From: Escherichia phage EC.P2
Direction: 5' to 3' (one strand)
Length of the DNA: 64,000 nt
Sequence record: PQ631072.1
Positions within the stretch are counted from its first letter, which is position 1. Each line of letters begins with the position of its first letter. The position numbers were made by a program, and so were the translations under genes. The notes beneath the pieces are model-generated. The model had not been told where the DNA came from, searched no databases, and saw nothing but the letters and a program-made list of their open reading frames with translations. Shown piece after piece: positions 1 through 64,000 of the stretch.

Positions 1-582
1 TTCATTCAGATGCTTTGCAATAGTCATATATGGCGTTTTACAAGCTCTGTATGCAACTAAAGAATCTTTTAAAGAAAGTGCAAACTCTTTTGAGCGTTTT
101 GCTTCTTCCGTTTTCGTATAATCTGTTCTTTTGTATTTAGGGTTTGCTGCACCAAGAAGCGTTCCCTTCGCTTTTGCTACCTTAAGGCTCTTCTTAACAC
201 GATCAGATATTGCACGAGCCTCTTCTTCTGCCAGAACTGCTAAAATATTTATTATCATATTTTCAGCGGAGGGCATAGTTGCTATCCGCACATTAATCAT
301 CTCTAACAAGGTTGCAACAGAAGCTGTGTTACGTCCAAGACGGTCAACCTTAGCAACAACAAGTGTAGCACCTGTTTCTTTGCAAAGATTAACAGCTTTT
401 ACAAGCTCTCTACGTTGCTTCCAATCGCCTTTACCAGAATAAAACTCTGCAAAGCTACCTACAATAGTATAATTTTCTTGTGAATCCAAGAAGCGTTGGA
501 TATCTGCTTCCTGTGATTCTATACCATACTGGTTGCCTTGTTGTTTCTTCTTAGAAAGTCGATGATACAGTACAAACTTCAT
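1..582 (-). CDS. serine recombinase (resolvase/invertase family); C-terminal end lies beyond window start
   Basis: Minus-strand frame open from ATG at 582 (AGGAGG upstream) to position 1 with no stop; translation MKFVLYHRLSKKKQ...ATLVVAKVDRLGRN has the catalytic Ser and DRLGR motifs. Not in ORF track because no stop lies inside the window. Confidence 0.7.
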   Translation of the reverse strand, partial: MKFVLYHRLSKKKQQGNQYGIESQEADIQRFLDSQENYTIVGSFAEFYSGKGDWKQRRELVKAVNLCKETGATLVVAKVDRLGRNTASVATLLEMINVRIATMPSAENMIINILAVLAEEEARAISDRVKKSLKVAKAKGTLLGAANPKYKRTDYTKTEEAKRSKEFALSLKDSLVAYRACKTPYMTIAKHLNE

Positions 583-639
583 AATACCCTCCTGTTCTGT
601 TGCAGGAAGTATGCACTACCTTAATGTTAAAGTCAACAG

Positions 640-843
640 TTAAGTAGTGGTAATATCATCTTCTTGAATATCAGGGTCAACTTCTGCAAAGATAGCCTCT
701 ACAGGAATTTCTTCACCTGCTATTCTAGAAAGAAGCACTGAACCAATAGCTTTTGCGTGTTCTTCGGATTCCGCATAAACATTAGTTCCTGTGTCTTTTT
801 TCTTAGTTTCGTTAAAATATACCAGATAGTAATTGTATGCCAT
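640..843 (-). CDS. hypothetical protein (67 aa)
   Basis: ORF in the co-directional minus-strand gene array; no recognisable motif. Confidence 0.4.
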   Translation of the reverse strand: MAYNYYLVYFNETKKKDTGTNVYAESEEHAKAIGSVLLSRIAGEEIPVEAIFAEVDPDIQEDDITTT

Positions 844-1094
844 TATTCATCCCAATCGTTGTTGCGAGCACTTTCAAGAACCTTGACAACTTCTGCGTAC
901 TCTACAGCTAAACCAGCACACACTTCAGCTTGTTTTGCAATTGCTTGCTTAAAGAACATAGCGATTGCAACACTCTGTGTTGTGTGAATGTTATCTGCTT
1001 TAGTTGATACATGAAGATCAAAATCTTCTTCATCAAAGGTGAGTTCCATAGTAACAATAAATTTCTCGGTCATAAAAATGCTCCTCTTAAACAA
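843..1094 (-). CDS. hypothetical protein (83 aa)
   Basis: ORF abutting neighbours (start/stop overlap), no motif recognised. Confidence 0.4.
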   Translation of the reverse strand: MFKRSIFMTEKFIVTMELTFDEEDFDLHVSTKADNIHTTQSVAIAMFFKQAIAKQAEVCAGLAVEYAEVVKVLESARNNDWDE

Positions 1095-1596
1095 AATAGA
1101 AAGGTTGAGTTAAACCCAGCCTGTTTTTTGGGTCGTAGACGTACCAAGCATATGCTGTCTTGTCAGTACCACCTGCAACAAAAGATGGTCGTTCAGAAAG
1201 AACAATCAAATTTGTTGGTGGGTTCTGTTTATGGAATTCCCTTCGTTTAATAGACTCTAGGAACCCAAGACGCAACAAGTATATGCAAACGTCTGCTTCT
1301 TTTAAGCTCTTTTGCAAGAACTCAAGTGCAAGTCTGAATGGTGGATTTGTGATTATAATATCCGGCTTAGTATGCCATTCGTGGTTAAAATAATCCTTCC
1401 CTTCTTCTAACTCGCAATATTCTGATCCTTCTGGAAAATGTTGATAAATTGCAGCAGCAGCGCCTTTACACGGTTCTGCAAAAATAAAACCTTCTTCTTT
1501 AAGGTTATTAAAATCTATTACACTAAACAATGCATTTATACATTTTTGTGGAGTAGGATAGTAATCAGTTGGTGGACGATCATACTTATTTGCCAC
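1087..1596 (-). CDS. DNA N6-adenine methyltransferase-like (small phage Dam-type)
   Basis: 169 aa; FAEPCKG AdoMet-like motif followed by IITNPPF (NPPF/DPPY catalytic motif of amino-methyltransferases). Confidence 0.6.
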   Translation of the reverse strand: MANKYDRPPTDYYPTPQKCINALFSVIDFNNLKEEGFIFAEPCKGAAAAIYQHFPEGSEYCELEEGKDYFNHEWHTKPDIIITNPPFRLALEFLQKSLKEADVCIYLLRLGFLESIKRREFHKQNPPTNLIVLSERPSFVAGGTDKTAYAWYVYDPKNRLGLTQPFYFV

Positions 1597-2014
1597 TACT
1601 TAAAATCTCCTCTTTTGTGATTTCAGGGTTTTCTTCAAAAACCATAATATCTCTTAAGAACGTTAATTCTTCCATAGATACTGGTATTGTATCTTCTTCT
1701 GTTTTTCGTTTACATAAGTCGTCAAGAAAGTTTTTAACGCTTTCTGACACATCGTAAAATTTCAACAGTTGATAATCACAGGAGGAGATCCTATCTAGTT
1801 CTAACATTCTTTCTAAGATATTTTCTGTGTTGCCGTACAACACACGAACTTCTCCGAAAGGGTTGACTAAATATTGTGAAGTTCTGAACCATCCCTTTTT
1901 AGATACAGTGTAACGCTGTTCTGCTAAACTTTCAATAAAATTTTTAGCTCTTTTACAGTTTTGTTCTAAAGAGTAATAGGCTTTTTCTACAAAGATTACA
2001 GGTACTGGTAACAT
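1586..2014 (-). CDS. hypothetical protein (142 aa)
   Basis: ORF with RBS-like AGGAGG upstream of the start at 2014. Confidence 0.45.
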   Translation of the reverse strand: MLPVPVIFVEKAYYSLEQNCKRAKNFIESLAEQRYTVSKKGWFRTSQYLVNPFGEVRVLYGNTENILERMLELDRISSCDYQLLKFYDVSESVKNFLDDLCKRKTEEDTIPVSMEELTFLRDIMVFEENPEITKEEILSSGK

Positions 2015-2023
2015 ATCTCCTCC

Positions 2024-2047
2024 TAATAACCCCCGTGAGGGGGTTTA
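2024..2047 (-). terminator. putative stem-loop terminator/attenuator after HslV-like gene
   Basis: CCCCC-GTGA-GGGGG hairpin at 2030-2043 between convergently spaced genes; weak T-run on minus strand. Confidence 0.35.
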
Positions 2048-2054
2048 TGTTAGA

Positions 2055-2708
2055 TTAATTATCAGAGGACACTTTATCAAGTTTTTCAGAGACTGTCAAT
2101 ACTTTTTCTTGTGATTCTTTCATTTCTGCTAAAATACTTTCAGCTTCATCACTATCAGGATCACCAGTCAACAGCATACTAATTAGTTGCTCCTTGCTGA
2201 AGTTCAGAATATCTTCCGCTGTTAGCTCCAGTTGTTCTTCGATCTCTTCAACAAAAGTTTCACCGCCTGAAAAAGCATCTCGTAGTTTTGCAACTTCCAT
2301 CGCTTCTTCTGGGGTTGCCCCAGCGTCTAAAGCTGCTAAAGCAAAATCTGCCCCACTACCAACAGCATAGTAATCTTCAGTTAAAGGATATGCTCGCGTT
2401 GGATTATTACCCTCGTGCATATAAATTTTACCGTCTGGGTGAACAACCAATGCCACAAACTCTTCATCTTCTTTATCAGGATCTGATTGGATCACCAAAC
2501 CTGGGATTGTCTCTTGTGCTGCCTGGCACTGTAAGTTTTGTTCAAACCAAGAAAAGAAAGTCAGGATAGAAGACAGACGTCCTGCACCACCAACAAGGTA
2601 ATCCCCAATTTTACGCACTTTCTTGAAATTTAAAGTGTCTACTCGATTACCTACTGTTACTTTACCGTCAGATAGAATTTTGTTATGTGTTGCAATAATT
2701 GTTGTCAT
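2055..2708 (-). CDS. HslV/ClpQ-like N-terminal-nucleophile threonine peptidase with acidic C-terminal extension
   Basis: MTTIIA... N-terminus (Thr right after Met), GKVTVGN...KKVRK and VGGAG and YAVGSGADFA segments align to E. coli HslV TTIV...GNTVMKGNVKKVRR...GFAGG...IAIGSGGPYA; about 40 aa longer than HslV with a D/E-rich tail. Confidence 0.6.
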   Translation of the reverse strand: MTTIIATHNKILSDGKVTVGNRVDTLNFKKVRKIGDYLVGGAGRLSSILTFFSWFEQNLQCQAAQETIPGLVIQSDPDKEDEEFVALVVHPDGKIYMHEGNNPTRAYPLTEDYYAVGSGADFALAALDAGATPEEAMEVAKLRDAFSGGETFVEEIEEQLELTAEDILNFSKEQLISMLLTGDPDSDEAESILAEMKESQEKVLTVSEKLDKVSSDN

Positions 2709-3199
2709 TGTACTTCCTCCTGTAGTGTTTTAAGGACTGCTTTACCACCGCTTACATACTTACGTAGGTAATCAATAGCTCTTAGTGTTTCTTTATCCAC
2801 AAGAATTTTATTGGTTCTTGTTAGTGGATGATTTAGTAAATCACTGCAATTTCTTACTAACATAGATTTCTTGTGAAAGATACTGCTAAGAAAAAGAAGT
2901 TTAGAATCTTCTTCATCAATCAGGAGTAATTCTGAATTAGATCCGGCTACATTTATTATACACTCAAACAAGCCTTCTTGACTATCAGATAATTCCTGGT
3001 AATATTTAGTTAGCCAATCCTCTCCTTTTAACCAACTAAAAAACATCTGAACTTTTTGTAAAGTTGTCATGTTCTCTAAACGAAGAGATATTTCTTTTTC
3101 AATCTTGTCAATATAAATCTGTCTAAACTCATTCGGCTTAACTAAGCCAGCTTGATAGCATTCATCAATACCATTGCGATCAATCTCAATTAGCGTCAT
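2705..3199 (-). CDS. hypothetical protein (164 aa)
   Basis: ORF translationally coupled to HslV-like gene (ATGA overlap at 2705-2708). Confidence 0.45.
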   Translation of the reverse strand: MTLIEIDRNGIDECYQAGLVKPNEFRQIYIDKIEKEISLRLENMTTLQKVQMFFSWLKGEDWLTKYYQELSDSQEGLFECIINVAGSNSELLLIDEEDSKLLFLSSIFHKKSMLVRNCSDLLNHPLTRTNKILVDKETLRAIDYLRKYVSGGKAVLKTLQEEVQ

Positions 3200-3235
3200 T
3201 TAACCTCCATAACAGGCATCCTTGCCTTGTAATTA

Positions 3236-3988
3236 TTAATATACTTCCGTGATAAACTGAGACAAACGGGAACGTTGGTTATCAGCAGTTGTCATTTCAA
3301 CATAACCAATAAAATCTACAATAGCTTCCCTTTCTCCTTCTTCGTTAATAGGAACAACACGATCTAACAAATCACCTAACCCATTAGCTCTTCGTTTAAT
3401 TGCATATGTTTGATTAACATCGCCCATAATGACAATACGTGTATTAAGACCTGCTCGCTCAAGGAGAAGTTTTACTGTGTTTGGTGACATAAGTTGAACT
3501 TCATCAATAAGAATAATGCTGTTATCCCACGTAGCACCTAGTGCATAGTTTGGAATATTAAGTTCAATTTTGCCACTTGCAATATCGTTTTCCAATTTAT
3601 TTGCAGTCATAAACTGTTGGAAAATTCGTTTAGTTGATTCGTAGTGTGCTGCTAGTTTATCAGTCTTATCTCCAGATAAGAAACCGATTTGGTCATCACC
3701 TACTTCTGTCGGGTTTTTAAGGAAAATCAACTTTCTGAAGTCACCAGCTTTAAGCATTTGTAATGCTTTCCATAGTGCTGTTGTCGTTTTTCCTGTTCCT
3801 GCTGGGGCATTAACAATGGTTAAATCATTCCAAACCATGCTTCTTACAATAGCTTCTTGATTCCCAACAGGGGTAAATTCATCAAGACGGTAATCATCAT
3901 TTCCTACTGCTTTAGCCGCATAACGACTGGCACGTTTGTCATCATTGGCTGCTGATTGACGACGAGCCTTTGCGGTTTTATTTCCCAT
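3236..3988 (-). CDS. phoH: PhoH-like ATPase
   Basis: 250 aa; Walker A VNAPAGTGKTTTAL and overall PhoH-family layout. Confidence 0.75.
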   Translation of the reverse strand: MGNKTAKARRQSAANDDKRASRYAAKAVGNDDYRLDEFTPVGNQEAIVRSMVWNDLTIVNAPAGTGKTTTALWKALQMLKAGDFRKLIFLKNPTEVGDDQIGFLSGDKTDKLAAHYESTKRIFQQFMTANKLENDIASGKIELNIPNYALGATWDNSIILIDEVQLMSPNTVKLLLERAGLNTRIVIMGDVNQTYAIKRRANGLGDLLDRVVPINEEGEREAIVDFIGYVEMTTADNQRSRLSQFITEVY

Positions 3989-3997
3989 GTTTGCACT

Positions 3998-4026
3998 CCT
4001 TATAAAAGGGGCTTTCGCCCCTTTGT
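3998..4026 (-). terminator. rho-independent terminator (palindrome AAAGGGGCTTTCGCCCCTTT)
   Basis: Perfect GC stem AGGGGC/GCCCCT at 4005-4024 flanked by T/A runs, between lysozyme stop and phoH start; the same 19-nt core recurs at 17092-17110. Confidence 0.55.
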
Positions 4027-4527
4027 TTAGTTATAAGCGTCTAATGTTCCAGTTTTAAGCACCTGAATTACACGCTCTGCGCGATTAGGCGTTTGGCGAT
4101 ACCATTTACTTTTACGTAAATTTATAGAGGCTTGAGTATAATATGAATTACTCACTAAAGTCAAGCTATTTTTGAAAGATTCTGCACCTTTCAATCCCAT
4201 TTGAAATACCATATTGATAATAGCCATTTTACGATTAGGACTTACTTTATCGTAAATAGGAGATAATATGGTACTTGAATGGATTTGTTGTATCGCTTTC
4301 TTTACGTCACCCTCAAAGATTTTTCTAGCTTCCGCTTCAGTAATAACCCCATTAGTTTTTCTACCTACTAAGTTATCAAGAATGCGTATAGCTTCTGATT
4401 TATCTTTAAGTTTTGTCAGAAGGTGTCCAATACCAACCGTCCAATACCCTTCGGTATCAGTATATACAGTTAGCTTTAGTCCTTCATCAAAACGTAACAT
4501 ATCAAACACATCAACTACTTTAGCCAT
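4027..4527 (-). CDS. T4 e-type lysozyme (GH24 endolysin)
   Basis: [39 protein letters not shown] closely parallels T4 lysozyme [35 protein letters not shown] (catalytic Glu, Asp, Thr in place). Confidence 0.85.
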   Translation of the reverse strand: [166 protein letters not shown]

Positions 4528-4539
4528 GTTTTCCTTATA

Positions 4540-4683
4540 TTAGTCGCCCTCCCCATGATCTAGCTCTTGAAACAGTAGGTGTTCAGGAGACATTTCACGT
4601 TTAGGCTTCGTCTTTTTAGTTTGGGACTTAAGCTCTGTTGCCAAAGCACGAGAAAAGATCTTACGTTTCTGTTTACCTTTCAT
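4540..4683 (-). CDS. small basic protein (47 aa)
   Basis: Unlisted short ORF MKGKQKRKIFSRALATELKSQTKKTKPKREMSPEHLLFQELDHGEGD with GGAG upstream, filling the gap between glutaredoxin and lysozyme. Confidence 0.35.
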   Translation of the reverse strand: MKGKQKRKIFSRALATELKSQTKKTKPKREMSPEHLLFQELDHGEGD

Positions 4684-4687
4684 ATTG

Positions 4688-4954
4688 TTACTCCGCAATC
4701 TGAGCCATGAATTCACGTAGTTCAGAAAAACCTCCTACGTGGGTTAGATGTTCACCATCTTCCACAAAAATTTGAGGGAAGGTACGTGGCAGAACACCTG
4801 TTTTCTCTAAAACCAGATTCTGAATCTGATCTAAAGAATAGTCTTCATCTAAGGTAAGGTATTTAAAATCCTGTTCACGCTGTTCTAGCAGAATTTTAGC
4901 GTTAGTGCAGAAAGGACAATTTGGTTTACCGTAGATAATAAAATTCATTTTCAC
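4688..4954 (-). CDS. glutaredoxin (likely RNR reductant)
   Basis: 88 aa, CPFC active-site motif near N-terminus (IYGKPNCPFC). Confidence 0.7.
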   Translation of the reverse strand: MKMNFIIYGKPNCPFCTNAKILLEQREQDFKYLTLDEDYSLDQIQNLVLEKTGVLPRTFPQIFVEDGEHLTHVGGFSELREFMAQIAE

Positions 4955-5781
4955 TCCTTGTTTAAAAGTATAGTTAAAGTTCTTACAATACCGCTATCAA
5001 CACTTCGCGGATTTAAAGTAGGATCTGTTTTTAAATAAGATGTTGCTGGTCTGACTGCTTTAGAATTATAGGTTGAAGCAGATACAGGATTAACTGTAAC
5101 AGATAAATCTATAACAAGAAATATCTTTCGTGCAAAATCATACCAAGAAATATAATCTGCACCTGCATAGTGTACAATTTTACTATTTACACCATCTTTT
5201 ACAAGTTTAAAAATTGTTTCTGCCAGATCAGGTGCATAAGTAGGACATGATAAATGATCACATACTACATTAAATTCTTTTTGACCACCGTTGTAGCGTT
5301 CCAACATAGTTTTCAAAAAGTTATGTCCAAACTCACTATAAACAGAAGCTGTTCTGATAATAAGTGCTGTAGGACAAACTGTTTGTACTAAAGTTTCACC
5401 TAATTGTTTACTGTAACCATAGGTGTTCAAGGGGTTTGTTTTACTATCTTCTGTGCCAGCGACATGCCCATCAAAAACATAGTCTGTTGAAATATGTACA
5501 AACTGTATCAGTAAATCATTACATGCTTTGGCAATGTTTGTTGCACCGTATGCATTAACATTTATACAGGTGTTAACATCTTCTTCAGCTTTATCTACTG
5601 CTGTGTAAGCCGCACAATTCACAACAACATCAGGCACGTGCTGTACAAGACTATTCATAACATCTTTAAAGTTGGTAATGTCTATATCACTTGCTTCAAT
5701 CAAAATAACATCTTCTGGCGCAACTTTTGCCAAAGACTGTCCTAATTGACCTTTTGAACCAAAGATTAAAAATTTTGTCAA
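4951..5781 (-). CDS. rmlD: dTDP-4-dehydrorhamnose reductase
   Basis: MTKFLIFGSKGQLGQSL...NCAAYTAVDKAEED...HISTDYVF...YGYSKQLGE parallels E. coli RfbD. Confidence 0.8.
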   Translation of the reverse strand: MTKFLIFGSKGQLGQSLAKVAPEDVILIEASDIDITNFKDVMNSLVQHVPDVVVNCAAYTAVDKAEEDVNTCINVNAYGATNIAKACNDLLIQFVHISTDYVFDGHVAGTEDSKTNPLNTYGYSKQLGETLVQTVCPTALIIRTASVYSEFGHNFLKTMLERYNGGQKEFNVVCDHLSCPTYAPDLAETIFKLVKDGVNSKIVHYAGADYISWYDFARKIFLVIDLSVTVNPVSASTYNSKAVRPATSYLKTDPTLNPRSVDSGIVRTLTILLNKE

Positions 5782-6332
5782 AATATGATCTCCTTTAGTG
5801 TTTTGGCTTGCTGATCTTTTTGTGACAAGATAGGTTTAAAATTAATATCATTAAAGATTAAATCAAAACCCCAATCTATATTGATATCTGGATCATTCCA
5901 CGCAAGACTACACTCTGAAGTCGGATCGTAATATTCTGTGCATTTATATTCAAAATCAGCAATATCGCTAATCACAACAAAACCATGAGCGAAACCAGGA
6001 GGAATCCAAAATTGTGTTTTATTCTTTTCAGATAAGAGAACACCTACCCATTCTCCAAATGTTGGACTACCAACCCTAATATCTACAGCAACATCATAAA
6101 CTTCACCACGAACACAACGTACTAACTTCCCTTGTGGGTTTTTCTTTTGAAAATGAAGCCCACGTAGAACTCCTCGAATAGAACGTGAATGGTTATCTTG
6201 GACAAAGTTTTGTTTACCTATGTATTGATCATATAAAGCCTGATTAAAACTTTCTAAGAAAAAACCACGTTCATCTCCGTAAACGTCAGGTTGAATGATC
6301 AACAAATCTTCGATTTTTGTTGCTTGAATCAT
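5778..6332 (-). CDS. rmlC: dTDP-4-dehydrorhamnose 3,5-epimerase
   Basis: 184 aa cupin; DERGFFLESFN...LRGLHFQ...FWIPPGFAHGF motifs typical of RmlC. Confidence 0.8.
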   Translation of the reverse strand: MIQATKIEDLLIIQPDVYGDERGFFLESFNQALYDQYIGKQNFVQDNHSRSIRGVLRGLHFQKKNPQGKLVRCVRGEVYDVAVDIRVGSPTFGEWVGVLLSEKNKTQFWIPPGFAHGFVVISDIADFEYKCTEYYDPTSECSLAWNDPDINIDWGFDLIFNDINFKPILSQKDQQAKTLKEIIF

Positions 6333-6344
6333 TTAACTCCCCCT

Positions 6345-7214
6345 TTATTTTAATTTAAGTAAATACTTACCGTAGTCTGTTTTACTTAAAACCTCTCCAG
6401 AACTTCTTACAGAGTCTAAAGTAATCCATTCATTTTTAAAAGCAATCTCTTCTAGGCATGCAACCTTCATCCCTTGTTGCTTTTCTATTGCATGAACAAA
6501 TTGAGATGCTTCCATAAGACTTTCATGTGTTCCTGTATCCAGCCAAGTGAAACCCCTTCCTAGTTTACAGACACGTAAAGTCTTTTCTTTCCAGTACATC
6601 TCATTTATATCTGTAATCTCTAACTCCCCTCTAGCAGAAGGTTTAACGCTCTTAGCTTTCTGTATAACAGAATTATCGTAAAAGTACAAGCCTGTGATTG
6701 CATAGTTGCTTTTTGGTGTTTTTGGTTTTTCTTCAATACTCACCACTGTACCTTCAGAATCAAATTCAACAACACCAAATCTTTCAGGATCATTTACGTG
6801 ATACCCAAAAATATTAGCTCCACCATTCTTTTCAATATGTTCTTTAGCAGAATCTAAAATGCTACCAAAACTCTGACCAAAGAATAAATTATCACCTAGC
6901 ACAAGTGCTACAGAATCTTCACCAATAAAGTTCTCACCAATAATAAAGGCTTCTGCTAAACCTTTTGGGCTGTTCTGTACTGCATACTGTAGGGAAATAC
7001 CAAAAGAAGAACCATCACCTAGAAGATTTACAAAATTAACTTGATCTTCTGGTGTTGTAATTATTAGTATTTCCCTAATTCCAGAAAGCATTAGGACAGA
7101 GAGTGGATAATAAATCATAGGCTTATCGTAAATTGGTAATAGTTGTTTACTAACCCCTTTAGTAACTGGGTAAAGTCTTGTTCCACTACCACCTGCTAAG
7201 ATAATACCTTTCAT
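6345..7214 (-). CDS. rmlA: glucose-1-phosphate thymidylyltransferase
   Basis: [39 protein letters not shown] nearly identical in pattern to E. coli RfbA N-terminus. Confidence 0.85.
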
Positions 7215-7222
7215 ACTCCTCC

Positions 7223-8212
7223 TTAAACTTTATTTTCCCACCACTCTTTGTTATCTACATACCAATCAATGGTTGAATAAAGTTTTTCTTCAAATGTGCC
7301 TTTAGCTTTCCACCCTAATTCCTTTTCAATCTTATAAGGATTCACTTCGTATCTTAAATCATGCCCAGGTCTATCTGTAACCATCTCAATGAGGCTACAA
7401 GCATCTGTTTCAGATGGATACACCGCATCCATATAATCACAAATCATATAGATTACATCAATATTAGTTCTAGGGTTTCTGCTTCCAATATTATATGTTT
7501 CTCCAGGTTTGCCTTTAGTTACTACTAGGTGTAATGCTTCTGCGTGATCGTCAACGTATAACCAATCTCTTACTTGAAGACCATTACCATAAACAGGGAT
7601 TGGTTTATGCATCAAGATATTTGTTATCGTTTTAGGTATTAGTTTTTCTGGATGATGATATGCTCCAAAATTATTTGAACAATTTGTTATAACTGTCGGA
7701 ACACCATAAGTACGATGCCACGCTCTTACCAAATGATCGCTTGCTGCCTTAGATGCAGCATATGGACTACTTGGCTTATAAGGATTCTGTTCTGTAAACG
7801 GATAATCCCCTTCTTCCAGATCACCATACACTTCATCTGTTGAAATATGATGGAACATTTTAAGATTTGATTTATCTCCCATTAAACGAACAGCTTCTAG
7901 AAGATTAAATGTCCCAACAATATTTGAATTTATAAAAACACTCGGTGATGCTATTGAATTATCTACGTGACTTTCTGCTGCAAGATGCATTATATAATCT
8001 GGATTAACATCTGCCACAATCTTAGCAGTTAACTGCGCATTTGTCAAGTCAACACGACAAAACTTTACATTAGGTGTTTCTGATAAATTTCTAGGGTCTG
8101 AAGCGTAACCCCATTTATCTATAACGTAAATATCATTCTTAGTATTTTTAGCCAGGAAACGAACTACTGCACTTCCAATAAAGCCTAAACCACCTGTTAC
8201 TAAGTATTTCAT
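7223..8212 (-). CDS. rmlB: dTDP-glucose 4,6-dehydratase
   Basis: [19 protein letters not shown]...[13 protein letters not shown]...[11 protein letters not shown] matches RfbB/RmlB SDR pattern. Confidence 0.85.
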
Positions 8213-8406
8213 TTAGTCTCCTTCCAATTATTTCCTTCAGTAAAAATAATACCTTCATAAAACAACCATCTGGAACCTTTTTCAACAGGAACAGGAATCT
8301 CTTCTTCAGTAAAGTTATAAACCTCTCTAGCATCTTCTAAAAGTGATGCAAATGTTTTTGGACTTACTGTTACGCGAGGAGCATTGATCAGTCGATCTAG
8401 CATCAT
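8209..8406 (-). CDS. hypothetical protein (65 aa; start trimmed to ATG at 8406 with AGGAGG RBS)
   Basis: Track ORF 8209..8499 overlaps upstream gene; internal ATG at 8406 has a strong RBS. Confidence 0.4.
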   Translation of the reverse strand: MMLDRLINAPRVTVSPKTFASLLEDAREVYNFTEEEIPVPVEKGSRWLFYEGIIFTEGNNWKETK

Positions 8407-8419
8407 TCTACTATCCTCC

Positions 8420-8746
8420 TTACCAAACGTGTTGAGAAATAATAGTTTCCGTTTCAATGTTATATTTTTCAAGAAGTTGTACGTAGGCTTCTTTTGCATT
8501 CTTATTTAGTTGCTCAAGATCTACAGCTATACTTCCTTCGCCACCTTCTAAATAAATGCCATATATGCAATAAGATTCATCAGCATCATAGAAAGGAGAG
8601 ATACGACTTAAATCAAGACCTTCTTGTAAGAACCAGTTCAAATCTCCATCAAATTCTTCTTCAATTTTAGGATCTTCTCCTACAGCCTCTTCCCATTTAT
8701 TAAAAGGTGCACCCTGTAACATACGCCATGCAATATCAACTCCCAC
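8420..8746 (-). CDS. hypothetical acidic protein (108 aa)
   Basis: ORF; start ATG overlaps stop of upstream mini-gene. Confidence 0.45.
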   Translation of the reverse strand: MGVDIAWRMLQGAPFNKWEEAVGEDPKIEEEFDGDLNWFLQEGLDLSRISPFYDADESYCIYGIYLEGGEGSIAVDLEQLNKNAKEAYVQLLEKYNIETETIISQHVW

Positions 8747-8882
8747 TATCTTCCTCCTCTTCTTTTTCTTCTGTATGAACGAAACCTAAGCCGTTACAAT
8801 TCCAACAAGGAATAAATTGTTCCATACTAACAATAAAATTCCCAGTACCACCGCAGACAGGACAAATACTTACATCGTCCAT
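8739..8882 (-). CDS. DnaJ-type zinc-finger mini-protein (47 aa)
   Basis: Unlisted ORF MDDVSICPVCGGTGNFIVSMEQFIPCWNCNGLGFVHTEEKEEEEDSGS: CPVCGGTG is the CxxCxGxG repeat of DnaJ zinc fingers, second CxxC follows; GAGGAG RBS. Confidence 0.45.
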
Positions 8883-8884
8883 TA

Positions 8885-9091
8885 TTAAAGCTCCTCAATC
8901 TTTTCTAACATCTGTTTTAACTCATTCTCTGTTAACAGAATTTCTGTGATACCATCATAAGTTTCTACCATCAGAGTAAAACATTTCTCTCCATCTGAAC
9001 ACACAAAAGCGCCACCTTCATCTTCTGTTAAGTCAGAATTAATATCTACATCAACAAAATCAATCATCTTTTTCTCCTTTGATAATTTCAA
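8885..9091 (-). CDS. hypothetical protein (68 aa)
   Basis: ORF in operon array. Confidence 0.4.
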   Translation of the reverse strand: MKLSKEKKMIDFVDVDINSDLTEDEGGAFVCSDGEKCFTLMVETYDGITEILLTENELKQMLEKIEEL

Positions 9092-9278
9092 ACTTGGCTA
9101 CACCATTAACTATAATATGACCGCAAGACATAACTCCTAGCCAATGATCACCATTCTTTTTTAAACGTTTGCCGTAAACATCACAGAAACCATTCTGTAA
9201 TTCGGAAGCCTCATAAGAGGCTCCCTTTTCGAAAACGTCTTTGAAGTCAGAAATTAATCCAACACAAAGTAGTTTCAT
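9060..9278 (-). CDS. hypothetical protein (72 aa)
   Basis: ORF immediately downstream of nrdB. Confidence 0.4.
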   Translation of the reverse strand: MKLLCVGLISDFKDVFEKGASYEASELQNGFCDVYGKRLKKNGDHWLGVMSCGHIIVNGVAKFEIIKGEKDD

Positions 9279-10363
9279 TAGAAGTCTAACTCCTCGTCAT
9301 CACTTACATCTTTATTTGCTGAATTCAGTTTGTAAGCTGTAATTTGGATCTCCTGTGCTGCTGCTTGAATTTGATCTGGATTTAACCAAACATCCATCCA
9401 AGGCAGTGGACTTTTCTTCGGTGCACGGAATTTGTGTTTCATTTTCAGTCTGCGATAGATAGGTGCAGCATTGAAGTAAACCCAAAGTTTGAACAACTCT
9501 GCGTTACCACCAACGATAACCCTTCCTTCACTAAACAAATAGTCACACCAATCTTCCTCTTGTCCAACTACCGTATCAAGAATTTCTGTCAGAACGTCGA
9601 TATTATCTTCGTATACTTTTCTCCAAACAGGATCTTTCAGCAGTGCATCAATAATAGCATAATCCATTTTAACGTGCAATAGTTCATCCAACATAATTTT
9701 TTGAATGAGTTTAGCTGCACCTACAAACAATTGCTGCTCTGCTAAGGCAAATGTTGCAGCAAAAGAGGATATGAATTGAATGCCTTCCAGACCGATAAGT
9801 GCAATCATTCCTTTCAAGATCAGTAGACGAAGGTTATCATCCTTCTCAATCAGACCTAGAGCATATTTATGTCCTGCCTCTGCCAGATCACCCATTATCT
9901 CTTCAACTATACCCATCCTCTGGAAGATTCTTTCATTCTCCATAATCTGATCGATAACTTCATTTGGATTAGGGATACACTGACGAATAATTTCAGAATA
10001 TGTCAAAGCGTGTAAAACTTCCATTTCTGATTGCTTCATCATCATTGCACATGCTTCGTTGTTGCTTAAAAATGGTGCAAACAAAGTGATAATTGATTTA
10101 GCAAGTGAATCATTTTCCCATTGGAAAGATAGGTTTTTGATCATAACATCATAGTTGCTTTTAGAACAAGCTACGAAATCTTTTCGTGTCTGATCTAAGT
10201 CTACTTCGTTTTCATCCCAATCTTGCTGTTTTTGTAGTTTGTACAGACGATGCATTTCTGGGTATGTTACATTAATAGAATCAAAAATACCTAACTGTTC
10301 TCCCAAAAATACAGGATAGAAACCTTCTTTGTAAGTGTCGTTGTATAAATTAATCGCTGCCAT
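9278..10363 (-). CDS. nrdB: ribonucleotide reductase class I beta subunit
   Basis: 361 aa; diiron-carboxylate ferritin-like pattern and size, adjacent to nrdA. Confidence 0.8.
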   Translation of the reverse strand: MAAINLYNDTYKEGFYPVFLGEQLGIFDSINVTYPEMHRLYKLQKQQDWDENEVDLDQTRKDFVACSKSNYDVMIKNLSFQWENDSLAKSIITLFAPFLSNNEACAMMMKQSEMEVLHALTYSEIIRQCIPNPNEVIDQIMENERIFQRMGIVEEIMGDLAEAGHKYALGLIEKDDNLRLLILKGMIALIGLEGIQFISSFAATFALAEQQLFVGAAKLIQKIMLDELLHVKMDYAIIDALLKDPVWRKVYEDNIDVLTEILDTVVGQEEDWCDYLFSEGRVIVGGNAELFKLWVYFNAAPIYRRLKMKHKFRAPKKSPLPWMDVWLNPDQIQAAAQEIQITAYKLNSANKDVSDDEELDF

Positions 10364-10684
10364 TTAAATCCTCCACAATATCACACATTGCTTTTATTGT
10401 ATCAATGTGTTTTCTCTCCATACCATTCTCTATGTAAGCCTTCTCTAATGCGTTCCATACACTCTTTGTGAGTAGTACAGTAACCTCTCCGTCATATCTT
10501 GCCCTGGTTAAAGCATACCAGGTAGCTTCTGGATCATTGGAAGCCCATATTTCAACACTGGAAAATTGAAAACCTGCAATATAATGGCAACACCAATCGA
10601 ATGTAAAATCTTTACTATCTACCAGTGTATAATTTCCCCAACGTCTTTGTGGTGTTGCCCCAGGTAATACAACTAATGTAGGCA
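10350..10684 (-). CDS. hypothetical protein between nrdA and nrdB (111 aa)
   Basis: Track ORF trimmed to ATG at 10684 preceded by AAGGAGG; begins MPTLVVLPGATPQRRW. Confidence 0.45.
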
Positions 10685-10694
10685 TATTCCTCCT

Positions 10695-10720
10695 TAAGAA
10701 AGGGGGACAAAGCCCCCTAG
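10695..10720 (-). terminator. putative stem-loop terminator/attenuator after nrdA
   Basis: GGGGG-ACAAAG-CCCCC hairpin at 10702-10718 followed on minus strand by TTCTT. Confidence 0.45.
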
Positions 10721-10725
10721 TTTCA

Positions 10726-12987
10726 TTACATCTTACAAGCCTCACAACCAGATTCTTCATCTTCTTGAGCGAGTGAGGTTGCCGATTTTGTTCTACTATT
10801 TAGATAGTACAAAGATTTACCACCAAGTTTTGCAAACTGAAGGATATATTGCATTTCTGATTTAATGGATAAACGACCACCTTCCATTTTAGAATAGTCA
10901 ATCCACTTATCACATGATGCACCTTGATCTAAGAATTTAGTCAATAATCCATATGCTTCAGCCATATCTTTATCTGGCGTATCCCAAGCCGATTGGTAAA
11001 TATCTTTTAGTTTATCATAGTCTGGCACAATAAACAGGACATTACCTTTTTGGCTTTGTTTATAAACTATAGTATCACGTACAGGATACACAGAGTTAGT
11101 CGTATTACTTACAAGACTACTGGACTCATTCGGAGCAATAGCTGCTAATACGCTATTTCGGATACCGCCTTGTGCAATGATATCTTGTCGTAAACCTTCC
11201 CAATCCATTTTAAGTTTAAAATTGCCAATATCGTCTACAGCTTTAGCGTAGGTGTCAATAGGCAACCATCCTTCAGGCCATTTGGTTTTATGCATCCATT
11301 CTGCATTACCCTTCTCTTTTGCCAAACGAAGAGAAGCTCTTGCTAACCAGTAATAATGCCTTTCTGCTAATTCGTGAATTAGTTTTTTGCCGTAAGGATC
11401 TGAATAAGTAACAAAATTACTTGCCAGATAATGTGCAAGGTTTGTAATACCTACACCGATAGACCTACGTGCTTTAGCAGTGATTTCGTTATGTTTAAAC
11501 GGATACTGCATTGTTTCAATAACATTATCAATAGTTAGAACTGTATAGTATGCAACATCTTCATATTCTTCTGGTGTAACACGACCAGCTACAATAGAAG
11601 ACAGGAAGCATAATGCCAATTCTTGATCTTCTGTATTCTCACCTGTGAAAAGATCAGTCATATTGTGAAATGCTTTCGTAGGTAAGAAAATTTCTTGACA
11701 CAAGTTTGACTGATAAATAACATCCTTAAACGGAGTATGCCTATTAGCATTATCCGCAAAGAACATATAAATACGTCCTGTCTCTGCTCTTTGTGTAATA
11801 ATTTCTGCCAGAAGATCTCGTGCTTTTACGAACTTTTTCTTAATTCGTTTGCGACTAACTTTTTCATATACTTCTTCAAACTCTTCCTCGCTTTTATAAA
11901 GCGCCTCATAGAGTTCTGGTGCTTCGTCATAACTAACTAGCATCCAATCTTTACCTTTTGCTGCACGGCGCAGGAAAGCATTGTTTACTACGATAGAGTA
12001 ATCAAGTTTATCTACTCGTTTTTCACTAACAGTAGTTGGGTTTTTCAAACGTACCAGATCTTCAAAATCAGGTTCTAATATTGTAAACGTTACTGTTGCA
12101 CTTCCACCACGACTTGCTTGTTTTGATGCTCCAACACTTGTTTCCATCCATTTCAGATATGGTAAAAGACCACCGTGAACGATACGGTTGTTCTTAACAC
12201 CTTGTCCTGTGGCACGGGTTTGGAGGTTAACACCAATACCTGCATTATTCAATGTATATTCATGCGCAAGATAGTTAGCAATTGCTAAAGATTCTGCTGT
12301 ATCATCTGCTCTAAACAGACAACAAGAAGCACTACCTTTAATCTTAGTACGCAAAGTTGTTAAATAAGGTGATGGTAAATTAATCTTAAGATCACTTACG
12401 TAGGTATATAGACGTTTAATGTCTTCTACTCTGCGATCTTTTGGTTGGATTTCCATTACCTTCATTGCTACACCAATGAATAAAAACTGTGGTGATTCAA
12501 AAACAACATCATTGATCGCATCTTTCACAAGATACTTATCAACCATCTGGCGCAGTACGGAATAACCATAAGTTAGGTTTTTATCGTGATTGACAATCTT
12601 ACCAATCTCAATAATTTCTTCTTCTGTATAATCCATTTTTCCCCAATAGCCTTTACTTACAGACATATTGTAGAAATCCAGGAGGGAGGGGATATTGTGA
12701 TATCCCCCATGAGCCTGTTTATAAATCATACCAAGAAGTAACCGACCTGCCATATCACTATATGCCTGATCTTTCTTATCAATACATGCTGCTATCATAG
12801 CTTTATGTAAATCACGAGTAGGCACACCATCGTAACAACGTTTAACAGCTTCAAGTTCAATTTCAGACCAATTTAATTTACCAGCAGCAAACTCTGACCA
12901 TTTACGAAGTTTTTCTGGATTAAATTCTTCTTTCTTGCCGTTTGTTTTTGTTACATAACGGATAGATTTGCTTAGATACTGAGTCAC
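10726..12987 (-). CDS. nrdA: ribonucleotide reductase class I alpha subunit
   Basis: 753 aa; N-terminal ATP-cone-like region and C-terminal tail with paired cysteines (ESGCEACKM), typical NrdA size. Confidence 0.85.
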   Translation of the reverse strand: MTQYLSKSIRYVTKTNGKKEEFNPEKLRKWSEFAAGKLNWSEIELEAVKRCYDGVPTRDLHKAMIAACIDKKDQAYSDMAGRLLLGMIYKQAHGGYHNIPSLLDFYNMSVSKGYWGKMDYTEEEIIEIGKIVNHDKNLTYGYSVLRQMVDKYLVKDAINDVVFESPQFLFIGVAMKVMEIQPKDRRVEDIKRLYTYVSDLKINLPSPYLTTLRTKIKGSASCCLFRADDTAESLAIANYLAHEYTLNNAGIGVNLQTRATGQGVKNNRIVHGGLLPYLKWMETSVGASKQASRGGSATVTFTILEPDFEDLVRLKNPTTVSEKRVDKLDYSIVVNNAFLRRAAKGKDWMLVSYDEAPELYEALYKSEEEFEEVYEKVSRKRIKKKFVKARDLLAEIITQRAETGRIYMFFADNANRHTPFKDVIYQSNLCQEIFLPTKAFHNMTDLFTGENTEDQELALCFLSSIVAGRVTPEEYEDVAYYTVLTIDNVIETMQYPFKHNEITAKARRSIGVGITNLAHYLASNFVTYSDPYGKKLIHELAERHYYWLARASLRLAKEKGNAEWMHKTKWPEGWLPIDTYAKAVDDIGNFKLKMDWEGLRQDIIAQGGIRNSVLAAIAPNESSSLVSNTTNSVYPVRDTIVYKQSQKGNVLFIVPDYDKLKDIYQSAWDTPDKDMAEAYGLLTKFLDQGASCDKWIDYSKMEGGRLSIKSEMQYILQFAKLGGKSLYYLNSRTKSATSLAQEDEESGCEACKM

Positions 12988-12998
12988 TTCCTCTCCTA

Positions 12999-13259
12999 TT
13001 AATTGTGCATGTTTAGAACATCTACATCATAACCGCCACGCATCTCATTATATAAGCCATTTGCGTATAGAAAACCTTCAAAATGATCTATACCTTCAAA
13101 ACCTTTTGCCTTTGCTTTGCGGTCTGCTTCTTGTCTTTTTGGTGATAATCTTTTAGATGTATCAAGGATAACTGTTACATTGCAACCTAATGTTTCATCA
13201 AAATAGACTTCAATTTCACAGCCTTCATATTTATTACTTTCTGTCATTTGGCCTCTCAA
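12999..13259 (-). CDS. hypothetical protein (86 aa)
   Basis: ORF. Confidence 0.4.
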   Translation of the reverse strand: MRGQMTESNKYEGCEIEVYFDETLGCNVTVILDTSKRLSPKRQEADRKAKAKGFEGIDHFEGFLYANGLYNEMRGGYDVDVLNMHN

Positions 13260-13670
13260 TTAGAATTCAGAATCATCATCTCGTGATGGATCATGTTCAT
13301 TTCCGAAGTCTTCCATTTTGATATGAGAGCTACCCCAACCTGTAAAATCTTCTTCTCCAAAGTGCAAAATATCTACACCTTGATAGATTCGCTTATATTT
13401 ATAGTCTTGTCGAACTGGGAAAGTATACAATGTAGTATTTGCAAACACCACACGTCGATTGTTGTTACTACGAATATTAACACCACGTTCTACTGTATAA
13501 TGTCCATCGGTAGACATACCAAGCATTACTAATGCTGCTCGCAATGTGGTGTTATGATACTCGTGAGGAATTTTTCCTCCGTGCTTTTTAGCCATTTCTT
13601 TCCAGATCGGTGTAGCCTTAATGGTAGACATACTTACGGTCGCCCAAATGGTTGTATTAATTAGTGACAT
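13260..13670 (-). CDS. hypothetical protein (136 aa)
   Basis: ORF. Confidence 0.45.
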   Translation of the reverse strand: MSLINTTIWATVSMSTIKATPIWKEMAKKHGGKIPHEYHNTTLRAALVMLGMSTDGHYTVERGVNIRSNNNRRVVFANTTLYTFPVRQDYKYKRIYQGVDILHFGEEDFTGWGSSHIKMEDFGNEHDPSRDDDSEF

Positions 13671-13767
13671 AAATTCTCCTTCTCTCTTTTAAGGAGAGCA
13701 TAGCTCTCCTAACGTTAGCCTATACTACACGAATCTCAATTAAAAGTCAACTATAATTTTAAGTTGA

Positions 13768-14739
13768 TCACCATTTTGTATGGTTCGTCAAAAGTTGACG
13801 ATGTTGAATCCAACCACAGAAGTTTCCACTCCACAAACGATGTTTACGATCCATATGTGTAATACCTTCTTCCCAAGAGGAAGGGAACGGAGGAATATTA
13901 ATACCACCTTTCTGTTGTTTTAATCCTGACAAATCCATTTCTTTCATTGGCGTTGCCTGGTGTTCAAACGGAGATGCATGTACCTTTTGTCCAGACAGCA
14001 AACGAGAATAGATATCCAATGCTTTATCTTTAGTATCATTCAACTTACGATAACTTACCTGAGCGCAACAAGAAGCTGAAATAGCTTTTGCTTCATCTTC
14101 TGTCAACACTTTCTCGTTGGAGAAGGTTTCACCCAAGAAATAACGGATCATACCAGTTTCTGGATCTCGATCACGATTAACGTAAGGTGTATGCCATTCC
14201 CCTGGGAAAAGAAGATATGGTTCAGAAGATTCATACAGTTTTTTAATTTCTTTAGCAAGAGCCTCAATAGTAGGATCTGCATCAGCATCTACGCGCAACC
14301 ACAAGAAGTTTTCTAGCTCTGTAGTGGTTACTACAGTCTTCATACGCTGAAATGGTTCTAGTAGGCGGTTTGCAACCTGTTTATGATAACCAGCAAGGGC
14401 AAACTCTTCTGCAAAACGTGCAGCACTTAGTGCAGCCAAGTCCCACCATTCTTTTGCAGTATAACCTGCATCAATCAGGGCATCGTGATCTGTGCCTTTA
14501 TCTTGCATACCTGGTTGGTTAGCACCAAAACGATAAGGACGTGCTGGAGATTGCCGTACCATTTCAATCAGAGTTTTAACAGGGATAGCTCGACTTGATG
14601 CGGCATTACGAGAAAACAAACGATGCGTCATCAATTCAGAGTGAATGATTCGAGGATATTCAAGTTCAAAGGTAACAATATCCTTACCTTCGGATGTTTG
14701 AGAGTGTGCAATAATTTTTGCTGAAATAGAATTTGTCAT
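13768..14739 (-). CDS. thyX: ThyX-like flavin-dependent thymidylate synthase (divergent)
   Basis: 323 aa; HSELMTHRLFSRNAASSRAIP resembles the ThyX RHRx7S signature but with Thr in place of the first Arg. Confidence 0.6.
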   Translation of the reverse strand: MTNSISAKIIAHSQTSEGKDIVTFELEYPRIIHSELMTHRLFSRNAASSRAIPVKTLIEMVRQSPARPYRFGANQPGMQDKGTDHDALIDAGYTAKEWWDLAALSAARFAEEFALAGYHKQVANRLLEPFQRMKTVVTTTELENFLWLRVDADADPTIEALAKEIKKLYESSEPYLLFPGEWHTPYVNRDRDPETGMIRYFLGETFSNEKVLTEDEAKAISASCCAQVSYRKLNDTKDKALDIYSRLLSGQKVHASPFEHQATPMKEMDLSGLKQQKGGINIPPFPSSWEEGITHMDRKHRLWSGNFCGWIQHRQLLTNHTKW

Positions 14740-14748
14740 TATTTCTCC

Positions 14749-15339
14749 TTAAGGTAGTAAAATACTTTCAATTTCTTCCCACTGATTATCTAAACCAGTG
14801 ATAATTACATTAGGAAGTTTCTTTAACTCTTCCAAATATGGATCTTCGTAAATAGTGTTGAAATATATTTTCAACGTTTCATCTGGAAACAGGACAAGAT
14901 TTTCAGCCCTATCGTCAATAGTTACATCGCAAGGTAATAAGTATTTTTCTTTTGTTGCGAAAAAGCCATTACCAGATGTTCTACTAAAATCCACTTTATC
15001 TAAAGATCGTGTTACGTGTCTATATTTAGAACTAAGGTGTCCACCCTTAGTGTGGCTCGCTATAGATATATTAGCTCCATTTGCAATTATACGATGAACA
15101 ACATCTGTACTATTAGGTACTACTCCCATAGTATCATATAGATGTTGGTTATCCCAAAAAGAGTAAGGATCTACACCAAATTGCTTTTTAAAATCAGGGA
15201 AATATTTCGTAATATCATAGTGCACAGTCTTATGTGTCTTATCAAATTTGATATTAGATCTACTTACCGCATTTAACCAATTTAACCATTCTATATCCGC
15301 TGGAGCTATTACTAAATCCCAATCACATACTAGACGCAT
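14749..15339 (-). CDS. HAD-superfamily phosphatase, probable 5'(3')-deoxyribonucleotidase
   Basis: Start trimmed to ATG at 15339 (AGGAGA RBS); N-terminal MRLVCDWDLVIA fits HAD motif I DxDx(T/V); C-terminal DD motif (VTIDDRAENL). Confidence 0.5.
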   Translation of the reverse strand: MRLVCDWDLVIAPADIEWLNWLNAVSRSNIKFDKTHKTVHYDITKYFPDFKKQFGVDPYSFWDNQHLYDTMGVVPNSTDVVHRIIANGANISIASHTKGGHLSSKYRHVTRSLDKVDFSRTSGNGFFATKEKYLLPCDVTIDDRAENLVLFPDETLKIYFNTIYEDPYLEELKKLPNVIITGLDNQWEEIESILLP

Positions 15340-15886
15340 TATTTCTCCTGTTATAACATTTTCTACACATTGTTTCGTAAATGTCTTCTCCTCCAATAAC
15401 AATCTGTTCTTTAGAGTCGATAAGTCTAGCATTGAAAATAGCTTTTCTTCCACATTTACAAATGCTTTTCAATTCTGTAATTGAATCTGCTATGGCTAAT
15501 AACCGTTCAGAACCTTCAAACAATTCTGTAGCAAAATCTGTTTTAAGTCCATAGCAGAATACAGGAATATCGTAATTGTCTACCACATCTCCAAGAATGT
15601 CAACCATATCTTTAGTTAGGAATTGTGATTCATCCACAAATACTGCATCTACTGGATTCTCTTTAAGTTGTGTATAAATTTCCAGCATATCTTCTTTTGT
15701 TTTAACTGGTTTTGCTTCCTCTTTAATACCTATTCTAGAAGCAATAGCACCACCAGATCTGGTATCTAAAGCTGAAGTTAAAAGAAGAACTTTCATATTT
15801 CTTTCTTTATAGTTCCAAGCTGTTTGTAGAAGATGTGTGCTTTTACCACTGTTCATCGGACTATATCGGAAATAAAGTTTAGCCAT
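15323..15886 (-). CDS. tdk: thymidine kinase
   Basis: MAKLYFRYSPMNSGKSTHLLQ P-loop and C-terminal CxxC zinc ribbon (CRKCYNRR) typical of Tdk. Confidence 0.85.
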   Translation of the reverse strand: MAKLYFRYSPMNSGKSTHLLQTAWNYKERNMKVLLLTSALDTRSGGAIASRIGIKEEAKPVKTKEDMLEIYTQLKENPVDAVFVDESQFLTKDMVDILGDVVDNYDIPVFCYGLKTDFATELFEGSERLLAIADSITELKSICKCGRKAIFNARLIDSKEQIVIGGEDIYETMCRKCYNRRNNASSM

Positions 15887-15931
15887 ATTTTCTCCTCTAA
15901 CGCTCCCGTTTGTGGGAGCGATAATACTTTA

Positions 15932-16507
15932 TTATTTCTCTTCGTCAAGAAGAATTTTTACTATTTGTTTTCTTCGCTTACTTACTGTACTTTCTGGTGA
16001 AATTCCGCGCTTCGTTAGCCAATTTTTATCCTTTTTAGACTGGCATAAAGCTATCGCTTCCTTCTCCGCTTTTGCTTCCCTGAATGTTATATCGTGCTTG
16101 TCAGCATAAGCTAGGATAGCGTTACACTGCTTACAAACTACACGCAGGTCGTCTTCTGTTACATACAATAGGCGTAAAACAAAACTTGGGATATCTTCAT
16201 AACAGGTTAATGTACCTGCTGCATTAATATGGTCTACTTGAAAGTCTTTCATACCTCCTGTATGTCCACACAATTCACATTGACAATTCCAAACCTGTTT
16301 CGGTTTGCCTGTTTTCTTATCTAAAACTACATTGCCATCTTTATCCAACCTATCGGCTTTAAATCGTACAGATTGGATCTTTTTTATCTTATTCGGGTGT
16401 CTCACCCATGCTTTCCTTAAGCAACCTCTTAAATATGTATAAAAGGCTGCTTGAGTTTTCCAAGGTGTTCCATCTCCCCAAATAACTTTAGGTTCTTTAT
16501 TTTCCAA
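15932..16507 (-). CDS. HNH endonuclease
   Basis: CQCELCGHTGG...VDHINAAG...CKQCN matches HNH zinc-finger nuclease motif. Confidence 0.6.
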   Translation of the reverse strand: MENKEPKVIWGDGTPWKTQAAFYTYLRGCLRKAWVRHPNKIKKIQSVRFKADRLDKDGNVVLDKKTGKPKQVWNCQCELCGHTGGMKDFQVDHINAAGTLTCYEDIPSFVLRLLYVTEDDLRVVCKQCNAILAYADKHDITFREAKAEKEAIALCQSKKDKNWLTKRGISPESTVSKRRKQIVKILLDEEK

Positions 16508-16691
16508 TAGTGCTCACCTTTTTAGCTACATAATCTCCAGGTGGAATGTTATATTTAAAGAAAAGCATACGGTCTAAACCAGCCTTACACATGTTTTCTG
16601 GGATTGTGATTGTATATAGGAGTTTATCTCCACGTTTATTGTATATTTTATATACTTCACCCTCTCCGTATTGTTTACCGTGAGAAGCCAT
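16497..16691 (-). CDS. hypothetical protein (64 aa)
   Basis: ORF. Confidence 0.35.
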   Translation of the reverse strand: MASHGKQYGEGEVYKIYNKRGDKLLYTITIPENMCKAGLDRMLFFKYNIPPGDYVAKKVSTIGK

Positions 16692-17076
16692 CTACACTCT
16701 CCTTCAATTGTTCAATAGCATCTGCTGCTTCAATATACTTACCTTTATACATTGCTTTTAAAGCCTTACGAACAAGATCATCGTCTGTGTATAAATCAAT
16801 TAGCTGATTAGCTAACTCAATTTTTACAGGATTTTTTAAGTTAGGGTAGGCTTCATACAACATATTGTAATATTTATCACTCAATTCTTTTTCAATATGA
16901 ATAACGTGAATCGCTTTGTTTAGGTTGATCACACGATCACCTTTGTTTCGACAAGCATACTTAGCTAACTTAGTGAAACAAGGAGTTGCACCAATTAGAT
17001 ATGCAAGTTCCAAAGGTTGCATACGCATACGTTTGTAGTGATCACCATCAATTTGAATATCCAGTGCTGTAGTCAT
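16675..17076 (-). CDS. hypothetical protein (133 aa)
   Basis: ORF. Confidence 0.45.
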   Translation of the reverse strand: MTTALDIQIDGDHYKRMRMQPLELAYLIGATPCFTKLAKYACRNKGDRVINLNKAIHVIHIEKELSDKYYNMLYEAYPNLKNPVKIELANQLIDLYTDDDLVRKALKAMYKGKYIEAADAIEQLKESVDGFSR

Positions 17077-17087
17077 AAATCCTCCAA

Positions 17088-17112
17088 AAATAAAGGGGCT
17101 TTCGCCCCTTTT
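17088..17112 (-). terminator. rho-independent terminator (same palindrome as 4005-4024)
   Basis: AAAGGGGCTTTCGCCCCTTT at 17092-17110 followed on minus strand by TTTATTTTT. Confidence 0.6.
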
Positions 17113-17114
17113 TA

Positions 17115-18077
17115 TTAAATTCCAATAACAGTGTTTACACGCTTCTCTTTGCTACGCAAATTAACACGTCCACGAGACAGGCTATTACATGATGTGCATC
17201 TTAGCACTTGGAATGTACTAACCGCTGTTGTGTAAACCTTACCAGGAACAACTTCAAGGTGCTCTTTACCGCAACGAGGACAACGAAGTTTTTCATCGTC
17301 ATAGAATGCAGATACGTTAGGATGTTGTGGAATCCACGCACGAAGTTTGATGTAAAGATCTCTAAGAGAAACAACATCACCATCGTTGTATGTTTGCATA
17401 CGGAAGAAGGCGTGTCTGTCTCCTTCACAACATGCTTTCCACAAAGGAAAACCTTCATTATCAAGTTTAAAGTTTTCTGTATCAAAATACAAACACATTT
17501 CTTTAAGCGCATTAGAAGGTAGTGCAAACTGCTTCTTAGCTGCCTTGAGTGTATCAATTACAACATAGTGTGATGGTGGCTCCATACCGTGGAAAGCAAA
17601 ACGTTGGTTAATATAAGCCTTATCAAACTTAATACCGTTGTGCGCGATCACAATATCTGCATCGTCAAGCAAGTGCCACAGATCTTGACATAATTCCCAA
17701 TCGTCTGTATGATCTATGTCAAACAGAGGGTAATTGCTAAGGTTCTTACCTTCTACTTCTCCTGTTTCTAAATCAGCAGATGAATAGGAAAGCAAGTAAC
17801 CTCGACGAATAACTTGTTCAGGTGCAATAAAGGCTTTGAAACGTGAGAAGCTATACACAATCTCCGGTGCTGTCTCTACGTCAATAATTTTAATTACTGG
17901 CCCACCTTTATCTTGCGGAGCACCGCGATGTGGTGAATTTACACGAGCTAAGTAATCATTTACTGTGCTCTTCTTAGTAGAACTTCCCAACACCTCTTGT
18001 GCAATCTTACGCGAAGAATAACCTTGTGCTTTCATAGATACAATCAAGGCTTTCTGTTCGTCTGTTAATTTACTCAA
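17115..18077 (-). CDS. DEDD-family 3'-5' exonuclease with N-terminal HTH and C-terminal zinc ribbon
   Basis: IKIIDVETAP and VIAHNGIKFDKAYI exonuclease motifs; CPRCG...CTSCN at C-terminus. Confidence 0.55.
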   Translation of the reverse strand: MSKLTDEQKALIVSMKAQGYSSRKIAQEVLGSSTKKSTVNDYLARVNSPHRGAPQDKGGPVIKIIDVETAPEIVYSFSRFKAFIAPEQVIRRGYLLSYSSADLETGEVEGKNLSNYPLFDIDHTDDWELCQDLWHLLDDADIVIAHNGIKFDKAYINQRFAFHGMEPPSHYVVIDTLKAAKKQFALPSNALKEMCLYFDTENFKLDNEGFPLWKACCEGDRHAFFRMQTYNDGDVVSLRDLYIKLRAWIPQHPNVSAFYDDEKLRCPRCGKEHLEVVPGKVYTTAVSTFQVLRCTSCNSLSRGRVNLRSKEKRVNTVIGI

Positions 18078-19108
18078 TGTTCCTCCTGCTCTGAAATATA
18101 TGCTTGTAGCATACTTTCAAAAGTTGTTTCATCATTCGCCCAACGTTTCATATATACCAACTGAAAAATTGTCTCTATCCATTCGTCAGTTGTCATCTCT
18201 ACTTCTTCACCATCCCAAGAAGTAAATTTAACGCCATCTGGGAACCATTCATAATACTGATCTTTAACTGTCTGAAAAAGTTCAGCCTGTGTTTTACATT
18301 TGGAAATAAGATTAAAGCAAGTAATATCTCCAAACTTAACATCGAAATCTTGGTAAGGTCGAATACTATCTGTCTTATCACCCATTAGCATTTGATAAGC
18401 TAACCAGTAACTACCCCAACCCTTAATTTCTTTTTTCTTACCTTTTTCTACGATCCAGATATCACCAATAGATTCATCAATCAGAATAATACAAGGATTT
18501 TTATAAACACCATCCTCTTTATAAAAGTTAAAGAGTAAACTTGGTGTGTGCAAGCTATCTTTGTCGATAGATGCTACAATATGAGAAAACTTACCAGTTT
18601 CCTTGTAGGCTTTATACCCTGCATATCCATAGATTTCTAAAGCATCATCTGCCTCAATACCAGTAACAACGTCACCGTTATGTTTTTCAACTAGATAATC
18701 TTTAGTATCTGATAAATGGATTGGTCTTAAATCTGATCGTTCTGATTTATATTCTTTTGGCATCTTGAAAGAATGCCGGAAGGTTTTTCCTACCCCGATG
18801 ACACCGCAATACTTTTGAAGTTTTAGGTGATCCATCATCTGGGTTATTTTTGTCTTTGCAGCTTGAAACGTAAAAGAAATATTATCTGGGACTATTTGAA
18901 CGTCTTTTATTTCAAAATCTTCTCTAGAGAACAACTTCTTACCAGCAGCTTCGCGTTGCGCGTTAAGTGCTCCTAACCATCCTCCAATATTTTTTGAAGA
19001 TTTACCCCAAAAATCTGTTCTTGTTTCAAACTCTTTTACATTACCGGAAGCCTTGTGTACAGCGTGGATTTTTCTTTGTTCTAAAGCTGAAGACGCTTGG
19101 AACGCCAC
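18074..19108 (-). CDS. 5'-3' exonuclease / flap endonuclease (T4 RNase H-like)
   Basis: GIEADDALEIYGY (FEN GxEADD motif) and LMGDKTDSIRP (second acidic cluster). Confidence 0.7.
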   Translation of the reverse strand: MAFQASSALEQRKIHAVHKASGNVKEFETRTDFWGKSSKNIGGWLGALNAQREAAGKKLFSREDFEIKDVQIVPDNISFTFQAAKTKITQMMDHLKLQKYCGVIGVGKTFRHSFKMPKEYKSERSDLRPIHLSDTKDYLVEKHNGDVVTGIEADDALEIYGYAGYKAYKETGKFSHIVASIDKDSLHTPSLLFNFYKEDGVYKNPCIILIDESIGDIWIVEKGKKKEIKGWGSYWLAYQMLMGDKTDSIRPYQDFDVKFGDITCFNLISKCKTQAELFQTVKDQYYEWFPDGVKFTSWDGEEVEMTTDEWIETIFQLVYMKRWANDETTFESMLQAYISEQEEH

Positions 19109-19200
19109 TTGATCGTAGTCTATTGCAAGAATTGTGTTCTCGTCAACATATTTGTGCAGGTCTTCCGGTTGGATTAAAATGTAACCGCTAATATTACCTC

Positions 19201-19413
19201 CTATTCATCATCTGAACTCTCTGTTGAGAATGTTCGTGTGTAGGGACACTGACGACTTGCAGAAACCTCTATAACCTTGTCGTACATACCGTTAGAGTAA
19301 AAACAGTATTTTGTACTTCCAGAAACTTGTTCTCCAGAATTAATTAAAGTTATTTGACCAGCATAAGAATAAGAACTGATTACTAGAAGTAAACCGACAA
19401 GAAGTTTTTTCAT
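19201..19413 (-). CDS. small secreted protein (70 aa)
   Basis: N-terminal signal-peptide-like MKKLLVGLLLVISSYSYAG; two Cys; stand-alone gene with own intergenic flanks. Confidence 0.45.
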   Translation of the reverse strand: MKKLLVGLLLVISSYSYAGQITLINSGEQVSGSTKYCFYSNGMYDKVIEVSASRQCPYTRTFSTESSDDE

Positions 19414-19487
19414 GGTGTGTCTCCTTAAAAGCCCACCTAACTAAGTAGGTAGGCATATTAACACATATTAAATTAGTAAGTCAAGTA

Positions 19488-20372
19488 TTATTTTTGAATA
19501 GTTGACTTGATAAGGTCTTGCATAATACCACGGATTTCGTTAAAGCACAGAAGGACAGATGCTTCAAAAGATCCTTCTTCATCATTAAAGTATTTAGGGA
19601 ATTTAATACCACTCAACTTAAATTCTTTATCAACAATAAAGTTAACGAAGCCGTCATATTCCAGGCCAATGGCAACAACGTGCTTACCATCTTCCATAAG
19701 TTCTACTGCACGAGATTCATAAAGGGACTCTTTACTCCATACAACCACACCTTCCGAATCTTCAAGTTTAATATAATTACCCAGGGTCAGTCGTTCAGCT
19801 TCATGTTCTTCTAAGATGGTATCAAAACCTTTAATAATCGCTTCTTCGTGTACACTAAACGGCAGAACTGGGAAAGTACCCAACACCTCACGAAGAAATA
19901 CAGCAATATCTTCACTAATTTTCTTAGTACCATTAAGAACATAGGTAATACTGTTTTCAGTGTCTACAACAACATAGTTATAGAAATCATCTGCCTCTGT
20001 TTCTGGGAGCAAAGAAAACACAATATCAGCCTCAATTGCTTTTTTACTTTCTTTGTCCAAGAAAAACTCTTTGGTAGGATTTGCAGCAATAAACTCTTGT
20101 TCCATTTCCTGGAGCTTTTCATTAAGAATGCGTTTAACTTTCTTCTTGTTAACTTTCTTAACAGACTGCCCTACTTTAATAACCTCTAAACCAGAGAACA
20201 CTTTTACATAGGAACCATCATCTTCAAAACGAACAAGACCAATGGTATGTGCTTGTTGCCCCTGTGCCACAACAAAATCCAGCGGTTTGTCTGTTACTGT
20301 GTTCAGTGCTGAAATAGACAGACCATCACCAGAAATCAGGGTTACGCAAGATTTGAAATTTTTAGCAAACAT
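19488..20372 (-). CDS. rdgC: RdgC-like recombination-associated protein
   Basis: Start trimmed to ATG at 20372 (GAGGAG RBS); MFAKNFK... and DTENSITYVLNGTKKISEDIAVFLREVLGTFPVLPFS parallel E. coli RdgC MLWFKNL... / [37 protein letters not shown]. Confidence 0.6.
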   Translation of the reverse strand: MFAKNFKSCVTLISGDGLSISALNTVTDKPLDFVVAQGQQAHTIGLVRFEDDGSYVKVFSGLEVIKVGQSVKKVNKKKVKRILNEKLQEMEQEFIAANPTKEFFLDKESKKAIEADIVFSLLPETEADDFYNYVVVDTENSITYVLNGTKKISEDIAVFLREVLGTFPVLPFSVHEEAIIKGFDTILEEHEAERLTLGNYIKLEDSEGVVVWSKESLYESRAVELMEDGKHVVAIGLEYDGFVNFIVDKEFKLSGIKFPKYFNDEEGSFEASVLLCFNEIRGIMQDLIKSTIQK

Positions 20373-20382
20373 AGTTTTCTCC

Positions 20383-20661
20383 TCAAATAACAACTACAAA
20401 ATATTTTACACCATCATATTCGACAATATGATCAGGATATTTAAATCCTTTATAAGATTTACCAAACAGACTAACAGCTTCATTAGCTTTGTTTTGCGGA
20501 TTACTCAACCACTGTTCTTCTGTGTAAAACTTAAATTCTGTTCTCTTACCTTCTTTTTCTAAACCAACAATTTCCTGTGTGATATCTTCAATACCTGCAT
20601 TCTTCAAGGATTTGATTACCTGACGCAAACCGTGTTTAAAGATATCTTCTGCTGTTAACAT
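20383..20661 (-). CDS. hypothetical protein (92 aa)
   Basis: ORF. Confidence 0.4.
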   Translation of the reverse strand: MLTAEDIFKHGLRQVIKSLKNAGIEDITQEIVGLEKEGKRTEFKFYTEEQWLSNPQNKANEAVSLFGKSYKGFKYPDHIVEYDGVKYFVVVI

Positions 20662-20697
20662 AATACCTCCAATAAGCCCCCGAAGGGGCTTTATTTC

Positions 20698-21420
20698 TTA
20701 AGCAATGATTGCTGCGATATTAGGTTTAACAAAGGTAGATGGTTTCATAATTTTACCTTTGTCATCAAAGAATACGTATACCTTTTGAACTTCGTTATAT
20801 ACAGCATGTACTCCAGTATAAGAACCTTCTGCACGATCTTTGCTTCGCATCTCGATAGCATCACACTCTTTTTCAAGAGCTTCAACAATATCCTTAGTTT
20901 CCCAAATAGCCAGGAGTTGCTTCTTGGTAGGATACTTGGACTCATTGCTATTCAACACTTCACGCATAACCTTCTTCTCGTTATAAACAGAACGCACCAA
21001 AGTATCTCGTGCCATACGTGTAAGTGTAAGAGACATTAGGGCAAATTGCAAGTCATTTTCTACCATTTTATCAAATTCAATGATAACATCGTAGATGTTT
21101 TCTGCCAGAACATCTCCTGTCGGCATTTCCAGAGCTTTATCAACACCTTCTTTACCAAAGAACATAAACGCCAGGTAGGATGCTACCACAAAAATATCTG
21201 CTGCTGCATCAAGTAATTCAACGTGATCATTTTCCTGTGCTGCTGCTTGGAACTCTTTTAGTTCTTCTCGTACAAAAGAAAGTTGAGCTTCAAACATCTC
21301 TTGAGTAAATTCTGGGGTTACGCCACCACGTGCCTTAGCATTCCAAGCAACAATTTGATCGGCAGCCTTGATAAAGAAGCTATTGTCCACTTTTACTTGT
21401 TTGAAAAAATTCTCGATCAT
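20698..21420 (-). CDS. MazG-like nucleoside triphosphate pyrophosphohydrolase
   Basis: EELKEFQAAAQENDHVELLDAAADIFVV matches all-alpha NTP-PPase EExxE...E...DxxxD metal-binding pattern. Confidence 0.55.
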   Translation of the reverse strand: MIENFFKQVKVDNSFFIKAADQIVAWNAKARGGVTPEFTQEMFEAQLSFVREELKEFQAAAQENDHVELLDAAADIFVVASYLAFMFFGKEGVDKALEMPTGDVLAENIYDVIIEFDKMVENDLQFALMSLTLTRMARDTLVRSVYNEKKVMREVLNSNESKYPTKKQLLAIWETKDIVEALEKECDAIEMRSKDRAEGSYTGVHAVYNEVQKVYVFFDDKGKIMKPSTFVKPNIAAIIA

Positions 21421-21429
21421 TGTTTCTCC

Positions 21430-21609
21430 TTATTTAAAATATTGTTCTAACAAAACACTAATGCGAACTACCGATTCGCCCATATACGCCCCAGCACAGA
21501 GGAAAACAATAAATCTACAAAAATTGCAGTACCATTTGTCCACTGGAAACGAGCCTAACATTATAATTGCAATAGCAATTAACATCATAAGAACTGTTAC
21601 TAATACCAT
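21430..21609 (-). CDS. small membrane protein (59 aa)
   Basis: Unlisted ORF MVLVTVLMMLIAIAIIMLGSFPVDKWYC..., hydrophobic helix, AGAGGT RBS. Confidence 0.35.
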   Translation of the reverse strand: MVLVTVLMMLIAIAIIMLGSFPVDKWYCNFCRFIVFLCAGAYMGESVVRISVLLEQYFK

Positions 21610-21618
21610 ACTTACCTC

Positions 21619-22734
21619 TTACTCTGCTGGCTCCCAAGTACCTGGAATCATCTTACGTAAACGGACACCTGTTGGTTTAGTAGGTATTCCACCATCGGAA
21701 AACTCTTCATACTCAATCTCAACAAATTTACCAATTAACATTTCAGCATTTTCTGCTTTACGATAGTTAATGGTTTCATCTGAATCCTTACGCATCAGGA
21801 ATTCGACTACTTTACCATTTTCCATCTCGCCTGTCAATACCCCGTCACCATTTTTATCACGTTTTGCACTTACCACCTTAACTTCAAGCGTCTGCCGTGG
21901 TTTACGTTTAATAACATCATAAGAACGTTTATCAAACTCGTAAACACCTTGTGCATTACGATAAACAACACCTTCAGCTTTCTCACGCAGAGCTTTTGCA
22001 TAGAACGCATCAAACTGCTCTTGGTTTTCAATGTACTCTGTATGCACTACACAAATAAGTTCATCTAAACCTTTATCTTCAACTACTTCTTTTAGAGCAG
22101 CCAAAACTTCAACCCTCTTCTCAAATGGTACAGATGGTACAGGAACATCATATACATAGTATTTAAGAAGCGGAGTGTTAGCATTATGCTTTTTCCACGC
22201 ACTATTAATTTGTTGAAGGCTAAGGACACCCAAACCAGCAAAAACTTCACCGTCAAGAGGATGACCAACTACTTCTTTAATGAAGGTTGGAATTTCTTTC
22301 CAGTGAGGTGGAAGTTTATATACTTCCCCAGCTTTAGATAAGCATTCACCTTGCATGTTAATCATTGAACGTAGACCATTCAATTTATATTGTGCATAAC
22401 CTGGGAACAAAACACGATCAGCATAATCTTTATAATCCTGACATTTCATGGGTGTGGAAGGAACATGGTTTTCAGCTTCCTCTTTTGTTTTATAATACCC
22501 ATTCTTAAGTTGCTTTGTCCATTTGGCAAGAGCTTCGATTTCAGCTTGTTCTTCTGCTGTTGTTTCATTTGAGCGACCAATATTTTTAGGTTCTGCTGTA
22601 TAAGATTTGCTAGTAATCTTTCCACCTAATTGACCATGAGCAACAGTTACAACACTACCTTCGGTATAGACTGACCACTGTTTAATTTTACCTGTAGAAG
22701 TTTTACCATATAGTGTAGGATTAGTTTGTTTCAT
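21619..22734 (-). CDS. ATP-dependent DNA ligase
   Basis: Start trimmed to ATG at 22734 (GGAGGT RBS); motif I YKLNGLR (KxDGxR-type adenylation lysine). Confidence 0.7.
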   Translation of the reverse strand: MKQTNPTLYGKTSTGKIKQWSVYTEGSVVTVAHGQLGGKITSKSYTAEPKNIGRSNETTAEEQAEIEALAKWTKQLKNGYYKTKEEAENHVPSTPMKCQDYKDYADRVLFPGYAQYKLNGLRSMINMQGECLSKAGEVYKLPPHWKEIPTFIKEVVGHPLDGEVFAGLGVLSLQQINSAWKKHNANTPLLKYYVYDVPVPSVPFEKRVEVLAALKEVVEDKGLDELICVVHTEYIENQEQFDAFYAKALREKAEGVVYRNAQGVYEFDKRSYDVIKRKPRQTLEVKVVSAKRDKNGDGVLTGEMENGKVVEFLMRKDSDETINYRKAENAEMLIGKFVEIEYEEFSDGGIPTKPTGVRLRKMIPGTWEPAE

Positions 22735-22924
22735 CTTTAACCTCCAGTTGCGAAAGAACCCATTTAGCCATTTCAATTTCACCGTGTAGTCTGCCTAGTT
22801 CATAGGCATCATCAATATTACCACCAGTGTAATCATCCACCATAAAGTAAGGATCTTCGCTACTGTTAGGTGCGTTTGCAATTCTCGTTAGTTCTTCGAT
22901 AAATGTCATAGTTACCCTTACCAA
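22721..22924 (-). CDS. hypothetical protein (67 aa)
   Basis: ORF. Confidence 0.35.
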   Translation of the reverse strand: MVRVTMTFIEELTRIANAPNSSEDPYFMVDDYTGGNIDDAYELGRLHGEIEMAKWVLSQLEVKDETN

Positions 22925-23142
22925 TTATACACAAGAGTTTGAATCTCTTCCATCAAGTCTTCAAGATCTGTATCAACGTATTCAGAAGATGTTGCCATAA
23001 AGTATGTAATCATTGTGAACCCTTCCGAAGAAAGGGCATCAAGGATATCATTAAACATATCTTCCATTTCAGTATTCTCACCAAATGAGAATAACATTTG
23101 TTGATCTTCGCTTACACCTTTAACATAGATAGCTGTACTCAT
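22918..23142 (-). CDS. hypothetical acidic protein (74 aa)
   Basis: ORF. Confidence 0.35.
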   Translation of the reverse strand: MSTAIYVKGVSEDQQMLFSFGENTEMEDMFNDILDALSSEGFTMITYFMATSSEYVDTDLEDLMEEIQTLVYNW

Positions 23143-23145
23143 ATA

Positions 23146-23466
23146 TTAATCCTTAAGACGTTCATTTAAATCTGCAATAACATCACCTAAATCTTCACAT
23201 TCCAGTGTTAACTCTGAAACTTGTCCACTCAAATAACAAACTTCTTCATTTAAATCTGAAATAATGTTTTCTAATGAATCTACTTGGTCATCATATGAAC
23301 GTTTTGTTTCTTCAAGTTCTTCCGTAAGATCATTAATCAAACGGAGCAAAGATAAGATATAGCCGTCTCCTGTCTCGTTCCTCCACTCACTTCCATAGCG
23401 ATAAATAATAATTTCACCATTATCTACTACTGTAAAATACTTACCTTCACCAGAATAAATTTCCAT
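23146..23466 (-). CDS. hypothetical coiled-coil protein (106 aa)
   Basis: ORF; heptad-like acidic C-terminal half. Confidence 0.4.
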   Translation of the reverse strand: MEIYSGEGKYFTVVDNGEIIIYRYGSEWRNETGDGYILSLLRLINDLTEELEETKRSYDDQVDSLENIISDLNEEVCYLSGQVSELTLECEDLGDVIADLNERLKD

Positions 23467-23475
23467 ACACTCTCC

Positions 23476-23880
23476 TTATTGTAGCTTAAGTGAACTGCGA
23501 AGACGTTTCTCTTGCTGATCACGAATATGTTGTGGAACCTCATGAATTGAGTCGTTACCGTGCCTATTTTCAACAACTAAGGAGATAACTTGATAACCAA
23601 ACTCTTCAGCAAGAGTAAAATAAGGTTTAAGTTCTTTCTCTGTGGTTGAAGTGTTAGAGACAATAATCTTTTTAATATTAGATGCCATAGCATCACGAAC
23701 AATACTCTGACACCATGCGTGTGCTTTACCTACATTCTCTGGCTTCCAATCGTAAACACCACTATCTGTGTAATGATATTGATCTGCCTCACAGATAGGC
23801 CAATAACCTTCAGAAATAATTTCTGCTACTGTAGATTTACCTGCACCTGAAACACCACGTAAGATGATAAGTTGTTTCAT
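23476..23880 (-). CDS. P-loop kinase, probable polynucleotide 5'-kinase
   Basis: 134 aa; Walker A LRGVSGAGKST; ATG overlaps stop of upstream RNA ligase (TAAATG). Confidence 0.55.
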   Translation of the reverse strand: MKQLIILRGVSGAGKSTVAEIISEGYWPICEADQYHYTDSGVYDWKPENVGKAHAWCQSIVRDAMASNIKKIIVSNTSTTEKELKPYFTLAEEFGYQVISLVVENRHGNDSIHEVPQHIRDQQEKRLRSSLKLQ

Positions 23881-24813
23881 TTAGCCTCCAAAGAAGTTTT
23901 CTATTTCTTTACGTCGCTCTTGTGGATCTAAAGCAGCCCATTGAGTTTTAGTAAAGTTGTTTCGAAGCCATTCTAGCAAAGTATAATATTCTTCGTCAAC
24001 AATTTGTTTAGCATTTTTTGGGTTGTCCCAAATCATATCCCACTTCTTATTGCCACCACGCATAAGGAATTTCTTAGCAAGATAGTATGGTGACTTAATC
24101 TTTAACAGCAAGTTAAACGGATAGTTTGTTTCACGAACAACAAACCCTTCGTGCTTACAATGTTTAGACATTTCAACAACATCTGAAAATTTAATCATCG
24201 GATAAACTTCAGGACGTTTAAATTTTGTAATAGATGCAATCCCATCAAGCACACCTTCAGGTAGCATGAAACTTGTCCCATCAGGATTTTGAATCCTTGC
24301 TCCAATTAAGTATGCGCCTGGTTCTTCTTCAACAATATGTGGATCAGAAGGATCACAGATTTCAAAAAGGAAAGTTGCTTTTGCACTTTCTGTCCACTTA
24401 ATGAAATATTCTATGTCATCACACTCGGAAACAATATGATTCTTGGCAAGAATTGCAAAATCTGACTCTAGGCTCCCTGTTGTTGATACAATAAGTTGCC
24501 CTTTGTACACACCTACAGATGCCATAAAACCGTTTACTTTACGGACAGCATCTACAAGCTGGTCTGCTGGAAGATCTGTACCATTCTCAAAACGATTAAA
24601 GATTTTAGTAAAAGGCCAAATAACAACATTGTCTTCTGAGTCAACAACCAACCCACGACAATCTAGAAGGCGTTTGTCTACGTCCCACAAGTTGTCCCAG
24701 AATACATTGTTTTTGTATTTAAGTACAGCAAGACCAGCATACTCTCCAGATTTAACTTCTTTTTTATGCACTAAACCTTTTGCAATCAGGTCATCACAAT
24801 TGAACTTAGCCAC
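23881..24813 (-). CDS. Rnl1-family ATP-dependent RNA ligase
   Basis: GTG start; LDCRGLVVD...KIFNRFEN...RKVNGFMASVGVYKGQLIVSTTGSLESDFA parallels T4 Rnl1 ECRGIMFE...KFFNLNEN...[30 protein letters not shown] including motif I lysine. Confidence 0.7.
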   Translation of the reverse strand: MAKFNCDDLIAKGLVHKKEVKSGEYAGLAVLKYKNNVFWDNLWDVDKRLLDCRGLVVDSEDNVVIWPFTKIFNRFENGTDLPADQLVDAVRKVNGFMASVGVYKGQLIVSTTGSLESDFAILAKNHIVSECDDIEYFIKWTESAKATFLFEICDPSDPHIVEEEPGAYLIGARIQNPDGTSFMLPEGVLDGIASITKFKRPEVYPMIKFSDVVEMSKHCKHEGFVVRETNYPFNLLLKIKSPYYLAKKFLMRGGNKKWDMIWDNPKNAKQIVDEEYYTLLEWLRNNFTKTQWAALDPQERRKEIENFFGG

Positions 24814-24814
24814 C

Positions 24815-25366
24815 TTAATCTCCTTTGATTATCTTATGATGGTCTACAACAACAATATCACGCTTATCCATAATAGAGATGATTTCGTCAAAATGCAAGA
24901 TTTTTCCGTGTGCGTCCCAACCAACATCCAACATTTTCCCATACAAATGATCAGGGAATGATCCGTGAGAGTGCCCGTGTAGCATGATTGATCCATGCCC
25001 TTGTTTATTCCAGGAAGCCATAGGGTAATGGCTTAAGACGAAGAACAGTTTCTGATATTTCACTTCATCATAATACACCACCTCGCCATATTCTGCAAGC
25101 ACTTCTCGGTGTTTGCTGTAATCATGGTTCCCAACACAGTAAGTGATATCACCTTGGAGACGGGAAGCAATCTTACGGGTATCTTCTTCAGTCCCGAAAC
25201 AGAAGTCCCCAAGATGGTACATCTTTACTCCTGGTGTTGTGGCACATTTATTCCATGCTTCGATCAGTGCTTCTGTCATATGCTCCATATCTTCCCACGG
25301 GCGATATTCAGGAGCAAACTCTCGGATACGTTTGTGCATAAAATGCAAATCACTTGTAATAAACAT
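24815..25366 (-). CDS. calcineurin-like metallophosphoesterase
   Basis: 183 aa; DLHFMH, LGDFCFG and GNHDY metal-binding motifs. Confidence 0.65.
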   Translation of the reverse strand: MFITSDLHFMHKRIREFAPEYRPWEDMEHMTEALIEAWNKCATTPGVKMYHLGDFCFGTEEDTRKIASRLQGDITYCVGNHDYSKHREVLAEYGEVVYYDEVKYQKLFFVLSHYPMASWNKQGHGSIMLHGHSHGSFPDHLYGKMLDVGWDAHGKILHFDEIISIMDKRDIVVVDHHKIIKGD

Positions 25367-25728
25367 TAGTATAATCCCTCGCTGAATAGTTCACTGTCGT
25401 GACCATTTCTTTCGTAGTTAATTTGTTTGGCGTTATCTGCAATGATATAAGCATCTTTGCGACTCCACCAGTTATAATACTGGTCAATAAACCCTTGATT
25501 ATCAGGTAAGCAAAACAGTTTATCAATCAATCCTGCATCTTTTAAAACATTAATTTGTGCAGATAGTACAGGATTCGCATGCCTAACACAAGGAATAATT
25601 AACTCTTCGCCATTGTTGAGAATATACTTATTCGCAGCGCAGACTATAACACGTTGAGCATAGTGATCCTCACCAATCCAAGTAAGAGGTTGGTAACAAA
25701 TATCATGTTGATTAGTAGTGCACATCAA
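25366..25728 (-). CDS. hypothetical protein (120 aa)
   Basis: ORF translationally coupled to phosphoesterase (ATGA overlap). Confidence 0.45.
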   Translation of the reverse strand: MMCTTNQHDICYQPLTWIGEDHYAQRVIVCAANKYILNNGEELIIPCVRHANPVLSAQINVLKDAGLIDKLFCLPDNQGFIDQYYNWWSRKDAYIIADNAKQINYERNGHDSELFSEGLY

Positions 25729-25871
25729 TTTTCTTCATACTCTTCGTCTGTATGTATATCGTAAAAGCAATCTTCAAAAGTTGCAAGTGCTTTTTCTACA
25801 TCGGGCCAATGGTTAGTGTGTTTGTATATATAAAACCCATCCCCTTCATCTACCCAAATAACATAAAGCAT
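25725..25871 (-). CDS. small protein (48 aa)
   Basis: Unlisted ORF MLYVIWVDEGDGFYIYKHTNHWPDVEKALATFEDCFYDIHTDEEYEEN with TAAGGAGG RBS. Confidence 0.35.
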   Translation of the reverse strand: MLYVIWVDEGDGFYIYKHTNHWPDVEKALATFEDCFYDIHTDEEYEEN

Positions 25872-25880
25872 AACACCTCC

Positions 25881-26222
25881 TTAATAGTTAACACGTTTAA
25901 TTTCAACACCATAGGATGAAATAAAATTTTCCTTAGCTAACATATATTTACCAGCAGCAGAAGGGTTTGATGTATGGACATAGATAGTTTTAAGAGCATC
26001 CCATTCACCCGCATACAACATACATTCTACGTCTAAGAATGCATGATATCCTTCCTGATCTTCTCCAAGATCATTATCGAAGTGTATCTCTGAGATATTA
26101 TTGAAATTATCTTCATCTGAAACAAAAGATAACCAATCCTCAAAAGATTTTAACCAAATGGCATCCTCATAACCATAATCTTTAGGATCTCTTAAATCGT
26201 CTAACCAAAGAATTTTAGCCAC
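25881..26222 (-). CDS. receiver-like domain protein (113 aa)
   Basis: GTG start at 26222 with AAGGGGG RBS; N-terminal AKILWLDDLRDP resembles the hydrophobic-strand-plus-acidic-pair start of receiver (REC) folds. Confidence 0.35.
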   Translation of the reverse strand: MAKILWLDDLRDPKDYGYEDAIWLKSFEDWLSFVSDEDNFNNISEIHFDNDLGEDQEGYHAFLDVECMLYAGEWDALKTIYVHTSNPSAAGKYMLAKENFISSYGVEIKRVNY

Positions 26223-26224
26223 TA

Positions 26225-26416
26225 TCAACCCCCTTCTTGTTTCTCTTCTTTCCAAGTTTTACCATTATCTACCAACCTCTTAGAAACAGCAAATCTTTCT
26301 CCATTGATATAAAACAAATAAAGAATAAAGGATTTTCCTATAGTTACAGTATCTACTACTTCTACACGCTTCACACCTTGCATGTATTTGGCTTTACCTG
26401 AATAAATAAGGAACAT
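26225..26416 (-). CDS. hypothetical protein (63 aa)
   Basis: ORF. Confidence 0.35.
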   Translation of the reverse strand: MFLIYSGKAKYMQGVKRVEVVDTVTIGKSFILYLFYINGERFAVSKRLVDNGKTWKEEKQEGG

Positions 26417-26694
26417 TACTTATTCCTTTTGTTGTTGATCACATCTAAAGCTGTGTAAGGTTTGTTTGTACCGCTGTATTCAAGAATAATTGGTACATAT
26501 TCATAGACCAACTCAAAAGTACCATACATAGAATCTGCAACTGAAATAAGCATTTCAGTGCCTTTGTCGTTCTTAATTAATGAAAATCTTGCCCCTGGTT
26601 TATTGAGCACTTCATATTTCTTACCTGCTGTCAGCAAACCTGAATACCATTCATTTTGCACAACAGACAAACACTTCAGATAAGTTTTTCTCAT
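26416..26694 (-). CDS. hypothetical protein (92 aa)
   Basis: ORF. Confidence 0.4.
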   Translation of the reverse strand: MRKTYLKCLSVVQNEWYSGLLTAGKKYEVLNKPGARFSLIKNDKGTEMLISVADSMYGTFELVYEYVPIILEYSGTNKPYTALDVINNKRNK

Positions 26695-27032
26695 TTCTTT
26701 TTGCTCCTTCTTTTAGGCTTCTCGTATAAACCTAACACAGCCGACTCTTTTGCGCAAATAGGAACTGACTTCATTCCTCGTTTTTTAGCTTCTGGTAGAT
26801 TCAAAACCCACCAGCCAAACCAGTACAATTCATCTTCTGTGAAAGGATCTGCCATAGGATCTGCATCACGTGCTTCAAATTTAGCAAGAGCTTCTTCTAT
26901 CTTTTCTATTGGAGTATCAAAGACAAAAGCCTCTGTGTCAAATTTTTGTTTCTTAGGAGCGGCTTTTGCCGCCCCATCTTTAGATGCGCGCTTTGTTACG
27001 GATCGCTTCTTCGGTGTTTTCGCCATCAACAA
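26691..27032 (-). CDS. basic protein with Lys/Ala-rich N-terminus, possible DNA-binding (113 aa)
   Basis: MAKTPKKRSVTKRASKDGAAKAAPKKQK histone-H1-like tail and basic C-terminus KPKRRSKKK. Confidence 0.4.
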   Translation of the reverse strand: MLMAKTPKKRSVTKRASKDGAAKAAPKKQKFDTEAFVFDTPIEKIEEALAKFEARDADPMADPFTEDELYWFGWWVLNLPEAKKRGMKSVPICAKESAVLGLYEKPKRRSKKK

Positions 27033-27219
27033 CCTCCATGCGGTGTAAGAAATCTTGCTGGAATCGCCAATACTGTTGACCAGTCCTTACATCTTCGTAG
27101 ATCACAACAGGATCAAATACTTTAGATACACCCGCTGGTTTAGGAAAGCCAACTACACGATATAAACCGCCTTTGCTAATACAAGAATATGTTACACCAG
27201 TTAAAATTTCTTTTTTCAT
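26980..27219 (-). CDS. hypothetical protein (79 aa)
   Basis: ORF. Confidence 0.35.
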   Translation of the reverse strand: MKKEILTGVTYSCISKGGLYRVVGFPKPAGVSKVFDPVVIYEDVRTGQQYWRFQQDFLHRMEVVDGENTEEAIRNKARI

Positions 27220-27413
27220 TTCTTAATAAACTCCAATACAGGTACGTGATCAGCAGTTAAAGTTACACAATTGTAACTTACCTTTTCAACTTCAGAGAAT
27301 GCTTCAACCCATAGCAAGAAATTCTCTTTAGCTTCTTCATAATTCAATGTTGACTTAACAACATGGAACTCACCAAGGATTACTCTATAGATTGTTTGCA
27401 TAGTTTGATTCAT
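27216..27413 (-). CDS. hypothetical protein (65 aa)
   Basis: ORF. Confidence 0.35.
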   Translation of the reverse strand: MNQTMQTIYRVILGEFHVVKSTLNYEEAKENFLLWVEAFSEVEKVSYNCVTLTADHVPVLEFIKK

Positions 27414-27479
27414 TTATTTTTCCTTTGTTTAAAATGTGTTAAACAATCGCAAATGCTTGTGACGCACTTTGTGATCCCA

Positions 27480-27848
27480 CTAATTAATGTCAGCACTATG
27501 ATTGTTGAGAGTATAGGATACTCCATCGCCCAAGTCAACATGAATCTCAACTCCTAACTGTCTTTCTAATGGTAAACGTTTTGAGAATTGATAATTACAA
27601 AGTTTACAGTCTAAGTCAAGCAACTCATGTTTGCTTAAACCTGCAACGATAACTTTGCTTCCCACTGTCCACTCAATACCTTCAAAGTTATCTCTTCTTT
27701 TCAAAATGTCAAGTAAGAAGATTATTTGTTGCCATTCCGTAGACAAGTCTTCTTCATAGAATGCAGAACAAAAAGTTTTATCATCGTAGAAAGCATACAT
27801 TATGCCTCCATCTATTGTTTCACTTCTAACGTAACGTGTGACCCTCAT
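27480..27848 (-). CDS. hypothetical protein, first gene of minus-strand block (122 aa)
   Basis: Start trimmed to ATG at 27848 with AGGAGGG RBS. Confidence 0.45.
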   Translation of the reverse strand: MRVTRYVRSETIDGGIMYAFYDDKTFCSAFYEEDLSTEWQQIIFLLDILKRRDNFEGIEWTVGSKVIVAGLSKHELLDLDCKLCNYQFSKRLPLERQLGVEIHVDLGDGVSYTLNNHSADIN

Positions 27849-27887
27849 TATTCCCTCCTGTATGGCTCTGTAACGAGCTAATAGCAC

Positions 27888-28257
27888 CTAAGATATGCAA
27901 TCACCTTACCTCACAGTAAAACTCGTTACAATCGTTTTTAGGAGGTTCAGGTTGTACTTAAAAATAATCTAAAAAGGTGTTGACAAACGCAAAAAAGTAT
28001 GCTACCCTAACCCCCGAAAAACGCCGAGCGCAGCGAGGGGGTGTTATCTAATCTTGTGATACATGATCTAACAGACAACTGAGTAGTCTACATATAGCAC
28101 TATGTTATGTCTATAATACTAACATACATGCTCTATACTAACAATAGATTATTTATTAATTTTATTATTAATTAAATAATAAATATCTATTGACTTTAGA
28201 TCTATCTGTATGTAGAGTAGAGAACATAAAGTCCTAACTCAACTAAGGAGATAAAGA
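27888..28257. promoter_or_regulatory. AT-rich divergent control region between minus- and plus-strand gene blocks (candidate promoter cluster / origin)
   Basis: 370 bp non-coding; contains TTGACA at 27980, a GC-rich hairpin CCCCCG...CGAGGGGG (about 28010-28043), direct repeats CTATAATACTAACA / CTATACTAACA (28115-28145), and AT palindrome ATTTATTAATT...AATTAAATAATAAAT (28150-28185). Confidence 0.5.
28190..28218 (+). promoter_or_regulatory. sigma70-type promoter (TTGACT-17-TAGAGT) for prs-like gene
   Basis: -35 TTGACT at 28190-28195, 17-nt spacer, -10 TAGAGT at 28213-28218, about 40 nt upstream of ATG 28258. Confidence 0.55.
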
Positions 28258-44267: not shown

Positions 44268-44755
44268 TGAAATGTGAGATCAAACGTGGCGATGATATGT
44301 CGTTAGATGAATATTTTAGTAAAATGCTGGCTCTGGATAATATAGAAATAGATGCTGGTTTTCTTACTGCTGTTCGCCATCCAGAATCAGATCTCACTAT
44401 CCCTGCAATTGCTGCCATACAACAGTTTGGTAATGAAACAAACAATACTCCTGCACGTCCGTTTTTAACGGATGGTGCAGTCCACGCCAGCAAAGAAATA
44501 CCTAAACATTTTGATGAAGTGTTTAGAAATTATTTACTTCGTGGAAGGGGTTTAGCTGCCTTTGAACCTATTGCAAAAGTTTCACGAGAATCTATTGCTA
44601 AAGCGATTGCTCTGCAACGTTATAGACCACTATCTCCTGTGACTATTAAAATCCGTAGAGATAAAGGTAACTACTCTTCTCATATTCTTATTGATACTGG
44701 ACACTTAATTAACAATATTGAATCAGAAATCAAGAAGGGTCGTTCTAAAAAATAA
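44267..44755 (+). CDS. putative head completion / neck protein
   Basis: 162 aa, ATGA overlap with upstream gene. Confidence 0.4.
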   Translation: MKCEIKRGDDMSLDEYFSKMLALDNIEIDAGFLTAVRHPESDLTIPAIAAIQQFGNETNNTPARPFLTDGAVHASKEIPKHFDEVFRNYLLRGRGLAAFEPIAKVSRESIAKAIALQRYRPLSPVTIKIRRDKGNYSSHILIDTGHLINNIESEIKKGRSKK

Positions 44756-44799
44756 CTTGCAATAAGTCTGTTTTTGATGTATACTAAAAAGGAGATACA

Positions 44800-45216
44800 A
44801 TGCTATTAGACCAATTTACTCTCCTTGATCTTACAACGTATCAGGGTCGTAAAAGAACCTATGTTCAAGATCCTGATTCGCCAATTTCCAATATGGGTAA
44901 TACAGTAGCATACGAAGACTTTACAATAGAGGCTGCAAGTTTGCAACCAATATCAGGTAGAACACTTCAAGCACTGCCAGAAGGATACAGATCTAAGGCA
45001 CAATATAGCTTCTGGACAAAAACAGAAATCAGAGGCATTCAGCAAGGATCAGATCAATTATCTGACCAAATACTAATAGATGGACAATGGTTTTCCATTT
45101 ATTCTTTGAAAGACTGGACAAGAACATCTTTCTTAAGACACACACATTGTGTTGCTATTCTAGATGACCAGAATAACACCTATTCTTATTCTGAGGAGGG
45201 TGGTAATTTTGGCTAA
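44800..45216 (+). CDS. putative tail completion protein
   Basis: 138 aa, AAAGGAG RBS. Confidence 0.4.
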   Translation: MLLDQFTLLDLTTYQGRKRTYVQDPDSPISNMGNTVAYEDFTIEAASLQPISGRTLQALPEGYRSKAQYSFWTKTEIRGIQQGSDQLSDQILIDGQWFSIYSLKDWTRTSFLRHTHCVAILDDQNNTYSYSEEGGNFG

Positions 45217-45865
45217 TATTTACGAACAAATTGAATTGTATGAAAATACGATATTAATAAATATCGCTAAGTTCTTACAAAGACTCGTGGGGCTTCCGGT
45301 TTATGTTATGGATAAGCCATTTGTTAAACCAACAACCCCATATCTGACATTACGTATTGTATCATCTGATGATTCAGGTGGTTGGTCACAAAAATATTCT
45401 TTTAGTGAAGATGCGTTTTCATATCTAATGGACAATAAGTATGAAATAGAACTTATGGCTTTTAGAGGAAGACCAATGACACTTTTAAGTTATGTTCTTG
45501 CGGCACTTCGTGGTGCAGATGAATTAAAATACCAGTATCTTTATTCCAAAGGTATTAGCTTCTTGTCTGCAACAAATGTTGCACAGGCTAACACTGTTCT
45601 GGATGGAGATAAAACTGAACAAAGAGCGAGAATATTTCTTACATTCAATACTACGATGGTTATTGAGGATTTAGTAACTACCGAAATTGAAGCAATTAAT
45701 ATGAACATTCATTCGTTCAGAGATGATTACGATGATCCTACTCCAATAGATCTTCCTTTGGATAAGATTTACATTGTTGCTCACAGAAGTAAAACTTATT
45801 ACTTTACGACGACTGATGATGGATCATTAATTAAGTATATCCCAACGGATAATTCATTGGAATAA
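45207..45865 (+). CDS. putative tail terminator / sheath stabiliser
   Basis: Track ORF 45164..45865 trimmed to TTG 45207 after GAGGAGG; start uncertain. Confidence 0.4.
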
Positions 45866-45885
45866 AGTTTCTAACAGGAGCATAA

Positions 45886-47292
45886 ATGGCAACTTTTCGT
45901 GATAAGGTAGTTTCCGTAACCCTTACCTACGGTGCTACTTCAATTAGTGAAACACAGTTTGATATCCCTCTAATTCTTACAGGGCATAACGTTACTGGCA
46001 ATCTTGTAGATTATTTCACTTCTTCAGACGCACTTCTGCAAGCAGGTTTTGGCACTGCCGATCCAGCTTATAAAATGGCAAAACTACTATTTGACGGTCT
46101 GTTCGCACCAGAACAAGTTATCGTCGGTAAGCGTGATGTTTCTAAAACAACTCTAACTCCAGTAGTTGAAGATAGTGCAACTTACGTTATCACTATTAAA
46201 GCAAATTCAAAAAGCAAGGACTTCAAGTTTGTTGCCGATGATACTGCAACTGCTCAAGAGATTGTTGTTGGTTTAACAGAAATGATCAACGCAGACATGG
46301 TGTATAAAGAATTCTTCACTGTGTCAAACGATGGTAGTGTTATCACTGTAACCCCAGTTGCAGGTAAATACGCTACTATGGATAGTTCAGGATTCACAAC
46401 TAAAGTAGAATATGCAAATGATATCTTAGAAGATATTGCTAAAATTGCAGATTATGAAAACAGTTGGTTCTGGTTACTATCTGATTCTCACGCAGAACAA
46501 GATATTATCGATCTAGCAGGTTATGTAGAAGAGCACGATAAAGTGTATTTCTTCTCTACCTCGCAACCAGGTGTTCTAACTAAACAAGAAGATAACATTC
46601 TAGAACGCTTAGGTGATATGGGCTACAATAACACTTGTATGGCATTGTGGATGACTAACGCTGATACAGTGTTCCCAGAAGCTGCTGTAGTTGGTTCTAT
46701 CTGCTCTGCAACACCAGGTACTACTACCCTGCATGGTAAAACCCTTGTTGGTATCGAGATTGAAAAACTTGGTCAGACAGCAGAAAACTTTATCGTTCAA
46801 CAGAATGGTAATATTTACCGTAAAGAACACGGTGTTCTGTTCTACCGTGATGGTTTCATGGTTAGTGGTTTCTATGTTGACTATGTGGTACACGCTCTGT
46901 GGTTCAAAGCTCGTGTAGAAGAATCTCTGTTCGCTCTATTTAAACAGCAATCTATGCTTGGTAGTGGTGTTAGAGCAACTTCTGCTGGTCTTGCTTTGAT
47001 TCGTCAGGCTGTTACTGCAAACCCAATCCAAGTAGGTATTAACAATGGTTCTATTGCCAATGAGGTAGTAACTTCAGAGGAAACAGGACTTCTGGTAAGC
47101 CTTAAACCTACTATCTATATCCCATCTCGTGCAGATATGACTGATGCTCAAATCAATGCACGTTTGGTTGATGGTATGGTTATTGAATACGTATATGCTG
47201 GATTCTTCCACTATGTTAAAGTGCAGGTAAACGTTCTGACGAACCGCACTGCAAATAGCCAGAATTCCAATAGCTCTACTGTATCTTCATAA
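45886..47292 (+). CDS. tail sheath protein
   Basis: 468 aa, immediately upstream of tube gene, followed by hairpin; size and position typical of contractile sheath. Confidence 0.6.
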   Translation: MATFRDKVVSVTLTYGATSISETQFDIPLILTGHNVTGNLVDYFTSSDALLQAGFGTADPAYKMAKLLFDGLFAPEQVIVGKRDVSKTTLTPVVEDSATYVITIKANSKSKDFKFVADDTATAQEIVVGLTEMINADMVYKEFFTVSNDGSVITVTPVAGKYATMDSSGFTTKVEYANDILEDIAKIADYENSWFWLLSDSHAEQDIIDLAGYVEEHDKVYFFSTSQPGVLTKQEDNILERLGDMGYNNTCMALWMTNADTVFPEAAVVGSICSATPGTTTLHGKTLVGIEIEKLGQTAENFIVQQNGNIYRKEHGVLFYRDGFMVSGFYVDYVVHALWFKARVEESLFALFKQQSMLGSGVRATSAGLALIRQAVTANPIQVGINNGSIANEVVTSEETGLLVSLKPTIYIPSRADMTDAQINARLVDGMVIEYVYAGFFHYVKVQVNVLTNRTANSQNSNSSTVSS

Positions 47293-47300
47293 TTAAAAGC

Positions 47301-47318
47301 AGCGGGGGAAACCCCGCT
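47301..47318 (+). terminator. stem-loop after sheath gene (attenuator-type)
   Basis: AGCGGGG-GAAA-CCCCGCT perfect hairpin, weak T-run. Confidence 0.4.
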
Positions 47319-47350
47319 TATATGAAAAGTAGTATAAAAGGAGATCCACT

Positions 47351-47830
47351 TTGGATAAAATGCTTACTGGCGTAATGGCCTATGATCCTTCTCAAGTAAT
47401 CCTGTCTTTGGGTGGTTGGGAACCTTGGGGTTTCGCCGCAGATACCAAAATTGTTATTAACAAAACTAACGATATCATCAACCCATATTCAGGTACTGAT
47501 GGTGACGTTTCCTTGGCGCTTAGTCGTAACCGTTTAGGTACGCTAACAATGTCACTGCAACGTACTTCCCCAGCAAACGAAGTTCTTGCTGCTTATGCAC
47601 AAACGATGTATTCTACTCGTCAAGTAGCATTTAGCGTATATCTAGAAGACCCTCGCGGATATTATATCAGCACAATTGGTTGGATTCAAAGCCAACCGGA
47701 CGATACTATTGGTGAAACTATTCAAGAAAACCAATGGGTAATTGGTCTTAAAGATGCAAGCCTACTTCGTTCTACTGTAGGTGTTGGTGTTAACGCACTT
47801 AACTCTATTAGTGCTCTAACTATTCAGTAA
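47351..47830 (+). CDS. tail tube protein
   Basis: 159 aa, TTG start after AAAGGAGA, between sheath and chaperone genes. Confidence 0.55.
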   Translation: MDKMLTGVMAYDPSQVILSLGGWEPWGFAADTKIVINKTNDIINPYSGTDGDVSLALSRNRLGTLTMSLQRTSPANEVLAAYAQTMYSTRQVAFSVYLEDPRGYYISTIGWIQSQPDDTIGETIQENQWVIGLKDASLLRSTVGVGVNALNSISALTIQ

Positions 47831-47832
47831 TA

Positions 47833-47862
47833 AAAAGGGCAGAAATGCCCTTTATTTTTAAA
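47833..47862 (+). terminator. rho-independent terminator after tube gene
   Basis: AGGGCA-GAAA-TGCCCT hairpin followed by TTATTTTTAA. Confidence 0.65.
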
Positions 47863-47875
47863 GAGAGAGGAAATA

Positions 47876-48358
47876 ATGGAACAACAAAAAGATAATACTA
47901 TTGCAAAATTTGCTCGTCCAGAAGTAATGGTTGAAATTGATCTGGATGAAGGACGCAGTGTAAAATTTAGAGTTCTCAAGTGGAGTCCAACTAAAGTTTT
48001 TGAAAGGATTCCAGAACTAGGTAGTGTACTAGCTGTTCCTATGACAATGTATAATACTGCTCTTATGTCAGCAGATGAAGATCTAGAAGCTCGTATTGCT
48101 ATGGCGCTGATCCAGTTATTCAGTGGTCTGGAAGAAAAAAACTTAGCCGCATTCTTACGTAAAATTTTAGATGAAGTTTACACAGAAGCAGGACACAGTG
48201 TTTCCGATAATTTTGATGAATTGTTTTTTGCTCACCCAGAATTAGTTGTTGACTTAGCTGCAAAAGTTCTTGAGGTGAACTATGCCCCTTTTTTCAAACG
48301 AGGTTTCGGAAAACTGTTGACCCAATTTCAAGGAATAGAGACTCTAGCGAAGAGTTAA
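47876..48358 (+). CDS. tail assembly chaperone (short form)
   Basis: 160 aa acidic protein directly upstream of tape measure; contains slippery heptamer near 3' end. Confidence 0.6.
   Translation: MEQQKDNTIAKFARPEVMVEIDLDEGRSVKFRVLKWSPTKVFERIPELGSVLAVPMTMYNTALMSADEDLEARIAMALIQLFSGLEEKNLAAFLRKILDEVYTEAGHSVSDNFDELFFAHPELVVDLAAKVLEVNYAPFFKRGFGKLLTQFQGIETLAKS
48289..48295 (+). other. programmed -1 ribosomal frameshift site (T_TTT_TTC)
   Basis: Heptamer TTTTTTC in X_XXY_YYZ register of the chaperone frame; the -1 frame is open from here through ORF 48406..48633. Confidence 0.55.
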
Positions 48359-48405
48359 GTCCGGCAATTAAATCAGCAATTGAAATTGCCTCACAAACCC
48401 TTAGC

Positions 48406-48633
48406 TTGACATGGTATGAAGTAATTCTTTGTAAGGTAATTAAGAATACCTCCGAAACCTTGTCCTCGTTAGATAATTATGGTGTAGATTATCTACTTAA
48501 AATTTATGAATATTTAACATTCGAAGATTATGTACAAGATCTTCACGTTAAAGATGCGGATATTAAACGTGGTCAACAGAGAACAATAAGAGAACTGGAT
48601 ACGGCTATGAAAAAATTAATTCCAGATTCATAA
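48406..48633 (+). CDS. tail assembly chaperone frameshift extension
   Basis: ORF in -1 frame relative to 47876..48358, no independent RBS, ends just before tape measure gene. Confidence 0.5.
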   Translation: MTWYEVILCKVIKNTSETLSSLDNYGVDYLLKIYEYLTFEDYVQDLHVKDADIKRGQQRTIRELDTAMKKLIPDS

Positions 48634-48652
48634 GTAATACGGAGGATTACCC

Positions 48653-50632
48653 TTGTTAGAAATTAACACTTCCAAGATTAAGAATACAGTAACGTTTACT
48701 GTAGATAAAGACAGTTTAAAAAATACTAAAGACGCAATTAAAAACCTTAAAACTTTTACAGAATCTATTGAACCATCTTTAAATATGACTAAAATGCGTC
48801 GTCAGTTTAAAAGTATGGAAGAGTATGCTAAAAGAATAAGGCAGCAAATGTCAGGTCTTGGCGGCGGTAATCCTCCACCAATCCCACCAACCGGAGGTTC
48901 AAGTGGTGGTGGAAAAGGAGGAAGTGGTAGAGGTGGTTCTGGATCTTCTGGAGGACGTAAAACACCAGAAGAAAGAGCCGCAGAAGCCGCCGCTAAACGT
49001 GCAGCACTTGCTAATATGAAGCAAGACGATTTTAGTTTTAAAGCTATGCCTTTTACAAAAGCAGACAGCAGAATTCTAGAAAAATCTAAAAAGATTGTAG
49101 AAGAAACTGTTGAACTTTATCGTAAAGGTGTAATCACTAGCCAACAAATGAATAACACTTTGGCTAGACAGTTAGAAGAACTACGCAGATCTCATAGAGA
49201 GAAGAATGCACAACTTCTTGATGAAGAGAGAGCTAGACGTAGAATTGCCCGTCTGCAAGAAGCAGAAGATAAAAGAAGACAGCGTATCCGAGAAAGAGAA
49301 AGAAAGGATTTCGAACGTCAGCAAAGAAGAGAGAAAGAAGCAAGACAACGAGATAGACAACGTAAACTATCTGGTGTAGGTAATGCTGCTATTGCTCTTA
49401 ACCCTGCTATGTTTGGTGCTGCTCTTTTAGGTGCTGGTTTATATCAAGGTATAAGCAAAATAGCTGAAAATATTACAGCGGCGGCAGAACGTATTAATAT
49501 GGTTAGTAAAGGTGGTCAGAACGTACAGGTAAACCCTAACGCAATTTTAACAATGCGTACTTGGGGTGAAATGAACGGTGTAGACTCTGCCAGCATTATT
49601 AAAGCCATTGACAATATTAAAGACGTTCGTGAACGTTTAGGTAATACTGTACTCCACTCTGAATTTGATGAAAAATCAGGTAAATGGAAAGGTGGAGACA
49701 GTGGTATTAATGAAATCATGAACCAATTTGGTTGGTCGAAAGAAGATGTTGCTAAATTCCAGAACAGACCTCTAGACTTTGTTCAAGCACTTGTTAATGA
49801 AGGTCAAAAAAGAGGAATGAACTCCGCGCAAATTGGTCGTTTGATGGAAAACCTTGGTGATGACTTAATGCACTACCAACGTATGTTTTTGGATAACGGT
49901 AAAGAGTACATGAAAGTCTTGGATATGTTAAAAAATTCAGGAGCAACTCTTAACGATGAAAACATCAAAGCAGCACAAGATTTTGTTAAACTAAGAGCAC
50001 AAATTAGTGCAGCAGGAGAAGGTTTTACCAATAACTTACTTGTAGGGTTTATGGATGGTTTAAAATCTGCACCAGATTTTGCAGAAAATATGAAAACTTT
50101 CCAAGAAGCTGCTCGTGGTCTTGGTGAAATGTCTGGTAGTATTGTAAGTAGCCTTGCAAAAATTGCGAAATATTTCCTTGATTTTTCAAATAAGGTTGGG
50201 CCAAAAAACAATACTAAAGAAGCTGTAAGAGATTATTATAATGGTACGCAGTATGGGTACGATGCACAGGTTGGTGGTAATCCTTGGGCTTATTGGCCTA
50301 TTGGAAGAGATCAATATAAACCTGAAAATCAACCTTTAGGTGACTTTGATAGTAGTTTCTTAACTAGCGCCTTAAATCCAAGTGCTTCTAGTATTGGTTA
50401 CAATAGACCTGATTTAACAGCATCTATGCTAACACCACGCCAAGGTGTTCCAGTACCGTTAAGTCTAGAGAATACGGTTGTTATCCCAGACAACGCATTC
50501 CAGATTAATGTTATTCCAGATGGTTATGGTTTTAGTAATTATCTAGATGCGACAATGAATACCAGTTTTAGTAACTTCTCACAAGGTTTAACTCTTCAGT
50601 TAAGTAGTGGACAATCTTCTACTGGTGGTTAA
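48653..50632 (+). CDS. tail tape measure protein
   Basis: 659 aa, TTG start; Gly-rich linker GGGNPPPIPPTGGSSGGGKGGSGRGGSGSSGG, coiled-coil Arg/Glu-rich region, position after chaperone pair. Confidence 0.7.
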   Translation: MLEINTSKIKNTVTFTVDKDSLKNTKDAIKNLKTFTESIEPSLNMTKMRRQFKSMEEYAKRIRQQMSGLGGGNPPPIPPTGGSSGGGKGGSGRGGSGSSGGRKTPEERAAEAAAKRAALANMKQDDFSFKAMPFTKADSRILEKSKKIVEETVELYRKGVITSQQMNNTLARQLEELRRSHREKNAQLLDEERARRRIARLQEAEDKRRQRIRERERKDFERQQRREKEARQRDRQRKLSGVGNAAIALNPAMFGAALLGAGLYQGISKIAENITAAAERINMVSKGGQNVQVNPNAILTMRTWGEMNGVDSASIIKAIDNIKDVRERLGNTVLHSEFDEKSGKWKGGDSGINEIMNQFGWSKEDVAKFQNRPLDFVQALVNEGQKRGMNSAQIGRLMENLGDDLMHYQRMFLDNGKEYMKVLDMLKNSGATLNDENIKAAQDFVKLRAQISAAGEGFTNNLLVGFMDGLKSAPDFAENMKTFQEAARGLGEMSGSIVSSLAKIAKYFLDFSNKVGPKNNTKEAVRDYYNGTQYGYDAQVGGNPWAYWPIGRDQYKPENQPLGDFDSSFLTSALNPSASSIGYNRPDLTASMLTPRQGVPVPLSLENTVVIPDNAFQINVIPDGYGFSNYLDATMNTSFSNFSQGLTLQLSSGQSSTGG

Positions 50633-50637
50633 TGCAT

Positions 50638-50668
50638 AAAGCCTCGCTTCGGCGGGGCTTTTTATTTG
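50638..50668 (+). terminator. rho-independent terminator after tape measure
   Basis: GCCTCGC-TTCG-GCGGGGC hairpin followed by TTTTTATTT. Confidence 0.7.
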
Positions 50669-50670
50669 TC

Positions 50671-50700
50671 TTGACAAAGAGTTGTTTTTCGTGATAAAAT
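50671..50700 (+). promoter_or_regulatory. sigma70-type promoter (TTGACA-18-TAAAAT)
   Basis: TTGACA 50671-50676, TAAAAT 50695-50700. Confidence 0.55.
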
Positions 50701-50747
50701 GAGTGATAAGGGAGAATGTTTCTTATCACATTAAGAGGTAAAATTAT

Positions 50748-51458
50748 ATGGCAGCAAACACTCCAGAACAACACGTTCAAGCGGTTTATAAAGCGGAACA
50801 AGATATAAACTCTACAAAAAACACAAATAACTCTGCCTCTACTGTGAAAGGGGAGAATGGTTTTTGTATTTTAGCAAGTGTTTACAATAGTGCAAGTGAT
50901 CAATATATTCAAAACTACCAGGCTATAGTTTTTGATGCTGTTCCAAATATCGGTGTAAAACGTCAAGCAGATGTAACTAGTTATCCTGTAGAAAATGGTG
51001 CTAATGTATCGGATCACGTTCAAGTTAAGAATAATACTTTCTCTTTATCAGGAATGATTACAGAGACACCTGTAAGATTAATGCGAGATATGCTATATAG
51101 TGCTGGTGTTAACGGTACTCGTATCAGTCAAGCAATTACTTACTTAGATAAAATATTTGATGAAAGACAGCCTATCATTTTAATAACAGAACATAAGGTG
51201 TATGAGAATGTTATTTTGAAAGGCATATCATATGAATATCAAACAGAATATGCAATGCAATTTGACTTGGAATTTGAACAAGTAAGATTAGTTTCCTACG
51301 GGGAAACAAATGCTATTGCACTTAAGACAAAACCAAATAAGAATACAGGTGTTAAAAACAAGAAAGGTACTAGTCCAGATGCTGATTTGGATGCAAGAAC
51401 AGGGAAAGCAACTGGTACAGAACATCTTAGTGATCACAGTGCAGATGGTAAAAAATAA
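50748..51458 (+). CDS. tail/baseplate protein (236 aa)
   Basis: ORF with AAGAGG RBS downstream of tape measure. Confidence 0.45.
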   Translation: MAANTPEQHVQAVYKAEQDINSTKNTNNSASTVKGENGFCILASVYNSASDQYIQNYQAIVFDAVPNIGVKRQADVTSYPVENGANVSDHVQVKNNTFSLSGMITETPVRLMRDMLYSAGVNGTRISQAITYLDKIFDERQPIILITEHKVYENVILKGISYEYQTEYAMQFDLEFEQVRLVSYGETNAIALKTKPNKNTGVKNKKGTSPDADLDARTGKATGTEHLSDHSADGKK

Positions 51459-51469
51459 GGAGAAAATTT

Positions 51470-51889
51470 TTGGCTATTTCATCTTATTCAAAGATCAGTA
51501 GAAGCACATCTAATAGTGGCTACAATGCAGTATTTATTGATCGAAATTTAGGTTATTATTCTTGGTACTTACCTACAGAACAGTACCCAGACCAAACATA
51601 TACGGTAACTCTCGATGGAGTAGATTATGATATACGTTTGAGATGGAATACAAGAGATCAAGCGTGGCAAATGCAATTAGGATTATCAGGAGACAACCCT
51701 AGTGTAACTTTTAAAGTAACCAATGGTTTAGATCTTCTAGAACCATATAAGTATATAGAATCTGTGCCGGATGGTCAACTCTATTTGGTAGATACTGTTA
51801 AAATAAACGGTAGACCTAATTACTATGACACAGGTGTAGATAAAAGATTTGCTTTGGTTTATATCGACGCTCTTCCATATCAAGCATGA
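51470..51889 (+). CDS. tail/baseplate protein (139 aa)
   Basis: TTG start after AAGGAG. Confidence 0.45.
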   Translation: MAISSYSKISRSTSNSGYNAVFIDRNLGYYSWYLPTEQYPDQTYTVTLDGVDYDIRLRWNTRDQAWQMQLGLSGDNPSVTFKVTNGLDLLEPYKYIESVPDGQLYLVDTVKINGRPNYYDTGVDKRFALVYIDALPYQA

Positions 51890-51905
51890 TAAAAGGAGTT
51901 TTTAA

Positions 51906-52916
51906 ATGGCAGAAGAAAGAAATTATACAAAAGCTCCTGCACCCAATCTAAACAGAGCATACAAACTGTTAATAGGTACAGCTACTAATACTAAAGAAAA
52001 AAGGACAAAAAATTCCTCTTTCAAATCTACAGTAGACTTAGATACTAAACTAGGGGATGCTAAAAAATCAACCCCTAATTTGTATGTTATTACGGAGCAC
52101 CAAATATCTTTCACAATAAGAAAAGATAATAATAAAGATCCTAATCAAGCCGAGATAACTATTTATAACCTAAGTGATGATACTGTTAACTATATTAACA
52201 AGGGTATTCGTAACAACTTGGCTGTTGCTTTAGCGGTAGGTTATGAAGGTCAAGAGTTAATTATGATCTTTAAGGGAACGGTGCAATGGGTGAGTGATAC
52301 CTTTAACAATACAGACAGACGTACAGTGTTACATTGTCTGGATGGTGGTATTAACATCTCCGAAGCAAGGACAAGCAGAAGTTATCCGAAAGGTACAAAA
52401 GTAAGTAAGGTTGTTAAAGATTTAGTTAAAGATTTAGGTACTACAGAAGGTAATATTCACGTAGATACAGAGAAAACTTTATCATCTGCAACAGCTATGT
52501 GTGGGAACACATCACATTACTTAGAAAGTATCTGTAAAGGTATTGATCATAATGTGTCAATACAAGACGGATCTGTTTACGTGACACCAAGATCACAAAT
52601 GTCTAGTGCAAGATGTGCATATATTAGCGCAGAAACAGGTTTAATTGGTAGTCCAGAACCTTTCCACAATGATATTAAACCGACACAAAAAGTAACCAAA
52701 TCTTCTAAGAAAGCTAAAAAGCCTACAGATGGTGTTAAGTTCAGATGTGAAATGAACGGTGCTATCTTACCAGAAAAAACTGTTTGGCTCAAGAGCCATA
52801 ACTACGATGGTGGTTTTAAGGTAGTATCTGTTGTTCATACAGGAGATAGGGAAGGTAAAGACTGGACAACTGAAGTAGAGTCTGTATCTGTATCTGCAAT
52901 TATTAAGAAGGGCTAG
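51906..52916 (+). CDS. putative baseplate hub protein (336 aa)
   Basis: ORF with AAAGGAG RBS; position between tape measure and spike. Confidence 0.4.
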   Translation: MAEERNYTKAPAPNLNRAYKLLIGTATNTKEKRTKNSSFKSTVDLDTKLGDAKKSTPNLYVITEHQISFTIRKDNNKDPNQAEITIYNLSDDTVNYINKGIRNNLAVALAVGYEGQELIMIFKGTVQWVSDTFNNTDRRTVLHCLDGGINISEARTSRSYPKGTKVSKVVKDLVKDLGTTEGNIHVDTEKTLSSATAMCGNTSHYLESICKGIDHNVSIQDGSVYVTPRSQMSSARCAYISAETGLIGSPEPFHNDIKPTQKVTKSSKKAKKPTDGVKFRCEMNGAILPEKTVWLKSHNYDGGFKVVSVVHTGDREGKDWTTEVESVSVSAIIKKG

Positions 52917-52918
52917 AA

Positions 52919-53656
52919 ATGGATGCTTTAAATTTTGTAACAGCAATCCGTGGATTAATCAACGAGCAAGTTGCGGAAGTACATACATCTTTACCTGTAA
53001 GGGTAATTGGTGTAGATTATGGATCTAAGACAGTAACTTTAGAATCTATCGTAAAAAATACCAGATCTACTGAAGATGAAATAGATTACCCAACATTCCA
53101 CGATGTTCCTTTTATGGTAAATGGTGGTGGTACAGGTAGAATTTCATTTCCAATCAAAGCAGGAGATATTGGTGTTGTTGTCTTTTCAGAAAGAGATCCG
53201 TCGAATGCCTTCCAGACAGACGGAGATACAGCCAGTAGCGGAACATTAATTCAACCTTGTGGTTTGTATCCAGCCTGTTTTATTCCTAAGATAGCAACAG
53301 CTACAGATTCTTCTGAAGAAGTAGATTCTGAAAAAGTTGTTATCTCAAATAATAAGCAAACTTACGCTTCGTTTGATCCTAACGGTAACATATCTGTGTA
53401 CAACACACAAGGTATGAAAATAGATATGACACCAAACAGTATCGTTCTTACTGATGCAGGAGGAGGAAAACTTACACTGCAAGGTGGGACTATGACATAT
53501 AAAGGTGGTACTGTAAATTTAAACGGTTTAACAATCACACCTGACGGTCGTATGAAAGATAGTGGTGGCATTGGTTTACACACACATACACACCCTGTAC
53601 GCGGTGTTGAAACTGGTGGTAGCACTGTTACTTCCGACAAACCAAATGGAGGTTAA
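52919..53656 (+). CDS. baseplate central spike protein (gpV/gp5-like)
   Basis: 245 aa; Gly-rich beta-type C-terminal region ending in HTHTHP, resembling the metal-binding His apex of cell-puncturing spikes. Confidence 0.5.
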   Translation: MDALNFVTAIRGLINEQVAEVHTSLPVRVIGVDYGSKTVTLESIVKNTRSTEDEIDYPTFHDVPFMVNGGGTGRISFPIKAGDIGVVVFSERDPSNAFQTDGDTASSGTLIQPCGLYPACFIPKIATATDSSEEVDSEKVVISNNKQTYASFDPNGNISVYNTQGMKIDMTPNSIVLTDAGGGKLTLQGGTMTYKGGTVNLNGLTITPDGRMKDSGGIGLHTHTHPVRGVETGGSTVTSDKPNGG

Positions 53657-53659
53657 CAG

Positions 53660-54295
53660 ATGGGAATACCATTTGATTTAAAACTTGATGGTTCTAACGA
53701 TTTAGTAATGGTGGATGGTGATTTAACACTAACCACAACTAAAAGTGAAATTGCAGCACAGACGCTTGGAATAACACTTAGAACTTTCCGTGGAGAATGG
53801 TTCCTCAATTCTAATTTTGGGGTTCCATATCTGCAAGAGATTATTGGTGTTGCCAAGAAGAAAGAGATTGTTGATCGCATTTTCTTATCAACTATCGCAA
53901 GTAATGTTTATATAGATAATATCAATTCCTATACATCCTCTTATGATAGAGATGATAGGTATTACTCAATGAACGTTACTGTTACAGTTGGTGAACAAGT
54001 TGTTAGTGCACTGTTCAGTACGCAGCCGTCTGAAGAATATATCTATCCAGAAGCTGGTGATGATAATGCAGCAATCACTTGTGAAGCATTTGAAATTGTT
54101 GAATCTGCAAATAGACTCTATCGCTTTATTAACATTGTTGGTCTTCCGAAAGATACTTATTCTACTTGGTGGAATGAGTGGTCTAACGAGGCATTGCTTG
54201 AAAAATACCTTGTTAACGAAGCCAATAAAGGTCTTGCAACCAATTACAACTATGCTATAACAGCAACAATGGGAGCTACAAATAATAATGGCTGA
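53660..54295 (+). CDS. baseplate protein (211 aa)
   Basis: ORF translationally coupled to spike gene. Confidence 0.4.
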   Translation: MGIPFDLKLDGSNDLVMVDGDLTLTTTKSEIAAQTLGITLRTFRGEWFLNSNFGVPYLQEIIGVAKKKEIVDRIFLSTIASNVYIDNINSYTSSYDRDDRYYSMNVTVTVGEQVVSALFSTQPSEEYIYPEAGDDNAAITCEAFEIVESANRLYRFINIVGLPKDTYSTWWNEWSNEALLEKYLVNEANKGLATNYNYAITATMGATNNNG

Positions 54296-54761
54296 TTTAA
54301 CTACAATCAAGGTGTCTGATCTACCTGTAACAACATCTGTTTCAGACACAGATTATTTTGTAACAGATCAATCAGGCATCACTAAGAAAACATCATTACG
54401 TGTTCTTCTTGCGGGTGCTGGTGTTACACGAAATCGTCTTTCTGCAAGGGGTACTGTCACAAATACCCTAGCTTTAGATATTAGCACGGCAGAGTATTTC
54501 TCTGCCACTTTATCTAGTCCAACTTGCAGTATTTCATTTAGTAATGTTCCAGTTACAACTAACATTGTTCAAAACTTTACCCTATCTCTACGTCAAGGTA
54601 GTGGAGCAAATAAAGTAACGTGGCCTCAATCTGTTAAATGGAGTTTTGGTCGCGCTCCTGTTTTGAGTTATAAACAGGGAGCTACAGATATTTTTGAATT
54701 TGTTAGTTATGATAATGGAGCTACCTGGATAGGTAGTTTAGTGATGGCAGGAGTGATTTAA
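54288..54761 (+). CDS. baseplate/tail protein (157 aa)
   Basis: ORF overlapping neighbours by a few nt. Confidence 0.4.
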   Translation: MADLTTIKVSDLPVTTSVSDTDYFVTDQSGITKKTSLRVLLAGAGVTRNRLSARGTVTNTLALDISTAEYFSATLSSPTCSISFSNVPVTTNIVQNFTLSLRQGSGANKVTWPQSVKWSFGRAPVLSYKQGATDIFEFVSYDNGATWIGSLVMAGVI

Positions 54762-57637
54762 TGTCAAGAATTAAGCACAGAATTGACAATGTTTTCCAAC
54801 TGATCGATGGACATATTCAGTTCTTAGATCGTAATACAGGTTTAACTGTAGATCCTACAGTGCAACACTATGTATTAAACCCACAAAACGTTCTAGCTAA
54901 TAACAGACACTTTATAAACTGGACTGCTCAAGAAGGGCAACCAAACGGGGATGCTACAACAGAAGGTCAATCCGTGCTTATTCTTGGTTGCGCTTATGCA
55001 TACCTGGCTTCCGGCGATACAAAGTATTTAGACTCTGCTAAAAAATATTGGCAAGCCTATATAGATTACTTCTTTGGTGGTCAGCCTATTCCAGACCCGC
55101 CAGCAAAATATCGCCCTAACTGGATTATTAACGGTAAAGAACCACGTCTTGCACACTATCCTCTTACAGATGATGGCTACCCTACACACGGAGGTTTTAA
55201 GGGTAGCTTAATGACGTGGACTAACGGTAGAACAGTTATTCCTCATGGTGCTCCTCATTGGGGAGAATACCTTGACAAAGCATGGTTTGCTTTTAATGGT
55301 AATCTAGGATGGAACTCTGTAAACGCTACAGTATATGCTGTTAATGCAGATGGAACAACAGATTGGTCTAAGAATGGAGATCAATGGGACGTTGATTGGA
55401 TCATTGATCGTCTAGGACGTAAAGTTGATTGGGATGGAAATATCTTAGAAGAAGGTTTTCCAACATCTCAATACGGAACAGTTCAACTAAAAAATACTTC
55501 TGTAAACGGTACATATAAATTTAACTACGCGACTTGTAACCCTGTTGAACACGGTGGTTATTTAATGGAGCGTAACACTATGTGGCATAACAGACCAGTT
55601 AACGTTCCGGTAGAAATGGGCTTTCAGGATAATGCGTCAGATGCTGAAACTTGGTGGTGTGATGCTAATTACCTGATGTACCAAATTACAGGAGAAAGAA
55701 AATATTGGCTATGCTGGCAGTCTTCACTGTTAGTGTGTCAAGATTACTCAAACATTGATATGTTTGATAAATTCTTCCGTAAGTCTACATATGCAACTAT
55801 CCCGTTTACAGATGGCATCTCTTACGATTATTCGTATCCATCTACAGCAATACCTAAATATTCAAGAGATACTTTAGGTTATATTGTTATTAGACAAGAT
55901 GTTGCTGCTCAAACAACATTAGAACAGCAAGCCATTTGGTTTAAAGTTGATCAGAACTCTAAGTTACGAGTTCAGTTTCAAGGTGTAGATGACGCAGGAC
56001 ATGGTATTCTTTTCCGTCCAGAGTTGGAACTAAGTAAGACCAAAGATGAAAATAACACAGTAACTTACCGCTGTGGCTTACCACTAGGTACAGCTAATAT
56101 GACAAGCATGGATATTCCACTATCCAGCTTTATGAGAAGTACCCCTCCAAGTGGTGGAACATATATTATCGCAGATCCGCGAATTATTGTTGACTGGGGT
56201 GGCAATACTGTGGTACAATTTAAGTATGTAACAGGTATTGCTGGAACTAATAATGACCAGATTGTTACTGCATCAATGGATACGGATGGTGGCATTACTG
56301 TTGGTTTTTGGTTAACTCCTACATCAAAAGCTAATGTTAAGTCTATTACATATAGAACATATGAAGATGACTTTAACATGACTATCACGGATGCTCAAGG
56401 TTGGAGATGGTGGGCTATGCTTCCTAAAACGCAAGGGGCATGGAGTACGAAGACTTTATCAGCTTCTGATTTTAAGTTAAGTGCTTACCAGCCTAATCAT
56501 CCAGAAACAGATCCTAAACCTTCAGCAATAAATCTTACTGCGGTAGATCAGGTAAATTTAGTTCTCGATACGGCTCCTGTCAATGGTTTAACAGGAACAA
56601 TAGATTTCTATTGTATTAACGATGTACCTGAAAGATATTCGTCATCTTCTGGTGATGATTATACCATGTACTTCCGTATCACTGTACAGGCTTCAAGTCC
56701 TCATACTGCTAAGTTAGGTGATTGTACTATTATTGACTATAAGTTAAATAGTCTTAATTACACACCAGGAATAATTCCATTCTCTAATATCAGTGACCCA
56801 AACACTGCATTGTATGATGGCTGGCGTGGTATTCCATACCCAGGATACCAATACCCTTCCTTATACTGTTTTGCAGGTAGAGATATTGATTGGACACGTT
56901 TAAACAACAGTATTGATTTCTTGTATGATGCTCAAATGTGGTTTTATAACACGTTTGATCCTGTGATGCCTGGGCCTATGGCACAAGCATATGTGTGGGA
57001 TCGTTGGGATGCAAGAAAATACGGTGAACCTAATACGTTTACAATGAAACACTGGAATGAAAAAGCGTGGGATGGTTATGAAGCTCGTGCATTCTACTGT
57101 GCTTGTCATGCTGTATACGAACTTGTACAAAGAGGAGAAACACCTCCTGAAAAACTAGTAACTGTTTGTAAAAATTGGATCAACTACCTTAAATGGTTCC
57201 AAGACAATAATGATGGAAGAACACCAACTATCTTTAATCCAGATGGTACAGTTCTTGCACCTATAGATGACTTTACTAGTCATATGTCTGCACTGTTTAT
57301 GGCGGGTTGTTCAATCATGGGCTTGGCAGGTTATGATTCACAAATTCCAAACATTGGTATTGTAGCAGACAGATGTTTTGATCTGATTCAGCAAAACTAT
57401 ATTGTGCTTTCCCCTAACCATCCGATGAATGGTTGCTGGAGTGTTGCACCGCGTCCAGATTCAGATAACGGAATGTTCTTTGGTTTCCATGCTGGAGAAC
57501 TATTACGTGGTTTTGGTTTATATGCCTTGTATCGTAAACTAAACCCTCAAAACGCTTTACCAATTTTGGATAACAGTAACATACCAACACTAACTGTTCT
57601 AACTATGAATGATATTAGTGTTGATGTAACCAAATAA
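54761..57637 (+). CDS. large tail/baseplate-associated protein, possible receptor-binding or glycan-degrading protein (958 aa)
   Basis: Long ORF rich in Trp/Tyr/Asn/Gly; located with tail fibre genes. Confidence 0.5.
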   Translation: MSRIKHRIDNVFQLIDGHIQFLDRNTGLTVDPTVQHYVLNPQNVLANNRHFINWTAQEGQPNGDATTEGQSVLILGCAYAYLASGDTKYLDSAKKYWQAYIDYFFGGQPIPDPPAKYRPNWIINGKEPRLAHYPLTDDGYPTHGGFKGSLMTWTNGRTVIPHGAPHWGEYLDKAWFAFNGNLGWNSVNATVYAVNADGTTDWSKNGDQWDVDWIIDRLGRKVDWDGNILEEGFPTSQYGTVQLKNTSVNGTYKFNYATCNPVEHGGYLMERNTMWHNRPVNVPVEMGFQDNASDAETWWCDANYLMYQITGERKYWLCWQSSLLVCQDYSNIDMFDKFFRKSTYATIPFTDGISYDYSYPSTAIPKYSRDTLGYIVIRQDVAAQTTLEQQAIWFKVDQNSKLRVQFQGVDDAGHGILFRPELELSKTKDENNTVTYRCGLPLGTANMTSMDIPLSSFMRSTPPSGGTYIIADPRIIVDWGGNTVVQFKYVTGIAGTNNDQIVTASMDTDGGITVGFWLTPTSKANVKSITYRTYEDDFNMTITDAQGWRWWAMLPKTQGAWSTKTLSASDFKLSAYQPNHPETDPKPSAINLTAVDQVNLVLDTAPVNGLTGTIDFYCINDVPERYSSSSGDDYTMYFRITVQASSPHTAKLGDCTIIDYKLNSLNYTPGIIPFSNISDPNTALYDGWRGIPYPGYQYPSLYCFAGRDIDWTRLNNSIDFLYDAQMWFYNTFDPVMPGPMAQAYVWDRWDARKYGEPNTFTMKHWNEKAWDGYEARAFYCACHAVYELVQRGETPPEKLVTVCKNWINYLKWFQDNNDGRTPTIFNPDGTVLAPIDDFTSHMSALFMAGCSIMGLAGYDSQIPNIGIVADRCFDLIQQNYIVLSPNHPMNGCWSVAPRPDSDNGMFFGFHAGELLRGFGLYALYRKLNPQNALPILDNSNIPTLTVLTMNDISVDVTK

Positions 57638-57645
57638 GGAAAATA

Positions 57646-59805
57646 ATGAAACAGGCTATTTTTACTGTAACTCGAAATACGAGAGTAAATGCCAGTTCAT
57701 TCAGCTATAAGACCGTCGATGGAACGGCGGTCGCTGGTAGAGATTATGTAGCTAAACAGGGAACAGTAACGTTCCCTTCTGATGCAGATTCTGCTACTGT
57801 AGTGGTTGATGTATATGAACGTCCGGCAAACTCTTTAGATCTTTATTTTACTCTTGAGATTACTAGCATAAGTCAAAATAACATGATGATCAATGAAGAA
57901 ATTCGTTGTGTTATTACGACTGATCAATCGAATACAACCCCGCTAACTTGGCCTGTTGTGAAGTCTAGAATGTTTGATCCTAAGTTTTGGACAATAGATT
58001 CTCAAGCAACAGAAAGTTGTTCTATTATCTCTAATGGTGATTCTTTCACAGCAAGAATGGTTAATAGGACAGTGGCTGGTCTTGCTGGGATTATTTGGTC
58101 AACTTACGATAAATATGATCACAAAGGATTAGGCTACCAAGAACATTCTGACTTAAGTAAAGAGAAACTTTGGTTTAAAATGGAACTTAGTCAAGGTGTT
58201 CCTGGATTAAAAGAAGAAAAATTAATACCATCCTTAACAGTGACACTGAAGGATGAAACAGTTCATTATGTATCTCTAAACTTTTATGCAGAAGAAGTTT
58301 CAGAAGATGGTAAGACAGCAACAATCAAATTAGATTTCTCAAACTTAAAATCGGGGCCAGAAAATGATATTGTTGTTGACACTACACAAATAGATAATAT
58401 GTTCTTCTCCTTGATCTCAACGAGGTATCAAGAAATTGAAGATATTATTCCTGTAGACAATGAGGATCTTTCCTTTAAGTTTACCATACTGGAGCCTGAT
58501 ACTGGTTACAGTATGATGAATATGGGTAATTTAAATGTTCCAGCACACACCATAAGAATGTGTACATCTTATGATGATATGTATAACCTGACCCCAGAGC
58601 GAGTTATTTCTAACACCTACAGATTAGGTTATAGGGATATGATTAACCACTATAATGGTATGTCACACTATTATCAGTTTAGTTGGGATGCTGGTTCTAA
58701 TAAATGGGCTTTGAATAGAACAGAATATTTAAACCCAGCAACAGAAGCATGGTTTGATAATTTCCACGCTAATGCAAAAGCTATGGGCTACACAGTAATG
58801 AATTCCTTAAGTTTTGAACTTATGAGTACAGTGTGTCCTGTAGAATGGGTACAACATGCTTGGAATGATGATCTTGCTGCTACAGGTTATGAGCCACCAA
58901 GTTATGTTTTATCTCCTTCAATTGATGAAGGGATGAATTATTTACAAGGTGTAATAAATAAGATAGCTTCTATATCCGCTGCTAATGATCTTCCAGTTAT
59001 TATTCAGGTTGGTGAACCGTGGTGGTGGTATAACACAGCTACCAATCTACCGTGTATTTATGATTATACAACCAAAGTTGCATTTAATAATGAAACTGGA
59101 TTGTATGCACAAGATGTTGGTACAGTTAAAAATTATAAAACTGGTACACCATATGATGAATATTATGCCTTCCTATCTAAAACATTAGGACTGCGTGTTG
59201 CTAAATTTGCAACAGATACCAGATTAGCATATCCTGGAGCTAAAGTTACATTGTTACCATTTGTGCCATCCATTTTGGGTAATGGTATGATGGAGTTTGT
59301 TAACTTCCCTAAAGATTATTATATCCCAGAAAACTTTGACTTTTATTGTTCAGAATGTTATGATTGGTTGTTGGAAGGTAAGATGGAAAGATCTTTTGAC
59401 GCTATCACAATACCTAATGAGCAACTAGGTTTTAGTTATGATAAGATACATTATCTTGCAGGGTTTGTTCCAGATGCAACTCTAGCACCATTATATGGCT
59501 TTGATCCTGAATCAAACTATAGAACATATTTGTGGAAAATGATTATAGGCAATATTGTATTGAATGACCAGAAGTTTGTTGGTTTATATCAATACATATG
59601 GGCTTACCCGCAAATAATGCATGATTCAATAACTGTTCTTAATTCAAAATCCCAAGTGTTTTATATGGGTAATGTGCCTTTGAATTGCTACTTGCAAGAT
59701 ATCACTCTTAAACAGGTAAATGTTGAGATTGCCACTATAAGTGGAATTACATTAGCCACTAAATCTGGAGAAGATTTAGTAACAACACAAAAATTTTATA
59801 TATAG
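57646..59805 (+). CDS. tail fibre protein (719 aa)
   Basis: Long ORF in fibre cluster. Confidence 0.5.
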   Translation: MKQAIFTVTRNTRVNASSFSYKTVDGTAVAGRDYVAKQGTVTFPSDADSATVVVDVYERPANSLDLYFTLEITSISQNNMMINEEIRCVITTDQSNTTPLTWPVVKSRMFDPKFWTIDSQATESCSIISNGDSFTARMVNRTVAGLAGIIWSTYDKYDHKGLGYQEHSDLSKEKLWFKMELSQGVPGLKEEKLIPSLTVTLKDETVHYVSLNFYAEEVSEDGKTATIKLDFSNLKSGPENDIVVDTTQIDNMFFSLISTRYQEIEDIIPVDNEDLSFKFTILEPDTGYSMMNMGNLNVPAHTIRMCTSYDDMYNLTPERVISNTYRLGYRDMINHYNGMSHYYQFSWDAGSNKWALNRTEYLNPATEAWFDNFHANAKAMGYTVMNSLSFELMSTVCPVEWVQHAWNDDLAATGYEPPSYVLSPSIDEGMNYLQGVINKIASISAANDLPVIIQVGEPWWWYNTATNLPCIYDYTTKVAFNNETGLYAQDVGTVKNYKTGTPYDEYYAFLSKTLGLRVAKFATDTRLAYPGAKVTLLPFVPSILGNGMMEFVNFPKDYYIPENFDFYCSECYDWLLEGKMERSFDAITIPNEQLGFSYDKIHYLAGFVPDATLAPLYGFDPESNYRTYLWKMIIGNIVLNDQKFVGLYQYIWAYPQIMHDSITVLNSKSQVFYMGNVPLNCYLQDITLKQVNVEIATISGITLATKSGEDLVTTQKFYI

Positions 59806-59813
59806 GAGTAAAA

Positions 59814-61979
59814 ATGTCAACTACAATTACTAATTTACCCGAAACATCAAAAGTTAATGGTTCAGATTACCTGGTTTTAGATCAACCTGATAAAACTGTT
59901 AAAAGCACAGTTTCCAACTTTCTTACTGACACTGGGGTGGTTTTAGCCACCCAGTTGAAAGATACAGATGGAGCAGATTTAATACAATCCTCAAATGGTA
60001 ATACTGTTCAGGAAGAGTTGAATAACAATCTTCTTAATGATCGTGAACAGTGGCGTCGTAGTCTTGCTGAGGCAGGGTTAACCCTTGTCAACGGTAGCTT
60101 TGAAGAAGGGGCTACAGTAAACAATAAGACGGATGCTGTTTGGCATATTGCTGGTGGGCAGTGCTATACGTGGGATGGCGAGTTCCCTAAAACTGTTCCT
60201 GCCGGATCAACCCCAGGAACATCTGGTGGTATTGGTACTGGAGCGTGGTTGAGTGTTGGTGATGCAACATTAAGAACAGAATTGTTATCTGTTAATGGTG
60301 CTGTAATTCAATCTTTTAACAGTGTTTCAGACATGAAATCTTACAATATAACAGCAGGAAGAACATATCATACAAAAGGATATTGGGCAGAAGGTGATGG
60401 TGGTGGTGCTCTATATTATGTCACAACTCCGTCAGGAGACGAACCAAATGGTTATAGCGATCACAAGTCTGAAAATGGTTTATACATTCGTTTGTTGTCA
60501 GAACCTACTGATTTGAATCATGGGGTTAAGATTAGCGATATTTATGACCCTGAAACGGCAAGGTGGAATCGAAACGCGATCCAAACTATGTTGCGTGATA
60601 CCCGCTGGAGCTATACCGAATGTAAAGCACAAGGCGTAATTTATCTTTTGGGTAGTGTAAATGTAGGTAGAGATAATATCACATTCAAAATCAACAAAGG
60701 GTGCTCGCTTAAAGGTAGGTATTCAGATCCTAGTATTTCAACCCCAGATCAAGGTGGACACATGATAGGATTCGCTAAATTTTTCGACCCGGATAATGGT
60801 GATTTTATACCATGGAGAGATGGTGATACACGTATTAACCCTTATATAGAAAATGTACATGTTATTTTAGAAGGTGACGTATCTACTGAATTTAACGACA
60901 GCCATATAAACAAATATAACAATAACTGTATAGGGTTCCTGAAGGCTAAAAATTGCAGTATTCGTGGTACAGGTGGTTCATCATCCAGCGACCATCGAGC
61001 TTTTAACTTTGACGGCATAGACACTAATGCCCCCAATGGCTCTGAAAACAGAGGTGGTAGCATTAATTGTCATATTGATGTTGGTTATTCTTACAATTGT
61101 GTAGACAACCCTTGCATGATTGCTGCTGACCAATTCACCGCAAGTAGTTGCAGCATTAAAATCGGCGATGTGCGTAAAATGGTAGCAGGTGGTTATAACA
61201 GTCCGATTGTTATAAATGTATCCGGCATCTCGCATTTCGATATTAATATAGGTAGATTTTTGGTTGATGGTGGTGTCACACCAGCGTTAGTTGTAGCTCG
61301 TGGCGCTCGTTCAGTTAACGTAACAGGTGGTGTTATACAGGGCTGTACAATGGGTGTGTATTCTGTAGATACCCTGGATATTTCTTTAAACATTAAGGAA
61401 ATGTTTAATGTACCAATAGGTGTTGCTGTTGCAAATAACAGCACTATCGGCCCGAGAAGTATTATTATTCGTGGAATTAACGCAGTTAACTCCAGCTTTT
61501 CCGCTGCTTATGCGCATCAAGCATCTGCATTACCAGCAGCATATGTCGAAATAGCTGATAATAACTTCAGTGCCGCTTCTAGTTCATTTAAGTTTATTGG
61601 TGGTAAAACTTCAGGAAACACTCCTAAAAGACAAAACATTCATGACAATGTTACATCTTCTACGGGAGATGGTGGTCAAGATCTCAACTATTTGCCAGGC
61701 ACTCAGAAAAACATTATAGGAGGTAGTTCAACTACTAGTCTCAGTGTCAACTTTAAAGATGGCAACTGGAATTTCACAAAAGCGACCGTAGTTGCTGGGC
61801 AAGGTGGTGGGCGTGGTATTGCCACCATTGATCTACTTGCTAAAGGCGTTTCCAGCAACAGCATGGTTATAAGGGCTGGTGCTTATGATGTCACTGTAGC
61901 TATGCCTGCCAATGGAAATACGCTGACAGTTAGCGTAGTGTCGCCAAACTTCATTGATTATGTGACGCTTCATAATTAG
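59814..61979 (+). CDS. tail fibre/tailspike with probable parallel beta-helix domain (721 aa)
   Basis: Repetitive Gly/Asn/Val-rich rungs (e.g. NNCIGFLKAKNCSIRGTGGSSS, VNVTGGVIQGCTMG) typical of pectate-lyase-like beta-helix. Confidence 0.5.
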   Translation: MSTTITNLPETSKVNGSDYLVLDQPDKTVKSTVSNFLTDTGVVLATQLKDTDGADLIQSSNGNTVQEELNNNLLNDREQWRRSLAEAGLTLVNGSFEEGATVNNKTDAVWHIAGGQCYTWDGEFPKTVPAGSTPGTSGGIGTGAWLSVGDATLRTELLSVNGAVIQSFNSVSDMKSYNITAGRTYHTKGYWAEGDGGGALYYVTTPSGDEPNGYSDHKSENGLYIRLLSEPTDLNHGVKISDIYDPETARWNRNAIQTMLRDTRWSYTECKAQGVIYLLGSVNVGRDNITFKINKGCSLKGRYSDPSISTPDQGGHMIGFAKFFDPDNGDFIPWRDGDTRINPYIENVHVILEGDVSTEFNDSHINKYNNNCIGFLKAKNCSIRGTGGSSSSDHRAFNFDGIDTNAPNGSENRGGSINCHIDVGYSYNCVDNPCMIAADQFTASSCSIKIGDVRKMVAGGYNSPIVINVSGISHFDINIGRFLVDGGVTPALVVARGARSVNVTGGVIQGCTMGVYSVDTLDISLNIKEMFNVPIGVAVANNSTIGPRSIIIRGINAVNSSFSAAYAHQASALPAAYVEIADNNFSAASSSFKFIGGKTSGNTPKRQNIHDNVTSSTGDGGQDLNYLPGTQKNIIGGSSTTSLSVNFKDGNWNFTKATVVAGQGGGRGIATIDLLAKGVSSNSMVIRAGAYDVTVAMPANGNTLTVSVVSPNFIDYVTLHN

Positions 61980-61985
61980 TAACAT

Positions 61986-62001
61986 CCCCGCTTTGGCGGG
62001 G
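61986..62001 (+). terminator. stem-loop after tailspike gene
   Basis: CCCCGC-TTTG-GCGGGG hairpin, weak T-run. Confidence 0.4.
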
Positions 62002-62061
62002 TTCTATAGACCTCGGAGAATTAGCTGTATATCGTGATTTAAAAAGTAATGAGAACGCACC

Positions 62062-62307
62062 ATGAGAAAATTTTTAATAGGTATGTTTTGTACATATCCT
62101 GATAATAAAGTCAGTTCTACTAAAGTTTGGAATGCTATTGGTATGATTGTTATGTCCAGTATGTTTATTTATTTGGGAATTGATAAAGAAATTCCTGAAT
62201 GGATGGGCTGGGCTTTTGTTTTTATGATCACACCATCCAGACTAATGAAGAATTTAATAGATTTACGTTGGGGCAGATCACCTGCCCCTGATAAGGAGGA
62301 TAACTAA
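62062..62307 (+). CDS. small membrane protein (81 aa)
   Basis: Two hydrophobic segments (IGMIVMSSMFIYLGI, WAFVFMITP). Confidence 0.4.
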   Translation: MRKFLIGMFCTYPDNKVSSTKVWNAIGMIVMSSMFIYLGIDKEIPEWMGWAFVFMITPSRLMKNLIDLRWGRSPAPDKEDN

Positions 62308-63794
62308 TGGCAGATTATGGTTTAACAGATGCTGGTTTTGTCATTCCAACATTTGATGATATTCTAAATAATTATATGACAGCATTGAAAAACACTTTCG
62401 GTGCAGATACAGCTACATCTGAAGATACTGTCTTTGGTCAACTGTTCCGTATTATTGCATACACAGATTACACCCTTTGGGAAGGTATGCAAGGTGTTTA
62501 CAATACCCAAACCTTAGATGGTGCAGAAGGTATTTACCTTGATGAAATCTTCTCTAAAAGAGGTTTTTATCGTAAAGCTGCTTCTGCTGGTAGTGGTTAT
62601 GCTTATGTTAAATCTAACAATAAGGCAGCTTGGACTTATGAACTAAGCACAGATGTTTATTTTAATGCCGATAACGATTTGACATATTATGTCAGTGCAC
62701 CAACAATGTTGAATGCTAAGATTGGAGCATATACCATTTCTAAAGCAAACGCAACAGCTTCTGGTGAAACTTCTATTACTTTCTACATTCAAAGTGCTAT
62801 TGATGGTGGTCTTAACAGTAAAACACTAAGTCCTAGCAATACAAACTTTATTGTAGATCTCACGAATTTCATTAAAGCTAACGTATCAACAACAGATCGT
62901 GCTTTAGTATGGAATGATGCTAGTAATGTTTACATGGGTTATAATCCAGAAGATAATGTTAACCCAATAGGTCTAGTAACACCAGTGAAATTTTATGCAT
63001 CCATTGCAATTGGTACAAAATGGAGTGAAATTCCAGTTACGTGTTCAGACGTTGGTTATAATCCAGTAGGCACAGAAAGTATTACAGGTATTTCTTCAAC
63101 GTTTACAGGCTTTTTAGATACAGGTAACTTCTATCCGTTCTCTCCAGGTACAGATGTTGAAACAGATGCAGAATTCCGTTCTCGTTTCAATGATAATATG
63201 GATGAAGCTAATGCTGCTACTCGTGCTGCTATTGTTAAAGCTCTATTACTGACAGATGGTGTGACAAAGGTTAAGATTTATGATAACCCTACACTACACG
63301 ATCAGGAACATGCTCCAGCTATGACATTCCAAACTATTGTGTACGGTGGTACAGCAGAAGAAGTTGCACAGGTTATTTATAATACTAAGCCTATTAACAC
63401 ATTAACTTATGGTACGACAGCAATTACTATCGTAACAGAAGATGGTGGTCAAGAAGTAATTCGTTTTTCTCCTGGTGATAATGCGGAATACTCACTTAAA
63501 CTGGTGTATCAAACTGGCAATGGTAGTGTGTTAAGTACAACAGAAAGGGAAAATATTGTTTCTGCTCTTGCAAACTTACAGGCTTATTTTGAATTAGGGT
63601 CAACAGTAACTAACGATCAGATAAAAGGTGTAATTTATTCTGCACTTGCGTTCGGACGCTTGACTTCTCTCCGTGTTTATGTTAAACTTAATACTGAGGA
63701 TGACAGTAAATATAATGAGGGAGATATTACTCCAGCGTACAATGTTGTACCATCCTTTGACCTTGATAATATTTCCTACGAGTACGGAGTCTAA
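62307..63794 (+). CDS. putative baseplate J-like protein (495 aa)
   Basis: Size and N-terminal pattern compatible with baseplate J family; ATGA overlap with upstream gene. Confidence 0.4.
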   Translation: MADYGLTDAGFVIPTFDDILNNYMTALKNTFGADTATSEDTVFGQLFRIIAYTDYTLWEGMQGVYNTQTLDGAEGIYLDEIFSKRGFYRKAASAGSGYAYVKSNNKAAWTYELSTDVYFNADNDLTYYVSAPTMLNAKIGAYTISKANATASGETSITFYIQSAIDGGLNSKTLSPSNTNFIVDLTNFIKANVSTTDRALVWNDASNVYMGYNPEDNVNPIGLVTPVKFYASIAIGTKWSEIPVTCSDVGYNPVGTESITGISSTFTGFLDTGNFYPFSPGTDVETDAEFRSRFNDNMDEANAATRAAIVKALLLTDGVTKVKIYDNPTLHDQEHAPAMTFQTIVYGGTAEEVAQVIYNTKPINTLTYGTTAITIVTEDGGQEVIRFSPGDNAEYSLKLVYQTGNGSVLSTTERENIVSALANLQAYFELGSTVTNDQIKGVIYSALAFGRLTSLRVYVKLNTEDDSKYNEGDITPAYNVVPSFDLDNISYEYGV

Positions 63795-63796
63795 AA

Positions 63797-64000
63797 ATGG
63801 CAGTGAGTGTTGACCATGTGACAACGTGGGATAGTATCAATGAAGATGTTAAAGACCTACTGATTGAAGATTTTAAATCTTCTCCGAACATTGTCAAACT
63901 ACTCTATATCATTTCTAGCGAAAAACAAAAGATAGATCAGGCAATGATCTATCTTGCCAAACACCGCTTAATCTCTACTGCAACTGGTAAGTATTTAGAT
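63797..64000 (+). CDS. structural protein, 5' part only (runs off window end)
   Basis: ATG at 63797, frame open to 64000 (MAVSVDHVTTWDSINEDVKDLLIEDFK...). Confidence 0.4.
   Translation, partial: MAVSVDHVTTWDSINEDVKDLLIEDFKSSPNIVKLLYIISSEKQKIDQAMIYLAKHRLISTATGKYLD

Follow-up and report, generated by a model that had tools for sequence, protein, structure and literature searches.

A small serine recombinase with a predicted promoter of its own in phi92-like bacteriophages, and its possible functions

Serine recombinases with a resolvase-type catalytic domain are known from several systems. The DNA invertases Gin, Cin, Hin and Pin (of Mu, P1, Salmonella and e14, respectively) are all small proteins, about 190-220 aa in length, and have an HTH_7 domain. 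They also use a recombinational enhancer bound by Fis, whose sites are too degenerate to be recognized by sequence. In Mu and P1, inversion matters mainly in lysogenic growth. LSRs such as the Bxb1, phiC31 and A118 integrases and CcrB are about 400-700 aa long and have a full recombinase domain, a zinc ribbon, and a coiled coil. The zinc ribbon and the coiled coil select the att sites and control the direction of the reaction. An unnamed 'recombinase family protein' group (about 215-230 aa) is found on small plasmids and in hundreds of viral contigs. In the resolvase of Tn3, six residues (Y6, R8, S10, D36, R68, and R71) are crucial (Olorunniji and Stark, PMC2794168).

The gene described here lies at the beginning of a stretch of 64,000 nucleotides from Escherichia phage EC.P2 (PQ631072.1); this whole stretch is called the window. 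Its product shares the catalytic fold and residues of Gin, Cin, Hin and Pin, and it is only about 29% identical to Mu Gin over 143 columns. Unlike these invertases, it has an apparently PF07508-like C-terminus and no adjacent invertible segment bounded by inverted repeats, and its phage is virulent. The catalytic hexad is common to this enzyme and the Tn3/gamma-delta and Sin/beta resolvases (PMC2794168), while the upstream res, the transposase and the plasmid backbone of those systems are absent and the DNA-binding domain is a different one. Among LSRs, Bxb1 is the best structural match, but the protein has only 220 aa and, it appears, just the first helical part of the recombinase domain. The unnamed family is similar over the full length (about 31-39% identity) and has the same two-domain layout. 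Its small-plasmid members are carried on plasmids, whereas the gene in the window belongs to a linear, terminally repeated lytic phage genome. To our knowledge, there is neither an attP nor a prophage for this recombinase.

Identity and distribution of the gene

The gene runs off the start of the window (Table 1). In relatives the full gene encodes 220 aa, so that no more than 26 codons at its end and the stop codon are missing from the window. An earlier note, made from the nucleotide letters, had recognized a minus-strand serine recombinase at the window edge, and this holds. The ORF at 1-582 contains resolvase catalytic motifs, and it matches Pfam PF00239 (Resolvase N-terminal domain) over residues 4-141 (78.7 bits, the curated threshold being 23.3; E=6.3e-22), a score that we judge far above chance. 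It is matched by PHROG 125 ('DNA invertase') at 1e-31 and by PHROG 95 ('integrase') at 1.5e-25. In NCBIfam its best matches all score far below the equivalog cutoffs (CcrB 35.8 vs 900, Mpi master invertase 33.5 vs 272, and YneB resolvase-like 29.8 vs 175); the top match, also below its cutoff, is with the N-terminal 225 positions of CcrB.

Table 1. Locations of the recombinase gene, its parts, and other features mentioned in the text
Feature	Location	Strand	Remarks
Recombinase ORF, first 194 of 220 codons	window 1..582	minus	ATG at 582..580; runs off window start
Ribosome-binding site (RBS) GGAGGG	window 587..592	minus	4 nt upstream of ATG; read from sequence; phi92 RefSeq RBS at same place
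Predicted sigma-70-type promoter	window 608..636	minus	TTGACT (636..631), 17-nt spacer, CATACT (613..608); consensus scan
gp054 homolog (small gene)	window 640..843	minus	left boundary of recombinase cassette; ORF list, phi92 and W22 annotation
Recombinase domains (residues)	catalytic ~1-100; helix E 108-138; linker 139-161 (flexible); C-terminal 4-helix DNA-binding domain 162-216		AlphaFold2 model
Full-length orthologues, 663 nt / 220 aa	phi92 19493-20155; W22 L001:7920-8582	minus	
Recombinase gene of Phapecoctavirus 536P1	OZ035728.1 103510-104172	plus	rightward early block
103-aa ORF antisense to recombinase gene	window 131-442	plus	TTG start
dTDP-rhamnose genes	window 4951-8212	minus	
Variable small gene between nrdB (9278-10363) and nrdA (10726-12987)	window 10350-10760	minus	
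tRNA genes	window 31704-34592	plus	16 genes
Unalignable part of tail-fibre/tailspike gene	window 59963-62062 (in ORF 59814-61979)	plus	~2 kb; 721-aa product
1.2-kb inverted segment	OZ035773.1 75091-76247 (L012:25091-26247); phi92 ~131.1-132.3 kb (L021:1388-2544); OM401812.1 ~86.1-86.9 kb		
Promoter-stem-loop cassettes	OZ035773.1 82.0-88.7 kb; OZ035728.1 83.6-91.0 kb		5-12 copies per genome
AATGA(G/T)AATCATT clusters	phi92 terminal repeat L002:~66-95 and ~255-295; OZ035773.1 80974-81060 and 90945-91004		
Three direct repeats of ~64 nt	OZ035773.1 80748-80953 (L012:30748-30953)		~67-75-nt spacing

The gene is phi92 gp053 (YP_009012384.1) in another isolate, clipped by the window edge. Across the 194 codons that the window covers, the two proteins are 100% identical, and the strand, the operon context and the neighbours (gp054 upstream; gp052 and gp051 downstream) are shared. 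The RefSeq product of gp053 is 'DNA invertase', and 'putative recombinase, resolvase family protein / DNA invertase' is also used; the name 'DNA invertase' is based on homology only. A literature search found no experimental work on this gene (the phi92 genome paper, Schwarzer 2012, was outside its scope). The gene is already annotated in dozens of public genomes and is nothing categorically new. What is added here is the proposed architecture of a mini-LSR, a conserved putative promoter belonging to the gene alone, its non-syntenic location, and the negative outcome of the tests for inversion. The ORF antisense to the recombinase gene (Table 1) is most likely a shadow ORF.

Positions 1-3000 of the window are 95-99.5% identical to 55 records of Justusliebigvirus (phi92-like, Stephanstirmvirinae), a genus of virulent myoviruses of ~148 kb to which the window belongs. 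The phi92 genome is linear with 343-bp direct terminal repeats. All 55 records have one copy of the recombinase gene, and the proteins are 99-100% identical. The gene is also found in Phapecoctavirus (~57% protein identity), in Klebsiella phage phi1_175008 (78%), in Citrobacter phage Tr1 (50%), and in large Shewanella, Vibrio and Cellulophaga phages (28-50%). Note that four records filed as 'Campylobacter phage' with C. jejuni as the host (MG065639.1, MG065645.1, MG065656.1, and MG065689.1) are 98% identical to these E. coli phages, and that phage ZYD (PQ110661.1) is filed under Vequintavirus though it is a Justusliebigvirus. These are probably labelling errors.

Catalytic residues and domain architecture

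The catalytic motifs in the translation are YHRLS (Y6, R8, and S10) and VDRLGRN (D80, R81, and R84). The counterparts of the Tn3 hexad are Y6, R8, S10, E46, R81, and R84, and all six are present. E46 is a D-to-E change relative to D36 of Tn3; Sin likewise has E. When 27 homologs with identities as low as 31% are aligned, each of the six positions is either invariant or conserved in 90% or more of them. The window and phi92 have 11 synonymous and 0 non-synonymous codon differences, and the window and Klebsiella phage phi1_175008 have ~90 synonymous and 49 non-synonymous ones. By these comparisons, the recombinase appears to be kept by purifying selection, its catalytic residues included, and it looks intact and catalytically competent.

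In the AlphaFold2 model (pLDDT 88), a catalytic alpha/beta core is followed by the long helix E. When this model is compared with PDB by Foldseek, the best match is Bxb1 (257 aligned columns), followed by Sin (E ~1e-6) and gamma-delta resolvase (5e-6), with a probability of 1.0. PF07508 ('Recombinase') is matched by 19 of the 27 family members, at best with 3.3e-7, the window's own protein giving no match at E<=1. HTH_7 is matched by none of the 27 at E<=1. The C-terminal motif IA..LN..G..T..G..W...V.R is LSR-like, and neither a zinc ribbon nor a coiled coil is present in the 220-aa protein, as judged from its length and the AlphaFold2 model. Together these comparisons suggest that the C-terminal domain is the short first helical part of the LSR 'Recombinase' domain, not the HTH of resolvases and invertases. 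We regard the recombinase as a 'mini-LSR', neither a Gin/Hin-type invertase nor a Tn3-type resolvase. The expectation of a small enzyme rather than a large serine integrase agrees with the length of 220 aa.

Predicted promoter and position of the recombinase cassette

The predicted promoter and the RBS are contained in the 57-bp spacer upstream of the recombinase gene. A single TTGACT-N17-CATACT match is at chance level by itself. TTGAC(A/T)-N17-'-10' is, however, found at the same position upstream of the orthologue in all eight of eight divergent lineages, in DNA that is otherwise unalignable. From this conservation, we infer that the element is the gene's own host-type promoter, presumably an early one. 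Because the spacer is taken up by the predicted promoter, there is no room for a Tn3-type res, and a res site with crossover and accessory subsites (~114-120 bp) was not found upstream of the gene. A dyad around the promoter, CTGTTG...CAACAG, was considered as an operator and rejected, as the relatives in Klebsiella phage and Phapecoctavirus do not share it.

The recombinase gene and the genes beside it point the same way, as parts of an extended leftward block with early and DNA-metabolism functions, which includes Sir2, two methyltransferases, DprA-like, phosphatase, HslV-like, PhoH, lysozyme, rmlABCD, and RNR. The rml genes form a complete dTDP-rhamnose pathway (rmlD, rmlC, rmlA, and rmlB homologs) in a lytic phage, and they adjoin glutaredoxin/thioredoxin and lysozyme genes. 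Between nrdB and nrdA, there is a small gene that varies among isolates. In phi92 it encodes a 218-aa HNH endonuclease (gp074), and in the window and W22 the place is taken by an unrelated ORF of 111-136 aa. This gap looks like a homing-endonuclease presence/absence site.

In Phapecoctavirus, the recombinase gene is found elsewhere. In 536P1, it belongs to a rightward early block (Table 1), and the position that it occupies in Justusliebigvirus is an 'empty site' consisting of gp054, a terminator hairpin, gp052, and gp051, with no recombinase. The empty site shows that the inserted unit is the promoter and the ORF only. This unit is a promoter-plus-ORF cassette of ~730 bp, which has been relocated over evolutionary time. 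As its locus differs between the sister genera, the cassette does not depend on a cis site next to it. Metagenomic and Vibrio relatives have it amid other early genes (e.g., NAMPT/rIIB, PhoH/rml, and ClpP/YopX). No transposase or transposon context was found, the neighbours being phage early genes in all contexts looked at, and the ends of the cassette showed neither terminal repeats nor target duplications. A search of public assemblies for alternative junctions beside the recombinase gene found only the standard context.

Candidate sites and possible functions

A whole-genome repeat scan found no repeated dyad-symmetric site pair of the res-like or crossover type. Everything that it detected was a terminator, a promoter-stem-loop cassette, a paralogous gene, or a Fur-box-like palindrome. 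Several candidates for a site were rejected. The direct repeat D20 (623-650 and 50583-50610) is judged to be due to chance, because the 14-mer common to its two copies is coding sequence for the gp054 C-terminus and the Klebsiella relative lacks it. The GC-rich hairpins and 42-nt repeats in the early region belong to the promoter-stem-loop cassettes. The AATGA(G/T)AATCATT palindromes in the terminal repeat are Fur-box-like, and they are symmetric about a base pair (7-1-7), an arrangement at odds with cleavage at a 2-bp stagger.

The reading we favour, with a probability of roughly 0.4, is an early-expressed recombinase that performs a resolution-type reaction on replicating phage DNA. The closest non-phage relatives, full-length at ~35% identity, are found on non-mobilizable plasmids of 6-7 kb (two examined). 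Phaeobacter piscinae pP18_i (7.3 kb) has the homolog together with Rep and ParA genes, and Synechococcus elongatus pIITB3_2 (6.4 kb) also encodes a full-length homolog. From their context, these plasmid relatives are expected to have a role in multimer resolution. The plasmid relatives, the lack of an inversion substrate, the predicted early promoter and the core-gene status favour resolution over inversion, on a weak balance. Confidence in resolution is limited by the failure to find a site and by the lack of a known resolvase need in such a phage: we know of no need for multimer resolution in a linear phage with direct terminal repeats. The spacer too short for a Tn3-type res and the different loci of the cassette in the sister genera likewise count against resolution. 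A replication resolvase was one of the two options in the earlier note; it is possible and, by analogy with the plasmid relatives, would be weakly favoured.

For the resolution-type reaction, the recombinase would be made early in infection from its own promoter. Its dimers would bind a dyad site, and two such sites would synapse in a tetramer. Ser10 would then attack the DNA, giving 2-bp staggered double-strand breaks, half of the tetramer would rotate by 180 degrees, and the ends would be rejoined. Attack by this serine, double-strand breakage and subunit rotation are the established chemistry of serine recombinases. The outcome would be deletion or fusion on replicating phage DNA, as the plasmid relatives presumably bring about on multimers.

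It is possible, though unlikely, that the cassette is a selfish or moron-like element without a role on phage DNA, or that the recombinase fold is kept mainly as a DNA-binding regulator. The compact promoter-plus-ORF unit sits in intergenic DNA at different loci in the two genera and leaves a clean empty site in 536P1, a layout typical of free-standing homing-endonuclease genes, and a target was not found in the phage genome. On the other hand, the gene exists in every isolate of two genera, and the apparent purifying selection is strong and extends to the catalytic residues, which a pure DNA binder would not need. The cassette ends without repeats or duplications also count against a selfish element.

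A broader proposal is that serine site-specific recombination is used in lytic growth by Stephanstirmvirinae and related Vibrio/Shewanella phages, which would retain an intact early mini-LSR under purifying selection although no cognate site pair was detected in the phage genome. We consider this improbable, and we know of no described example of such use. If it is true, one candidate role would be joining of the 343-bp terminal repeats to circularise the incoming genome; the P1 genome is circularised by Cre-lox. Another candidate role would be rearrangement of host or competitor DNA.

Slightly less probable still is an action of the recombinase on host or resident DNA (sites in the chromosome, a prophage, or a plasmid), either for takeover or for counter-defence. 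The predicted early host-type promoter and the lack of a cognate repeated site in the phage genome would be consistent with this. The host serine invertases PinQ and PinR are reported to alter phage adsorption (PMC12529663; bioRxiv 10.1101/2025.03.28.646004), which means that recombinase-controlled host switches exist. However, the DNA-binding domain is unlike that of the Pin-type invertases, and the relatives in phages of very different hosts (Vibrio, Shewanella, and Cellulophaga) argue against one conserved target.

There is very little probability that the enzyme is a Gin/Cin/Hin-type DNA invertase flipping a tail-fibre or host-range segment between inverted repeats, the other option in the earlier note. 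The label 'DNA invertase' in RefSeq and PHROG, the presence of several tailspikes in phi92-like phages, and a 1.2-kb segment (phi92 gp214-gp217) that is inverted in about 24 of 55 isolates would speak for it. However, the identity to P1 Cin is only 32%, covering residues 44-157 (E=1e-4), the C-terminal domain is not HTH_7, and the sole inverted segment carries small early genes rather than tail genes. No inverted repeats above chance were found in the window, in the 8 kb upstream of it (where gix/hix-like sites had been suggested as a check), in 19 kb around the gene in W22, or in the whole genome of one isolate. The scans returned only chance-level pairs, terminators, promoter-stem-loops, and paralogs. 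A 20-nt inverted repeat (90%) between the 5' end of the recombinase gene (540-559) and rmlC (6249-6268) is judged to be due to chance, since both arms are coding and a flip between them would disrupt the two genes. For 80 viral-contig homologs, a lax threshold gave 21 loci with inverted repeats beside the gene, compared with 10 in shuffles; inverted repeats adjoining the gene are not a general feature of these homologs.

The arrangement of the genomes does not indicate inversion, either. Around the recombinase gene (-8 to +11 kb), all of the ~55 isolates are collinear. They are also collinear in the region of the baseplate and tail-fibre genes (window 50000-64000); the sole variation there is replacement of a tailspike cassette. 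At that place, part of the tail-fibre/tailspike gene cannot be aligned and its flanks are 98% identical (Table 1). Host-range variation there is by cassette replacement, not by inversion. When whole genomes of two Justusliebigvirus isolates and one Phapecoctavirus are compared, only two pieces are reversed: the relocated recombinase gene and the 1.2-kb segment.

The 1.2-kb segment is 37 kb from the recombinase gene and outside the window. Within it are phi92 gp214-gp216 and a divergent promoter region, together with the first ~35-65 codons of gp217. The phi92 order is found in ~31 records and the opposite (B) order in ~24; 536P1 also has the opposite order. In one order, a small N-terminal domain (MQNIxLTxIEAKEAM...) is fused to the C-terminal part of gp217, and in the other this domain is either free-standing or joined to the adjacent gene. 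The junctions are unclean, with indels and extra genes, and the alleles of the two orders differ by 10-29%. There are no inverted repeats above the control level at the segment boundaries (scores of 19, 20 and 24, against 18.6, 19.4 and 20.3 for shuffled sequences with an sd of about 2). In view of the junction indels, the control-level boundary repeats, the diverged alleles and the B order common to the genera, the segment was rejected as a target of the recombinase. Our conclusion is that homologous exchange has spread an old structural variant here and that the segment is no active switch. We found no support for an inversion switch acting on tail fibres or host range.

Least probable is a role as an integrase for insertion of the phage into the host chromosome. 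Phage integrases are found among the serine recombinases, PHROG 95 matches, and part of the LSR 'Recombinase' domain is present in members of the family. However, the protein is 220 aa long and has neither zinc ribbon nor coiled coil, and no repressor or integrase appears in the phi92 and W22 annotation examined, in agreement with the earlier note. Positions 1-3000 of the window have 0 matches in 5,426 complete E. coli genomes, that is, no prophage or carrier copy. In papers on relatives, no lysogeny genes are reported (PMC5374246). A role as a lysogeny enzyme, already doubted in the earlier note, is very unlikely in this virulent phage family.

Screening for phage therapy treats recombinase genes as markers of lysogeny, and the candidates for such therapy include phi92-like and phAPEC8-like phages. 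In the literature on them, the gene is overlooked, with the statement 'no recombinases' (PMC5374246, PMC10269720), and one paper guesses that it 'keeps concatemers as single molecules' (PMC10282059). With a 220-aa non-integrase, no prophage copies and no inversion switch, the safety question is settled and the idea of a host-range switch is removed. The role of a conserved recombinase in the lytic cycle is modestly interesting and directly testable.

Several repeated elements of these genomes were seen in the scans. The promoter-stem-loop cassettes exist in a hypervariable early region left of the terminal repeat, and none is within the window. Each has, in order, TTGACA-N17-TAAGAT, GTATCAC(A/G)TAGGGCGG, a GC-rich hairpin, an RBS, and ATG. 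They resemble T4-type promoter-early-stem-loop elements, which are thought to drive gene shuffling. AATGA(G/T)AATCATT sites are clustered at three places: within the 343-bp terminal repeat, ~0.9 kb to its left, and, ~11 kb to its left, in a non-coding region of ~700 bp. There are 13-15 such sites compared with ~4 expected from shuffles, and they are conserved in both genera. One copy, GTAAATGATAATCATTATC, agrees with the Fur-box consensus of E. coli in 17 of 19 positions. These clusters may be for iron/Fur-responsive early control or may be binding sites of a phage protein. Next to the Fur-box-like cluster in the long non-coding region, there are three iteron-like direct repeats of ~64 nt (TTATTTAAAGTTTTT...TTTGAAAATGAAAAGTTCAA), which might mark an origin or a regulatory region. 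The tRNA genes in the window include three tRNA-Met, two tRNA-Leu, and two tRNA-Ser genes.

Follow-up and report, generated by a model that had tools for sequence, protein, structure and literature searches.

In HslV, the pocket that receives the C-terminal tail of HslU is lined by F54, F57, A79, K80, and Q114 (PMC6429459), and a basic pore cluster, R86/R89/K90, has also been described (PMC5777263). In BPH, the Betaproteobacteria proteasome homolog, this cluster has switched from basic to acidic residues; no unfoldase accompanies BPH, and HslU did not come down with it in pull-downs (PMC5777263). The loss of helix H2 is the hallmark of the PPH and RPC groups, and connectase is a monomeric, highly specific, and non-degradative proteasome homologue (PMC8665760). 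The occurrence of HslV without HslU in phages has been noted earlier (PMC7823757, PMC8665760); our full-text literature search yielded no work on the function of a phage proteasome homologue, and no substrate, partner or phenotype reported for one.

The window analysed here, a stretch of 64,000 nucleotides from Escherichia phage EC.P2 (PQ631072.1), a Justusliebigvirus (phi92-like), encodes a proteasome/HslV-like Ntn threonine peptidase at positions 2055..2708, assigned by PHROG 1040, PF00227, the AF2 model and Foldseek. The original prediction had located the ORF without stating its strand; the ORF is real, consists of 217 aa plus the stop, and lies on the minus strand. The gene is already known, as 100% identical proteins are annotated in phages PHB05, PD06, SD2, and W22, among others, under the labels 'HslV family peptidase', 'putative 20S proteasome', and 'nucleophile aminohydrolase'. 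What our analysis adds to this annotation is a proposed placement that is PPH/RPC-like and not HslV proper, a BPH-like acidic loop predicted to replace H2, and a conserved motif in the tail.

The ATG of the peptidase gene is the earliest start codon past the preceding in-frame stop, and a strong Shine-Dalgarno sequence, AGGAGG (2716..2721, minus strand), can be read 7 nt upstream of it. The first three codons, M1-T2-T3 (2700..2708, minus strand), would make T2 the Thr1 nucleophile after removal of the initiator methionine, which is to be expected from the specificity of methionine aminopeptidase and from the precedent of BPH (PMC5777263). The MTT start is found in 203 of the 227 collected homologues, with T2 and T3 invariant in an alignment of 29 homologues; the Thr1 residue, whose loss upon correct start assignment would have spoken against a threonine peptidase, is retained. 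Right past the peptidase stop lies a GC-rich hairpin (AACCCCC-TCAC-GGGGGTT, 2028..2045, minus strand), followed by UUAUUAGGAGG, the Shine-Dalgarno sequence of the next gene. The fold of this hairpin (-13.7 kcal/mol, z = -1.2) is not significant and the consensus terminator scan did not call it, but it could act as a weak terminator or stabilise the RNA. Promoter and terminator scans detected sites no more numerous than in shuffled sequence.

Family assignment was consistent across methods. The protein matched PHROG 1040 'peptidase HslV family' over aa 1-212 (E = 1.5e-62) and exceeded the gathering score of the Pfam Proteasome family PF00227 (24.4 vs 22.4 bits, aligned only over aa 11-63), while PDB HslV chains were matched in sequence with E = 2e-7 to 1e-4 and the identity to E. 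coli HslV was 29%. The structure prediction and comparison with HslV suggested by the original prediction yielded an AF2 model (pLDDT 82) with an alpha-beta-beta-alpha Ntn sandwich, for which HslV gave the best PDB matches in Foldseek (E about 1e-9, TM about 0.67-0.70); among 658 PDB matches at E <= 0.001, the best 50 were all HslV, 20S beta or BPH chains. Profile matches were exclusively to proteasome/HslV families, so that membership of a non-peptidase Ntn family, the other doubt raised beforehand, found no backing.

The description as an HslV-like threonine peptidase thus holds for a proteasome/HslV-type Ntn enzyme with a complete catalytic set and fails for an HslV orthologue. The scores against the NCBIfam HslV equivalog models NF003964 (34.5 bits vs a cut-off of 137) and TIGR03692 (32.2 vs 157.75) are below both cut-offs, and together with the missing H2, the replaced basic pore cluster, and the lack of hslU alongside they rule out orthology. 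The core (aa 1-155) aligned end to end, with 142 bits, to a profile of 54 short homologues of ~140-150 aa, on which E. coli HslV reached 52 bits; short homologues of ~140 aa occur in Caulobacter and Brevundimonas jumbo phages. By its sequence features, the phage peptidase fits the compact PPH/RPC group of Fuchs, Alva and Lupas 2021 (PMC8665760), and not HslV proper, a placement made by the published description of PPH (reference sequence WP_042125023.1) and RPC (WP_140207863). The peptidase was found in 166 phage records, the known hosts of the carrier phages being Escherichia, Klebsiella, Vibrio, Aeromonas, and Shewanella. In a broader perspective, the profile search collected 2,199 sequence clusters at E <= 1e-10 and the model matched 47 viral structure clusters, proteasome homologues being common in large phages.

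The Thr nucleophile, the Lys region KKVRK and the GSG loop, named in the original prediction, are all present and conserved in the 29-sequence alignment, and belong to a full proteasome-type set: Thr1 (T2), Asp17 (D14), Lys33 (K30), the GGAG loop, GSG (S118), and RDAFSGG (D144/S147). The segment from D14 to K30 (2619..2669, minus strand) bears the equivalents of Asp17 (2667-2669) and of Lys33 (2619-2621, within FKKVRK), both of which are invariant and align to D17 and K33 of HslV. The GGAG loop (aa 40-43, 2580..2591, minus strand), aligned to GFAG of HslV, is the equivalent of HslV G45/G48 and of the proteasome Gly47 oxyanion region; G41 and G43 are invariant, and G40 and A42 at least 90% conserved. 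The loop G117-S118-G119 (2352..2360, minus strand), likewise invariant and aligned to IGSGG of HslV, holds the equivalent of HslV Ser124 and proteasome Ser129. In D144-A-F-S147-G-G (2262..2279, minus strand), the 20S beta-type D166/S169/G170 motif lies within RDAFSGG, which resembles the RDAYSGG motif of beta subunits; here G149 is invariant, and D144, S147, and G148 are at least 90% conserved. With omega values of ~0.05-0.12 against orthologues, the core is under strong purifying selection. The conservation of this set suggests that the phage peptidase is catalytically competent.

The site at which HslV carries helix H2 and its basic pore motif is occupied by an acidic, proline-containing loop, ETIPGLVIQSDPDKEDEEF (aa 66-84, 2457..2513, minus strand), with 37% D/E. 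The AF2 model contains no helix between H1 (45-65) and the strand at 84-89, the pLDDT of 69-79 in this segment being moderate. The loop aligns with HslV residues 71-91, and K78-E82 (KEDEE) stands opposite R86-K90, so that the basic pore cluster R86/R89/K90 appears inverted in charge. D81 is invariant in the 29-sequence alignment, and E82 and F84 are at least 90% conserved. As for the pocket for the HslU tail, A79 and K80 of HslV align to Q73 and S74 within the loop, and on H1, F57 is kept as F52 and F54 is replaced by L49. HslV K28, which serves in binding the HslU C-terminus, aligns to T25.

The C-terminal extension, predicted to be a D/E-rich tail of 40-60 residues, is indeed present, but it spans 62 aa (156-217) with 27% D/E and carries a conserved helix motif at a fixed position, and is therefore not plainly acidic. 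Its proximal part (2163..2243, minus strand) comprises an acidic linker (aa 156-162) and two short helices (aa 163-182), TAEDILNF and then SKEQLISMLLTG, the latter with a conserved capping-box motif [ST]K[ED][EQ][LI][LI], here in the helix sequence SKEQLISMLL; in the AF2 model these helices span 164-169 and 172-181 with pLDDT 67-76. The motif was found 54-57 residues past GSG (in a few cases up to 69) in 45 of 71 long representatives and in 3 of 79 short ones, and has been kept by homologues in Vibrio and Aeromonas phages that are about 35% identical. The distal acidic, hydrophilic tail (aa 183-217, 2058..2162, minus strand) is poorly conserved and predicted as a long low-confidence helix (pLDDT 50-69); the aligned relatives differ in its length, have another sequence in its stead, or add unrelated domains to it. 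Its dN reached 0.57-2.6 vs 0.11-0.25 for the core in most pairs (core up to 0.5 in the two most distant pairs), and selection is graded from the core through the motif region to the distal tail. The extensions of relatives are up to about 220 aa long, and a Pfam scan of ten longer relatives detected no known domain in them. A beta-clamp-binding, SAP/HeH or HbYX motif was considered and dismissed, the consensus fitting none of these by eye. The least confident parts of the model are the loop in place of H2 and the tail (pLDDT 50-79).

As predicted, no AAA+ gene is adjacent: none was found within +/-6 kb by ORF inspection and Pfam/PHROG scans, no AAA_2/HslU-like gene lies near the peptidase or in the window, a tblastn search of all 64 kb with the AAA protein of the phage itself as query gave nothing, and no AAA+ is annotated in the 99%-identical phage W22 over the part that corresponds to the window. 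Elsewhere in its genome, W22 encodes two paralogous classical AAA proteins (134118-135245 and 117155-118315). The phoH gene, described as next to the peptidase, is actually one gene upstream: the PhoH-like P-loop ATPase (3236..3988, minus strand; Pfam PhoH, 123 bits) is a syntenic neighbour, not an AAA+ unfoldase, and lies close to the peptidase in 25 of 60 loci. Between the two lies ORF164 (2705..3199, minus strand; PHROG 14834, unknown function), which could be a co-expressed partner because its stop overlaps the peptidase start (ATGA). Each of the 20 loci with ORF164 (the window and Stephanstirmvirinae-like contigs) has it immediately upstream of the peptidase gene, even the two in which the peptidase is only 41-50% identical. 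The AF2 model of ORF164 is all-alpha (pLDDT 93) and had no PDB match at E <= 0.001; the protein had no Pfam or PADLOC match and no similarity (E > 0.5) to the proteins encoded upstream of the homologous genes in Vibrio qdvp001 and Aeromonas 4L372D. ORF164 is therefore lineage-specific and uninformative on function, and we rejected it as a conserved partner.

Clustering of neighbours across the 60 loci showed that PhoH, RNR, lysozyme, and ORF164 alone recur, solely within related 130-150-kb myoviruses; no neighbour was conserved across distant loci, and there was no conserved unfoldase gene. In 37 distant IMG/VR loci, the neighbours were patternless (terminases, portals, primases, lysins, HNH, and WhiB, assigned by eye), with PhoH in two of the 37, which we judged, without calculation, to be no more than chance. 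PADLOC showed no link to a defence system. Fuchs et al. did not find AAA+ co-occurrence either (PMC8665760).

In the natural isolate VEcB, an in-frame deletion of 1,122 bp with an 8-bp repeat at its flanks removes aa 1-62 of the peptidase including Thr1, Asp, and Lys. The peptidase gene appears dispensable, since VEcB is viable without the catalytic N-terminus. The peptidase thus appears to be an accessory and not an essential gene, with VEcB speaking for its own laboratory host alone and an assembly error being possible in principle.

Taken as a whole, these data lead us to favour, with moderate confidence, a catalytically competent member of the compact, phage-borne branch of the proteasome/HslV superfamily, one that would work without a dedicated AAA+ protein. 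Host methionine aminopeptidase would remove Met1 and expose Thr1, and the peptidase would then self-assemble into rings like those of HslV and BPH, their active sites turned inward. It could act without a dedicated AAA+ partner, as proposed for BPH, on peptides or on unfolded or specific proteins, presumably while the block of nucleotide-metabolism, PhoH, and lysozyme genes is expressed. The conserved C-terminal helix would project from the outer face of the ring and might serve in assembly, gating, or the docking of substrates or partners. Because HslV alone is nearly inactive and BPH lacks activity in standard assays (PMC6429459, PMC5777263), a missing activator may still belong to the system.

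The original prediction had also proposed that the phage peptidase could process phage or host proteins, which is speculative, or hijack host HslU. In a hijack, its hexameric rings would dock on host HslU (ClpY) to form a hybrid ATP-dependent protease with new specificity, or would draw HslU away from HslV. HslV is the best-matching solved family both in sequence and in fold, and the known hosts (Escherichia, Klebsiella, Vibrio, Aeromonas, and Shewanella) belong to groups that normally encode HslVU. The hydrophobic residues of H1 that line the pocket for the HslU tail are also partly kept (F57 as F52, F54 as L49; PMC6429459). Nevertheless, H2, the source of A79 and K80 and of the apical docking surface (PMC6429459), is not predicted in the model, and KEDEE takes the place of R86/R89/K90, the cluster remodelled by HslU binding, a switch similar to that of BPH, which did not pull down HslU (PMC5777263). 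Furthermore, HslV K28 aligns to T25, the HslV equivalog score is a quarter of the cut-off, and the core is most closely related to phage proteins of ~140 aa, many of which are encoded by jumbo phages of Alphaproteobacteria. Hijacking of HslU is a less likely reading because the docking and response features of HslV are altered, and we regard it as improbable. A complete two-part ATP-dependent protease formed with a distant AAA ATPase of the phage itself seems very unlikely. The W22 AAA paralogues do score 38.9 bits with PF00004 and have Walker A and B motifs and an SRH-like RPSRV, and all 106 of the 106 Escherichia phage records with the peptidase appear to carry the ATPase too, but such co-occurrence within a single subfamily says little about function. 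This ATPase family is widespread (Herelleviridae, jumbo phages, and others) where tblastn with the peptidase of this clade found nothing (379 vs 166 records), and it is not conspicuous among peptidase-bearing Vibrio phages. Its genes lie beyond the window, tens of kilobases away and in different gene blocks, one of them in the opposite orientation, and the ATPase C-terminus (...ASVF) has neither HbYX nor an HslU-like tail. The W22-type paralogues were therefore rejected as a specific partner, being located outside the window and belonging to a family common in phage groups without a detected peptidase.

The peptidase could instead be a connectase-like processing enzyme or transpeptidase of narrow specificity that acts on one phage or host protein, for which the C-terminal helix or ORF164 would provide recognition or regulation. 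Non-degradative enzymes such as connectase are known in the proteasome-like family, and the loss of H2 and the C-terminal modules could preclude stacked rings, as noted for other homologues (PMC8665760). The translational coupling of ORF164 (ATGA), its position directly upstream in 20 of 20 loci, and the varied extra C-terminal domains of relatives, which could be specificity modules, would agree with this. Against it, the S3/S4 region aligns to HslV free of insertions, with no connectase-type insertion over the active site, no counterpart of ORF164 was detected beside the Vibrio and Aeromonas homologues, and our analysis identified no candidate substrate; we consider such an enzyme unlikely. 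We regard as scarcely credible a non-catalytic decoy or structural protein with a relict active site that would, e.g., poison host HslV rings or use its acidic tail to sequester a host factor. The tail and the pore loop are acidic and the gene appears dispensable, but the catalytic residues are invariant or nearly so even in homologues with as little as about 33% identity, purifying selection on the core is strong, and the MTT start is retained in 203 of 227 homologues.

In a more speculative reading, which we hold to be quite doubtful, the C-terminal module (the acidic linker and the fixed-position helix, absent from the ~140-aa relatives) would be a docking element that recruits a specific partner to the peptidase ring. 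The phage would thereby assemble a proteasome-like machine to eliminate one particular host protein in infection, for instance one with a role in defence or stress. The partner may be a host AAA+ protein or chaperone, the phage AAA paralogues, or the co-translated ORF164. If true, this would make E. coli a tractable system in which to study the unexplained radiation of phage proteasome homologues. The peptidase-bearing phi92-like coliphages grow on E. coli K-12, and since VEcB is in addition a natural mutant devoid of the active site, these phages are a convenient place to study a stand-alone proteasome-type peptidase of phages. The questions to which this system is suited are the role of such a peptidase and the C-terminal helix as a docking site.

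Compared with known systems, the labels of PHROG 1040 and GenBank differ in nothing, as they are homology-only labels of the same gene. With HslV (ClpQ), the phage peptidase shares the MTT N-terminus to be exposed by Met removal, the equivalents of D17, K33, and GSG, and the lack of a propeptide. It differs from HslV in the 20S-type RDAFSGG at the site of GDICIYTN, in the 62 extra C-terminal residues, in the absence of H2, in KEDEE, and in the lack of hslU in the operon.

The likeness to BPH (PMC5777263) consists in descent from the HslV lineage, the lack of a partner unfoldase, a Thr1 that Met removal would expose, and, in the alignment, acidic residues opposite the basic pore cluster of HslV. 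In contrast, the Foldseek TM is about 0.55 for BPH vs 0.67-0.70 for HslV. Both helix pairs are present in BPH, whose pore loop is elongated, whereas the acidic loop of the phage protein replaces H2 instead. BPH is also cellular, is encoded in stress-related operons, and has no C-terminal extension; it forms tetradecamers (PMC5777263).

The PPH and RPC groups resemble the phage peptidase in an Ntn core with Thr1/Asp17/Lys33, probably compact in the phage protein too, the lack of a propeptide, and the missing H2, as well as in carriage by tailed phages and in a gene context that offers neither an AAA+ partner nor other information. Besides tailed phages, PPH is known from prophage regions. RPC is similar also in having a C-terminal extension that matches no known domain, which is 62 aa long in the phage peptidase. 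However, RPC is tabulated for Proteobacteria alone and not for phages, and PPH has about 140 residues (PMC8665760) as opposed to 217. Moreover, the H2 segment of the phage peptidase, unlike that of PPH and RPC, is not deleted but swapped for an acidic loop of similar length.

The peptidase gene (217 aa, 2055..2708, minus strand, from the ORF call on the window sequence) is real and encodes an HslV-like Ntn threonine peptidase, as follows from its profile, PDB and fold matches together with the purifying selection on its core; the original prediction was right on both points. The product matches PHROG 1040 'peptidase HslV family' over aa 1-212 (E = 1.5e-62) and passes Pfam Proteasome (PF00227) with 24.4 bits at a gathering score of 22.4, aligning at aa 11-63 only. 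The top matches in a PDB sequence search were all HslV (E = 2.4e-7 to 1e-4). An AlphaFold2 model based on an alignment of the family (mean pLDDT 82, pTM 0.66) likewise returned HslV first in a Foldseek search of the PDB (E about 1e-9, TM about 0.67-0.70), followed by archaeal and eukaryotic 20S beta subunits and BPH, the Betaproteobacteria proteasome homolog. Comparison with five orthologues (59-77% identity) gave a core dN of 0.11-0.25 and omega of about 0.05-0.12, which are rough values since dS was saturated, and the core is under strong purifying selection.

The ATG is the first start codon past the upstream stop, is preceded 7 nt 5' by AGGAGG, and shares an ATGA overlap with the stop of the preceding ORF. 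It gives the N-terminus M-T-T, which also starts 203 of the 227 collected homologues. The N-terminal Thr, the Lys region and the GSG loop noted originally are all present and conserved: among 29 aligned homologues (33-98% identity), T2, T3, D14, K30 (in FKKVRK), G41, G43 and G117-S118-G119 are invariant, and conservation reaches at least 90% at D144 and S147 (in RDAFSGG). We take RDAFSGG to be more like the D166/S169/G170 motif of 20S beta subunits than like HslV.

An HslV orthologue was nevertheless ruled out by the scores against two NCBIfam HslV equivalog models (34.5 and 32.2 bits; cut-offs 137 and 157.75), by a closer short phage-type profile and by the loss of the second HslV helix, H2. 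Searching 1.84 billion cluster representatives with a profile yielded 58 matches at E <= 1e-30 (long forms, 180-350 aa) and a second tier of many 135-155-aa proteins at E of about 1e-20. The profile made from 54 short proteins matched the peptidase end to end over aa 1-155 with 142 bits, and E. coli HslV, for which the sequence used agrees with the PDB alignments over residues 11-138, with 52 bits. One short protein, P0173, had tblastn matches in Caulobacter and Brevundimonas jumbo phages, with up to four copies per genome (up to four matching places in Caulobacter phages), and in others of the phage collection, labelled 'nucleophile aminohydrolase' or 'peptidase HslV family'. In the model, H1 (aa 45-65) is followed by no helix over aa 66-83 and then by H3, H4 and the final strand. 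The H2 segment is replaced rather than deleted, by the loop ETIPGLVIQSDPDKEDEEF of similar length (37% D/E), in which D81 is invariant and E82 and F84 are at least 90% conserved in the 29-homologue alignment; model confidence is lowest in this loop and in the tail. H2 loss has been singled out as a feature of the phage and proteobacterial proteasome-homologue groups, PPH and RPC (PMC8665760). Judged by the short-protein profile and the missing H2, the peptidase would belong with a PPH/RPC-like clade rather than with HslV.

Past the last core strand the protein extends by 62 aa (156-217, 27% D/E), so the acidic tail originally described is present, but it contains a conserved helix motif and is not just acidic. 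An acidic linker leads to two short helices, TAEDILNF and SKEQLISMLLTG (AlphaFold2 helices 164-169 and 172-181, pLDDT 67-76), and to a distal helix (188-213) modelled with low confidence. The second short helix opens with an S/T-x-x-E capping box and is conserved as [ST]K[ED][EQ][LI][LI]xx[LI]. The motif [ST]K[ED][EQ][LI][LI] lies mostly 54-57 residues past the GSG loop (up to 69), occurs in 45/71 long-form cluster representatives vs 3/79 short forms, and is found at ~35% identity in Vibrio and Aeromonas phage homologues (KSKEEILAMLF, LSKKELINMMF); the shortest long forms (183-199 aa) stop just past it. Distal to it, dN is 0.57-2.6 and relatives carry from 0 to about 200 further residues. Because the motif is conserved and fixed in position and the sequence past it is free to vary, the tail reads as a conserved small module with a variable appendage. 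C-termini in this family are noted to face outward from the presumed ring, where they could serve for interactions (PMC8665760). Metagenomic long forms (P0061, P0063, P0065, P0069, P0071, P0075-P0080) continue after the conserved helix into at least two distinct domains without a Pfam match, one Trp-rich, ending W+L(H/A)N(A/E) and bearing a CxxC...CxxC insert in some copies, the other ending ...Y.AL.DIWKE.

The plaque-forming Justusliebigvirus isolate VEcB (MT932211, compared over 21495-22298) carries a 1,122-bp in-frame deletion, equal to window 2523..3644, between two copies of the 8-bp GCAGCACA. It removes Thr1, Asp14, Lys30 and the GGAG loop of the peptidase together with ORF164, the gene directly upstream, and leaves a 267-aa fusion ORF, PhoH(1-~113)::peptidase(63-217) (vecB_055). 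VEcB is a natural triple mutant of peptidase, ORF164 and PhoH, and unless the deletion is an assembly artefact, its sequence implies that all three, PhoH in its intact form, are non-essential on its laboratory host; for PhoH, the fusion suggests dispensability.

The minus-strand run comprises, in transcription order, dTDP-rhamnose genes, glutaredoxin, T4-type lysozyme, PhoH, ORF164, the peptidase, ORF142 and a DNA methyltransferase fragment. The full dTDP-L-rhamnose pathway lies at 4951-8212 (minus strand), just upstream of glutaredoxin, lysozyme and PhoH (RmlB-like 7223-8212, RmlA 6345-7214, RmlC 5778-6332, RmlD 4951-5781), and the window also holds a 16-tRNA cluster (31704-34592, plus strand) with three tRNA-Met(CAT), two tRNA-Leu and two tRNA-Ser among them. 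Scans for consensus promoters and terminators gave nothing above chance. Short GC-rich hairpins occupy gaps of the run at 4005-4024 (lysozyme/phoH), 3214-3227 and 2028-2045, each directly preceding the Shine-Dalgarno sequence of the following gene, and only the first has a stability clearly above that of shuffled sequence (-14 kcal/mol, z = -2.7). Lysozyme, PhoH, ORF164 and the peptidase follow one another in this order across Stephanstirmvirinae-like contigs, and PhoH lies a few genes from the peptidase in Vibrio phages qdvp001 and 1.193.O and Aeromonas phage 4L372D; since the gene order of these phages is shared more widely, this linkage does not count as independent evidence. Among 37 more distant IMG/VR loci no neighbour family recurred, the neighbours judged by eye from sequence being terminases, portals, primase-helicases, lysins, HNH and WhiB proteins. 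PhoH was a neighbour in two of them, the otherwise unrelated contigs L055 (IMGVR_UViG_3300006341_000101) and L027, adjoining or three genes away, which we judge, without calculation, to be no more than chance.

Several genes were considered as possible partners. PhoH was rejected as an AAA+ unfoldase, being a P-loop ATPase of the PhoH/SF1-like kind. Translation of ORF164 (PHROG 14834, 2705-3199, minus strand) is coupled to that of the peptidase gene, which it directly precedes in each of the 20 loci where it occurs. AlphaFold gives ORF164 a very confident all-alpha model (pLDDT 93, pTM 0.84), its C14, C118 and KETLRA motif are invariant, and it had no PDB fold match at E <= 0.001, no Pfam or PADLOC match and no detected counterpart beside distant peptidase homologues. 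The near-identical phage W22 encodes two classical AAA paralogues (PF00004, 38.9 bits; 42% identical to each other), at 134118-135245 (plus strand; 37119-38246 of the W22 locus L007) and within 117155-118315 (minus strand; L007 20558-21313). One adjoins genes for CapR-domain/T5orf172 and NADAR-domain proteins in a block that looks anti-defence-like, and some records label the family 'FtsH-like protease'. Partnership of the peptidase with such a paralogue is quite unlikely: neither gene is in the window, both being part of other gene blocks, the W22 AAA C-terminus has no HbYX or HslU-like tail, and the family occurs in 379 phage records, many of them from Herelleviridae and jumbo phages, in which tblastn found no peptidase of this clade.

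The AAA+ partner of HslV, HslU, inserts its C-terminal tails into pockets between HslV subunits, walled by F54, F57 and Q114, with A79 and K80 also making contacts (PMC6429459), and the basic pore cluster R86/R89/K90 lies in a region remodelled on HslU binding (PMC5777263). In HMMER alignments with E. coli and H. influenzae HslV, Q73/S74 of the phage loop stand opposite A79/K80, and K78-E79-D80-E81-E82 opposite R86-K90. Half of the HslU pocket is thus missing, and only the H1 hydrophobics are partly kept (F57 to F52, F54 to L49). T25 is aligned with HslV K28, a residue salt-bridged to the C-terminus of HslU. BPH carries five consecutive Asp/Glu in place of the basic cluster, lacks a partner unfoldase and did not recover HslU in pull-downs (PMC5777263), and the peptidase shares its basic-to-acidic inversion. 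Hijacking of host HslU, as originally proposed, is therefore the less likely reading; the retained H1 residues speak for it, yet the charge inversion, the half-lost pocket and the K28 to T25 change leave it improbable. We similarly give little weight to a narrow processing enzyme or ligase of the kind of connectase, a highly specific monomeric proteasome homologue, and consider a non-catalytic decoy very improbable. The analysis shows a proteasome-type core with its full catalytic set and under purifying selection, an altered apical and pore region, a conserved C-terminal helix, no dedicated unfoldase among the genes considered, and apparent dispensability in one natural isolate. Our main reading of these features, which we rate somewhat better than even, is the following. 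Host methionine aminopeptidase would remove Met1, as occurs in HslV and was demonstrated for BPH by mass spectrometry (PMC5777263). The subunits would assemble into rings and need no ATP to act on their substrates, which would be peptides, unfolded proteins or specific proteins, and the C-terminal module may serve assembly, gating or docking.

Earlier records already cover the gene and its annotation, the family it belongs to and the missing-unfoldase puzzle. The first 8 kb of the window share 99% identity with Escherichia phages PD114 and W22 and 98.7-99% with about 50 further phi92-like Justusliebigvirus phages (Stephanstirmvirinae), and identical proteins (100%) are labelled 'HslV family peptidase', 'peptidase HslV family' or 'putative 20S proteasome'. 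The peptidase was matched by tblastn in 166 phage records, whose named hosts are mainly Escherichia, also Klebsiella, Aeromonas, Vibrio and Shewanella, with a few listed as Campylobacter. In Aeromonas phage 4L372D two proteasome-like genes adjoin (5432-5983 and 6001-6885), one of 183 aa starting (L)TCIIA and the other a 294-aa long form, so the rings of some phages might be hetero-oligomeric. An HslV-like gene without an adjoining HslU gene was remarked in a Salmonella jumbo phage (PMC7823757), and Fuchs, Alva and Lupas made the point more generally in 2021, defining the two groups and finding an AAA+ interactor or informative gene context for none of the new homologues (PMC8665760). Full-text literature searches turned up no work on the function of any proteasome homologue from a phage, and the main interest here is a genetically tractable coliphage in which to learn what they do. 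To this record we add the PPH/RPC-like placement, the BPH-like acidic stretch that stands in for H2 and the basic pore cluster, the tail motif with its fixed position and the natural VEcB deletion, which are refinements and do not amount to a new kind of system.

Follow-up and report, generated by a model that had tools for sequence, protein, structure and literature searches.

A phage that encodes all four enzymes of dTDP-L-rhamnose synthesis raises the question of what the rhamnose is attached to. We addressed it for Escherichia phage EC.P2, of which a stretch of 64,000 nucleotides (record PQ631072.1; here called the window) was analyzed. The phage rml genes are real, but they are not new: GenBank already lists them as rml genes in more than 100 phage records, and both Olsen et al. 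2020 (PMC7552041) and Maffei et al. 2021 (PMC8594841) commented on the pathway as "peculiar." The original prediction, made from the window sequence, called their purpose in a phage unexplained, and in these two papers this holds. New here are the long residence of the genes, their insertion between nrdB and a glutaredoxin gene, their reduction to rmlC-rmlD in Klebsiella phage KP2025, and four glycosyltransferases beyond the window, which are the likely users of the sugar.

Four intact Rml enzymes are encoded in a coupled minus-strand segment

A complete pathway had been predicted at positions 4951-8212, and the four ORFs were found at exactly these coordinates (Table 1). With the curated NCBIfam equivalog cutoffs as the yardstick, all four assignments held: RmlB scored 441.6 bits (TIGR01181; cutoff, 365.1), RmlA 474 bits (TIGR01207; 360.7), RmlC 260.4 bits (TIGR01221; 155.8), and RmlD 253.6 bits (TIGR01214; 224.05). 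Pfam agreed. The best solved structures were those of S. enterica for RmlA (1iim; E 3.6e-125), RmlB (1g1a; E 1.8e-116), and RmlC (1dzr; E 6e-64) and that of B. anthracis for RmlD (3sc6; E 3.5e-44). Furthermore, every catalytic motif looked for was intact (RmlA: GGSGTRL, SKQL, LGDN, EKP, and WLDTG; RmlB: GGLGFIG, TDE, and YAASK; RmlC: RGLHFQ, GKLV, and YKCTEYY; RmlD: GSKGQLG, STDYVF, and YGYSK). The phage RmlA also keeps the allosteric Glu of EEIAF, which is E256 in S. enterica RmlA (PMC10375476).

Table 1. Features of the rml locus and its surroundings (window positions)
Feature	Position	Strand	Description or basis
Glutaredoxin/NrdC-like gene	4688..4948	-	phrog_22 thioredoxin domain, E 1e-19; downstream boundary of the inserted segment
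rmlD	4951..5781	-	dTDP-4-dehydrorhamnose reductase, 276 aa, TTG start; step 4
rmlC	5778..6332	-	dTDP-4-dehydrorhamnose 3,5-epimerase, 184 aa; step 3
rmlA	6345..7214	-	glucose-1-phosphate thymidylyltransferase, 289 aa, dTTP consuming; step 1
rmlB	7223..8212	-	dTDP-D-glucose 4,6-dehydratase, 329 aa; step 2
Five small ORFs	8209..9278	-	65, 108, 48, 60, and 72 aa; between nrdB and rmlB
nrdB	9278..10363	-	class Ia RNR beta; ORF and annotation; upstream boundary of the inserted segment
NrdA	10726-12987		ORF list
ThyX-like	13768-14739		Thy1 PF02511, E 4e-9
Tdk	15323-15886		ORF list

The proposed translational coupling was borne out by the spacing of the genes. The stop codon of the upstream ORF and the start codon of rmlB share 4 nt (ATGA), gaps of 8 and 12 nt separate rmlB from rmlA and rmlA from rmlC, and a further 4 nt are common to rmlC and rmlD. 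A GGAG-type Shine-Dalgarno sequence precedes each gene (in the case of rmlD, AAGGAG 8 nt 5' of the TTG). Inside the rml block, neither promoter-like sites (22 versus 23.6 ± 3.9 expected) nor terminator-like sites (1 versus 2.9 expected) were in excess. Thus, rather than an autonomous operon, the rml genes form one coupled stretch within a far longer codirectional minus-strand block. The GC skew is negative across window positions 1 to 28000.

The predicted thymidylate-supply neighbors (RNR, ThyX-like, and Tdk) were all present. The ThyX-like protein is divergent, with THR in place of RHR. The five small ORFs matched PHROGs families of unknown function only.

The rml segment is a long-standing part of the phage lineage

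That a phage carries the pathway was confirmed: the window belongs to a Justusliebigvirus (phi92-like) genome, with 98 to 99% identity of the rml region to 55 phage records of that genus, and the whole window is collinear with Escherichia phage PaulScherrer (114255-150425 plus 1-28263). The locus nrdB-small ORFs-rmlBACD-grx-lysozyme-PhoH has the same layout in phAPEC8 and Citrobacter phage Tr1; the site next to rml holds an annotated glutaredoxin gene in phAPEC8 and a similar-sized unannotated ORF in Tr1 and KP2025. Vequintavirus WalterGehring lacks the intervening segment, and its glutaredoxin gene comes immediately after nrdB. The small ORFs are part of the segment that parts nrdB from grx in the phage subfamily, and in phAPEC8 and KP2025, the ORF immediately preceding rml is, at 327 nt, as long as the 108-aa ORF. 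Judged by this synteny, the rml segment is an insertion, shared across the subfamily, that separates nrdB from the glutaredoxin gene.

KP2025 carries only rmlC-rmlD at the nrdB-grx site, and neither RmlA nor RmlB was found across its whole genome. From this gene content, it appears that dTDP-L-rhamnose itself is the product under selection, and KP2025, having no RmlA or RmlB, must tap host dTDP-4-keto-6-deoxyglucose. This intermediate is made in the host by the ECA enzymes RffH and RffG. In agreement with such a supply, all 5426 E. coli genomes matched the rml operon query, but just 2154 of the 5426 yielded an rfbD homologue.

It is conceivable that the rhamnose has no dedicated acceptor and that the genes are a recent host moron, an inactive remnant, a sink for dTTP and glucose-1-phosphate, or a means of perturbing host glycan or nucleotide pools. 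Indeed, RmlA consumes dTTP, the operon adjoins dTTP-supply genes, and hyperactive RmlA depletes thymidine pools and halts O-antigen synthesis in E. coli (PMC12773781). However, recent capture, which the original prediction had named as a refuting outcome together with host-like codon usage and inactive enzymes, was ruled out. The top E. coli DNA identity is 65 to 68% and covers about half of the operon, the gene order is B-A-C-D versus E. coli rfbB-D-A-C, the locus is conserved across genera, and codon usage is phage-like (RSCU versus the rest of the window, r = 0.91; GC3, 0.19 to 0.23). At the protein level, identity to one E. coli set is 52% for RmlB, 62% for RmlA, 56% for RmlC, and 32% for RmlD. 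An inactive remnant can be dismissed on sequence grounds, since the motifs are intact and dN/dS against PaulScherrer is 0.035 to 0.093 (40 synonymous and 10 nonsynonymous differences); in comparisons across genera, the ORFs remain intact while synonymous sites have reached saturation. For a sink, RmlA alone would do, but the phage retains all four steps, and what the Klebsiella lineage has is the last two (rmlC-rmlD) and not RmlA. Moreover, the allosteric Glu is conserved, and thus there is no sign of RmlA deregulation. We regard the lack of a dedicated acceptor as largely refuted and extremely improbable. Very probably, judging from the sequences, the phage maintains a long-resident, functional version of the pathway that is selected for its end product.

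Phage glycosyltransferases are candidate users of dTDP-L-rhamnose

The prediction had recognized no glycosyltransferase. This stands for the 64-kb window, in which tblastn found none, but not for the genome type: collinear PaulScherrer carries four such genes, bas60_0048 to bas60_0051 (47580-50756), some 20 kb beyond the end of the window. They escaped notice because the window ends before the cluster, which we read in collinear relatives such as PaulScherrer. The cluster comprises two GT4-like GT-B enzymes and two small DxD GT-A-type enzymes, adjoins primase/helicase and DNA polymerase genes, and lies about 70 kb from rml. No hydrophobic segment was found in any of the four proteins; i.e., they are soluble.

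The two loci occur together. The rml operon is present in 55 Justusliebigvirus records, the GT-A gene bas60_0050 is present in 55 at 95% identity or more, and the GT-B gene bas60_0048 is present in 53. Phapecoctavirus carries both rml and the glycosyltransferases (60 to 80% identity), and KP2025 retains orthologues of bas60_0051 (75%) and bas60_0049 (66%) alongside rmlCD. Vequintavirus records, shown by an NrdB search to be present in the collection, were not among the rml or glycosyltransferase matches listed. In distant uncultured phages, the same GT-A/GT-B/primase-helicase/DNA polymerase synteny comes with an RmlB-like NDP-sugar 4,6-dehydratase, directly beside the GT pair or 1.5 kb off. 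On the basis of this co-occurrence and of the context in other phages, the rml donor likely feeds the phage glycosyltransferases. The location of the cluster beside replication genes in divergent phages could also suggest a link to DNA.

DNA bases are an improbable acceptor

DNA bases were one of three uses originally proposed: the glycosyltransferases would move rhamnose from dTDP-rhamnose to pyrimidines that carry a hydroxyl or hydroxymethyl group, and the phage DNA would thereby evade nucleases. Parallels are the glucose in DNA of T-even phages and the arabinose in that of RB69. DNA rhamnosylation has been hypothesized in print (PMC7552041), the rml operon and the glycosyltransferase cluster both lie amid DNA-metabolism and replication genes, and the synteny of the cluster with primase-helicase and polymerase genes is kept in distant phages. 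The GT-A protein weakly matches TAGT (PF20691; E 6.7e-5, below the cutoff) and phrog_842, a beta-glucosyl-HMC alpha-glucosyltransferase family (E 5e-5), and up to three sugars per base are possible in phage DNA (PMC13326640). The phage also encodes Dam-like, Dcm-like C5, and N6 methyltransferases, of which the Dcm-like enzyme could in principle feed a TET route, and its ThyX-like protein is divergent. However, phages of the phi92 type were described as "exceptionally susceptible" to restriction-modification systems, and this "despite a putative dTDP glycosylation machinery" (PMC8594841). The known routes to glycosylated pyrimidines begin with a hydroxylase or hydroxymethylase of the ThyA family together with a dNMP kinase (PMC13326640), or with TET, but no ThyA-family enzyme, dNMP kinase, or TET/JBP was detected among the 30 largest unannotated PaulScherrer proteins or in its annotation. 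Furthermore, Vequintavirus, without rml and these glycosyltransferases, has the ThyX-like gene as well; the phage methyltransferases act on canonical bases; and the glycosyltransferases have their closest phage homologues in actinophages, not T-even phages. DNA is the least supported of the three proposed uses, and we consider it highly unlikely. That the acceptor is something other than DNA can be stated with good confidence.

A virion protein is the best guess for the acceptor

We tentatively favor the following explanation, which we find plausible. Encoded inside an early/middle nucleotide-metabolism block, between nrdB and the glutaredoxin gene, the Rml enzymes would convert glucose-1-phosphate and dTTP to dTDP-glucose and then, via dTDP-4-keto-6-deoxyglucose and dTDP-4-keto-rhamnose, to dTDP-L-rhamnose. 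The phage would thus supply the donor sugar in any host, independent of host O-antigen genes. Its own soluble glycosyltransferase module would use the donor to build a rhamnose-containing glycan on a non-DNA acceptor, at best guess one or more virion proteins.

Outside the subfamily, the nearest cultured-phage relatives of the GT-A protein are about 60 mycobacteriophage glycosyltransferases (25 to 30% identity; E 1e-6 to 1e-8). Pacc40, the sole mycobacteriophage record with taxonomy checked, is a Cheoctovirus, and glycosylated capsids were reported for the F1-cluster Cheoctovirus phages Che8 and Rita (PMC11256854). The nearest GT-B relatives are from Streptomyces phages; there, genes for an epimerase, a methyltransferase, and a glycosyltransferase form a cassette next to those for terminase, portal, and capsid. 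A distant bas60_0051 homologue belongs to a cassette with UDP-galactopyranose mutase, GT2, deacetylase, and methyltransferases, located between terminase and portal/capsid genes. The mycobacteriophage homologues and capsid-adjacent cassettes, along with the lack of hydrophobic segments in the four glycosyltransferases, may be read as hints of a protein or virion acceptor. By analogy with glycosylated mycobacteriophage virions, a virion protein is a possible acceptor, although this identification could well turn out otherwise. Beyond actinophages, there is reportedly little evidence for virion glycosylation (Freeman et al. 2023). A Ser/Thr-rich tail-sheath C terminus is missing from phAPEC8 and Vequintavirus and so does not track rml plus glycosyltransferases.

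Alternatively, the phage glycosyltransferases could work at the inner membrane, with dTDP-rhamnose as donor and a lipid-linked molecule or LPS/ECA as acceptor. Such remodeling of the host envelope might, for example, block superinfection or prevent progeny adsorption to debris. Rhamnose is a natural, nonstoichiometric part of K-12 core glycoforms, and NDP-sugar clusters with a presumed role in the envelope are known from cyanophages. In addition, phi92-like phages bind several surface glycans and LPS core glucose (PMC8594841), and altered RmlA activity shifts O-antigen expression in E. coli (PMC12773781). However, no phage-encoded membrane component (flippase, polymerase, ligase, or initiating transferase) was seen, the four glycosyltransferases are devoid of hydrophobic segments, and homologous cassettes of other phages adjoin capsid/portal genes. 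Vequintavirus has the same terminal receptor, yet it is without the module. Seroconversion, moreover, is typical of temperate and not of strictly lytic phages. We consider an envelope acceptor unlikely.

The solubility of all four glycosyltransferases would also fit another soluble acceptor, such as a nonstructural host or phage protein, RNA, or a small molecule, with a role in counterdefense or signaling. In PaulScherrer and KP2025, the cluster is directly followed by genes for TerD, a vWA-TerF-like protein, TelA, and TerC, and macrodomain, phosphoribosyltransferase, and HAD genes also follow. The nucleoside-like metabolite proposed for Ter/PRTase/HAD clusters exemplifies a small-molecule acceptor. 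However, the same glycosyltransferase families occur in other phages without Ter genes, and we know of no precedent for rhamnosylated counterdefense molecules. Such an acceptor seems quite unlikely.

Comparison with known systems

The phage enzymes belong to the same four families, with the same motifs, as bacterial RmlABCD (E. coli/Salmonella rfbBDAC; the "rhamnose pathway" of Giraud and Naismith); RmlA, RmlB, and RmlC are closest to S. enterica structures, and the allosteric Glu of RmlA is common to both. In contrast to the bacterial genes, they are encoded by a lytic phage in the order B-A-C-D, not B-D-A-C, and lie between nrdB and glutaredoxin, outside any O-antigen or capsule cluster and far from the glycosyltransferases. 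The proteins are only 32 to 62% identical to the E. coli set, and RmlD is nearer to Firmicutes structures.

The rml genes of Stephanstirmvirinae (phi92 gp065-068 region, phAPEC8_00100-00103, and PaulScherrer bas60_0210-0213) are the same element, which is nearly identical at the DNA level within Justusliebigvirus; in Phapecoctavirus and Citrobacter phage Tr1, its proteins are 62 to 77% identical and the synteny is unchanged. The KP2025 lineage represents a reduced variant.

Phages with glycosylated DNA differ, whether T4, with its alpha/beta-glucosyltransferases acting on 5hmC, or RB69/DLP3/HY126, with arabinosyl-5-hydroxycytosine DNA (PMC13326640). The phi92-like phages are restriction sensitive (PMC8594841), and the base-modifying enzymes named above were not found in the PaulScherrer proteins checked. 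By tblastn, no relationship of the GT-A and GT-B proteins to T-even glycosyltransferases was detected. To our knowledge, there is no precedent for a dTDP 6-deoxyhexose as a DNA-sugar donor.

Virion glycosylation in Cheoctovirus (F1) likewise involves soluble phage glycosyltransferases encoded away from structural genes (Freeman et al. 2023, Cell Host Microbe; summarized in PMC11256854), and bas60_0050 is a remote homologue of Pacc40 gp98 (25 to 30% identity; E ~1e-7). In Streptomyces-phage and metagenomic cassettes, glycosyltransferases are combined with sugar epimerases and methyltransferases beside capsid genes. Unlike Cheoctovirus, phi92-like phages have a Gram-negative host and encode a full donor-sugar pathway, and no conserved Ser/Thr-rich C-terminal tails track their module; virion glycosylation is reported for Cheoctovirus, whereas in phi92-like phages it is a conjecture.

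Giant viruses decorate their particles independently of the host with self-made activated rhamnose and their own GT-A-type transferases: Mimivirus R141/L780 make UDP-L-rhamnose, and PBCV-1, with the glycosyltransferase A064R, has rhamnose in its capsid glycans. Their donor, UDP-L-rhamnose, is made by a two-enzyme route in eukaryotic hosts, whereas the phage has the four-enzyme dTDP route. The likeness to the proposed phage system is one of strategy.

Identification of the rml genes

The original prediction placed a complete dTDP-L-rhamnose pathway on the minus strand of the window. Indeed, open reading frames were found at precisely the predicted positions, and all four products matched curated NCBIfam equivalog models over their full length and above the cut-offs, with Pfam in agreement. 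The score of RmlD is only modestly over the cut-off; with 32% identity to an E. coli RfbD, this protein diverges most among the four.

Coordinates and assignments of the rml genes (window) and of the glycosyltransferase genes of the collinear phage PaulScherrer
Feature	Coordinates	Strand	Assignment
rmlB	7223-8212	-	dTDP-glucose 4,6-dehydratase; TIGR01181 441.6 bits vs cut-off 365.1
rmlA	6345-7214	-	glucose-1-phosphate thymidylyltransferase (RfbA); TIGR01207 474 bits vs cut-off 360.65, residues 2-288
rmlC	5778-6332	-	dTDP-4-dehydrorhamnose 3,5-epimerase; TIGR01221 260.4 bits vs cut-off 155.75
rmlD	4951-5781	-	dTDP-4-dehydrorhamnose reductase; TIGR01214 253.6 bits vs cut-off 224.05
bas60_0048-0051	PaulScherrer 47580-50756	-	four glycosyltransferase genes beside primase/helicase and DNA polymerase

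RmlA carries GGSGTRL at 8, SKQL at 22, LGDN at 106, EKP at 162 and WLDTG at 224, and has the features of its family: the nucleotide-binding loop GGxGTRL, the catalytic Lys, and the Asp of LGDN and WLDTG. RmlB has GGLGFIG at 7 (Rossmann GxxGxxG), TDE at 125 (S/T-D-E triad) and YAASK at 151 (YxxxK). In RmlC, RGLHFQ at 57 (catalytic His), GKLV at 68 and YKCTEYY at 129 were detected, and the catalytic Lys and Tyr are kept; in RmlD, GxxGxxG, STDYVF and YGxSK were all found. A search of solved structures returned as best relatives S. enterica RmlA (1iim; E 3.6e-125, full-length), RmlB (1.8e-116) and RmlC (6e-64), and for RmlD the B. anthracis and Clostridium enzymes (E ~1e-44).

With two 4-nt overlaps and intervals of 8 and 12 nt, the rml genes show full or near translational coupling, and each is preceded by a GGAG-type ribosome-binding site. 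Signals of an autonomous operon were discarded, as promoter and terminator scans of the rml block gave no excess of promoter-like or terminator-like sites over chance. We therefore regard the coupled genes as part of a long co-directional minus-strand block, seen in the GC skew, and not as a free-standing operon. The sole terminator-like hairpin in 3900-10500 (AAAGGGGC-TTTC-GCCCCTTT, 4005-4024) was called on the plus strand between the PhoH and endolysin genes; with its palindromic stem, it could work in either direction. For the small ORFs on the flanks of rml, PHROGs returned families of unknown function only.

Relatives of the phage and previous knowledge

The rml region is 98 to 99% identical to 55 Justusliebigvirus phage records (phi92-like, Stephanstirmvirinae), and the GenBank records of these phages already annotate the four enzymes. 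Olsen et al. (2020) remark that the position of rml within the DNA-metabolism region "is peculiar" and that the enzymes might glycosylate hydroxymethylated nucleotides (PMC7552041). A statement by Maffei et al. (2021) describes the phages as "exceptionally susceptible" to restriction-modification "despite ... a putative dTDP glycosylation machinery" (PMC8594841). Since the genes are annotated and discussed in print, the rml observation is correct but already known, and the enzymology is ordinary. Our literature search turned up no paper that resolves the function of the phage pathway.

The window is collinear with PaulScherrer (Bas60, MZ501100) 114255-150425 plus 1-28263. Only 20209-21620, 34112-34251 and 60303-61999 were unaligned by megablast, and these stretches correspond to small indels in the early and tRNA regions and to the variable part of the lateral tail-fibre genes. 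The tRNA region (31704-34592, plus strand) comprises 16 tRNA genes, three of them of the tRNA-Met(CAT) type; just upstream of the tRNA cluster in PaulScherrer, PRPP synthetase and nicotinamide phosphoribosyltransferase (NAD salvage) are annotated. Elsewhere in PaulScherrer, the unannotated gene bas60_0110 (80610-82013; L003 30610-32013, plus strand) encodes 467 aa with four CapR-homology domains (E 3e-46) and a T5orf172 domain.

Two database labels were clarified. Four "Campylobacter phage" records (MG065639, MG065645, MG065656, MG065689) are Justusliebigvirus genomes; because of the 98% identity, the host named in them is probably incorrect. As a separate case of phage rml, "Acinetobacter phage MD-2021a" (CAKLQH020000002) was dropped, because its contig 2 is bacterial chromosome with rml among glnE, ilvE and aspS.

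Insertion history and selection

A recent host-derived insertion, considered in the original prediction, was rejected because DNA identity, gene order, codon usage and conserved synteny all speak against it. The operon query matched every complete E. coli genome (5426/5426), only at 65 to 68% identity and over about half of the operon. The gene order is rfbB-rfbD-rfbA-rfbC in E. coli vs B-A-C-D in the phage, and the protein identity to one E. coli set was 52% for RmlB, 62% for RmlA, 56% for RmlC and 32% for RmlD. Relative synonymous codon usage (RSCU) of the four genes correlated with that of the other window genes (r = 0.91) and not with that of E. coli (r = -0.11, with a manually entered E. 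coli codon table); their GC3 was 0.19 to 0.23 vs a window mean of 0.27.

Inactivity of the enzymes, likewise considered, and decay into pseudogenes were rejected in view of the intact catalytic motifs and the low dN/dS. The comparison with PaulScherrer revealed 40 synonymous and 10 non-synonymous differences (dN/dS 0.035 to 0.093). Relative to phAPEC8 (Phapecoctavirus) and Citrobacter phage Tr1, synonymous sites were saturated, every ORF was intact, and protein identity was 62 to 77%. In these two phages the locus is identical: nrdA, nrdB, a few small ORFs, rmlB-A-C-D, the glutaredoxin gene (grx), a small ORF, lysozyme and PhoH. In the Vequintavirus WalterGehring, which belongs to the sister group and has the same nucleotide-metabolism block, grx follows nrdB directly and rml is missing. 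This adjacency led us to conclude that rml entered an ancestral nrdAB-grx block by an insertion that is specific to this lineage and common to the whole subfamily. A scan of IMG/VR with RmlD returned only two near-identical contigs.

The selected product and the thymidylate supply

In Klebsiella phage KP2025, rmlC-rmlD alone occupy the nrdB-grx site, and tblastn detected neither RmlA nor RmlB in the whole 149.5-kb genome. Holding just the last two steps, this phage must draw on host dTDP-4-keto-6-deoxyglucose, the product of RffH/RffG in the enterobacterial common antigen pathway; such a supply is consistent with the match of the operon query to every E. coli genome. Retention of only rmlC-rmlD argues that dTDP-L-rhamnose, not dTTP consumption, is the selected product. 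Furthermore, an rfbD homologue was detected in only 2154 of the 5426 complete E. coli genomes, a rough count limited by blastn sensitivity. The pathway would therefore free the phage from host serotype, in keeping with the very wide range of hosts that these phages infect.

The coupling to thymidylate supply proposed earlier is reasonable as a cost argument, since RmlA uses dTTP, but the rmlCD-only lineage shows that the system is not there to act as a dTTP sink. Hyperactive RmlA is described to drain thymidine pools in E. coli (PMC12773781). In S. enterica RmlA, the allosteric Glu for feedback by dTDP-rhamnose is E256 (PMC10375476). The phage RmlA enzymes keep the equivalent Glu, and flux through them is thus likely to be regulated; the same residue speaks against a deregulated RmlA. 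Separately, RmlA residues 108-116 (window 6880-6900, minus strand) form a phage-specific segment in three genera vs GDNIFYGHDL in enterobacterial RmlA, with a lineage-specific FGQS replacing YGHD near LGDN. This segment presumably borders the allosteric pocket.

Three further genes of nucleotide metabolism lie in the window. The annotated "thymidylate synthase" (13768-14739, minus strand) is a divergent ThyX-like protein of 323 aa, with a partial Thy1 match only (E 4e-9) and THRLFSRNAASSR at the place of the canonical ThyX RHR...S motif. Between its gene and Tdk lies a gene for a weakly NT5C-like deoxynucleotidase (14749-15453, minus strand; E 9e-5, below the cut-off), and at ~20700-21420 (minus strand) a MazG/PRA-PH-like NTP pyrophosphohydrolase, a bas60_0235 homologue, is encoded. 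The latter two proteins may shape the dNTP pools.

Probable partner glycosyltransferases outside the window

The original prediction recognized no glycosyltransferase in the window. This is literally true (tblastn with four glycosyltransferases found none), but the search of the rest of the genome, conducted on the collinear PaulScherrer, revealed four genes, bas60_0048-0051, ~20 kb past the window end. The protein bas60_0051 defines a family confined to phages that has no match in Pfam and in which a DxD motif is invariant, and hydrophobic segments were detected in none of the four glycosyltransferases.

The record counts of rml and the glycosyltransferases agree: rml is present in 55 Justusliebigvirus records, bas60_0050 in 55 (at least 95% identity) and bas60_0048 in 53, and all three recur at 60 to 80% identity in 71 to 77 Phapecoctavirus-like records. 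In KP2025, orthologues of bas60_0051 (75%) and bas60_0049 (66%) accompany rmlCD. This gene set suggests a conserved core of RmlC, RmlD, one DxD transferase and one GT-B, i.e., rmlC-rmlD plus transferases of the bas60_0049/0051 type. Distant uncultured phages share the synteny of a bas60_0050-like GT-A, a GT-B, a small ORF, primase/helicase and DNA polymerase A, and an RmlB-like NDP-sugar 4,6-dehydratase (TIGR01181 193 bits, below cut-off) adjoins this GT-A/GT-B pair or lies 1.5 kb away. Large sugar cassettes that also encode DegT aminotransferases, radical-SAM enzymes, methyltransferases and more glycosyltransferases harbor other distant homologues. We regard the donor-transferase link between rml and the glycosyltransferases, inferred from co-occurrence and gene context, as well supported.

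Directly downstream of the glycosyltransferase cluster, PaulScherrer (MZ501100 52.7-62.1 kb; L003 2762-12103) encodes TerD, vWA-TerF-like, TelA and TerC proteins along with macrodomain, phosphoribosyltransferase and HAD hydrolase proteins, a gene set of the Ter-type stress or "nucleoside-like metabolite" kind. In KP2025 (L016 179-3342), TelA ("toxic anion resistance protein"), vWA and TerD lie upstream of the glycosyltransferases in conserved order, and nearby annotations include an integral membrane protein, a macrodomain protein and a putative hydrolase.

Candidate acceptors of the rhamnose glycan

The acceptor is inferred throughout, and what we have for virion proteins are hints. Our tentative reading, possible rather than probable, is that Stephanstirmvirinae make their own dTDP-L-rhamnose and, with two to four soluble glycosyltransferases, would run a self-sufficient cytoplasmic system that puts a rhamnose-containing glycan on virion proteins. 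The nearest cultured-phage relatives of bas60_0050 outside the subfamily are ~60 mycobacteriophage glycosyltransferases (25 to 30% identity, E 1e-6 to 1e-8 in tblastn; remote but significant). Taxonomy was checked for one of these records, Pacc40, which is a Cheoctovirus. Capsids of the related F1-cluster Cheoctovirus phages Che8 and Rita are reported to be glycosylated (PMC11256854). For the GT-B, the nearest relatives come from Streptomyces phages; there, a cassette of epimerase, methyltransferase and glycosyltransferase genes directly borders the genes for terminase, portal and capsid. A sugar cassette located between terminase and portal/capsid genes contains a distant homologue of bas60_0051.

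Structural proteins were inspected for candidate sites. The tail sheath (45886-47292, plus strand) has a Ser/Asn/Thr-rich C-terminus (NRTANSQNSNSSTVSS), also present in KP2025 (NRTSNSTTSNSSTTSS) and missing in Vequintavirus and in phAPEC8, whose sheath ends at NRTAN. As an O-glycosylation acceptor this Ser/Thr-rich C-terminus was dropped, because phAPEC8 lacks it despite having the full module of rml and glycosyltransferases. In the window, KP2025 and Vequintavirus, the three lineages compared, the C-terminal tail of the portal is Gly/Ala/Ser/Thr-rich.

Remodelling of the host envelope by the phage glycosyltransferases stays a serious rival to virion glycosylation, since lipid-linked or LPS acceptors are the substrates of many of the GT-B fold matches. 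The acceptor may also be soluble and not part of the virion, given that the Ter-type cluster with macrodomain, phosphoribosyltransferase and HAD genes follows the glycosyltransferases.

Rhamnosylation of DNA bases, another of the possibilities originally proposed, ranks last, and DNA is the least likely acceptor. It is favored by the genomic neighborhood of rml and the glycosyltransferases, by a sub-threshold TAGT match of the GT-A (23.3 bits vs 27.5) and by a generic GT-B fold similarity to T4 AGT and BGT. However, the restriction sensitivity of these phages is a published phenotype (PMC8594841). Moreover, known glycosylated pyrimidines depend on a dNMP kinase together with a hydroxylase or hydroxymethylase of the ThyA family, or else on TET (PMC13326640). 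No ThyA-family hydroxylase or hydroxymethylase, dNMP kinase or TET/JBP was found in the PaulScherrer annotation, nor did Pfam scans of the 30 largest proteins left unannotated in this phage detect any; only the ThyX-like protein came up. Also against DNA, the divergent ThyX-like gene is shared with Vequintavirus, where both rml and these glycosyltransferases are missing, and the phage encodes Dam-like, Dcm-like and N6 methyltransferases.

Implications and comparison with known systems

The rml gene content is not news; the interest lies in the acceptor. The original interpretation is supported in part. New here are the arguments that discard host capture and inactive genes, the history of the insertion, the rmlCD-only variant and the ranking of acceptors with DNA last, as well as the identification of probable partners of rml among glycosyltransferases beyond the window. 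The host ranges of phi92-like and phAPEC8-like phages are among the broadest of coliphages; these phages are being isolated for therapy, and each spends ~3.3 kb on the donor-sugar pathway and ~3.2 kb on glycosyltransferases. A virion glycan, if present, would represent the first case of virion glycosylation described in a phage that infects Gram-negative bacteria, and would show that phage glycosylation is not confined to actinophages. Antibody recognition, stability or host range of therapy phages could be affected, and the glycan would bear on their immunogenicity and pharmacokinetics. A glycan attached to DNA or to the host envelope would instead represent a new kind of hypermodification or exclusion.

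DNA glycosylation of the T-even or 5-hydroxycytosine type differs from the system described here, since it comes with an acceptor-base enzyme, which did not turn up in the annotation or the scanned proteins of PaulScherrer, and with broad restriction resistance, in contrast to the published susceptibility of phi92-like phages. A possible likeness to the virion glycosylation of Cheoctovirus would lie in the remote homology of bas60_0050 to glycosyltransferases of the Cheoctovirus (Pacc40) type.

Follow-up and report, generated by a model that had tools for sequence, protein, structure and literature searches.

What does a ThyX-like enzyme make when the first arginine of its defining motif is a threonine? 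The question is posed by a locus of Escherichia phage EC.P2 (PQ631072.1), of which one stretch of 64,000 nucleotides (the window) was analysed. ThyX serves both as a drug target and as a mechanistic model of flavin-mediated methylene transfer, and its textbook definition combines the RHR-X7-S motif with residues such as R78 and Y91. The window belongs to a phi92-like phage (Justusliebigvirus) and is 99.5% identical to known genomes. A preliminary description, made from the sequence alone, proposed a thymidylate supply cluster here and left two readings of its ThyX-like member side by side: a standard dTMP synthase or a paralogue making a modified pyrimidine, the latter suggested by a nearby rml operon.

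The cluster itself is as proposed. Three genes are tightly packed on the minus strand, namely a thymidine kinase (15323-15886, 187 aa), an NT5C-like HAD-superfamily nucleotidase (14749-15339, 196 aa) and the ThyX-like gene (13768-14739, 323 aa; a homologue of phi92 gp078), and the ORF translations bear out their positions. A longer ORF of 234 aa (14749-15453) overlaps the kinase gene; the real start of the nucleotidase is its Met39, at 15339, which gives the 196-aa protein also annotated in the phi92-like phage SD2. The nucleotidase gene shares 17 nt with the end of the kinase gene, and its stop lies 9 nt ahead of the ThyX-like start. The ThyX-like gene lies within a block for nucleotide metabolism that also contains NrdA/B, glutaredoxin and the thymidine kinase. 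A scan of the cluster for promoters and terminators returned no more sites than shuffled sequence; one promoter-like site, a consensus match only, sits immediately ahead of the kinase gene (15948-15921).

The thymidine kinase is of type II. It matches PF00265 over profile positions 2-176 of 176 (185 bits, E 1.4e-54) and NF003300 with 240.7 bits (cut-off 195), and its translation contains both the P-loop (NSGKST) and the cysteines of the C-terminal zinc ribbon (CxCG...CxxC). Its neighbour is a candidate 5'(3')-deoxyribonucleotidase carrying the HAD motifs D6-W-D8-L-V and IDDR, and belongs to PHROG 420 (function unknown; 497 phage records). A similar arrangement is found in the mammalian cycles of thymidine kinase and 5'(3')-deoxyribonucleotidase (cdN, mdN; NT5C), where the kinase is paired with a HAD phosphatase bearing DxDxV and IDDR. 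The phage protein falls just below the threshold of Pfam NT5C (PF06941; 22.9 bits, cut-off 24.8, E 8.7e-5) and matches no solved structure by sequence. By analogy, the phage pair could regulate the dTMP pool.

In the ThyX-like protein the signature region reads MTHRLFSRNAASSR at residues 37-50. Its core, T38-H-R-X7-S48-S-R50 (THRLFSRNAASSR), is encoded at 14590-14628 (minus strand). Alignment with T. maritima (Tm) ThyX pairs T38 with R78, H39 with H79, R40 with R80, S48 with S88 and R50 with R90, so that the first Arg of RHR-X7-S is indeed replaced by Thr, as the preliminary description had it. Neither chance nor sequencing error explains the change, since 121 of 126 diverse homologues have Thr here; H39, S48, R50 and A51 are each present in all 126, and the R40 column holds 101 Arg and eight Lys. 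Thr likewise fills the first-Arg column in 106 of 110 motif matches among the 150 representatives listed. The RHR-X7-S motif (Myllykallio 2002) has been used as a filter with up to two mismatches tolerated (PMC2826268), and the phage signature departs from the strict form by one, within that tolerance. Profile searches are less forgiving. Pfam Thy1 recognizes the protein with 37.1 bits (cut-off 24.8), but only through profile positions 59-186 (residues 22-170), and the NCBIfam equivalog TIGR02170 (thyX) scores 35.9 bits, under its cut-off of 87.9. No solved structure was matched among PDB sequences by phmmer at E up to 1, and a profile of close relatives (alignment A1) run against the same sequences with hmmsearch placed solved ThyX at a non-significant E of about 1. 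The link to solved ThyX rests on fold comparison and profile-profile alignment only; the predicted model of the 323-aa protein has the ThyX three-dimensional fold.

The protein is also 70-100 aa longer than typical ThyX, a claim that the solved chains (216-258 aa, tags included) support. What the preliminary description did not notice, although it had the size right, is that the extra length is a circular permutation combined with a conserved C-terminal extension, and that active-site replacements beyond R78 are coordinated. The ThyX-fold core (residues 22-170; 14230-14676, minus strand) runs from strand beta3 of the canonical enzyme to its end. Behind it, at residues 212-260 (13960-14106, minus strand), lies the relocated canonical N-terminal module, made of two helices and VH254-ASPFEH260. 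In canonical ThyX its counterpart is the stretch of about residues 17-59, which contains the HxxPFEH motif with the folate- and flavin-facing His53. The chain of canonical ThyX (T. maritima TM0449, M. tuberculosis Rv2754c, H. pylori, PBCV-1 A674R; PF02511, TIGR02170) is not permuted, and the phage protein further differs from it in an extra N-terminal strand and in the C-terminal extension of about 60 conserved residues.

Two lines of evidence support the permutation. First, hhalign places query residues 10-179 on Tm 49-204 and residues 216-272 on Tm 17-71, and a tandem Tm-Tm target yields a single colinear alignment that crosses the junction (score 55.7, E 3.9e-7; a single Tm scores 42.4); a tandem target built from M. 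tuberculosis ThyX, unlike that from T. maritima, gave no gain in score. Second, splicing residues 212-260 precisely onto residue 21 added 8.5-17 bits to the Pfam score and extended coverage to profile positions 12-15 in four of four members, whereas reversed-segment controls improved neither score nor coverage. When the entire C-terminal half was moved to the front of the protein, Pfam coverage did not increase, since about 85 residues then lie in between. The hhalign results, the splices and the order of secondary structure in the model all depart from the canonical succession of elements (beta1-beta2, alpha1-alpha2, HxxPFEH, core). Tandem duplications were considered as a source of the permutation, but the relatives of roughly 630 aa with two matched stretches turned out to carry intein insertions.

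The family-specific extension (residues 261-323; 13771-13959, minus strand) bears the motif GNFxGWxQxR in alignments A1, A2 and A3. Its Arg314 (codon 13798-13800) is present in 126 of 126 sequences, and its predicted structure has pLDDT values of 81-98. This model draws on the 126-sequence alignment; with 23 close relatives as input, the prediction reached a pLDDT of only 71.

How much of the ThyX active site survives in this rearranged chain? Core alignment equates R125 with Tm R147, T140 with Tm R165 and R149 with Tm R174, and in the displaced module His254 with Tm His53. Equivalents of Arg80, Ser88, Arg90, Arg147, Arg174 and His53 are thus retained, with S48, R50, R125, R149 and His254 conserved in 125-126 of 126 sequences, whereas those of R74, Q75, R78, E86, Y91 and R165 are replaced. 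The substitutions include R78 to T, E86 to A or S, Y91 to A, R165 to T, Q75 to E and Y84 to R or K. Within the dUMP-binding set (Tm R78, R80, S88, R90, R147 and R174), five of six positions are conserved and only R78 has changed, to Thr. Residue roles were taken from studies of other ThyX-fold enzymes (PMC5003785, PMC3498832, PMC11940539): His53 stabilizes folate and Y91 is the proposed general acid (PMC11940539), while R78 is a direct ligand of dUMP (PMC3498832) and stabilizes N1/C2=O of the reduced flavin (PMC11940539). Judged by alignment, uracil and one half of the phosphate would still be bound by R40, S48, R50, R125 and R149, and the lost residues would be the canonical contacts to the sugar 3'-OH, to the phosphate's other half and to flavin N1. 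Conserved, family-specific R30, R/K44, K120, R231 and R314 presumably stand in for them.

An incomplete motif and a failed equivalog threshold could be taken as signs of a ThyX relic, catalytically dead or regulatory, that binds only nucleotide or flavin. The pattern of conservation makes this highly improbable: more than 20 positions, catalytic-site equivalents included, are 95-100% conserved across sequences that are just 37-50% identical, and the family is both persistent and large, with 4,968 clusters at 50% identity. In some relatives, moreover, three of the conserved motifs carry inteins, and conserved motifs of important enzymes are the typical insertion sites of inteins.

The THR family is spread well beyond the phi92-like phages. 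Members are found in 1,034 phage records, among them ICP1, PAK_P1, KPP10, N4-like and phiCbK-like phages, and about 24 Eremiobacterota assemblies, complete chromosomes among them, carry the gene with the same THR and other motifs. In these bacteria it lies in conserved synteny with gltX, glmU, msrA, the gene for ribosomal protein L25, prs and uvrB, and its role there is apparently housekeeping. A housekeeping role for an enzyme of ThyX fold points to dTMP synthesis. The gene content of the phage is in keeping with this. By tblastn, the complete SD2 genome (99.5% identical) and the window contain no ThyA, canonical ThyX, DHFR, Dut, dCMP deaminase or Tmk (all E >0.5), which leaves the 323-aa protein as the sole thymidylate synthase candidate in both. 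The absence of DHFR fits ThyX chemistry, which yields no dihydrofolate.

These contexts also bear on the possibility that the protein is a C5-methylase of shifted nucleotide specificity, acting on another sugar/phosphate form or on dCMP. A precedent exists in PolB (PDB 4P5A), the UMP/dUMP C5-methylase of polyoxin biosynthesis, and the half of the pocket for sugar 3'-OH and phosphate has indeed been rebuilt in the phage protein. PolB itself has an unpermuted chain and retains Arg86 (the sugar O3' partner), Glu94 and Tyr99 as equivalents of R78, E86 and Y91 (PMC5003785), residues that are all replaced in the phage protein. Its gene belongs to a secondary-metabolite cluster and not to DNA precursor metabolism, whereas the phage gene sits among genes for deoxynucleotide metabolism (ribonucleotide reductase, thymidine kinase). 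R149 (Tm R174) and R50 (Tm R90) read uracil O2/O4 and show no variation, which makes uracil the expected base. A non-dTMP product is hard to square with a bacterial housekeeping role and with a phage in which tblastn (SD2 and the window) finds no other thymidylate synthase. We therefore consider a shift in specificity unlikely.

The remaining alternative is a paralogue that makes a modified pyrimidine nucleotide, e.g. 5-hydroxymethyl-dUMP through capture of water by the exocyclic methylene intermediate, possibly followed by rhamnosylation. The dTDP-L-rhamnose pathway uses dTTP as carrier nucleotide, and the rml operon near the cluster is real. Its genes were checked by Pfam (242-276 bits) in the window and by annotation in SD2, and lie 5.5 kb from the ThyX-like cluster on the minus strand (4951-8212 overall): RmlB at 7223-8212, RmlA at 6345-7214, RmlC at 5778-6332 and RmlD at 4951-5781. 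A complete dTDP-rhamnose pathway has been reported in the phi92-like and phAPEC8-like groups, and rhamnosylation of hydroxymethylated nucleotides has been suggested for these phages (PMC7552041); a glycosyltransferase is annotated elsewhere in SD2. The enzyme itself lends the idea some weight, as R78 (facing flavin N1) and Y91, both tied to the reductive chemistry (PMC11940539), are replaced. In such a scheme the NT5C-like nucleotidase could in theory keep dTMP out.

Several observations stand against such a role. The same active-site signature extends beyond the two phage groups reported to carry rml genes and into bacterial housekeeping loci, and a thymidine kinase, which makes dTMP, shares the operon. 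Phi92-like phages are exceptionally susceptible to restriction-modification despite their dTDP-sugar genes (PMC8594841), and their genomes have been assembled at ≥99% identity in dozens of independent records. Folate-dependent transfer of one carbon to pyrimidine C5 by a phage enzyme, sometimes before glycosylation, is otherwise the work of ThyA-family dUMP/dCMP hydroxymethylases (SPO1, ViI, M6, T4 gp42), which have the unrelated ThyA fold. Their pathways come with DNA kinases, aGPT-Pplases or glucosyltransferases and with restriction resistance (PMC8989533), neither of which is seen for phi92-like phages. In particular, the annotation of complete SD2 lists no 5-hmdU DNA kinase, aGPT-Pplase (amino-acid:DNA transferase) or ThyA-type hydroxymethylase, and tblastn gives no ThyA homologue. 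Restriction sensitivity may still be compatible with a minor or incomplete modification such as 5-hydroxymethyl-dU. On balance, we find a modified-pyrimidine product quite unlikely, and a role tied to the rml operon unlikely.

A broader form of the argument concerns the whole clade. Given the loss of R78 (flavin N1), of Y91 (the proposed general acid) and of the sugar 3'-OH ligands R78 and E86, a different chemistry is conceivable: the permuted THR proteins might differ functionally from ThyX in flavin handling or another reductive step, or make another C5-substituted nucleotide that is rhamnosylated via rmlBACD in phi92-like and phAPEC8-like phages. We regard this, too, as decidedly improbable. 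The literature searched yielded no enzyme assay of any member of the permuted subfamily.

Between the two readings left by the preliminary description, family breadth, Eremiobacterota synteny and restriction sensitivity favour the ordinary synthase and speak against the modification. THR marks a very large family found in many phage groups and in Eremiobacterota housekeeping loci. The THR protein is probably a genuine dTMP synthase of an undescribed, circularly permuted ThyX subfamily. As such it would use the ThyX fold, probably as a tetramer, to make dTMP de novo from dUMP in a flavin- and methylene-tetrahydrofolate-dependent reaction. The three-gene minus-strand unit would then feed and balance the dTMP pool in infection, with the kinase salvaging thymidine and the NT5C-like HAD phosphatase probably working in the opposite direction by dephosphorylation (pool trimming or nucleotide recycling). 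One canonical thyX required microaerobic conditions for complementation (PMC3498832).

For phage EC.P2, this reading removes much of the basis for an exotic thymidine modification and makes the dTDP-rhamnose operon a separate question. For the family, the picture is of a clade of about 5,000 clusters, found in more than 1,000 cultured phages and in Eremiobacterota, whose members have a permuted chain, lack defining residues and yet occur in gene contexts like those of thymidylate synthases. If these proteins are active, they would show what a ThyX active site can do without and which other residues are able to take over, and annotation based on motifs or equivalogs would be under-calling thymidylate synthases.

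The ThyX-like gene (13768-14739, minus strand) encodes 323 amino acids, 70-100 more than the solved ThyX chains, and its product contains MTHRLFSRNAASSR. Both the extra length and the signature, in which Thr38 replaces the first Arg of the ThyX motif RHR-X7-S, are as the preliminary description had them. A word-index search returned 7,447 relatives among 8,000 scored candidates, and when representatives at 50% identity were searched exhaustively with HMMER, 4,968 clusters matched with E no higher than 1e-3, of which 1,493 had E no higher than 1e-30. By tblastn, the gene is present in 1,034 cultured-phage records; carriers include rV5-like, phi92-like and phAPEC8-like myoviruses, Vibrio phage ICP1, Pseudomonas PAK_P1-like and KPP10-like phages, N4-like podoviruses and phiCbK-like Caulobacter phages. 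When 126 diverse members, sharing 37-77% identity with the window protein, were aligned, Thr held the first motif position in 121 and Arg in just 2. THR is a mark of the family, not a lesion.

Circular permutation of the ThyX domain is supported by a splice test, a tandem-target test and the order of structural elements. Pfam Thy1 and TIGR02170 matched the protein only over the last two-thirds of each profile (positions 59-186 and 60-206, respectively). The matched parts align to the first half of the protein, while the unmatched first third of the canonical domain turns up at residues 212-260; the segment AKAISASCCAQVSYRKLNDTKDKALDIYSRLLSGQKVHASPFEH is similar to a segment of T. maritima ThyX. 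When residues 212-260 were joined directly before residue 21 and rescored against Thy1, the score rose from 37.1 to 53.9 bits for the window protein and, for three distant relatives, from 29.1 to 39.9 (P0137), 37.3 to 45.8 (P0215) and 29.8 to 40.2 (P0233), with coverage reaching profile positions 12-15. The control, a reversed segment, gave no gain in any of them (33.2, 26.9, 35.8 and 24.6 bits, respectively). For hhalign, the ThyX sequences used, from T. maritima and from M. tuberculosis, were checked against PDB chains. The family profile matched a single T. maritima ThyX in two separate stretches (query 10-179 to residues 49-204, score 42.4; query 216-272 to residues 17-71, score 29.3), and matched a tandem of the same sequence in a single colinear alignment over the junction (query 10-272, score 55.7, E 3.9e-7). 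Such a junction-crossing alignment is the classical signature of circular permutation. This support is not universal, as the score gain obtained with T. maritima ThyX was absent with a tandem of the M. tuberculosis enzyme. In a confident structural model, the elements run strand, helix, core, three short strands, two helices, HxxPFEH loop and extra region, which is the canonical ThyX order, rotated. Four elements make up the added length: a strand at the N-terminus; a loop (residues 64-94) with the family motif GxNQxGMQ, in which Met78 is invariant; a connector with a WHxPY motif (His183 and Pro185 invariant); and a C-terminal extension with the end motif GNFxGWxQxR (Arg314 invariant).

Active-site residues were compared by profile alignments to T. 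maritima ThyX, with counts over the 126 sequences (T. maritima residue first in each pair). Kept are H79/H39, S88/S48, R90/R50, R174/R149 and H53/H254 in all 126; R147/R125, N169/N144 and H59/H260 in 125; T55/S256 (Ser for Thr) in 124; N85/N45 in 123; E58/E259 in 119; S83/S43 in 114; and R80/R40 as Arg in 101 and Lys in 8. Replaced are Y91/A51 by Ala in all 126, R165/T140 by Thr in 122, R78/T38 by Thr in 121, Q75/E35 by Glu in 119, R74/S34 by Ala (59) or Ser (48), Y84/R44 by Arg (84) or Lys (37), E86/A46 by Ala (67) or Ser (37) and N163/T138 by Thr (91) or Ser (33). R78, R80, S88 and R90 have been listed among the residues that bind dUMP directly (PMC3498832). In PolB, the ribose O3' is hydrogen-bonded by the counterparts of R78 and E86, the phosphate is held by those of R74 and Q75 together with those of S88, G89, R90 and R147, and O2 and O4 are read by those of R174 and R90, respectively (PMC5003785). 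In reduced T. maritima ThyX, R78 is directed at flavin N1 and C2=O; in the same enzyme Y91 has been proposed as a general acid and folate is stabilised by H53 (PMC11940539). By these published roles, the THR family still has the residues that read uracil, one half of the phosphate clamp and the folate/flavin loop, and the sugar-holding, flavin-N1-facing part of its active site has been rebuilt. The near-invariant basic residues R30, R/K44, K120, R231 and R314 are candidates to fill the roles of those replaced. A PolB-like shift in nucleotide specificity is unlikely.

We consider it probable that the protein is a real dTMP synthase, the dTMP-supply reading of the preliminary description. When one genome per prokaryotic species was scanned, 63 loci with a permuted ThyX homologue emerged; about 24 belong to Eremiobacterota (Lustribacter, Velthaea, Baltobacteraceae and others), several of these lie on complete chromosomes, and their neighbour genes are conserved across assemblies. 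On the Ca. Lustribacter chromosome OZ255842.1, for example, the homologue (L038:6001-6792) has methylmalonyl-CoA mutase, GltX, GlmU, an MFS transporter and MsrA upstream, and ribosomal protein L25, PRPP synthetase (prs) and UvrB downstream. The Eremiobacterota homologues keep THR, SRNAASSRAIP, HKQxxNRxLEP, WHxP, HWSPFEH and GNFxGWxQYR. Vertical inheritance in a conserved housekeeping setting points to an apparently housekeeping gene with an essential metabolic role, which for a ThyX fold would be dTMP synthesis. Other, scattered homologues come from Leptolyngbya PCC 7375, Mesorhizobium and Sphingopyxis as well as from metagenome-assembled genomes of Nanoarchaeota and Methanosarcinales.

Family members of about 550-680 residues (P0132, P0139, P0141, P0142, P0238, P0164, P0206, P0231, P0248 and P0251) are intein hosts, some of whose inteins bear HNH or LAGLIDADG-like endonuclease parts; duplication was rejected for the relatives of about 630 residues, whose extra sequence consists of inteins. 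There are three independent insertion sites, each in a conserved motif: after His33 (IH|SE), Arg40 (THR|xFSRN) and His254 (VH|ASPFEH). Inteins usually occupy functionally critical sites of important replication enzymes, and their presence at both motifs supports the view that THR and the displaced HxxPFEH loop are part of a working active site.

The gene content of the phage is in line with dTMP synthesis. In tblastn searches of the window and of the complete genome of SD2, an annotated phi92-like relative (99.5% identity over a 4-kb query), E. coli ThyA, Dut, FolA and Tmk, T4 dCMP deaminase and two canonical ThyX found nothing, all E being above 0.5; the SD2 annotation is likewise without ThyA, canonical ThyX, Dut, DHFR, Tmk or dCMP deaminase genes. 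A ThyX-type enzyme yields no dihydrofolate, and such an enzyme fits a phage whose genes cover thymidine kinase and both aerobic and anaerobic ribonucleotide reductases but include neither a DHFR nor a further thymidylate synthase. Given these absences, the phage relies on its host for dUMP, folate recycling and dTMP phosphorylation.

The three cluster genes exist as first described. The 187-residue product of 15323-15886 (minus strand) is unambiguously assigned by its profile matches as thymidine kinase (PF00265, 185 bits; NF003300, 240.7 bits against a cut-off of 195). The HAD nucleotidase-like gene (14749-15339, minus strand, 196 aa) starts, following the SD2 annotation, at Met39 of the mechanical ORF 14749-15453 (234 aa), whose GTG start falls within the kinase gene. 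Its product opens with MRLVCDWDLV, which is HAD motif I (DxDxV), and carries IDDR as motif IV; within Pfam it matches NT5C best (E 8.7e-5; 22.9 bits, just below the 24.8 cut-off), and no solved structure was detectable by sequence. Because this gene overlaps the kinase gene end by 17 nt and the ThyX-like start lies 9 nt beyond its stop codon, translational coupling of all three genes is suggested.

The 4-kb stretch around the ThyX-like gene is 99.0-99.5% identical to the best 20 of 63 matching phage records, and the matches include Escherichia phages SD2, PHB05, ECGD1, muut and also phi92; these phi92-like relatives are classed as Justusliebigvirus, subfamily Stephanstirmvirinae. GenBank MG065639, MG065645, MG065656 and MG065689, 99.3% identical over 4 kb, are labelled 'Campylobacter phage' with host Campylobacter jejuni, a host label that looks doubtful and possibly reflects contamination or mislabelling. 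All genes discussed are minus-strand genes of a block devoted to replication and nucleotide metabolism. NrdB (9278-10363) and NrdA (10726-12987) are followed, by coordinate, by two small ORFs, the ThyX-like, HAD and kinase genes, an HNH endonuclease candidate and exonuclease genes. The candidate (15932-16507, 191 aa), directly upstream of the kinase gene and annotated in relatives as an HNH (homing) endonuclease, matched no Pfam family with E of 0.01 or lower; with its CxxC...HH...CxxC spacing, it has the look of a mobile, free-standing endonuclease lodged in the nucleotide-metabolism operon. A MazG/PRA-PH-like nucleotide pyrophosphohydrolase (20698-21420, minus strand, 240 aa; PF01503, 31 bits) might provide dUMP or keep the dNTP pool clean in a genome without a recognisable trimeric dUTPase. 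At about 28 kb of the window the GC skew changes sign, coinciding with the passage from minus-strand early/metabolic to plus-strand genes (SD2 coordinates projected onto the window); this is an ordinary strand-bias effect.

Within the same block, 4688-8212 (minus strand) carries the complete set rmlB-rmlA-rmlC-rmlD as an operon and, after it, a glutaredoxin gene (in coordinate order, glutaredoxin at 4688-4954, then rmlD, rmlC, rmlA and rmlB at 4951-8212). The rml products could be directed to the DNA of the phage, the surface of its host or proteins of the virion; SD2 has an annotated glycosyltransferase at 63238-64212, outside the window. RmlA uses up dTTP, so a phage making dTDP-rhamnose needs additional thymidylate, and this mundane link to the ThyX-like gene remains. 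The preliminary description had also offered a modified pyrimidine as a possible product of the ThyX-like enzyme, with the nearby rml operon making nucleotide modification worth testing; a role for the rml genes in rhamnosylating hydroxymethylated nucleotides has been speculated on in print (PMC7552041). We regard a link of this kind to the ThyX-like enzyme as unlikely: the family is far wider than the phi92-like and phAPEC8-like groups reported with rml genes, the same active site is present in bacteria, and the ThyX-like gene shares an operon with a thymidine kinase gene. Known thymidine hypermodification begins with ThyA-type hydroxymethylases and requires DNA kinases and aGPT-Pplases (amino-acid:DNA transferases) (PMC8989533), none of which is annotated in the phage. 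Moreover, phi92-like phages are reported to be exceptionally susceptible to restriction-modification even though they have dTDP-sugar genes (PMC8594841), although a small modification such as 5-hydroxymethyl-dU is compatible with that.

The broad assignment is not new, since 'putative thymidylate synthase' and 'FAD-dependent thymidylate synthase' are GenBank names already in use. In the searchable literature we found neither the circular permutation of the THR-type family nor the coordinated replacement of R74, Q75, R78, E86, Y91 and R165, its conserved C-terminal extension, its apparently housekeeping occurrence in Eremiobacterota or an experimental test of any member. Like canonical ThyX, the protein has the fold and scores above the Pfam threshold; unlike it, the protein lacks the strict RHR motif and the canonical topology and falls below the NCBIfam equivalog cut-off. 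It would work like ThyX but is no canonical ThyX equivalog. The importance of the finding lies in the enzymology of a very large permuted ThyX clade and the consequences for its annotation, not in exotic phage DNA.

Follow-up and report, generated by a model that had tools for sequence, protein, structure and literature searches.

A predicted split RNA end-healing and sealing gene set around an Rnl1-type ligase in Escherichia phage EC.P2

The stretch of DNA analysed here (the window) comprises 64,000 nucleotides of the phi92-like Escherichia phage EC.P2 (PQ631072.1). Open reading frames read directly from the sequence place six tightly packed genes on the minus strand at 26222..23476, one more than the five counted in the first-pass annotation. 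These genes and the flanking features discussed below are as follows.

26222..25881, minus strand: cREC protein, 113 aa, GTG start
25871..25725, minus strand: 48-aa ORF with its own GGAGG Shine-Dalgarno sequence, an annotated CDS in relatives
25725..25366, minus strand: 119-aa Arn.3-family protein; the ATG at 25725 is the start annotated in relatives
25366..24815, minus strand: calcineurin-like phosphoesterase, 183 aa
24813..23881, minus strand: Rnl1-type RNA ligase, 310 aa, GTG start
23880..23476, minus strand: stand-alone P-loop kinase, 134 aa
20698..21420, minus strand: MazG/PRA-PH-type pyrophosphohydrolase, 240 aa (PF01503, E=3e-7)
28258..29151, plus strand: PRPP synthetase (PF00156/PF14572), one of an NAD+ salvage pair, divergent from the operon
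29223..30956, plus strand: nicotinamide phosphoribosyltransferase (NAMPT; PF04095, E=5e-38), the other member of the NAD+ salvage pair
31704..34592, plus strand: island of 16 tRNA genes called by ARAGORN, including tRNA-Lys(UUU)

The tight coupling of the six genes is real. The cREC gene and the 48-aa ORF are joined by TAA-9 nt-ATG, the 48-aa and 119-aa ORFs by TGATG and the 119-aa ORF and the phosphoesterase gene by TAATG (1-nt overlap each), the phosphoesterase and ligase genes by TAAgGTG (1-nt gap), and the ligase and kinase genes by TAAATG with no gap. The TAAATG junction had been recognized before, but the 4-nt ATGA overlap proposed alongside it is absent here, and the TTG at 25728 proposed as the start of the 119-aa ORF gives way to the ATG used in relatives. 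The MazG-like gene follows the operon ~2 kb downstream and shares its strand and transcription block; it is homologous to the rV5-like gene naam_1, whose 'Sir2-like' label is wrong. Many genes of the surrounding block belong to nucleotide metabolism (RNR, thymidylate synthase, thymidine kinase, MazG). The PRPP synthetase and NAMPT genes lie ~2 kb from the operon, and the tRNA island pointed out earlier is indeed in the same window. ARAGORN called an intron in none of its 16 genes. tRNA-Lys(UUU) is the species cut by PrrC.

The ligase matches Pfam RNA_lig_T4_1 (PF09511, the T4 gp63 family) with 53.3 bits (cutoff 28.3; E=4.5e-14), and phrog_562 with E=1.3e-68. Its fold is nearest to Rnl1, not to Rnl2, Rnl3, Rnl5 or DNA ligases, at 17% identity to T4 Rnl1 over 265 structurally aligned residues. 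Residues K92-V-N-G95, E151, E222-G223 and K238-x-K240 (motifs I, III, IV and V) are invariant in 30 homologues and align with K99, E159, E227-G228 and K240/K242 of T4 Rnl1; the invariant Asn94 stands where T4 Rnl1 has Asp101. Furthermore, R53, K70 and F72 align with R54, K75 and F77 of T4 Rnl1, which mutational analysis reportedly identified as essential, Rnl1-specific N-terminal elements. In the same 30 homologues, R53 and K70 are invariant and F72 is at least 90% conserved. In family, fold and catalytic residues, this protein is an Rnl1-type ATP-dependent RNA ligase: the motif I lysine is present, and the protein does not fall in a DNA-ligase clade. The C-terminus is helical in the model (residues 242-307). 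With 310 aa against the 374 aa of T4 Rnl1, the protein lacks 64 aa in length, so its C-terminal region may not be fully equivalent to that of T4 Rnl1; the C-terminal helical domain of Rnl1 has been implicated in tRNA specificity.

The phosphoesterase carries all five metallophosphoesterase (MPE) motifs (D6-L-H8, G53-D54, G79-N80-H81-D82, H113 and G131-H132-x-H134), which are invariant in four divergent homologues; the GDxxxG and GNHD signatures noted at first reading are present as GDFCFG and GNHD. It matches phrog_547 'phosphoesterase' with E=3e-55 and stays under the Pfam threshold (Metallophos_2, 21.5 bits, cutoff 27). Its match to aq_1665 (PDB 1xm7) reached E=4e-7 as a single sequence and E=1.8e-18 as a profile, and this profile match together with the motifs places it in the calcineurin-like superfamily. 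Searched against all PDB sequences at E<=1, the profile recovered aq_1665, weak matches to Rv0805/Icc and spurious designed repeat proteins, and matched no solved Pnkp or lambda-phosphatase-type chain. Judged by this profile, the enzyme is aq_1665-like and not of the Pnkp/lambda-phosphatase family. The earlier proposal of a chemistry closer to Pnkp/Hen1 thus survives at the level of the superfamily but not of the family; nor is there a Hen1 partner, as no methyltransferase domain was found in the operon genes or the scanned flanking ORFs. We predict that the phosphoesterase is a 3'-end healing enzyme, that is, a phosphomonoesterase and possibly also a cyclic phosphodiesterase.

The kinase matches AAA_33 (E=1.3e-9), phrog_2071 (E=8e-58) and phrog_505 'polynucleotide kinase' (E=8e-9). 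Its P-loop, GVSGAGKST, bears out the Walker-A kinase described in the first-pass annotation; G9-x4-G14-K15-S16 and Asp33 are invariant in five divergent homologues. Asp33 corresponds in position to the Asp that serves as general base in T4 Pnk and CthPnk, and it aligns with the Asp of the 'VNRDDF' segment of Pnkp1. The top solved matches of the kinase profile are Pnkp1 (4xrp, 2e-6) and a Rhizopus kinase (9d8a, 2e-5), with CthPnk (4gp7, aligned nearly end to end) at 2e-3 and T4 Pnk (1ly1) at 5e-3. The best solved relatives are polynucleotide kinases of RNA repair, although the E-values (2e-6 to 5e-3) indicate weak similarity, and the values for uridine, gluconate and NR kinases (1e-3 to 3e-2) overlap with them. 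The conserved linkage to the ligase speaks for a polynucleotide kinase, and the protein is a predicted polynucleotide 5'-kinase. By ORF and Pfam analysis, a fused 3'-phosphatase of either the HAD or the MPE type is absent, the 134-aa protein being the kinase domain alone, and a Pakpunavirus homologue is likewise a kinase domain without fused phosphatase (PMC12846349).

We compared 80 viral loci carrying a ligase homologue (37-99% identity), which fall into 32 ligase clusters at 60% identity. Within 6 kb of the ligase, 76 loci have a phosphoesterase homologue (on the same strand in 75, within 1.6 kb in 73), 62 have a kinase homologue, and 60 have both; in terms of clusters, both partners are present in 28 of the 32. 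The three genes nearly always share one strand, while their order varies. Such an arrangement is far beyond chance, and the co-occurrence of phosphoesterase and kinase with the ligase makes the healing-and-sealing reading well supported. In 32 loci, the 6 kb around the ligase also include a PRPP synthetase homologue, and Sir2 occurs in 11 but in neither of the two phi92-like loci. Annotated independent examples come from Vequintavirus, Pakpunavirus, Thalassavirus and Busanvirus, and the ligase is carried by 752 phage records. The split phosphoesterase/Rnl1/kinase set is therefore a common arrangement in hundreds of phages, and calling its architecture unusual, as was done at first, was an overstatement also in view of near-identical annotated GenBank records and a published neighbourhood.

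The receiver-like N-terminus (LWLDDLRDP) noticed earlier in the 113-aa protein belongs to an already-named domain, cREC (PF20274 cREC_REC: E=3e-14, 53.9 bits, cutoff 27; also phrog_1479). Its motifs WLDDxRDP, HFDNDLGE and VHTSNPSA are conserved among eight rV5-, PVP-SE1- and phi92-like homologues, and the annotations of the region around it include no histidine kinase. The activity of cREC has been predicted computationally (PMC7824862, where the domain was defined; PMC9503650): it is often fused to Nudix and was proposed to process 2',3'-cyclic RNA ends or 1''-2'' cyclic ADPr (PMC9503650 section 3.4.5; PMC7824862 section 3.4.8). In the present gene string, shared with ligase, kinase and phosphoesterase, cREC is predicted to act as a 2',3'-cyclic phosphodiesterase that needs no metal. 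The 48-aa ORF had no match in family searches and is confined, among the 80 ligase loci, to those of phi92-like phages. The 119-aa protein, the other upstream gene singled out in the first-pass annotation, is a T4 Arn.3 homologue (phrog_839; precomputed PF26092). Its model is confidently predicted and matched no solved fold, and its invariant residues (RH, QGFxD, R, Q, SE) are enzyme-like. An Arn.3 homologue lies near the ligase in only 3 of the 80 loci, hence there is no general link to RNA repair, and the gene is probably an accessory or passenger and not a core repair gene.

Family, profile, fold and neighbourhood evidence agree with the original suggestion that a separate kinase, metallophosphoesterase and Rnl1-type ligase form a healing-and-sealing set. 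We consider it likely, with a probability of roughly 0.75, that the cluster encodes stand-alone enzymes with which the phage heals and seals RNA ends and so re-joins RNA cut by bacterial defence nucleases, especially tRNA. Breaks made by metal-independent defence and toxin RNases, among them the anticodon nucleases PrrC and RloC, HEPN RNases and colicin-type tRNases, end in a 2',3'-cyclic phosphate and a 5'-OH. The 134-aa kinase would phosphorylate the 5'-OH; cREC and/or the metallophosphoesterase would open the cyclic phosphate, and the phosphoesterase would strip the resulting phosphate to leave a 3'-OH. The ligase, adenylated on Lys92, would then seal the 3'-OH to the 5'-phosphate, so that tRNA of the host or of the phage's own 16-tRNA island, and with it translation, would be restored. 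We infer all of these enzymatic activities, as well as the way in which cREC and the phosphoesterase share the work; tRNA would be the presumed substrate, counter-defence the presumed role, and anticodon nucleases in particular the putative opponents. Points against this reading are the weak similarity of the kinase to solved polynucleotide kinases, the Metallophos_2 score of the phosphoesterase below the cutoff, the shorter ligase and its Asn94 in place of T4 Asp101. As a further counter-point, Stephanstirmvirinae of the BASEL collection are still sensitive to the Toprim tRNase retron Eco2 (PMC12916289). The retron Eco2 cut is of a different kind, and T4-like phages are sensitive too.

The same proteins could also act in a Trl1-like pathway, where cREC would generate 3'-OH/2'-PO4 ends, the ligase would seal the 2'-phosphorylated end, and the junction 2'-phosphate would be removed later, by an NAD+-dependent sirtuin in rV5- and PVP-SE1-like relatives and by the metallophosphoesterase or another operon protein here. 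The fungal (Rhizopus) kinase as second-best solved match of the kinase profile, the Sir2 gene adjoining cREC, ligase and kinase in close relatives (the 11 loci above) and the nearby NAD+ salvage genes are in keeping with such a pathway, which has been proposed for sirtuin-containing neighbourhoods (PMC9503650 section 3.7.3). However, a Sir2 phmmer search and the annotations revealed no sirtuin, KptA/Tpt1 or 2H enzyme in the 64-kb window. Moreover, most ligase loci (about 69 of the 80) have phosphoesterase and kinase but neither cREC nor Sir2, which fits full phosphate removal before ligation, and we regard the Trl1-like route as unlikely. An extension of it, to which we give a very slim chance, is that sirtuin-less phi92-like phages run this 2'-phosphate-dependent ligation with the Arn.3-like protein as a new RNA-end or junction-processing enzyme, e.g., a 2'-phosphate remover replacing the sirtuin; if true, this would be the first function for the widespread T4 arn.3 family.

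Two further explanations would take some of these genes out of RNA repair altogether. cREC, and possibly the phosphoesterase, might instead degrade small molecules that arise in immunity as signals or by-products (for instance cyclic ADP-ribose derivatives, ADPr>P, cyclic oligonucleotides or 2',3'-cNMPs), in an NAD+/nucleotide counter-defence island that just happens to adjoin ligase and kinase. The cyclic-ADPr proposal and Nudix fusions cited above for cREC, the PRPP synthetase and NAMPT genes ~2 kb away, which recur near the ligase in 32 of the 80 loci, and the MazG-like gene in the same transcription block speak for this. Nevertheless, no NAD+ gene accompanies the ligase nearly as closely as the phosphoesterase, without which the set would lack any 3'-end healing activity in most phages, and the cREC gene is part of the same tightly coupled string; we find this explanation quite improbable. 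Hardly any weight goes to a ligase with a mainly non-repair function, either tail-fibre attachment as in T4 gp63 or maturation of phage tRNA or other RNAs, with neighbours that serve nucleotide metabolism. The PHROG label 'RNA ligase and tail fiber protein attachment catalyst', which reflects the dual role of T4 gp63, and the metabolic genes of the block would suit it, but the catalytic residues are all invariant over the 30 homologues, the partnership with kinase and phosphoesterase in 28 of the 32 clusters reflects a need for end healing and not for tail assembly, and the tRNA genes were called without introns.

tRNA-cleaving immunity is now seen as widespread (PrrC, RloC, Cas13, PARIS, retrons, OLD), and, to our knowledge, experimental insight into phage counter-measures beyond decoy tRNAs comes from T4 only. 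Among large phages, the split set is far commoner than the T4 arrangement. BASEL phages such as PaulScherrer (Bas60), which grows on E. coli K-12 and whose operon is 97.6% identical to the present one, are a convenient test system for it. Deposited Justusliebigvirus genomes match the window at 97-99% identity, and their records already annotate RNA ligase/RNA repair, phosphoesterase and polynucleotide kinase, and the same pathway was predicted earlier (PMC9503650 section 3.7.3, PMC7824862 section 3.4.9, PMC12846349). Since the prediction is already in databases and the literature, the window yields no new concept. What is particular here is the lack of a sirtuin, the Arn.3-like insertion and a phosphoesterase outside the Pnkp/lambda-phosphatase family.

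One of the closest described counterparts is the rV5/Mydo-type neighbourhood, with a T4-like ligase, cREC, a nucleotide kinase, a MazG-family pyrophosphatase, sometimes a calcineurin-like phosphoesterase, and a sirtuin (Iyer et al. 2022, PMC9503650 section 3.7.3). Apart from the sirtuin, each of these components also occurs here. The ligase in our study shares 47% identity with that of Vequintavirus and 79% with that of PVP-SE1, and the cREC proteins are homologous (E=2e-29). The defining sirtuin was not found here when Vequintavirus Sir2 was searched by phmmer against all ORFs of the 64-kb window (E<=1); cREC stands at the 5' end, and the 48-aa ORF and the Arn.3-like gene lie between it and the phosphoesterase gene. 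Compared with fungal and plant Trl1 (LIG-KIN-CPD) plus Tpt1, ligase, kinase and predicted cyclic phosphodiesterase correspond one for one, cREC replacing the 2H CPD. In contrast, Trl1 is one trifunctional enzyme with a CPDase of a different fold, and Tpt1/KptA or a sirtuin has no equivalent among the separate proteins here. With the bacterial Pnkp-Hen1 and Pnkp1-Rnl-Hen1 systems (Clostridium thermocellum, Capnocytophaga gingivalis), the set shares predicted 3' healing by the metallophosphoesterase superfamily and a kinase whose best solved match is Pnkp1 (4xrp) and to which CthPnk aligns almost end to end. In those systems, however, kinase, phosphatase and ligase form one polypeptide or a stable complex and the phosphoesterase is lambda-phosphatase-like, whereas here the genes are separate and the enzyme is aq_1665-like. 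T4 Pnkp and Rnl1, which counter PrrC, have in common with the present set the setting of a large lytic phage, the ligase family, fold and catalytic residues, a P-loop polynucleotide-kinase-like 5'-kinase and the presumed scheme of healing 5'-OH and 2',3'-cyclic phosphate ends before sealing. The T4 kinase is fused to a HAD (DxDxT) 3'-phosphatase, whereas the 134-aa kinase stands alone and 3' healing is assigned to a separate binuclear metallophosphoesterase and cREC. Finally, while T4 rnlA and pseT do not form one tight operon, the genes described here do.

Between 26222 and 23476, the minus strand of the window carries a string of tightly packed genes. The first-pass annotation had recognized this packing but counted five genes, where six open reading frames are read:

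26222..25881, minus strand: cREC, a receiver-like protein of 113 aa, GTG start
25871..25725, minus strand: ORF of 48 aa, ATG start
25725..25366, minus strand: Arn.3-like protein (homologue of T4 arn.3) of 119 aa, ATG start
25366..24815, minus strand: phosphoesterase of 183 aa, ATG start
24813..23881, minus strand: ligase of 310 aa, GTG start
23880..23476, minus strand: kinase of 134 aa, ATG start

In gene order from cREC to kinase, the junctions are TAA-9 nt-ATG, TGATG, TAATG, TAAgGTG, and TAAATG. Thus, the genes are packed at gaps or overlaps of 0 to 1 nt, save for one 9-nt spacer with GGAGG; the classic 4-nt ATGA overlap claimed earlier is absent from all junctions read. Small ORFs of the same orientation flank the string on both sides, and the string itself lies within a long leftward block, which starts at about 27900 and reaches a hairpin near 20680. 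A scan for promoters and terminators did not delineate the operon limits, its counts being at the level of shuffled sequence. Directly downstream of the kinase, after a 9-nt spacer, a gene for a 106-aa coiled-coil protein (23146..23466, minus strand) is possibly part of this transcription unit. Its product, in which no informative domain is seen, matches phrog_18076, a family that carries the label 'hol-like chemotaxis'.

The ligase scores 53.3 bits for PF09511 (RNA_lig_T4_1), above the cutoff of 28.3, and matches phrog_562, the T4 gp63 family (E=1e-68). A single-sequence phmmer search of the PDB returned chance matches only and did not reach T4 Rnl1; reaching it took a five-sequence profile and a structure model. 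The profile, built from five divergent homologues, found the three T4 Rnl1 entries of the PDB at E about 1e-13, with archaeal Rnl3 next at 7e-3. The previously claimed 'block-for-block' alignment with T4 Rnl1 is too strong a wording at the single-sequence level, because pairwise phmmer misses T4 Rnl1. From the profile alignment and a 30-sequence alignment, ligase residues R53, K70, F72, K92 (motif I), G95, E151, E222-G223, and K238/K240 correspond to R54, K75, F77, K99, G102, E159, E227-G228, and K240/K242 of T4 Rnl1, respectively, and the invariant N94 corresponds to D101. In the fold comparison, T4 Rnl1 scored 22.0 (265 aligned residues), fungal Trl1 ligase domains 21.1-21.5, Rnl3 15.8-17, Rnl5 13.9, Rnl2 12.8-13.7, and DNA ligases 11.3 or less. 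With the motif I lysine present and DNA ligases this far off, the assignment withstands both objections that had been raised in advance against it. In length it falls 64 aa short of T4 Rnl1, and its C-terminal helical region may be equivalent only in part.

The kinase matches AAA_33 (E=1e-9), phrog_2071 (E=8e-58), and phrog_505 'polynucleotide kinase' (E=8e-9). With a five-sequence profile, its best solved relative is Capnocytophaga Pnkp1 (4xrp, 2e-6), followed by the Rhizopus kinase 9d8a (2e-5); the Clostridium thermocellum Pnk domain 4gp7 (2e-3) aligns almost end to end, and T4 Pnk 1ly1 scores 5e-3. These scores against solved polynucleotide kinases are weak and lie amid those of many P-loop kinases. 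The P-loop and Asp33 are invariant in the homologues, and the protein has no fused phosphatase domain. We regard it as a putative polynucleotide kinase, an assignment that rests equally on the profile matches, the invariant P-loop and Asp33, and synteny.

The phosphoesterase carries all five metallophosphoesterase motifs, invariant across divergent homologues. Among solved structures, the one informative relative is aq_1665 (1xm7), a structural-genomics protein without assigned function, matched at E=4e-7 by the single sequence and at 1.8e-18 by the profile. No Pnkp or lambda-phosphatase chain was matched by the profile in the PDB at E<=1. Therefore, the 'Pnkp/Hen1-like chemistry' proposed for this enzyme applies at the level of the superfamily but not beyond it.

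The receiver-like protein is indeed a member of PF20274, cREC (E=3e-14; 53.9 bits, with the cutoff at 27), and the WLDDxRDP, FDNDLGE, and HTSNP motifs are kept in its homologues. This 'cyclic-phosphate processing receiver' goes back to computational work of the Aravind group, and its predicted role is metal-free opening of 2',3'-cyclic phosphates or 1''-2'' cyclic ADP-ribose phosphate (PMC7824862 sections 3.4.8-3.4.9; PMC9503650 sections 3.1, 3.4.5).

Neither the 119-aa nor the 48-aa protein has a Pfam or NCBIfam match, and no mention of PF26092, the precomputed label of the 119-aa protein, was found in the literature. The 119-aa protein is about 45% identical to T4-type arn.3 ORFs and has homologues in 1536 phage records. 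A full HMMER scan of the family gave 333 cluster representatives and showed that the core of about 95 aa is often C-terminal in longer proteins; the N-terminal extensions of 10 such proteins contained no Pfam domain. Polar residues are sharply conserved at R48-H49, Q77-G78-F79-x-D81, R89, Q101, and S115-E116. Its matches among predicted viral structures are uncharacterised proteins of phages and 'large polyvalent protein associated' domains. Some records name it 'putative anti-restriction nuclease', which we reject: its T4-type homologue is arn.3, an ORF with no assigned function, and not arn (bioRxiv 10.64898/2026.06.19.733364). The name is a carry-over from the neighbouring arn gene. Arn.3 homologues sit in heterogeneous contexts in Derbicusvirus, Certrevirus, and Kuttervirus, and in one distant lineage (L060) the Arn.3 gene precedes the ligase by two genes, which is too little to support a link with the ligase. 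The gene is probably an accessory or passenger.

An IMG/VR scan with the ligase alignment yielded 389 confirmed relatives, and the best 80 loci were analysed. Local profiles served to find kinase, phosphoesterase, cREC, and Arn.3 family members there, and Sir2, MazG, PRPP synthetase, and DNA ligase were sought with single sequences as queries. In these best 80 of 389, up to 6 kb away from the ligase, the phosphoesterase is found in 76 (on the strand of the ligase in 75, no farther than 1.6 kb in 73), the kinase in 62, both jointly in 60, DNA ligase in 34, PRPP synthetase in 32, MazG-like in 12, Sir2 in 11, cREC in 10, and Arn.3-like in 3. When these loci are grouped into ligase clusters at >=60% identity, phosphoesterase and kinase are present in 28 of 32. 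These counts define phosphoesterase, Rnl1, and kinase as the conserved core. Gene order differs between lineages, and annotated cases are on record for Vequintavirus, Pakpunavirus, Thalassavirus, and Busanvirus. cREC and Sir2 are accessory genes that belong to the enterobacterial rV5/PVP-SE1/phi92-like group: the PVP-SE1-like order is phosphoesterase-ligase-kinase-Sir2-cREC, while in EC.P2 cREC lies upstream with the 48-aa and Arn.3-like genes, and a single-sequence search of the whole 64-kb window found no Sir2.

A second 'Sir2-like' gene of the Vequintavirus naam, naam_1 (7046..7759 of locus L004), was dismissed as sirtuin evidence, as phmmer finds it homologous (E=5e-16) to the window's MazG/PRA-PH-type pyrophosphohydrolase (20698..21420, minus strand). 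From this homology, its label is likely an annotation error propagated through rV5-like genomes. In Fusobacterium phage Fnu1, a 738-aa 'metallophosphoesterase' (2735..4951 of locus L007) covers ligase residues 7-245 at 24% identity, and phrog_8238 (737 positions) is matched by the window's kinase at its N-terminus and by the ligase at its C-terminus. The Fnu1 protein is a candidate phosphoesterase-ligase fusion, and multi-domain forms of the enzyme set, fused into one protein, probably occur in other phages.

Taken together, T4-like healing and sealing by separate proteins is the best-supported reading, with a probability of about 0.75; what each enzyme does, tRNA as the substrate, and a role in counter-defence are all inferred. 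The kinase would phosphorylate the 5'-OH, cREC and/or the phosphoesterase would open the cyclic phosphate, the phosphoesterase would then take the phosphate off, and the ligase would perform the final sealing. A Trl1-like variant, in which a 2'-phosphorylated end is ligated and the phosphate removed later, appears unlikely. It would accord with the modelled ligase fold, almost as near Trl1 as T4 Rnl1, with the NAD+ salvage genes adjoining the repair block, and with the sirtuin of relatives, proposed to act like Tpt1 (PMC9503650 section 3.7.3). Still more doubtful is that cREC and the phosphoesterase act on small-molecule immune signals, a reading weakened by the very tight linkage between phosphoesterase and ligase. 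BASEL Stephanstirmvirinae do not escape restriction by the Toprim tRNase retron Eco2, and neither do T4-like phages (PMC12916289). This phenotype is neutral for T4-like repair, because T4-like phages are restricted too and the Eco2 enzyme nicks acceptor stems.

The tRNA island noted on first pass is real, comprising 16 tRNAs (31704..34592, plus strand), with three CAU-anticodon genes at 31704, 34201, and 34292 and a tRNA-Lys(UUU), the species cut by PrrC. Hence, decoy tRNAs and a repair module occur together in one phage. Just upstream of the island and divergent from the repair block lies an NAD+ salvage pair (28258..30956, plus strand), PRPP synthetase and nicotinamide phosphoribosyltransferase. 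The PRPP synthetase recurrence (32/80) suggests a recurrent counter-defence island of RNA repair, NAD+ reconstitution, and tRNAs. Elsewhere, four consecutive genes at 4951..8212 (minus strand), with coordinates mapped from the annotation of the near-identical phage PHB05, are labelled there glucose-1-phosphate thymidylyltransferase, dTDP-4-dehydrorhamnose 3,5-epimerase, and two nucleotide-sugar epimerases/dehydratases; on that annotation they would form a putative phage-borne dTDP-sugar (rhamnose-type) pathway.

Over 23100..26700, Serratia phage KKP_3264 is 99.0% identical, and many Justusliebigvirus Escherichia phages (phi92-like, Stephanstirmvirinae) are 96-98.7% identical, among them the BASEL phage PaulScherrer at 97.6%. 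The genes are already labelled 'polynucleotide kinase', 'RNA ligase', and 'putative phosphoesterase' in the PaulScherrer record and 'putative RNA ligase/RNA repair', 'phosphoesterase', and 'ATPase' in that of PD06. The string is an ordinary, correctly read member of a kind already known and described computationally, and its interest is modest, coming mainly from the cREC and aq_1665-type enzymes and the Arn.3-family protein.

A ligase of this type is carried by 752 records of the phage collection, and the split arrangement is the majority form among such phages; for Pakpunavirus it is already in print ('lacks 3'-phosphatase domain', PMC12846349). Five of the six components listed for the published rV5/Mydo-type neighbourhood are matched here, the sirtuin being the missing one. 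The gene set is not a Pnkp-Hen1 system. It would work like T4 Pnkp and Rnl1 but differs in build, with a kinase free of the HAD fusion and a phosphatase of another fold.
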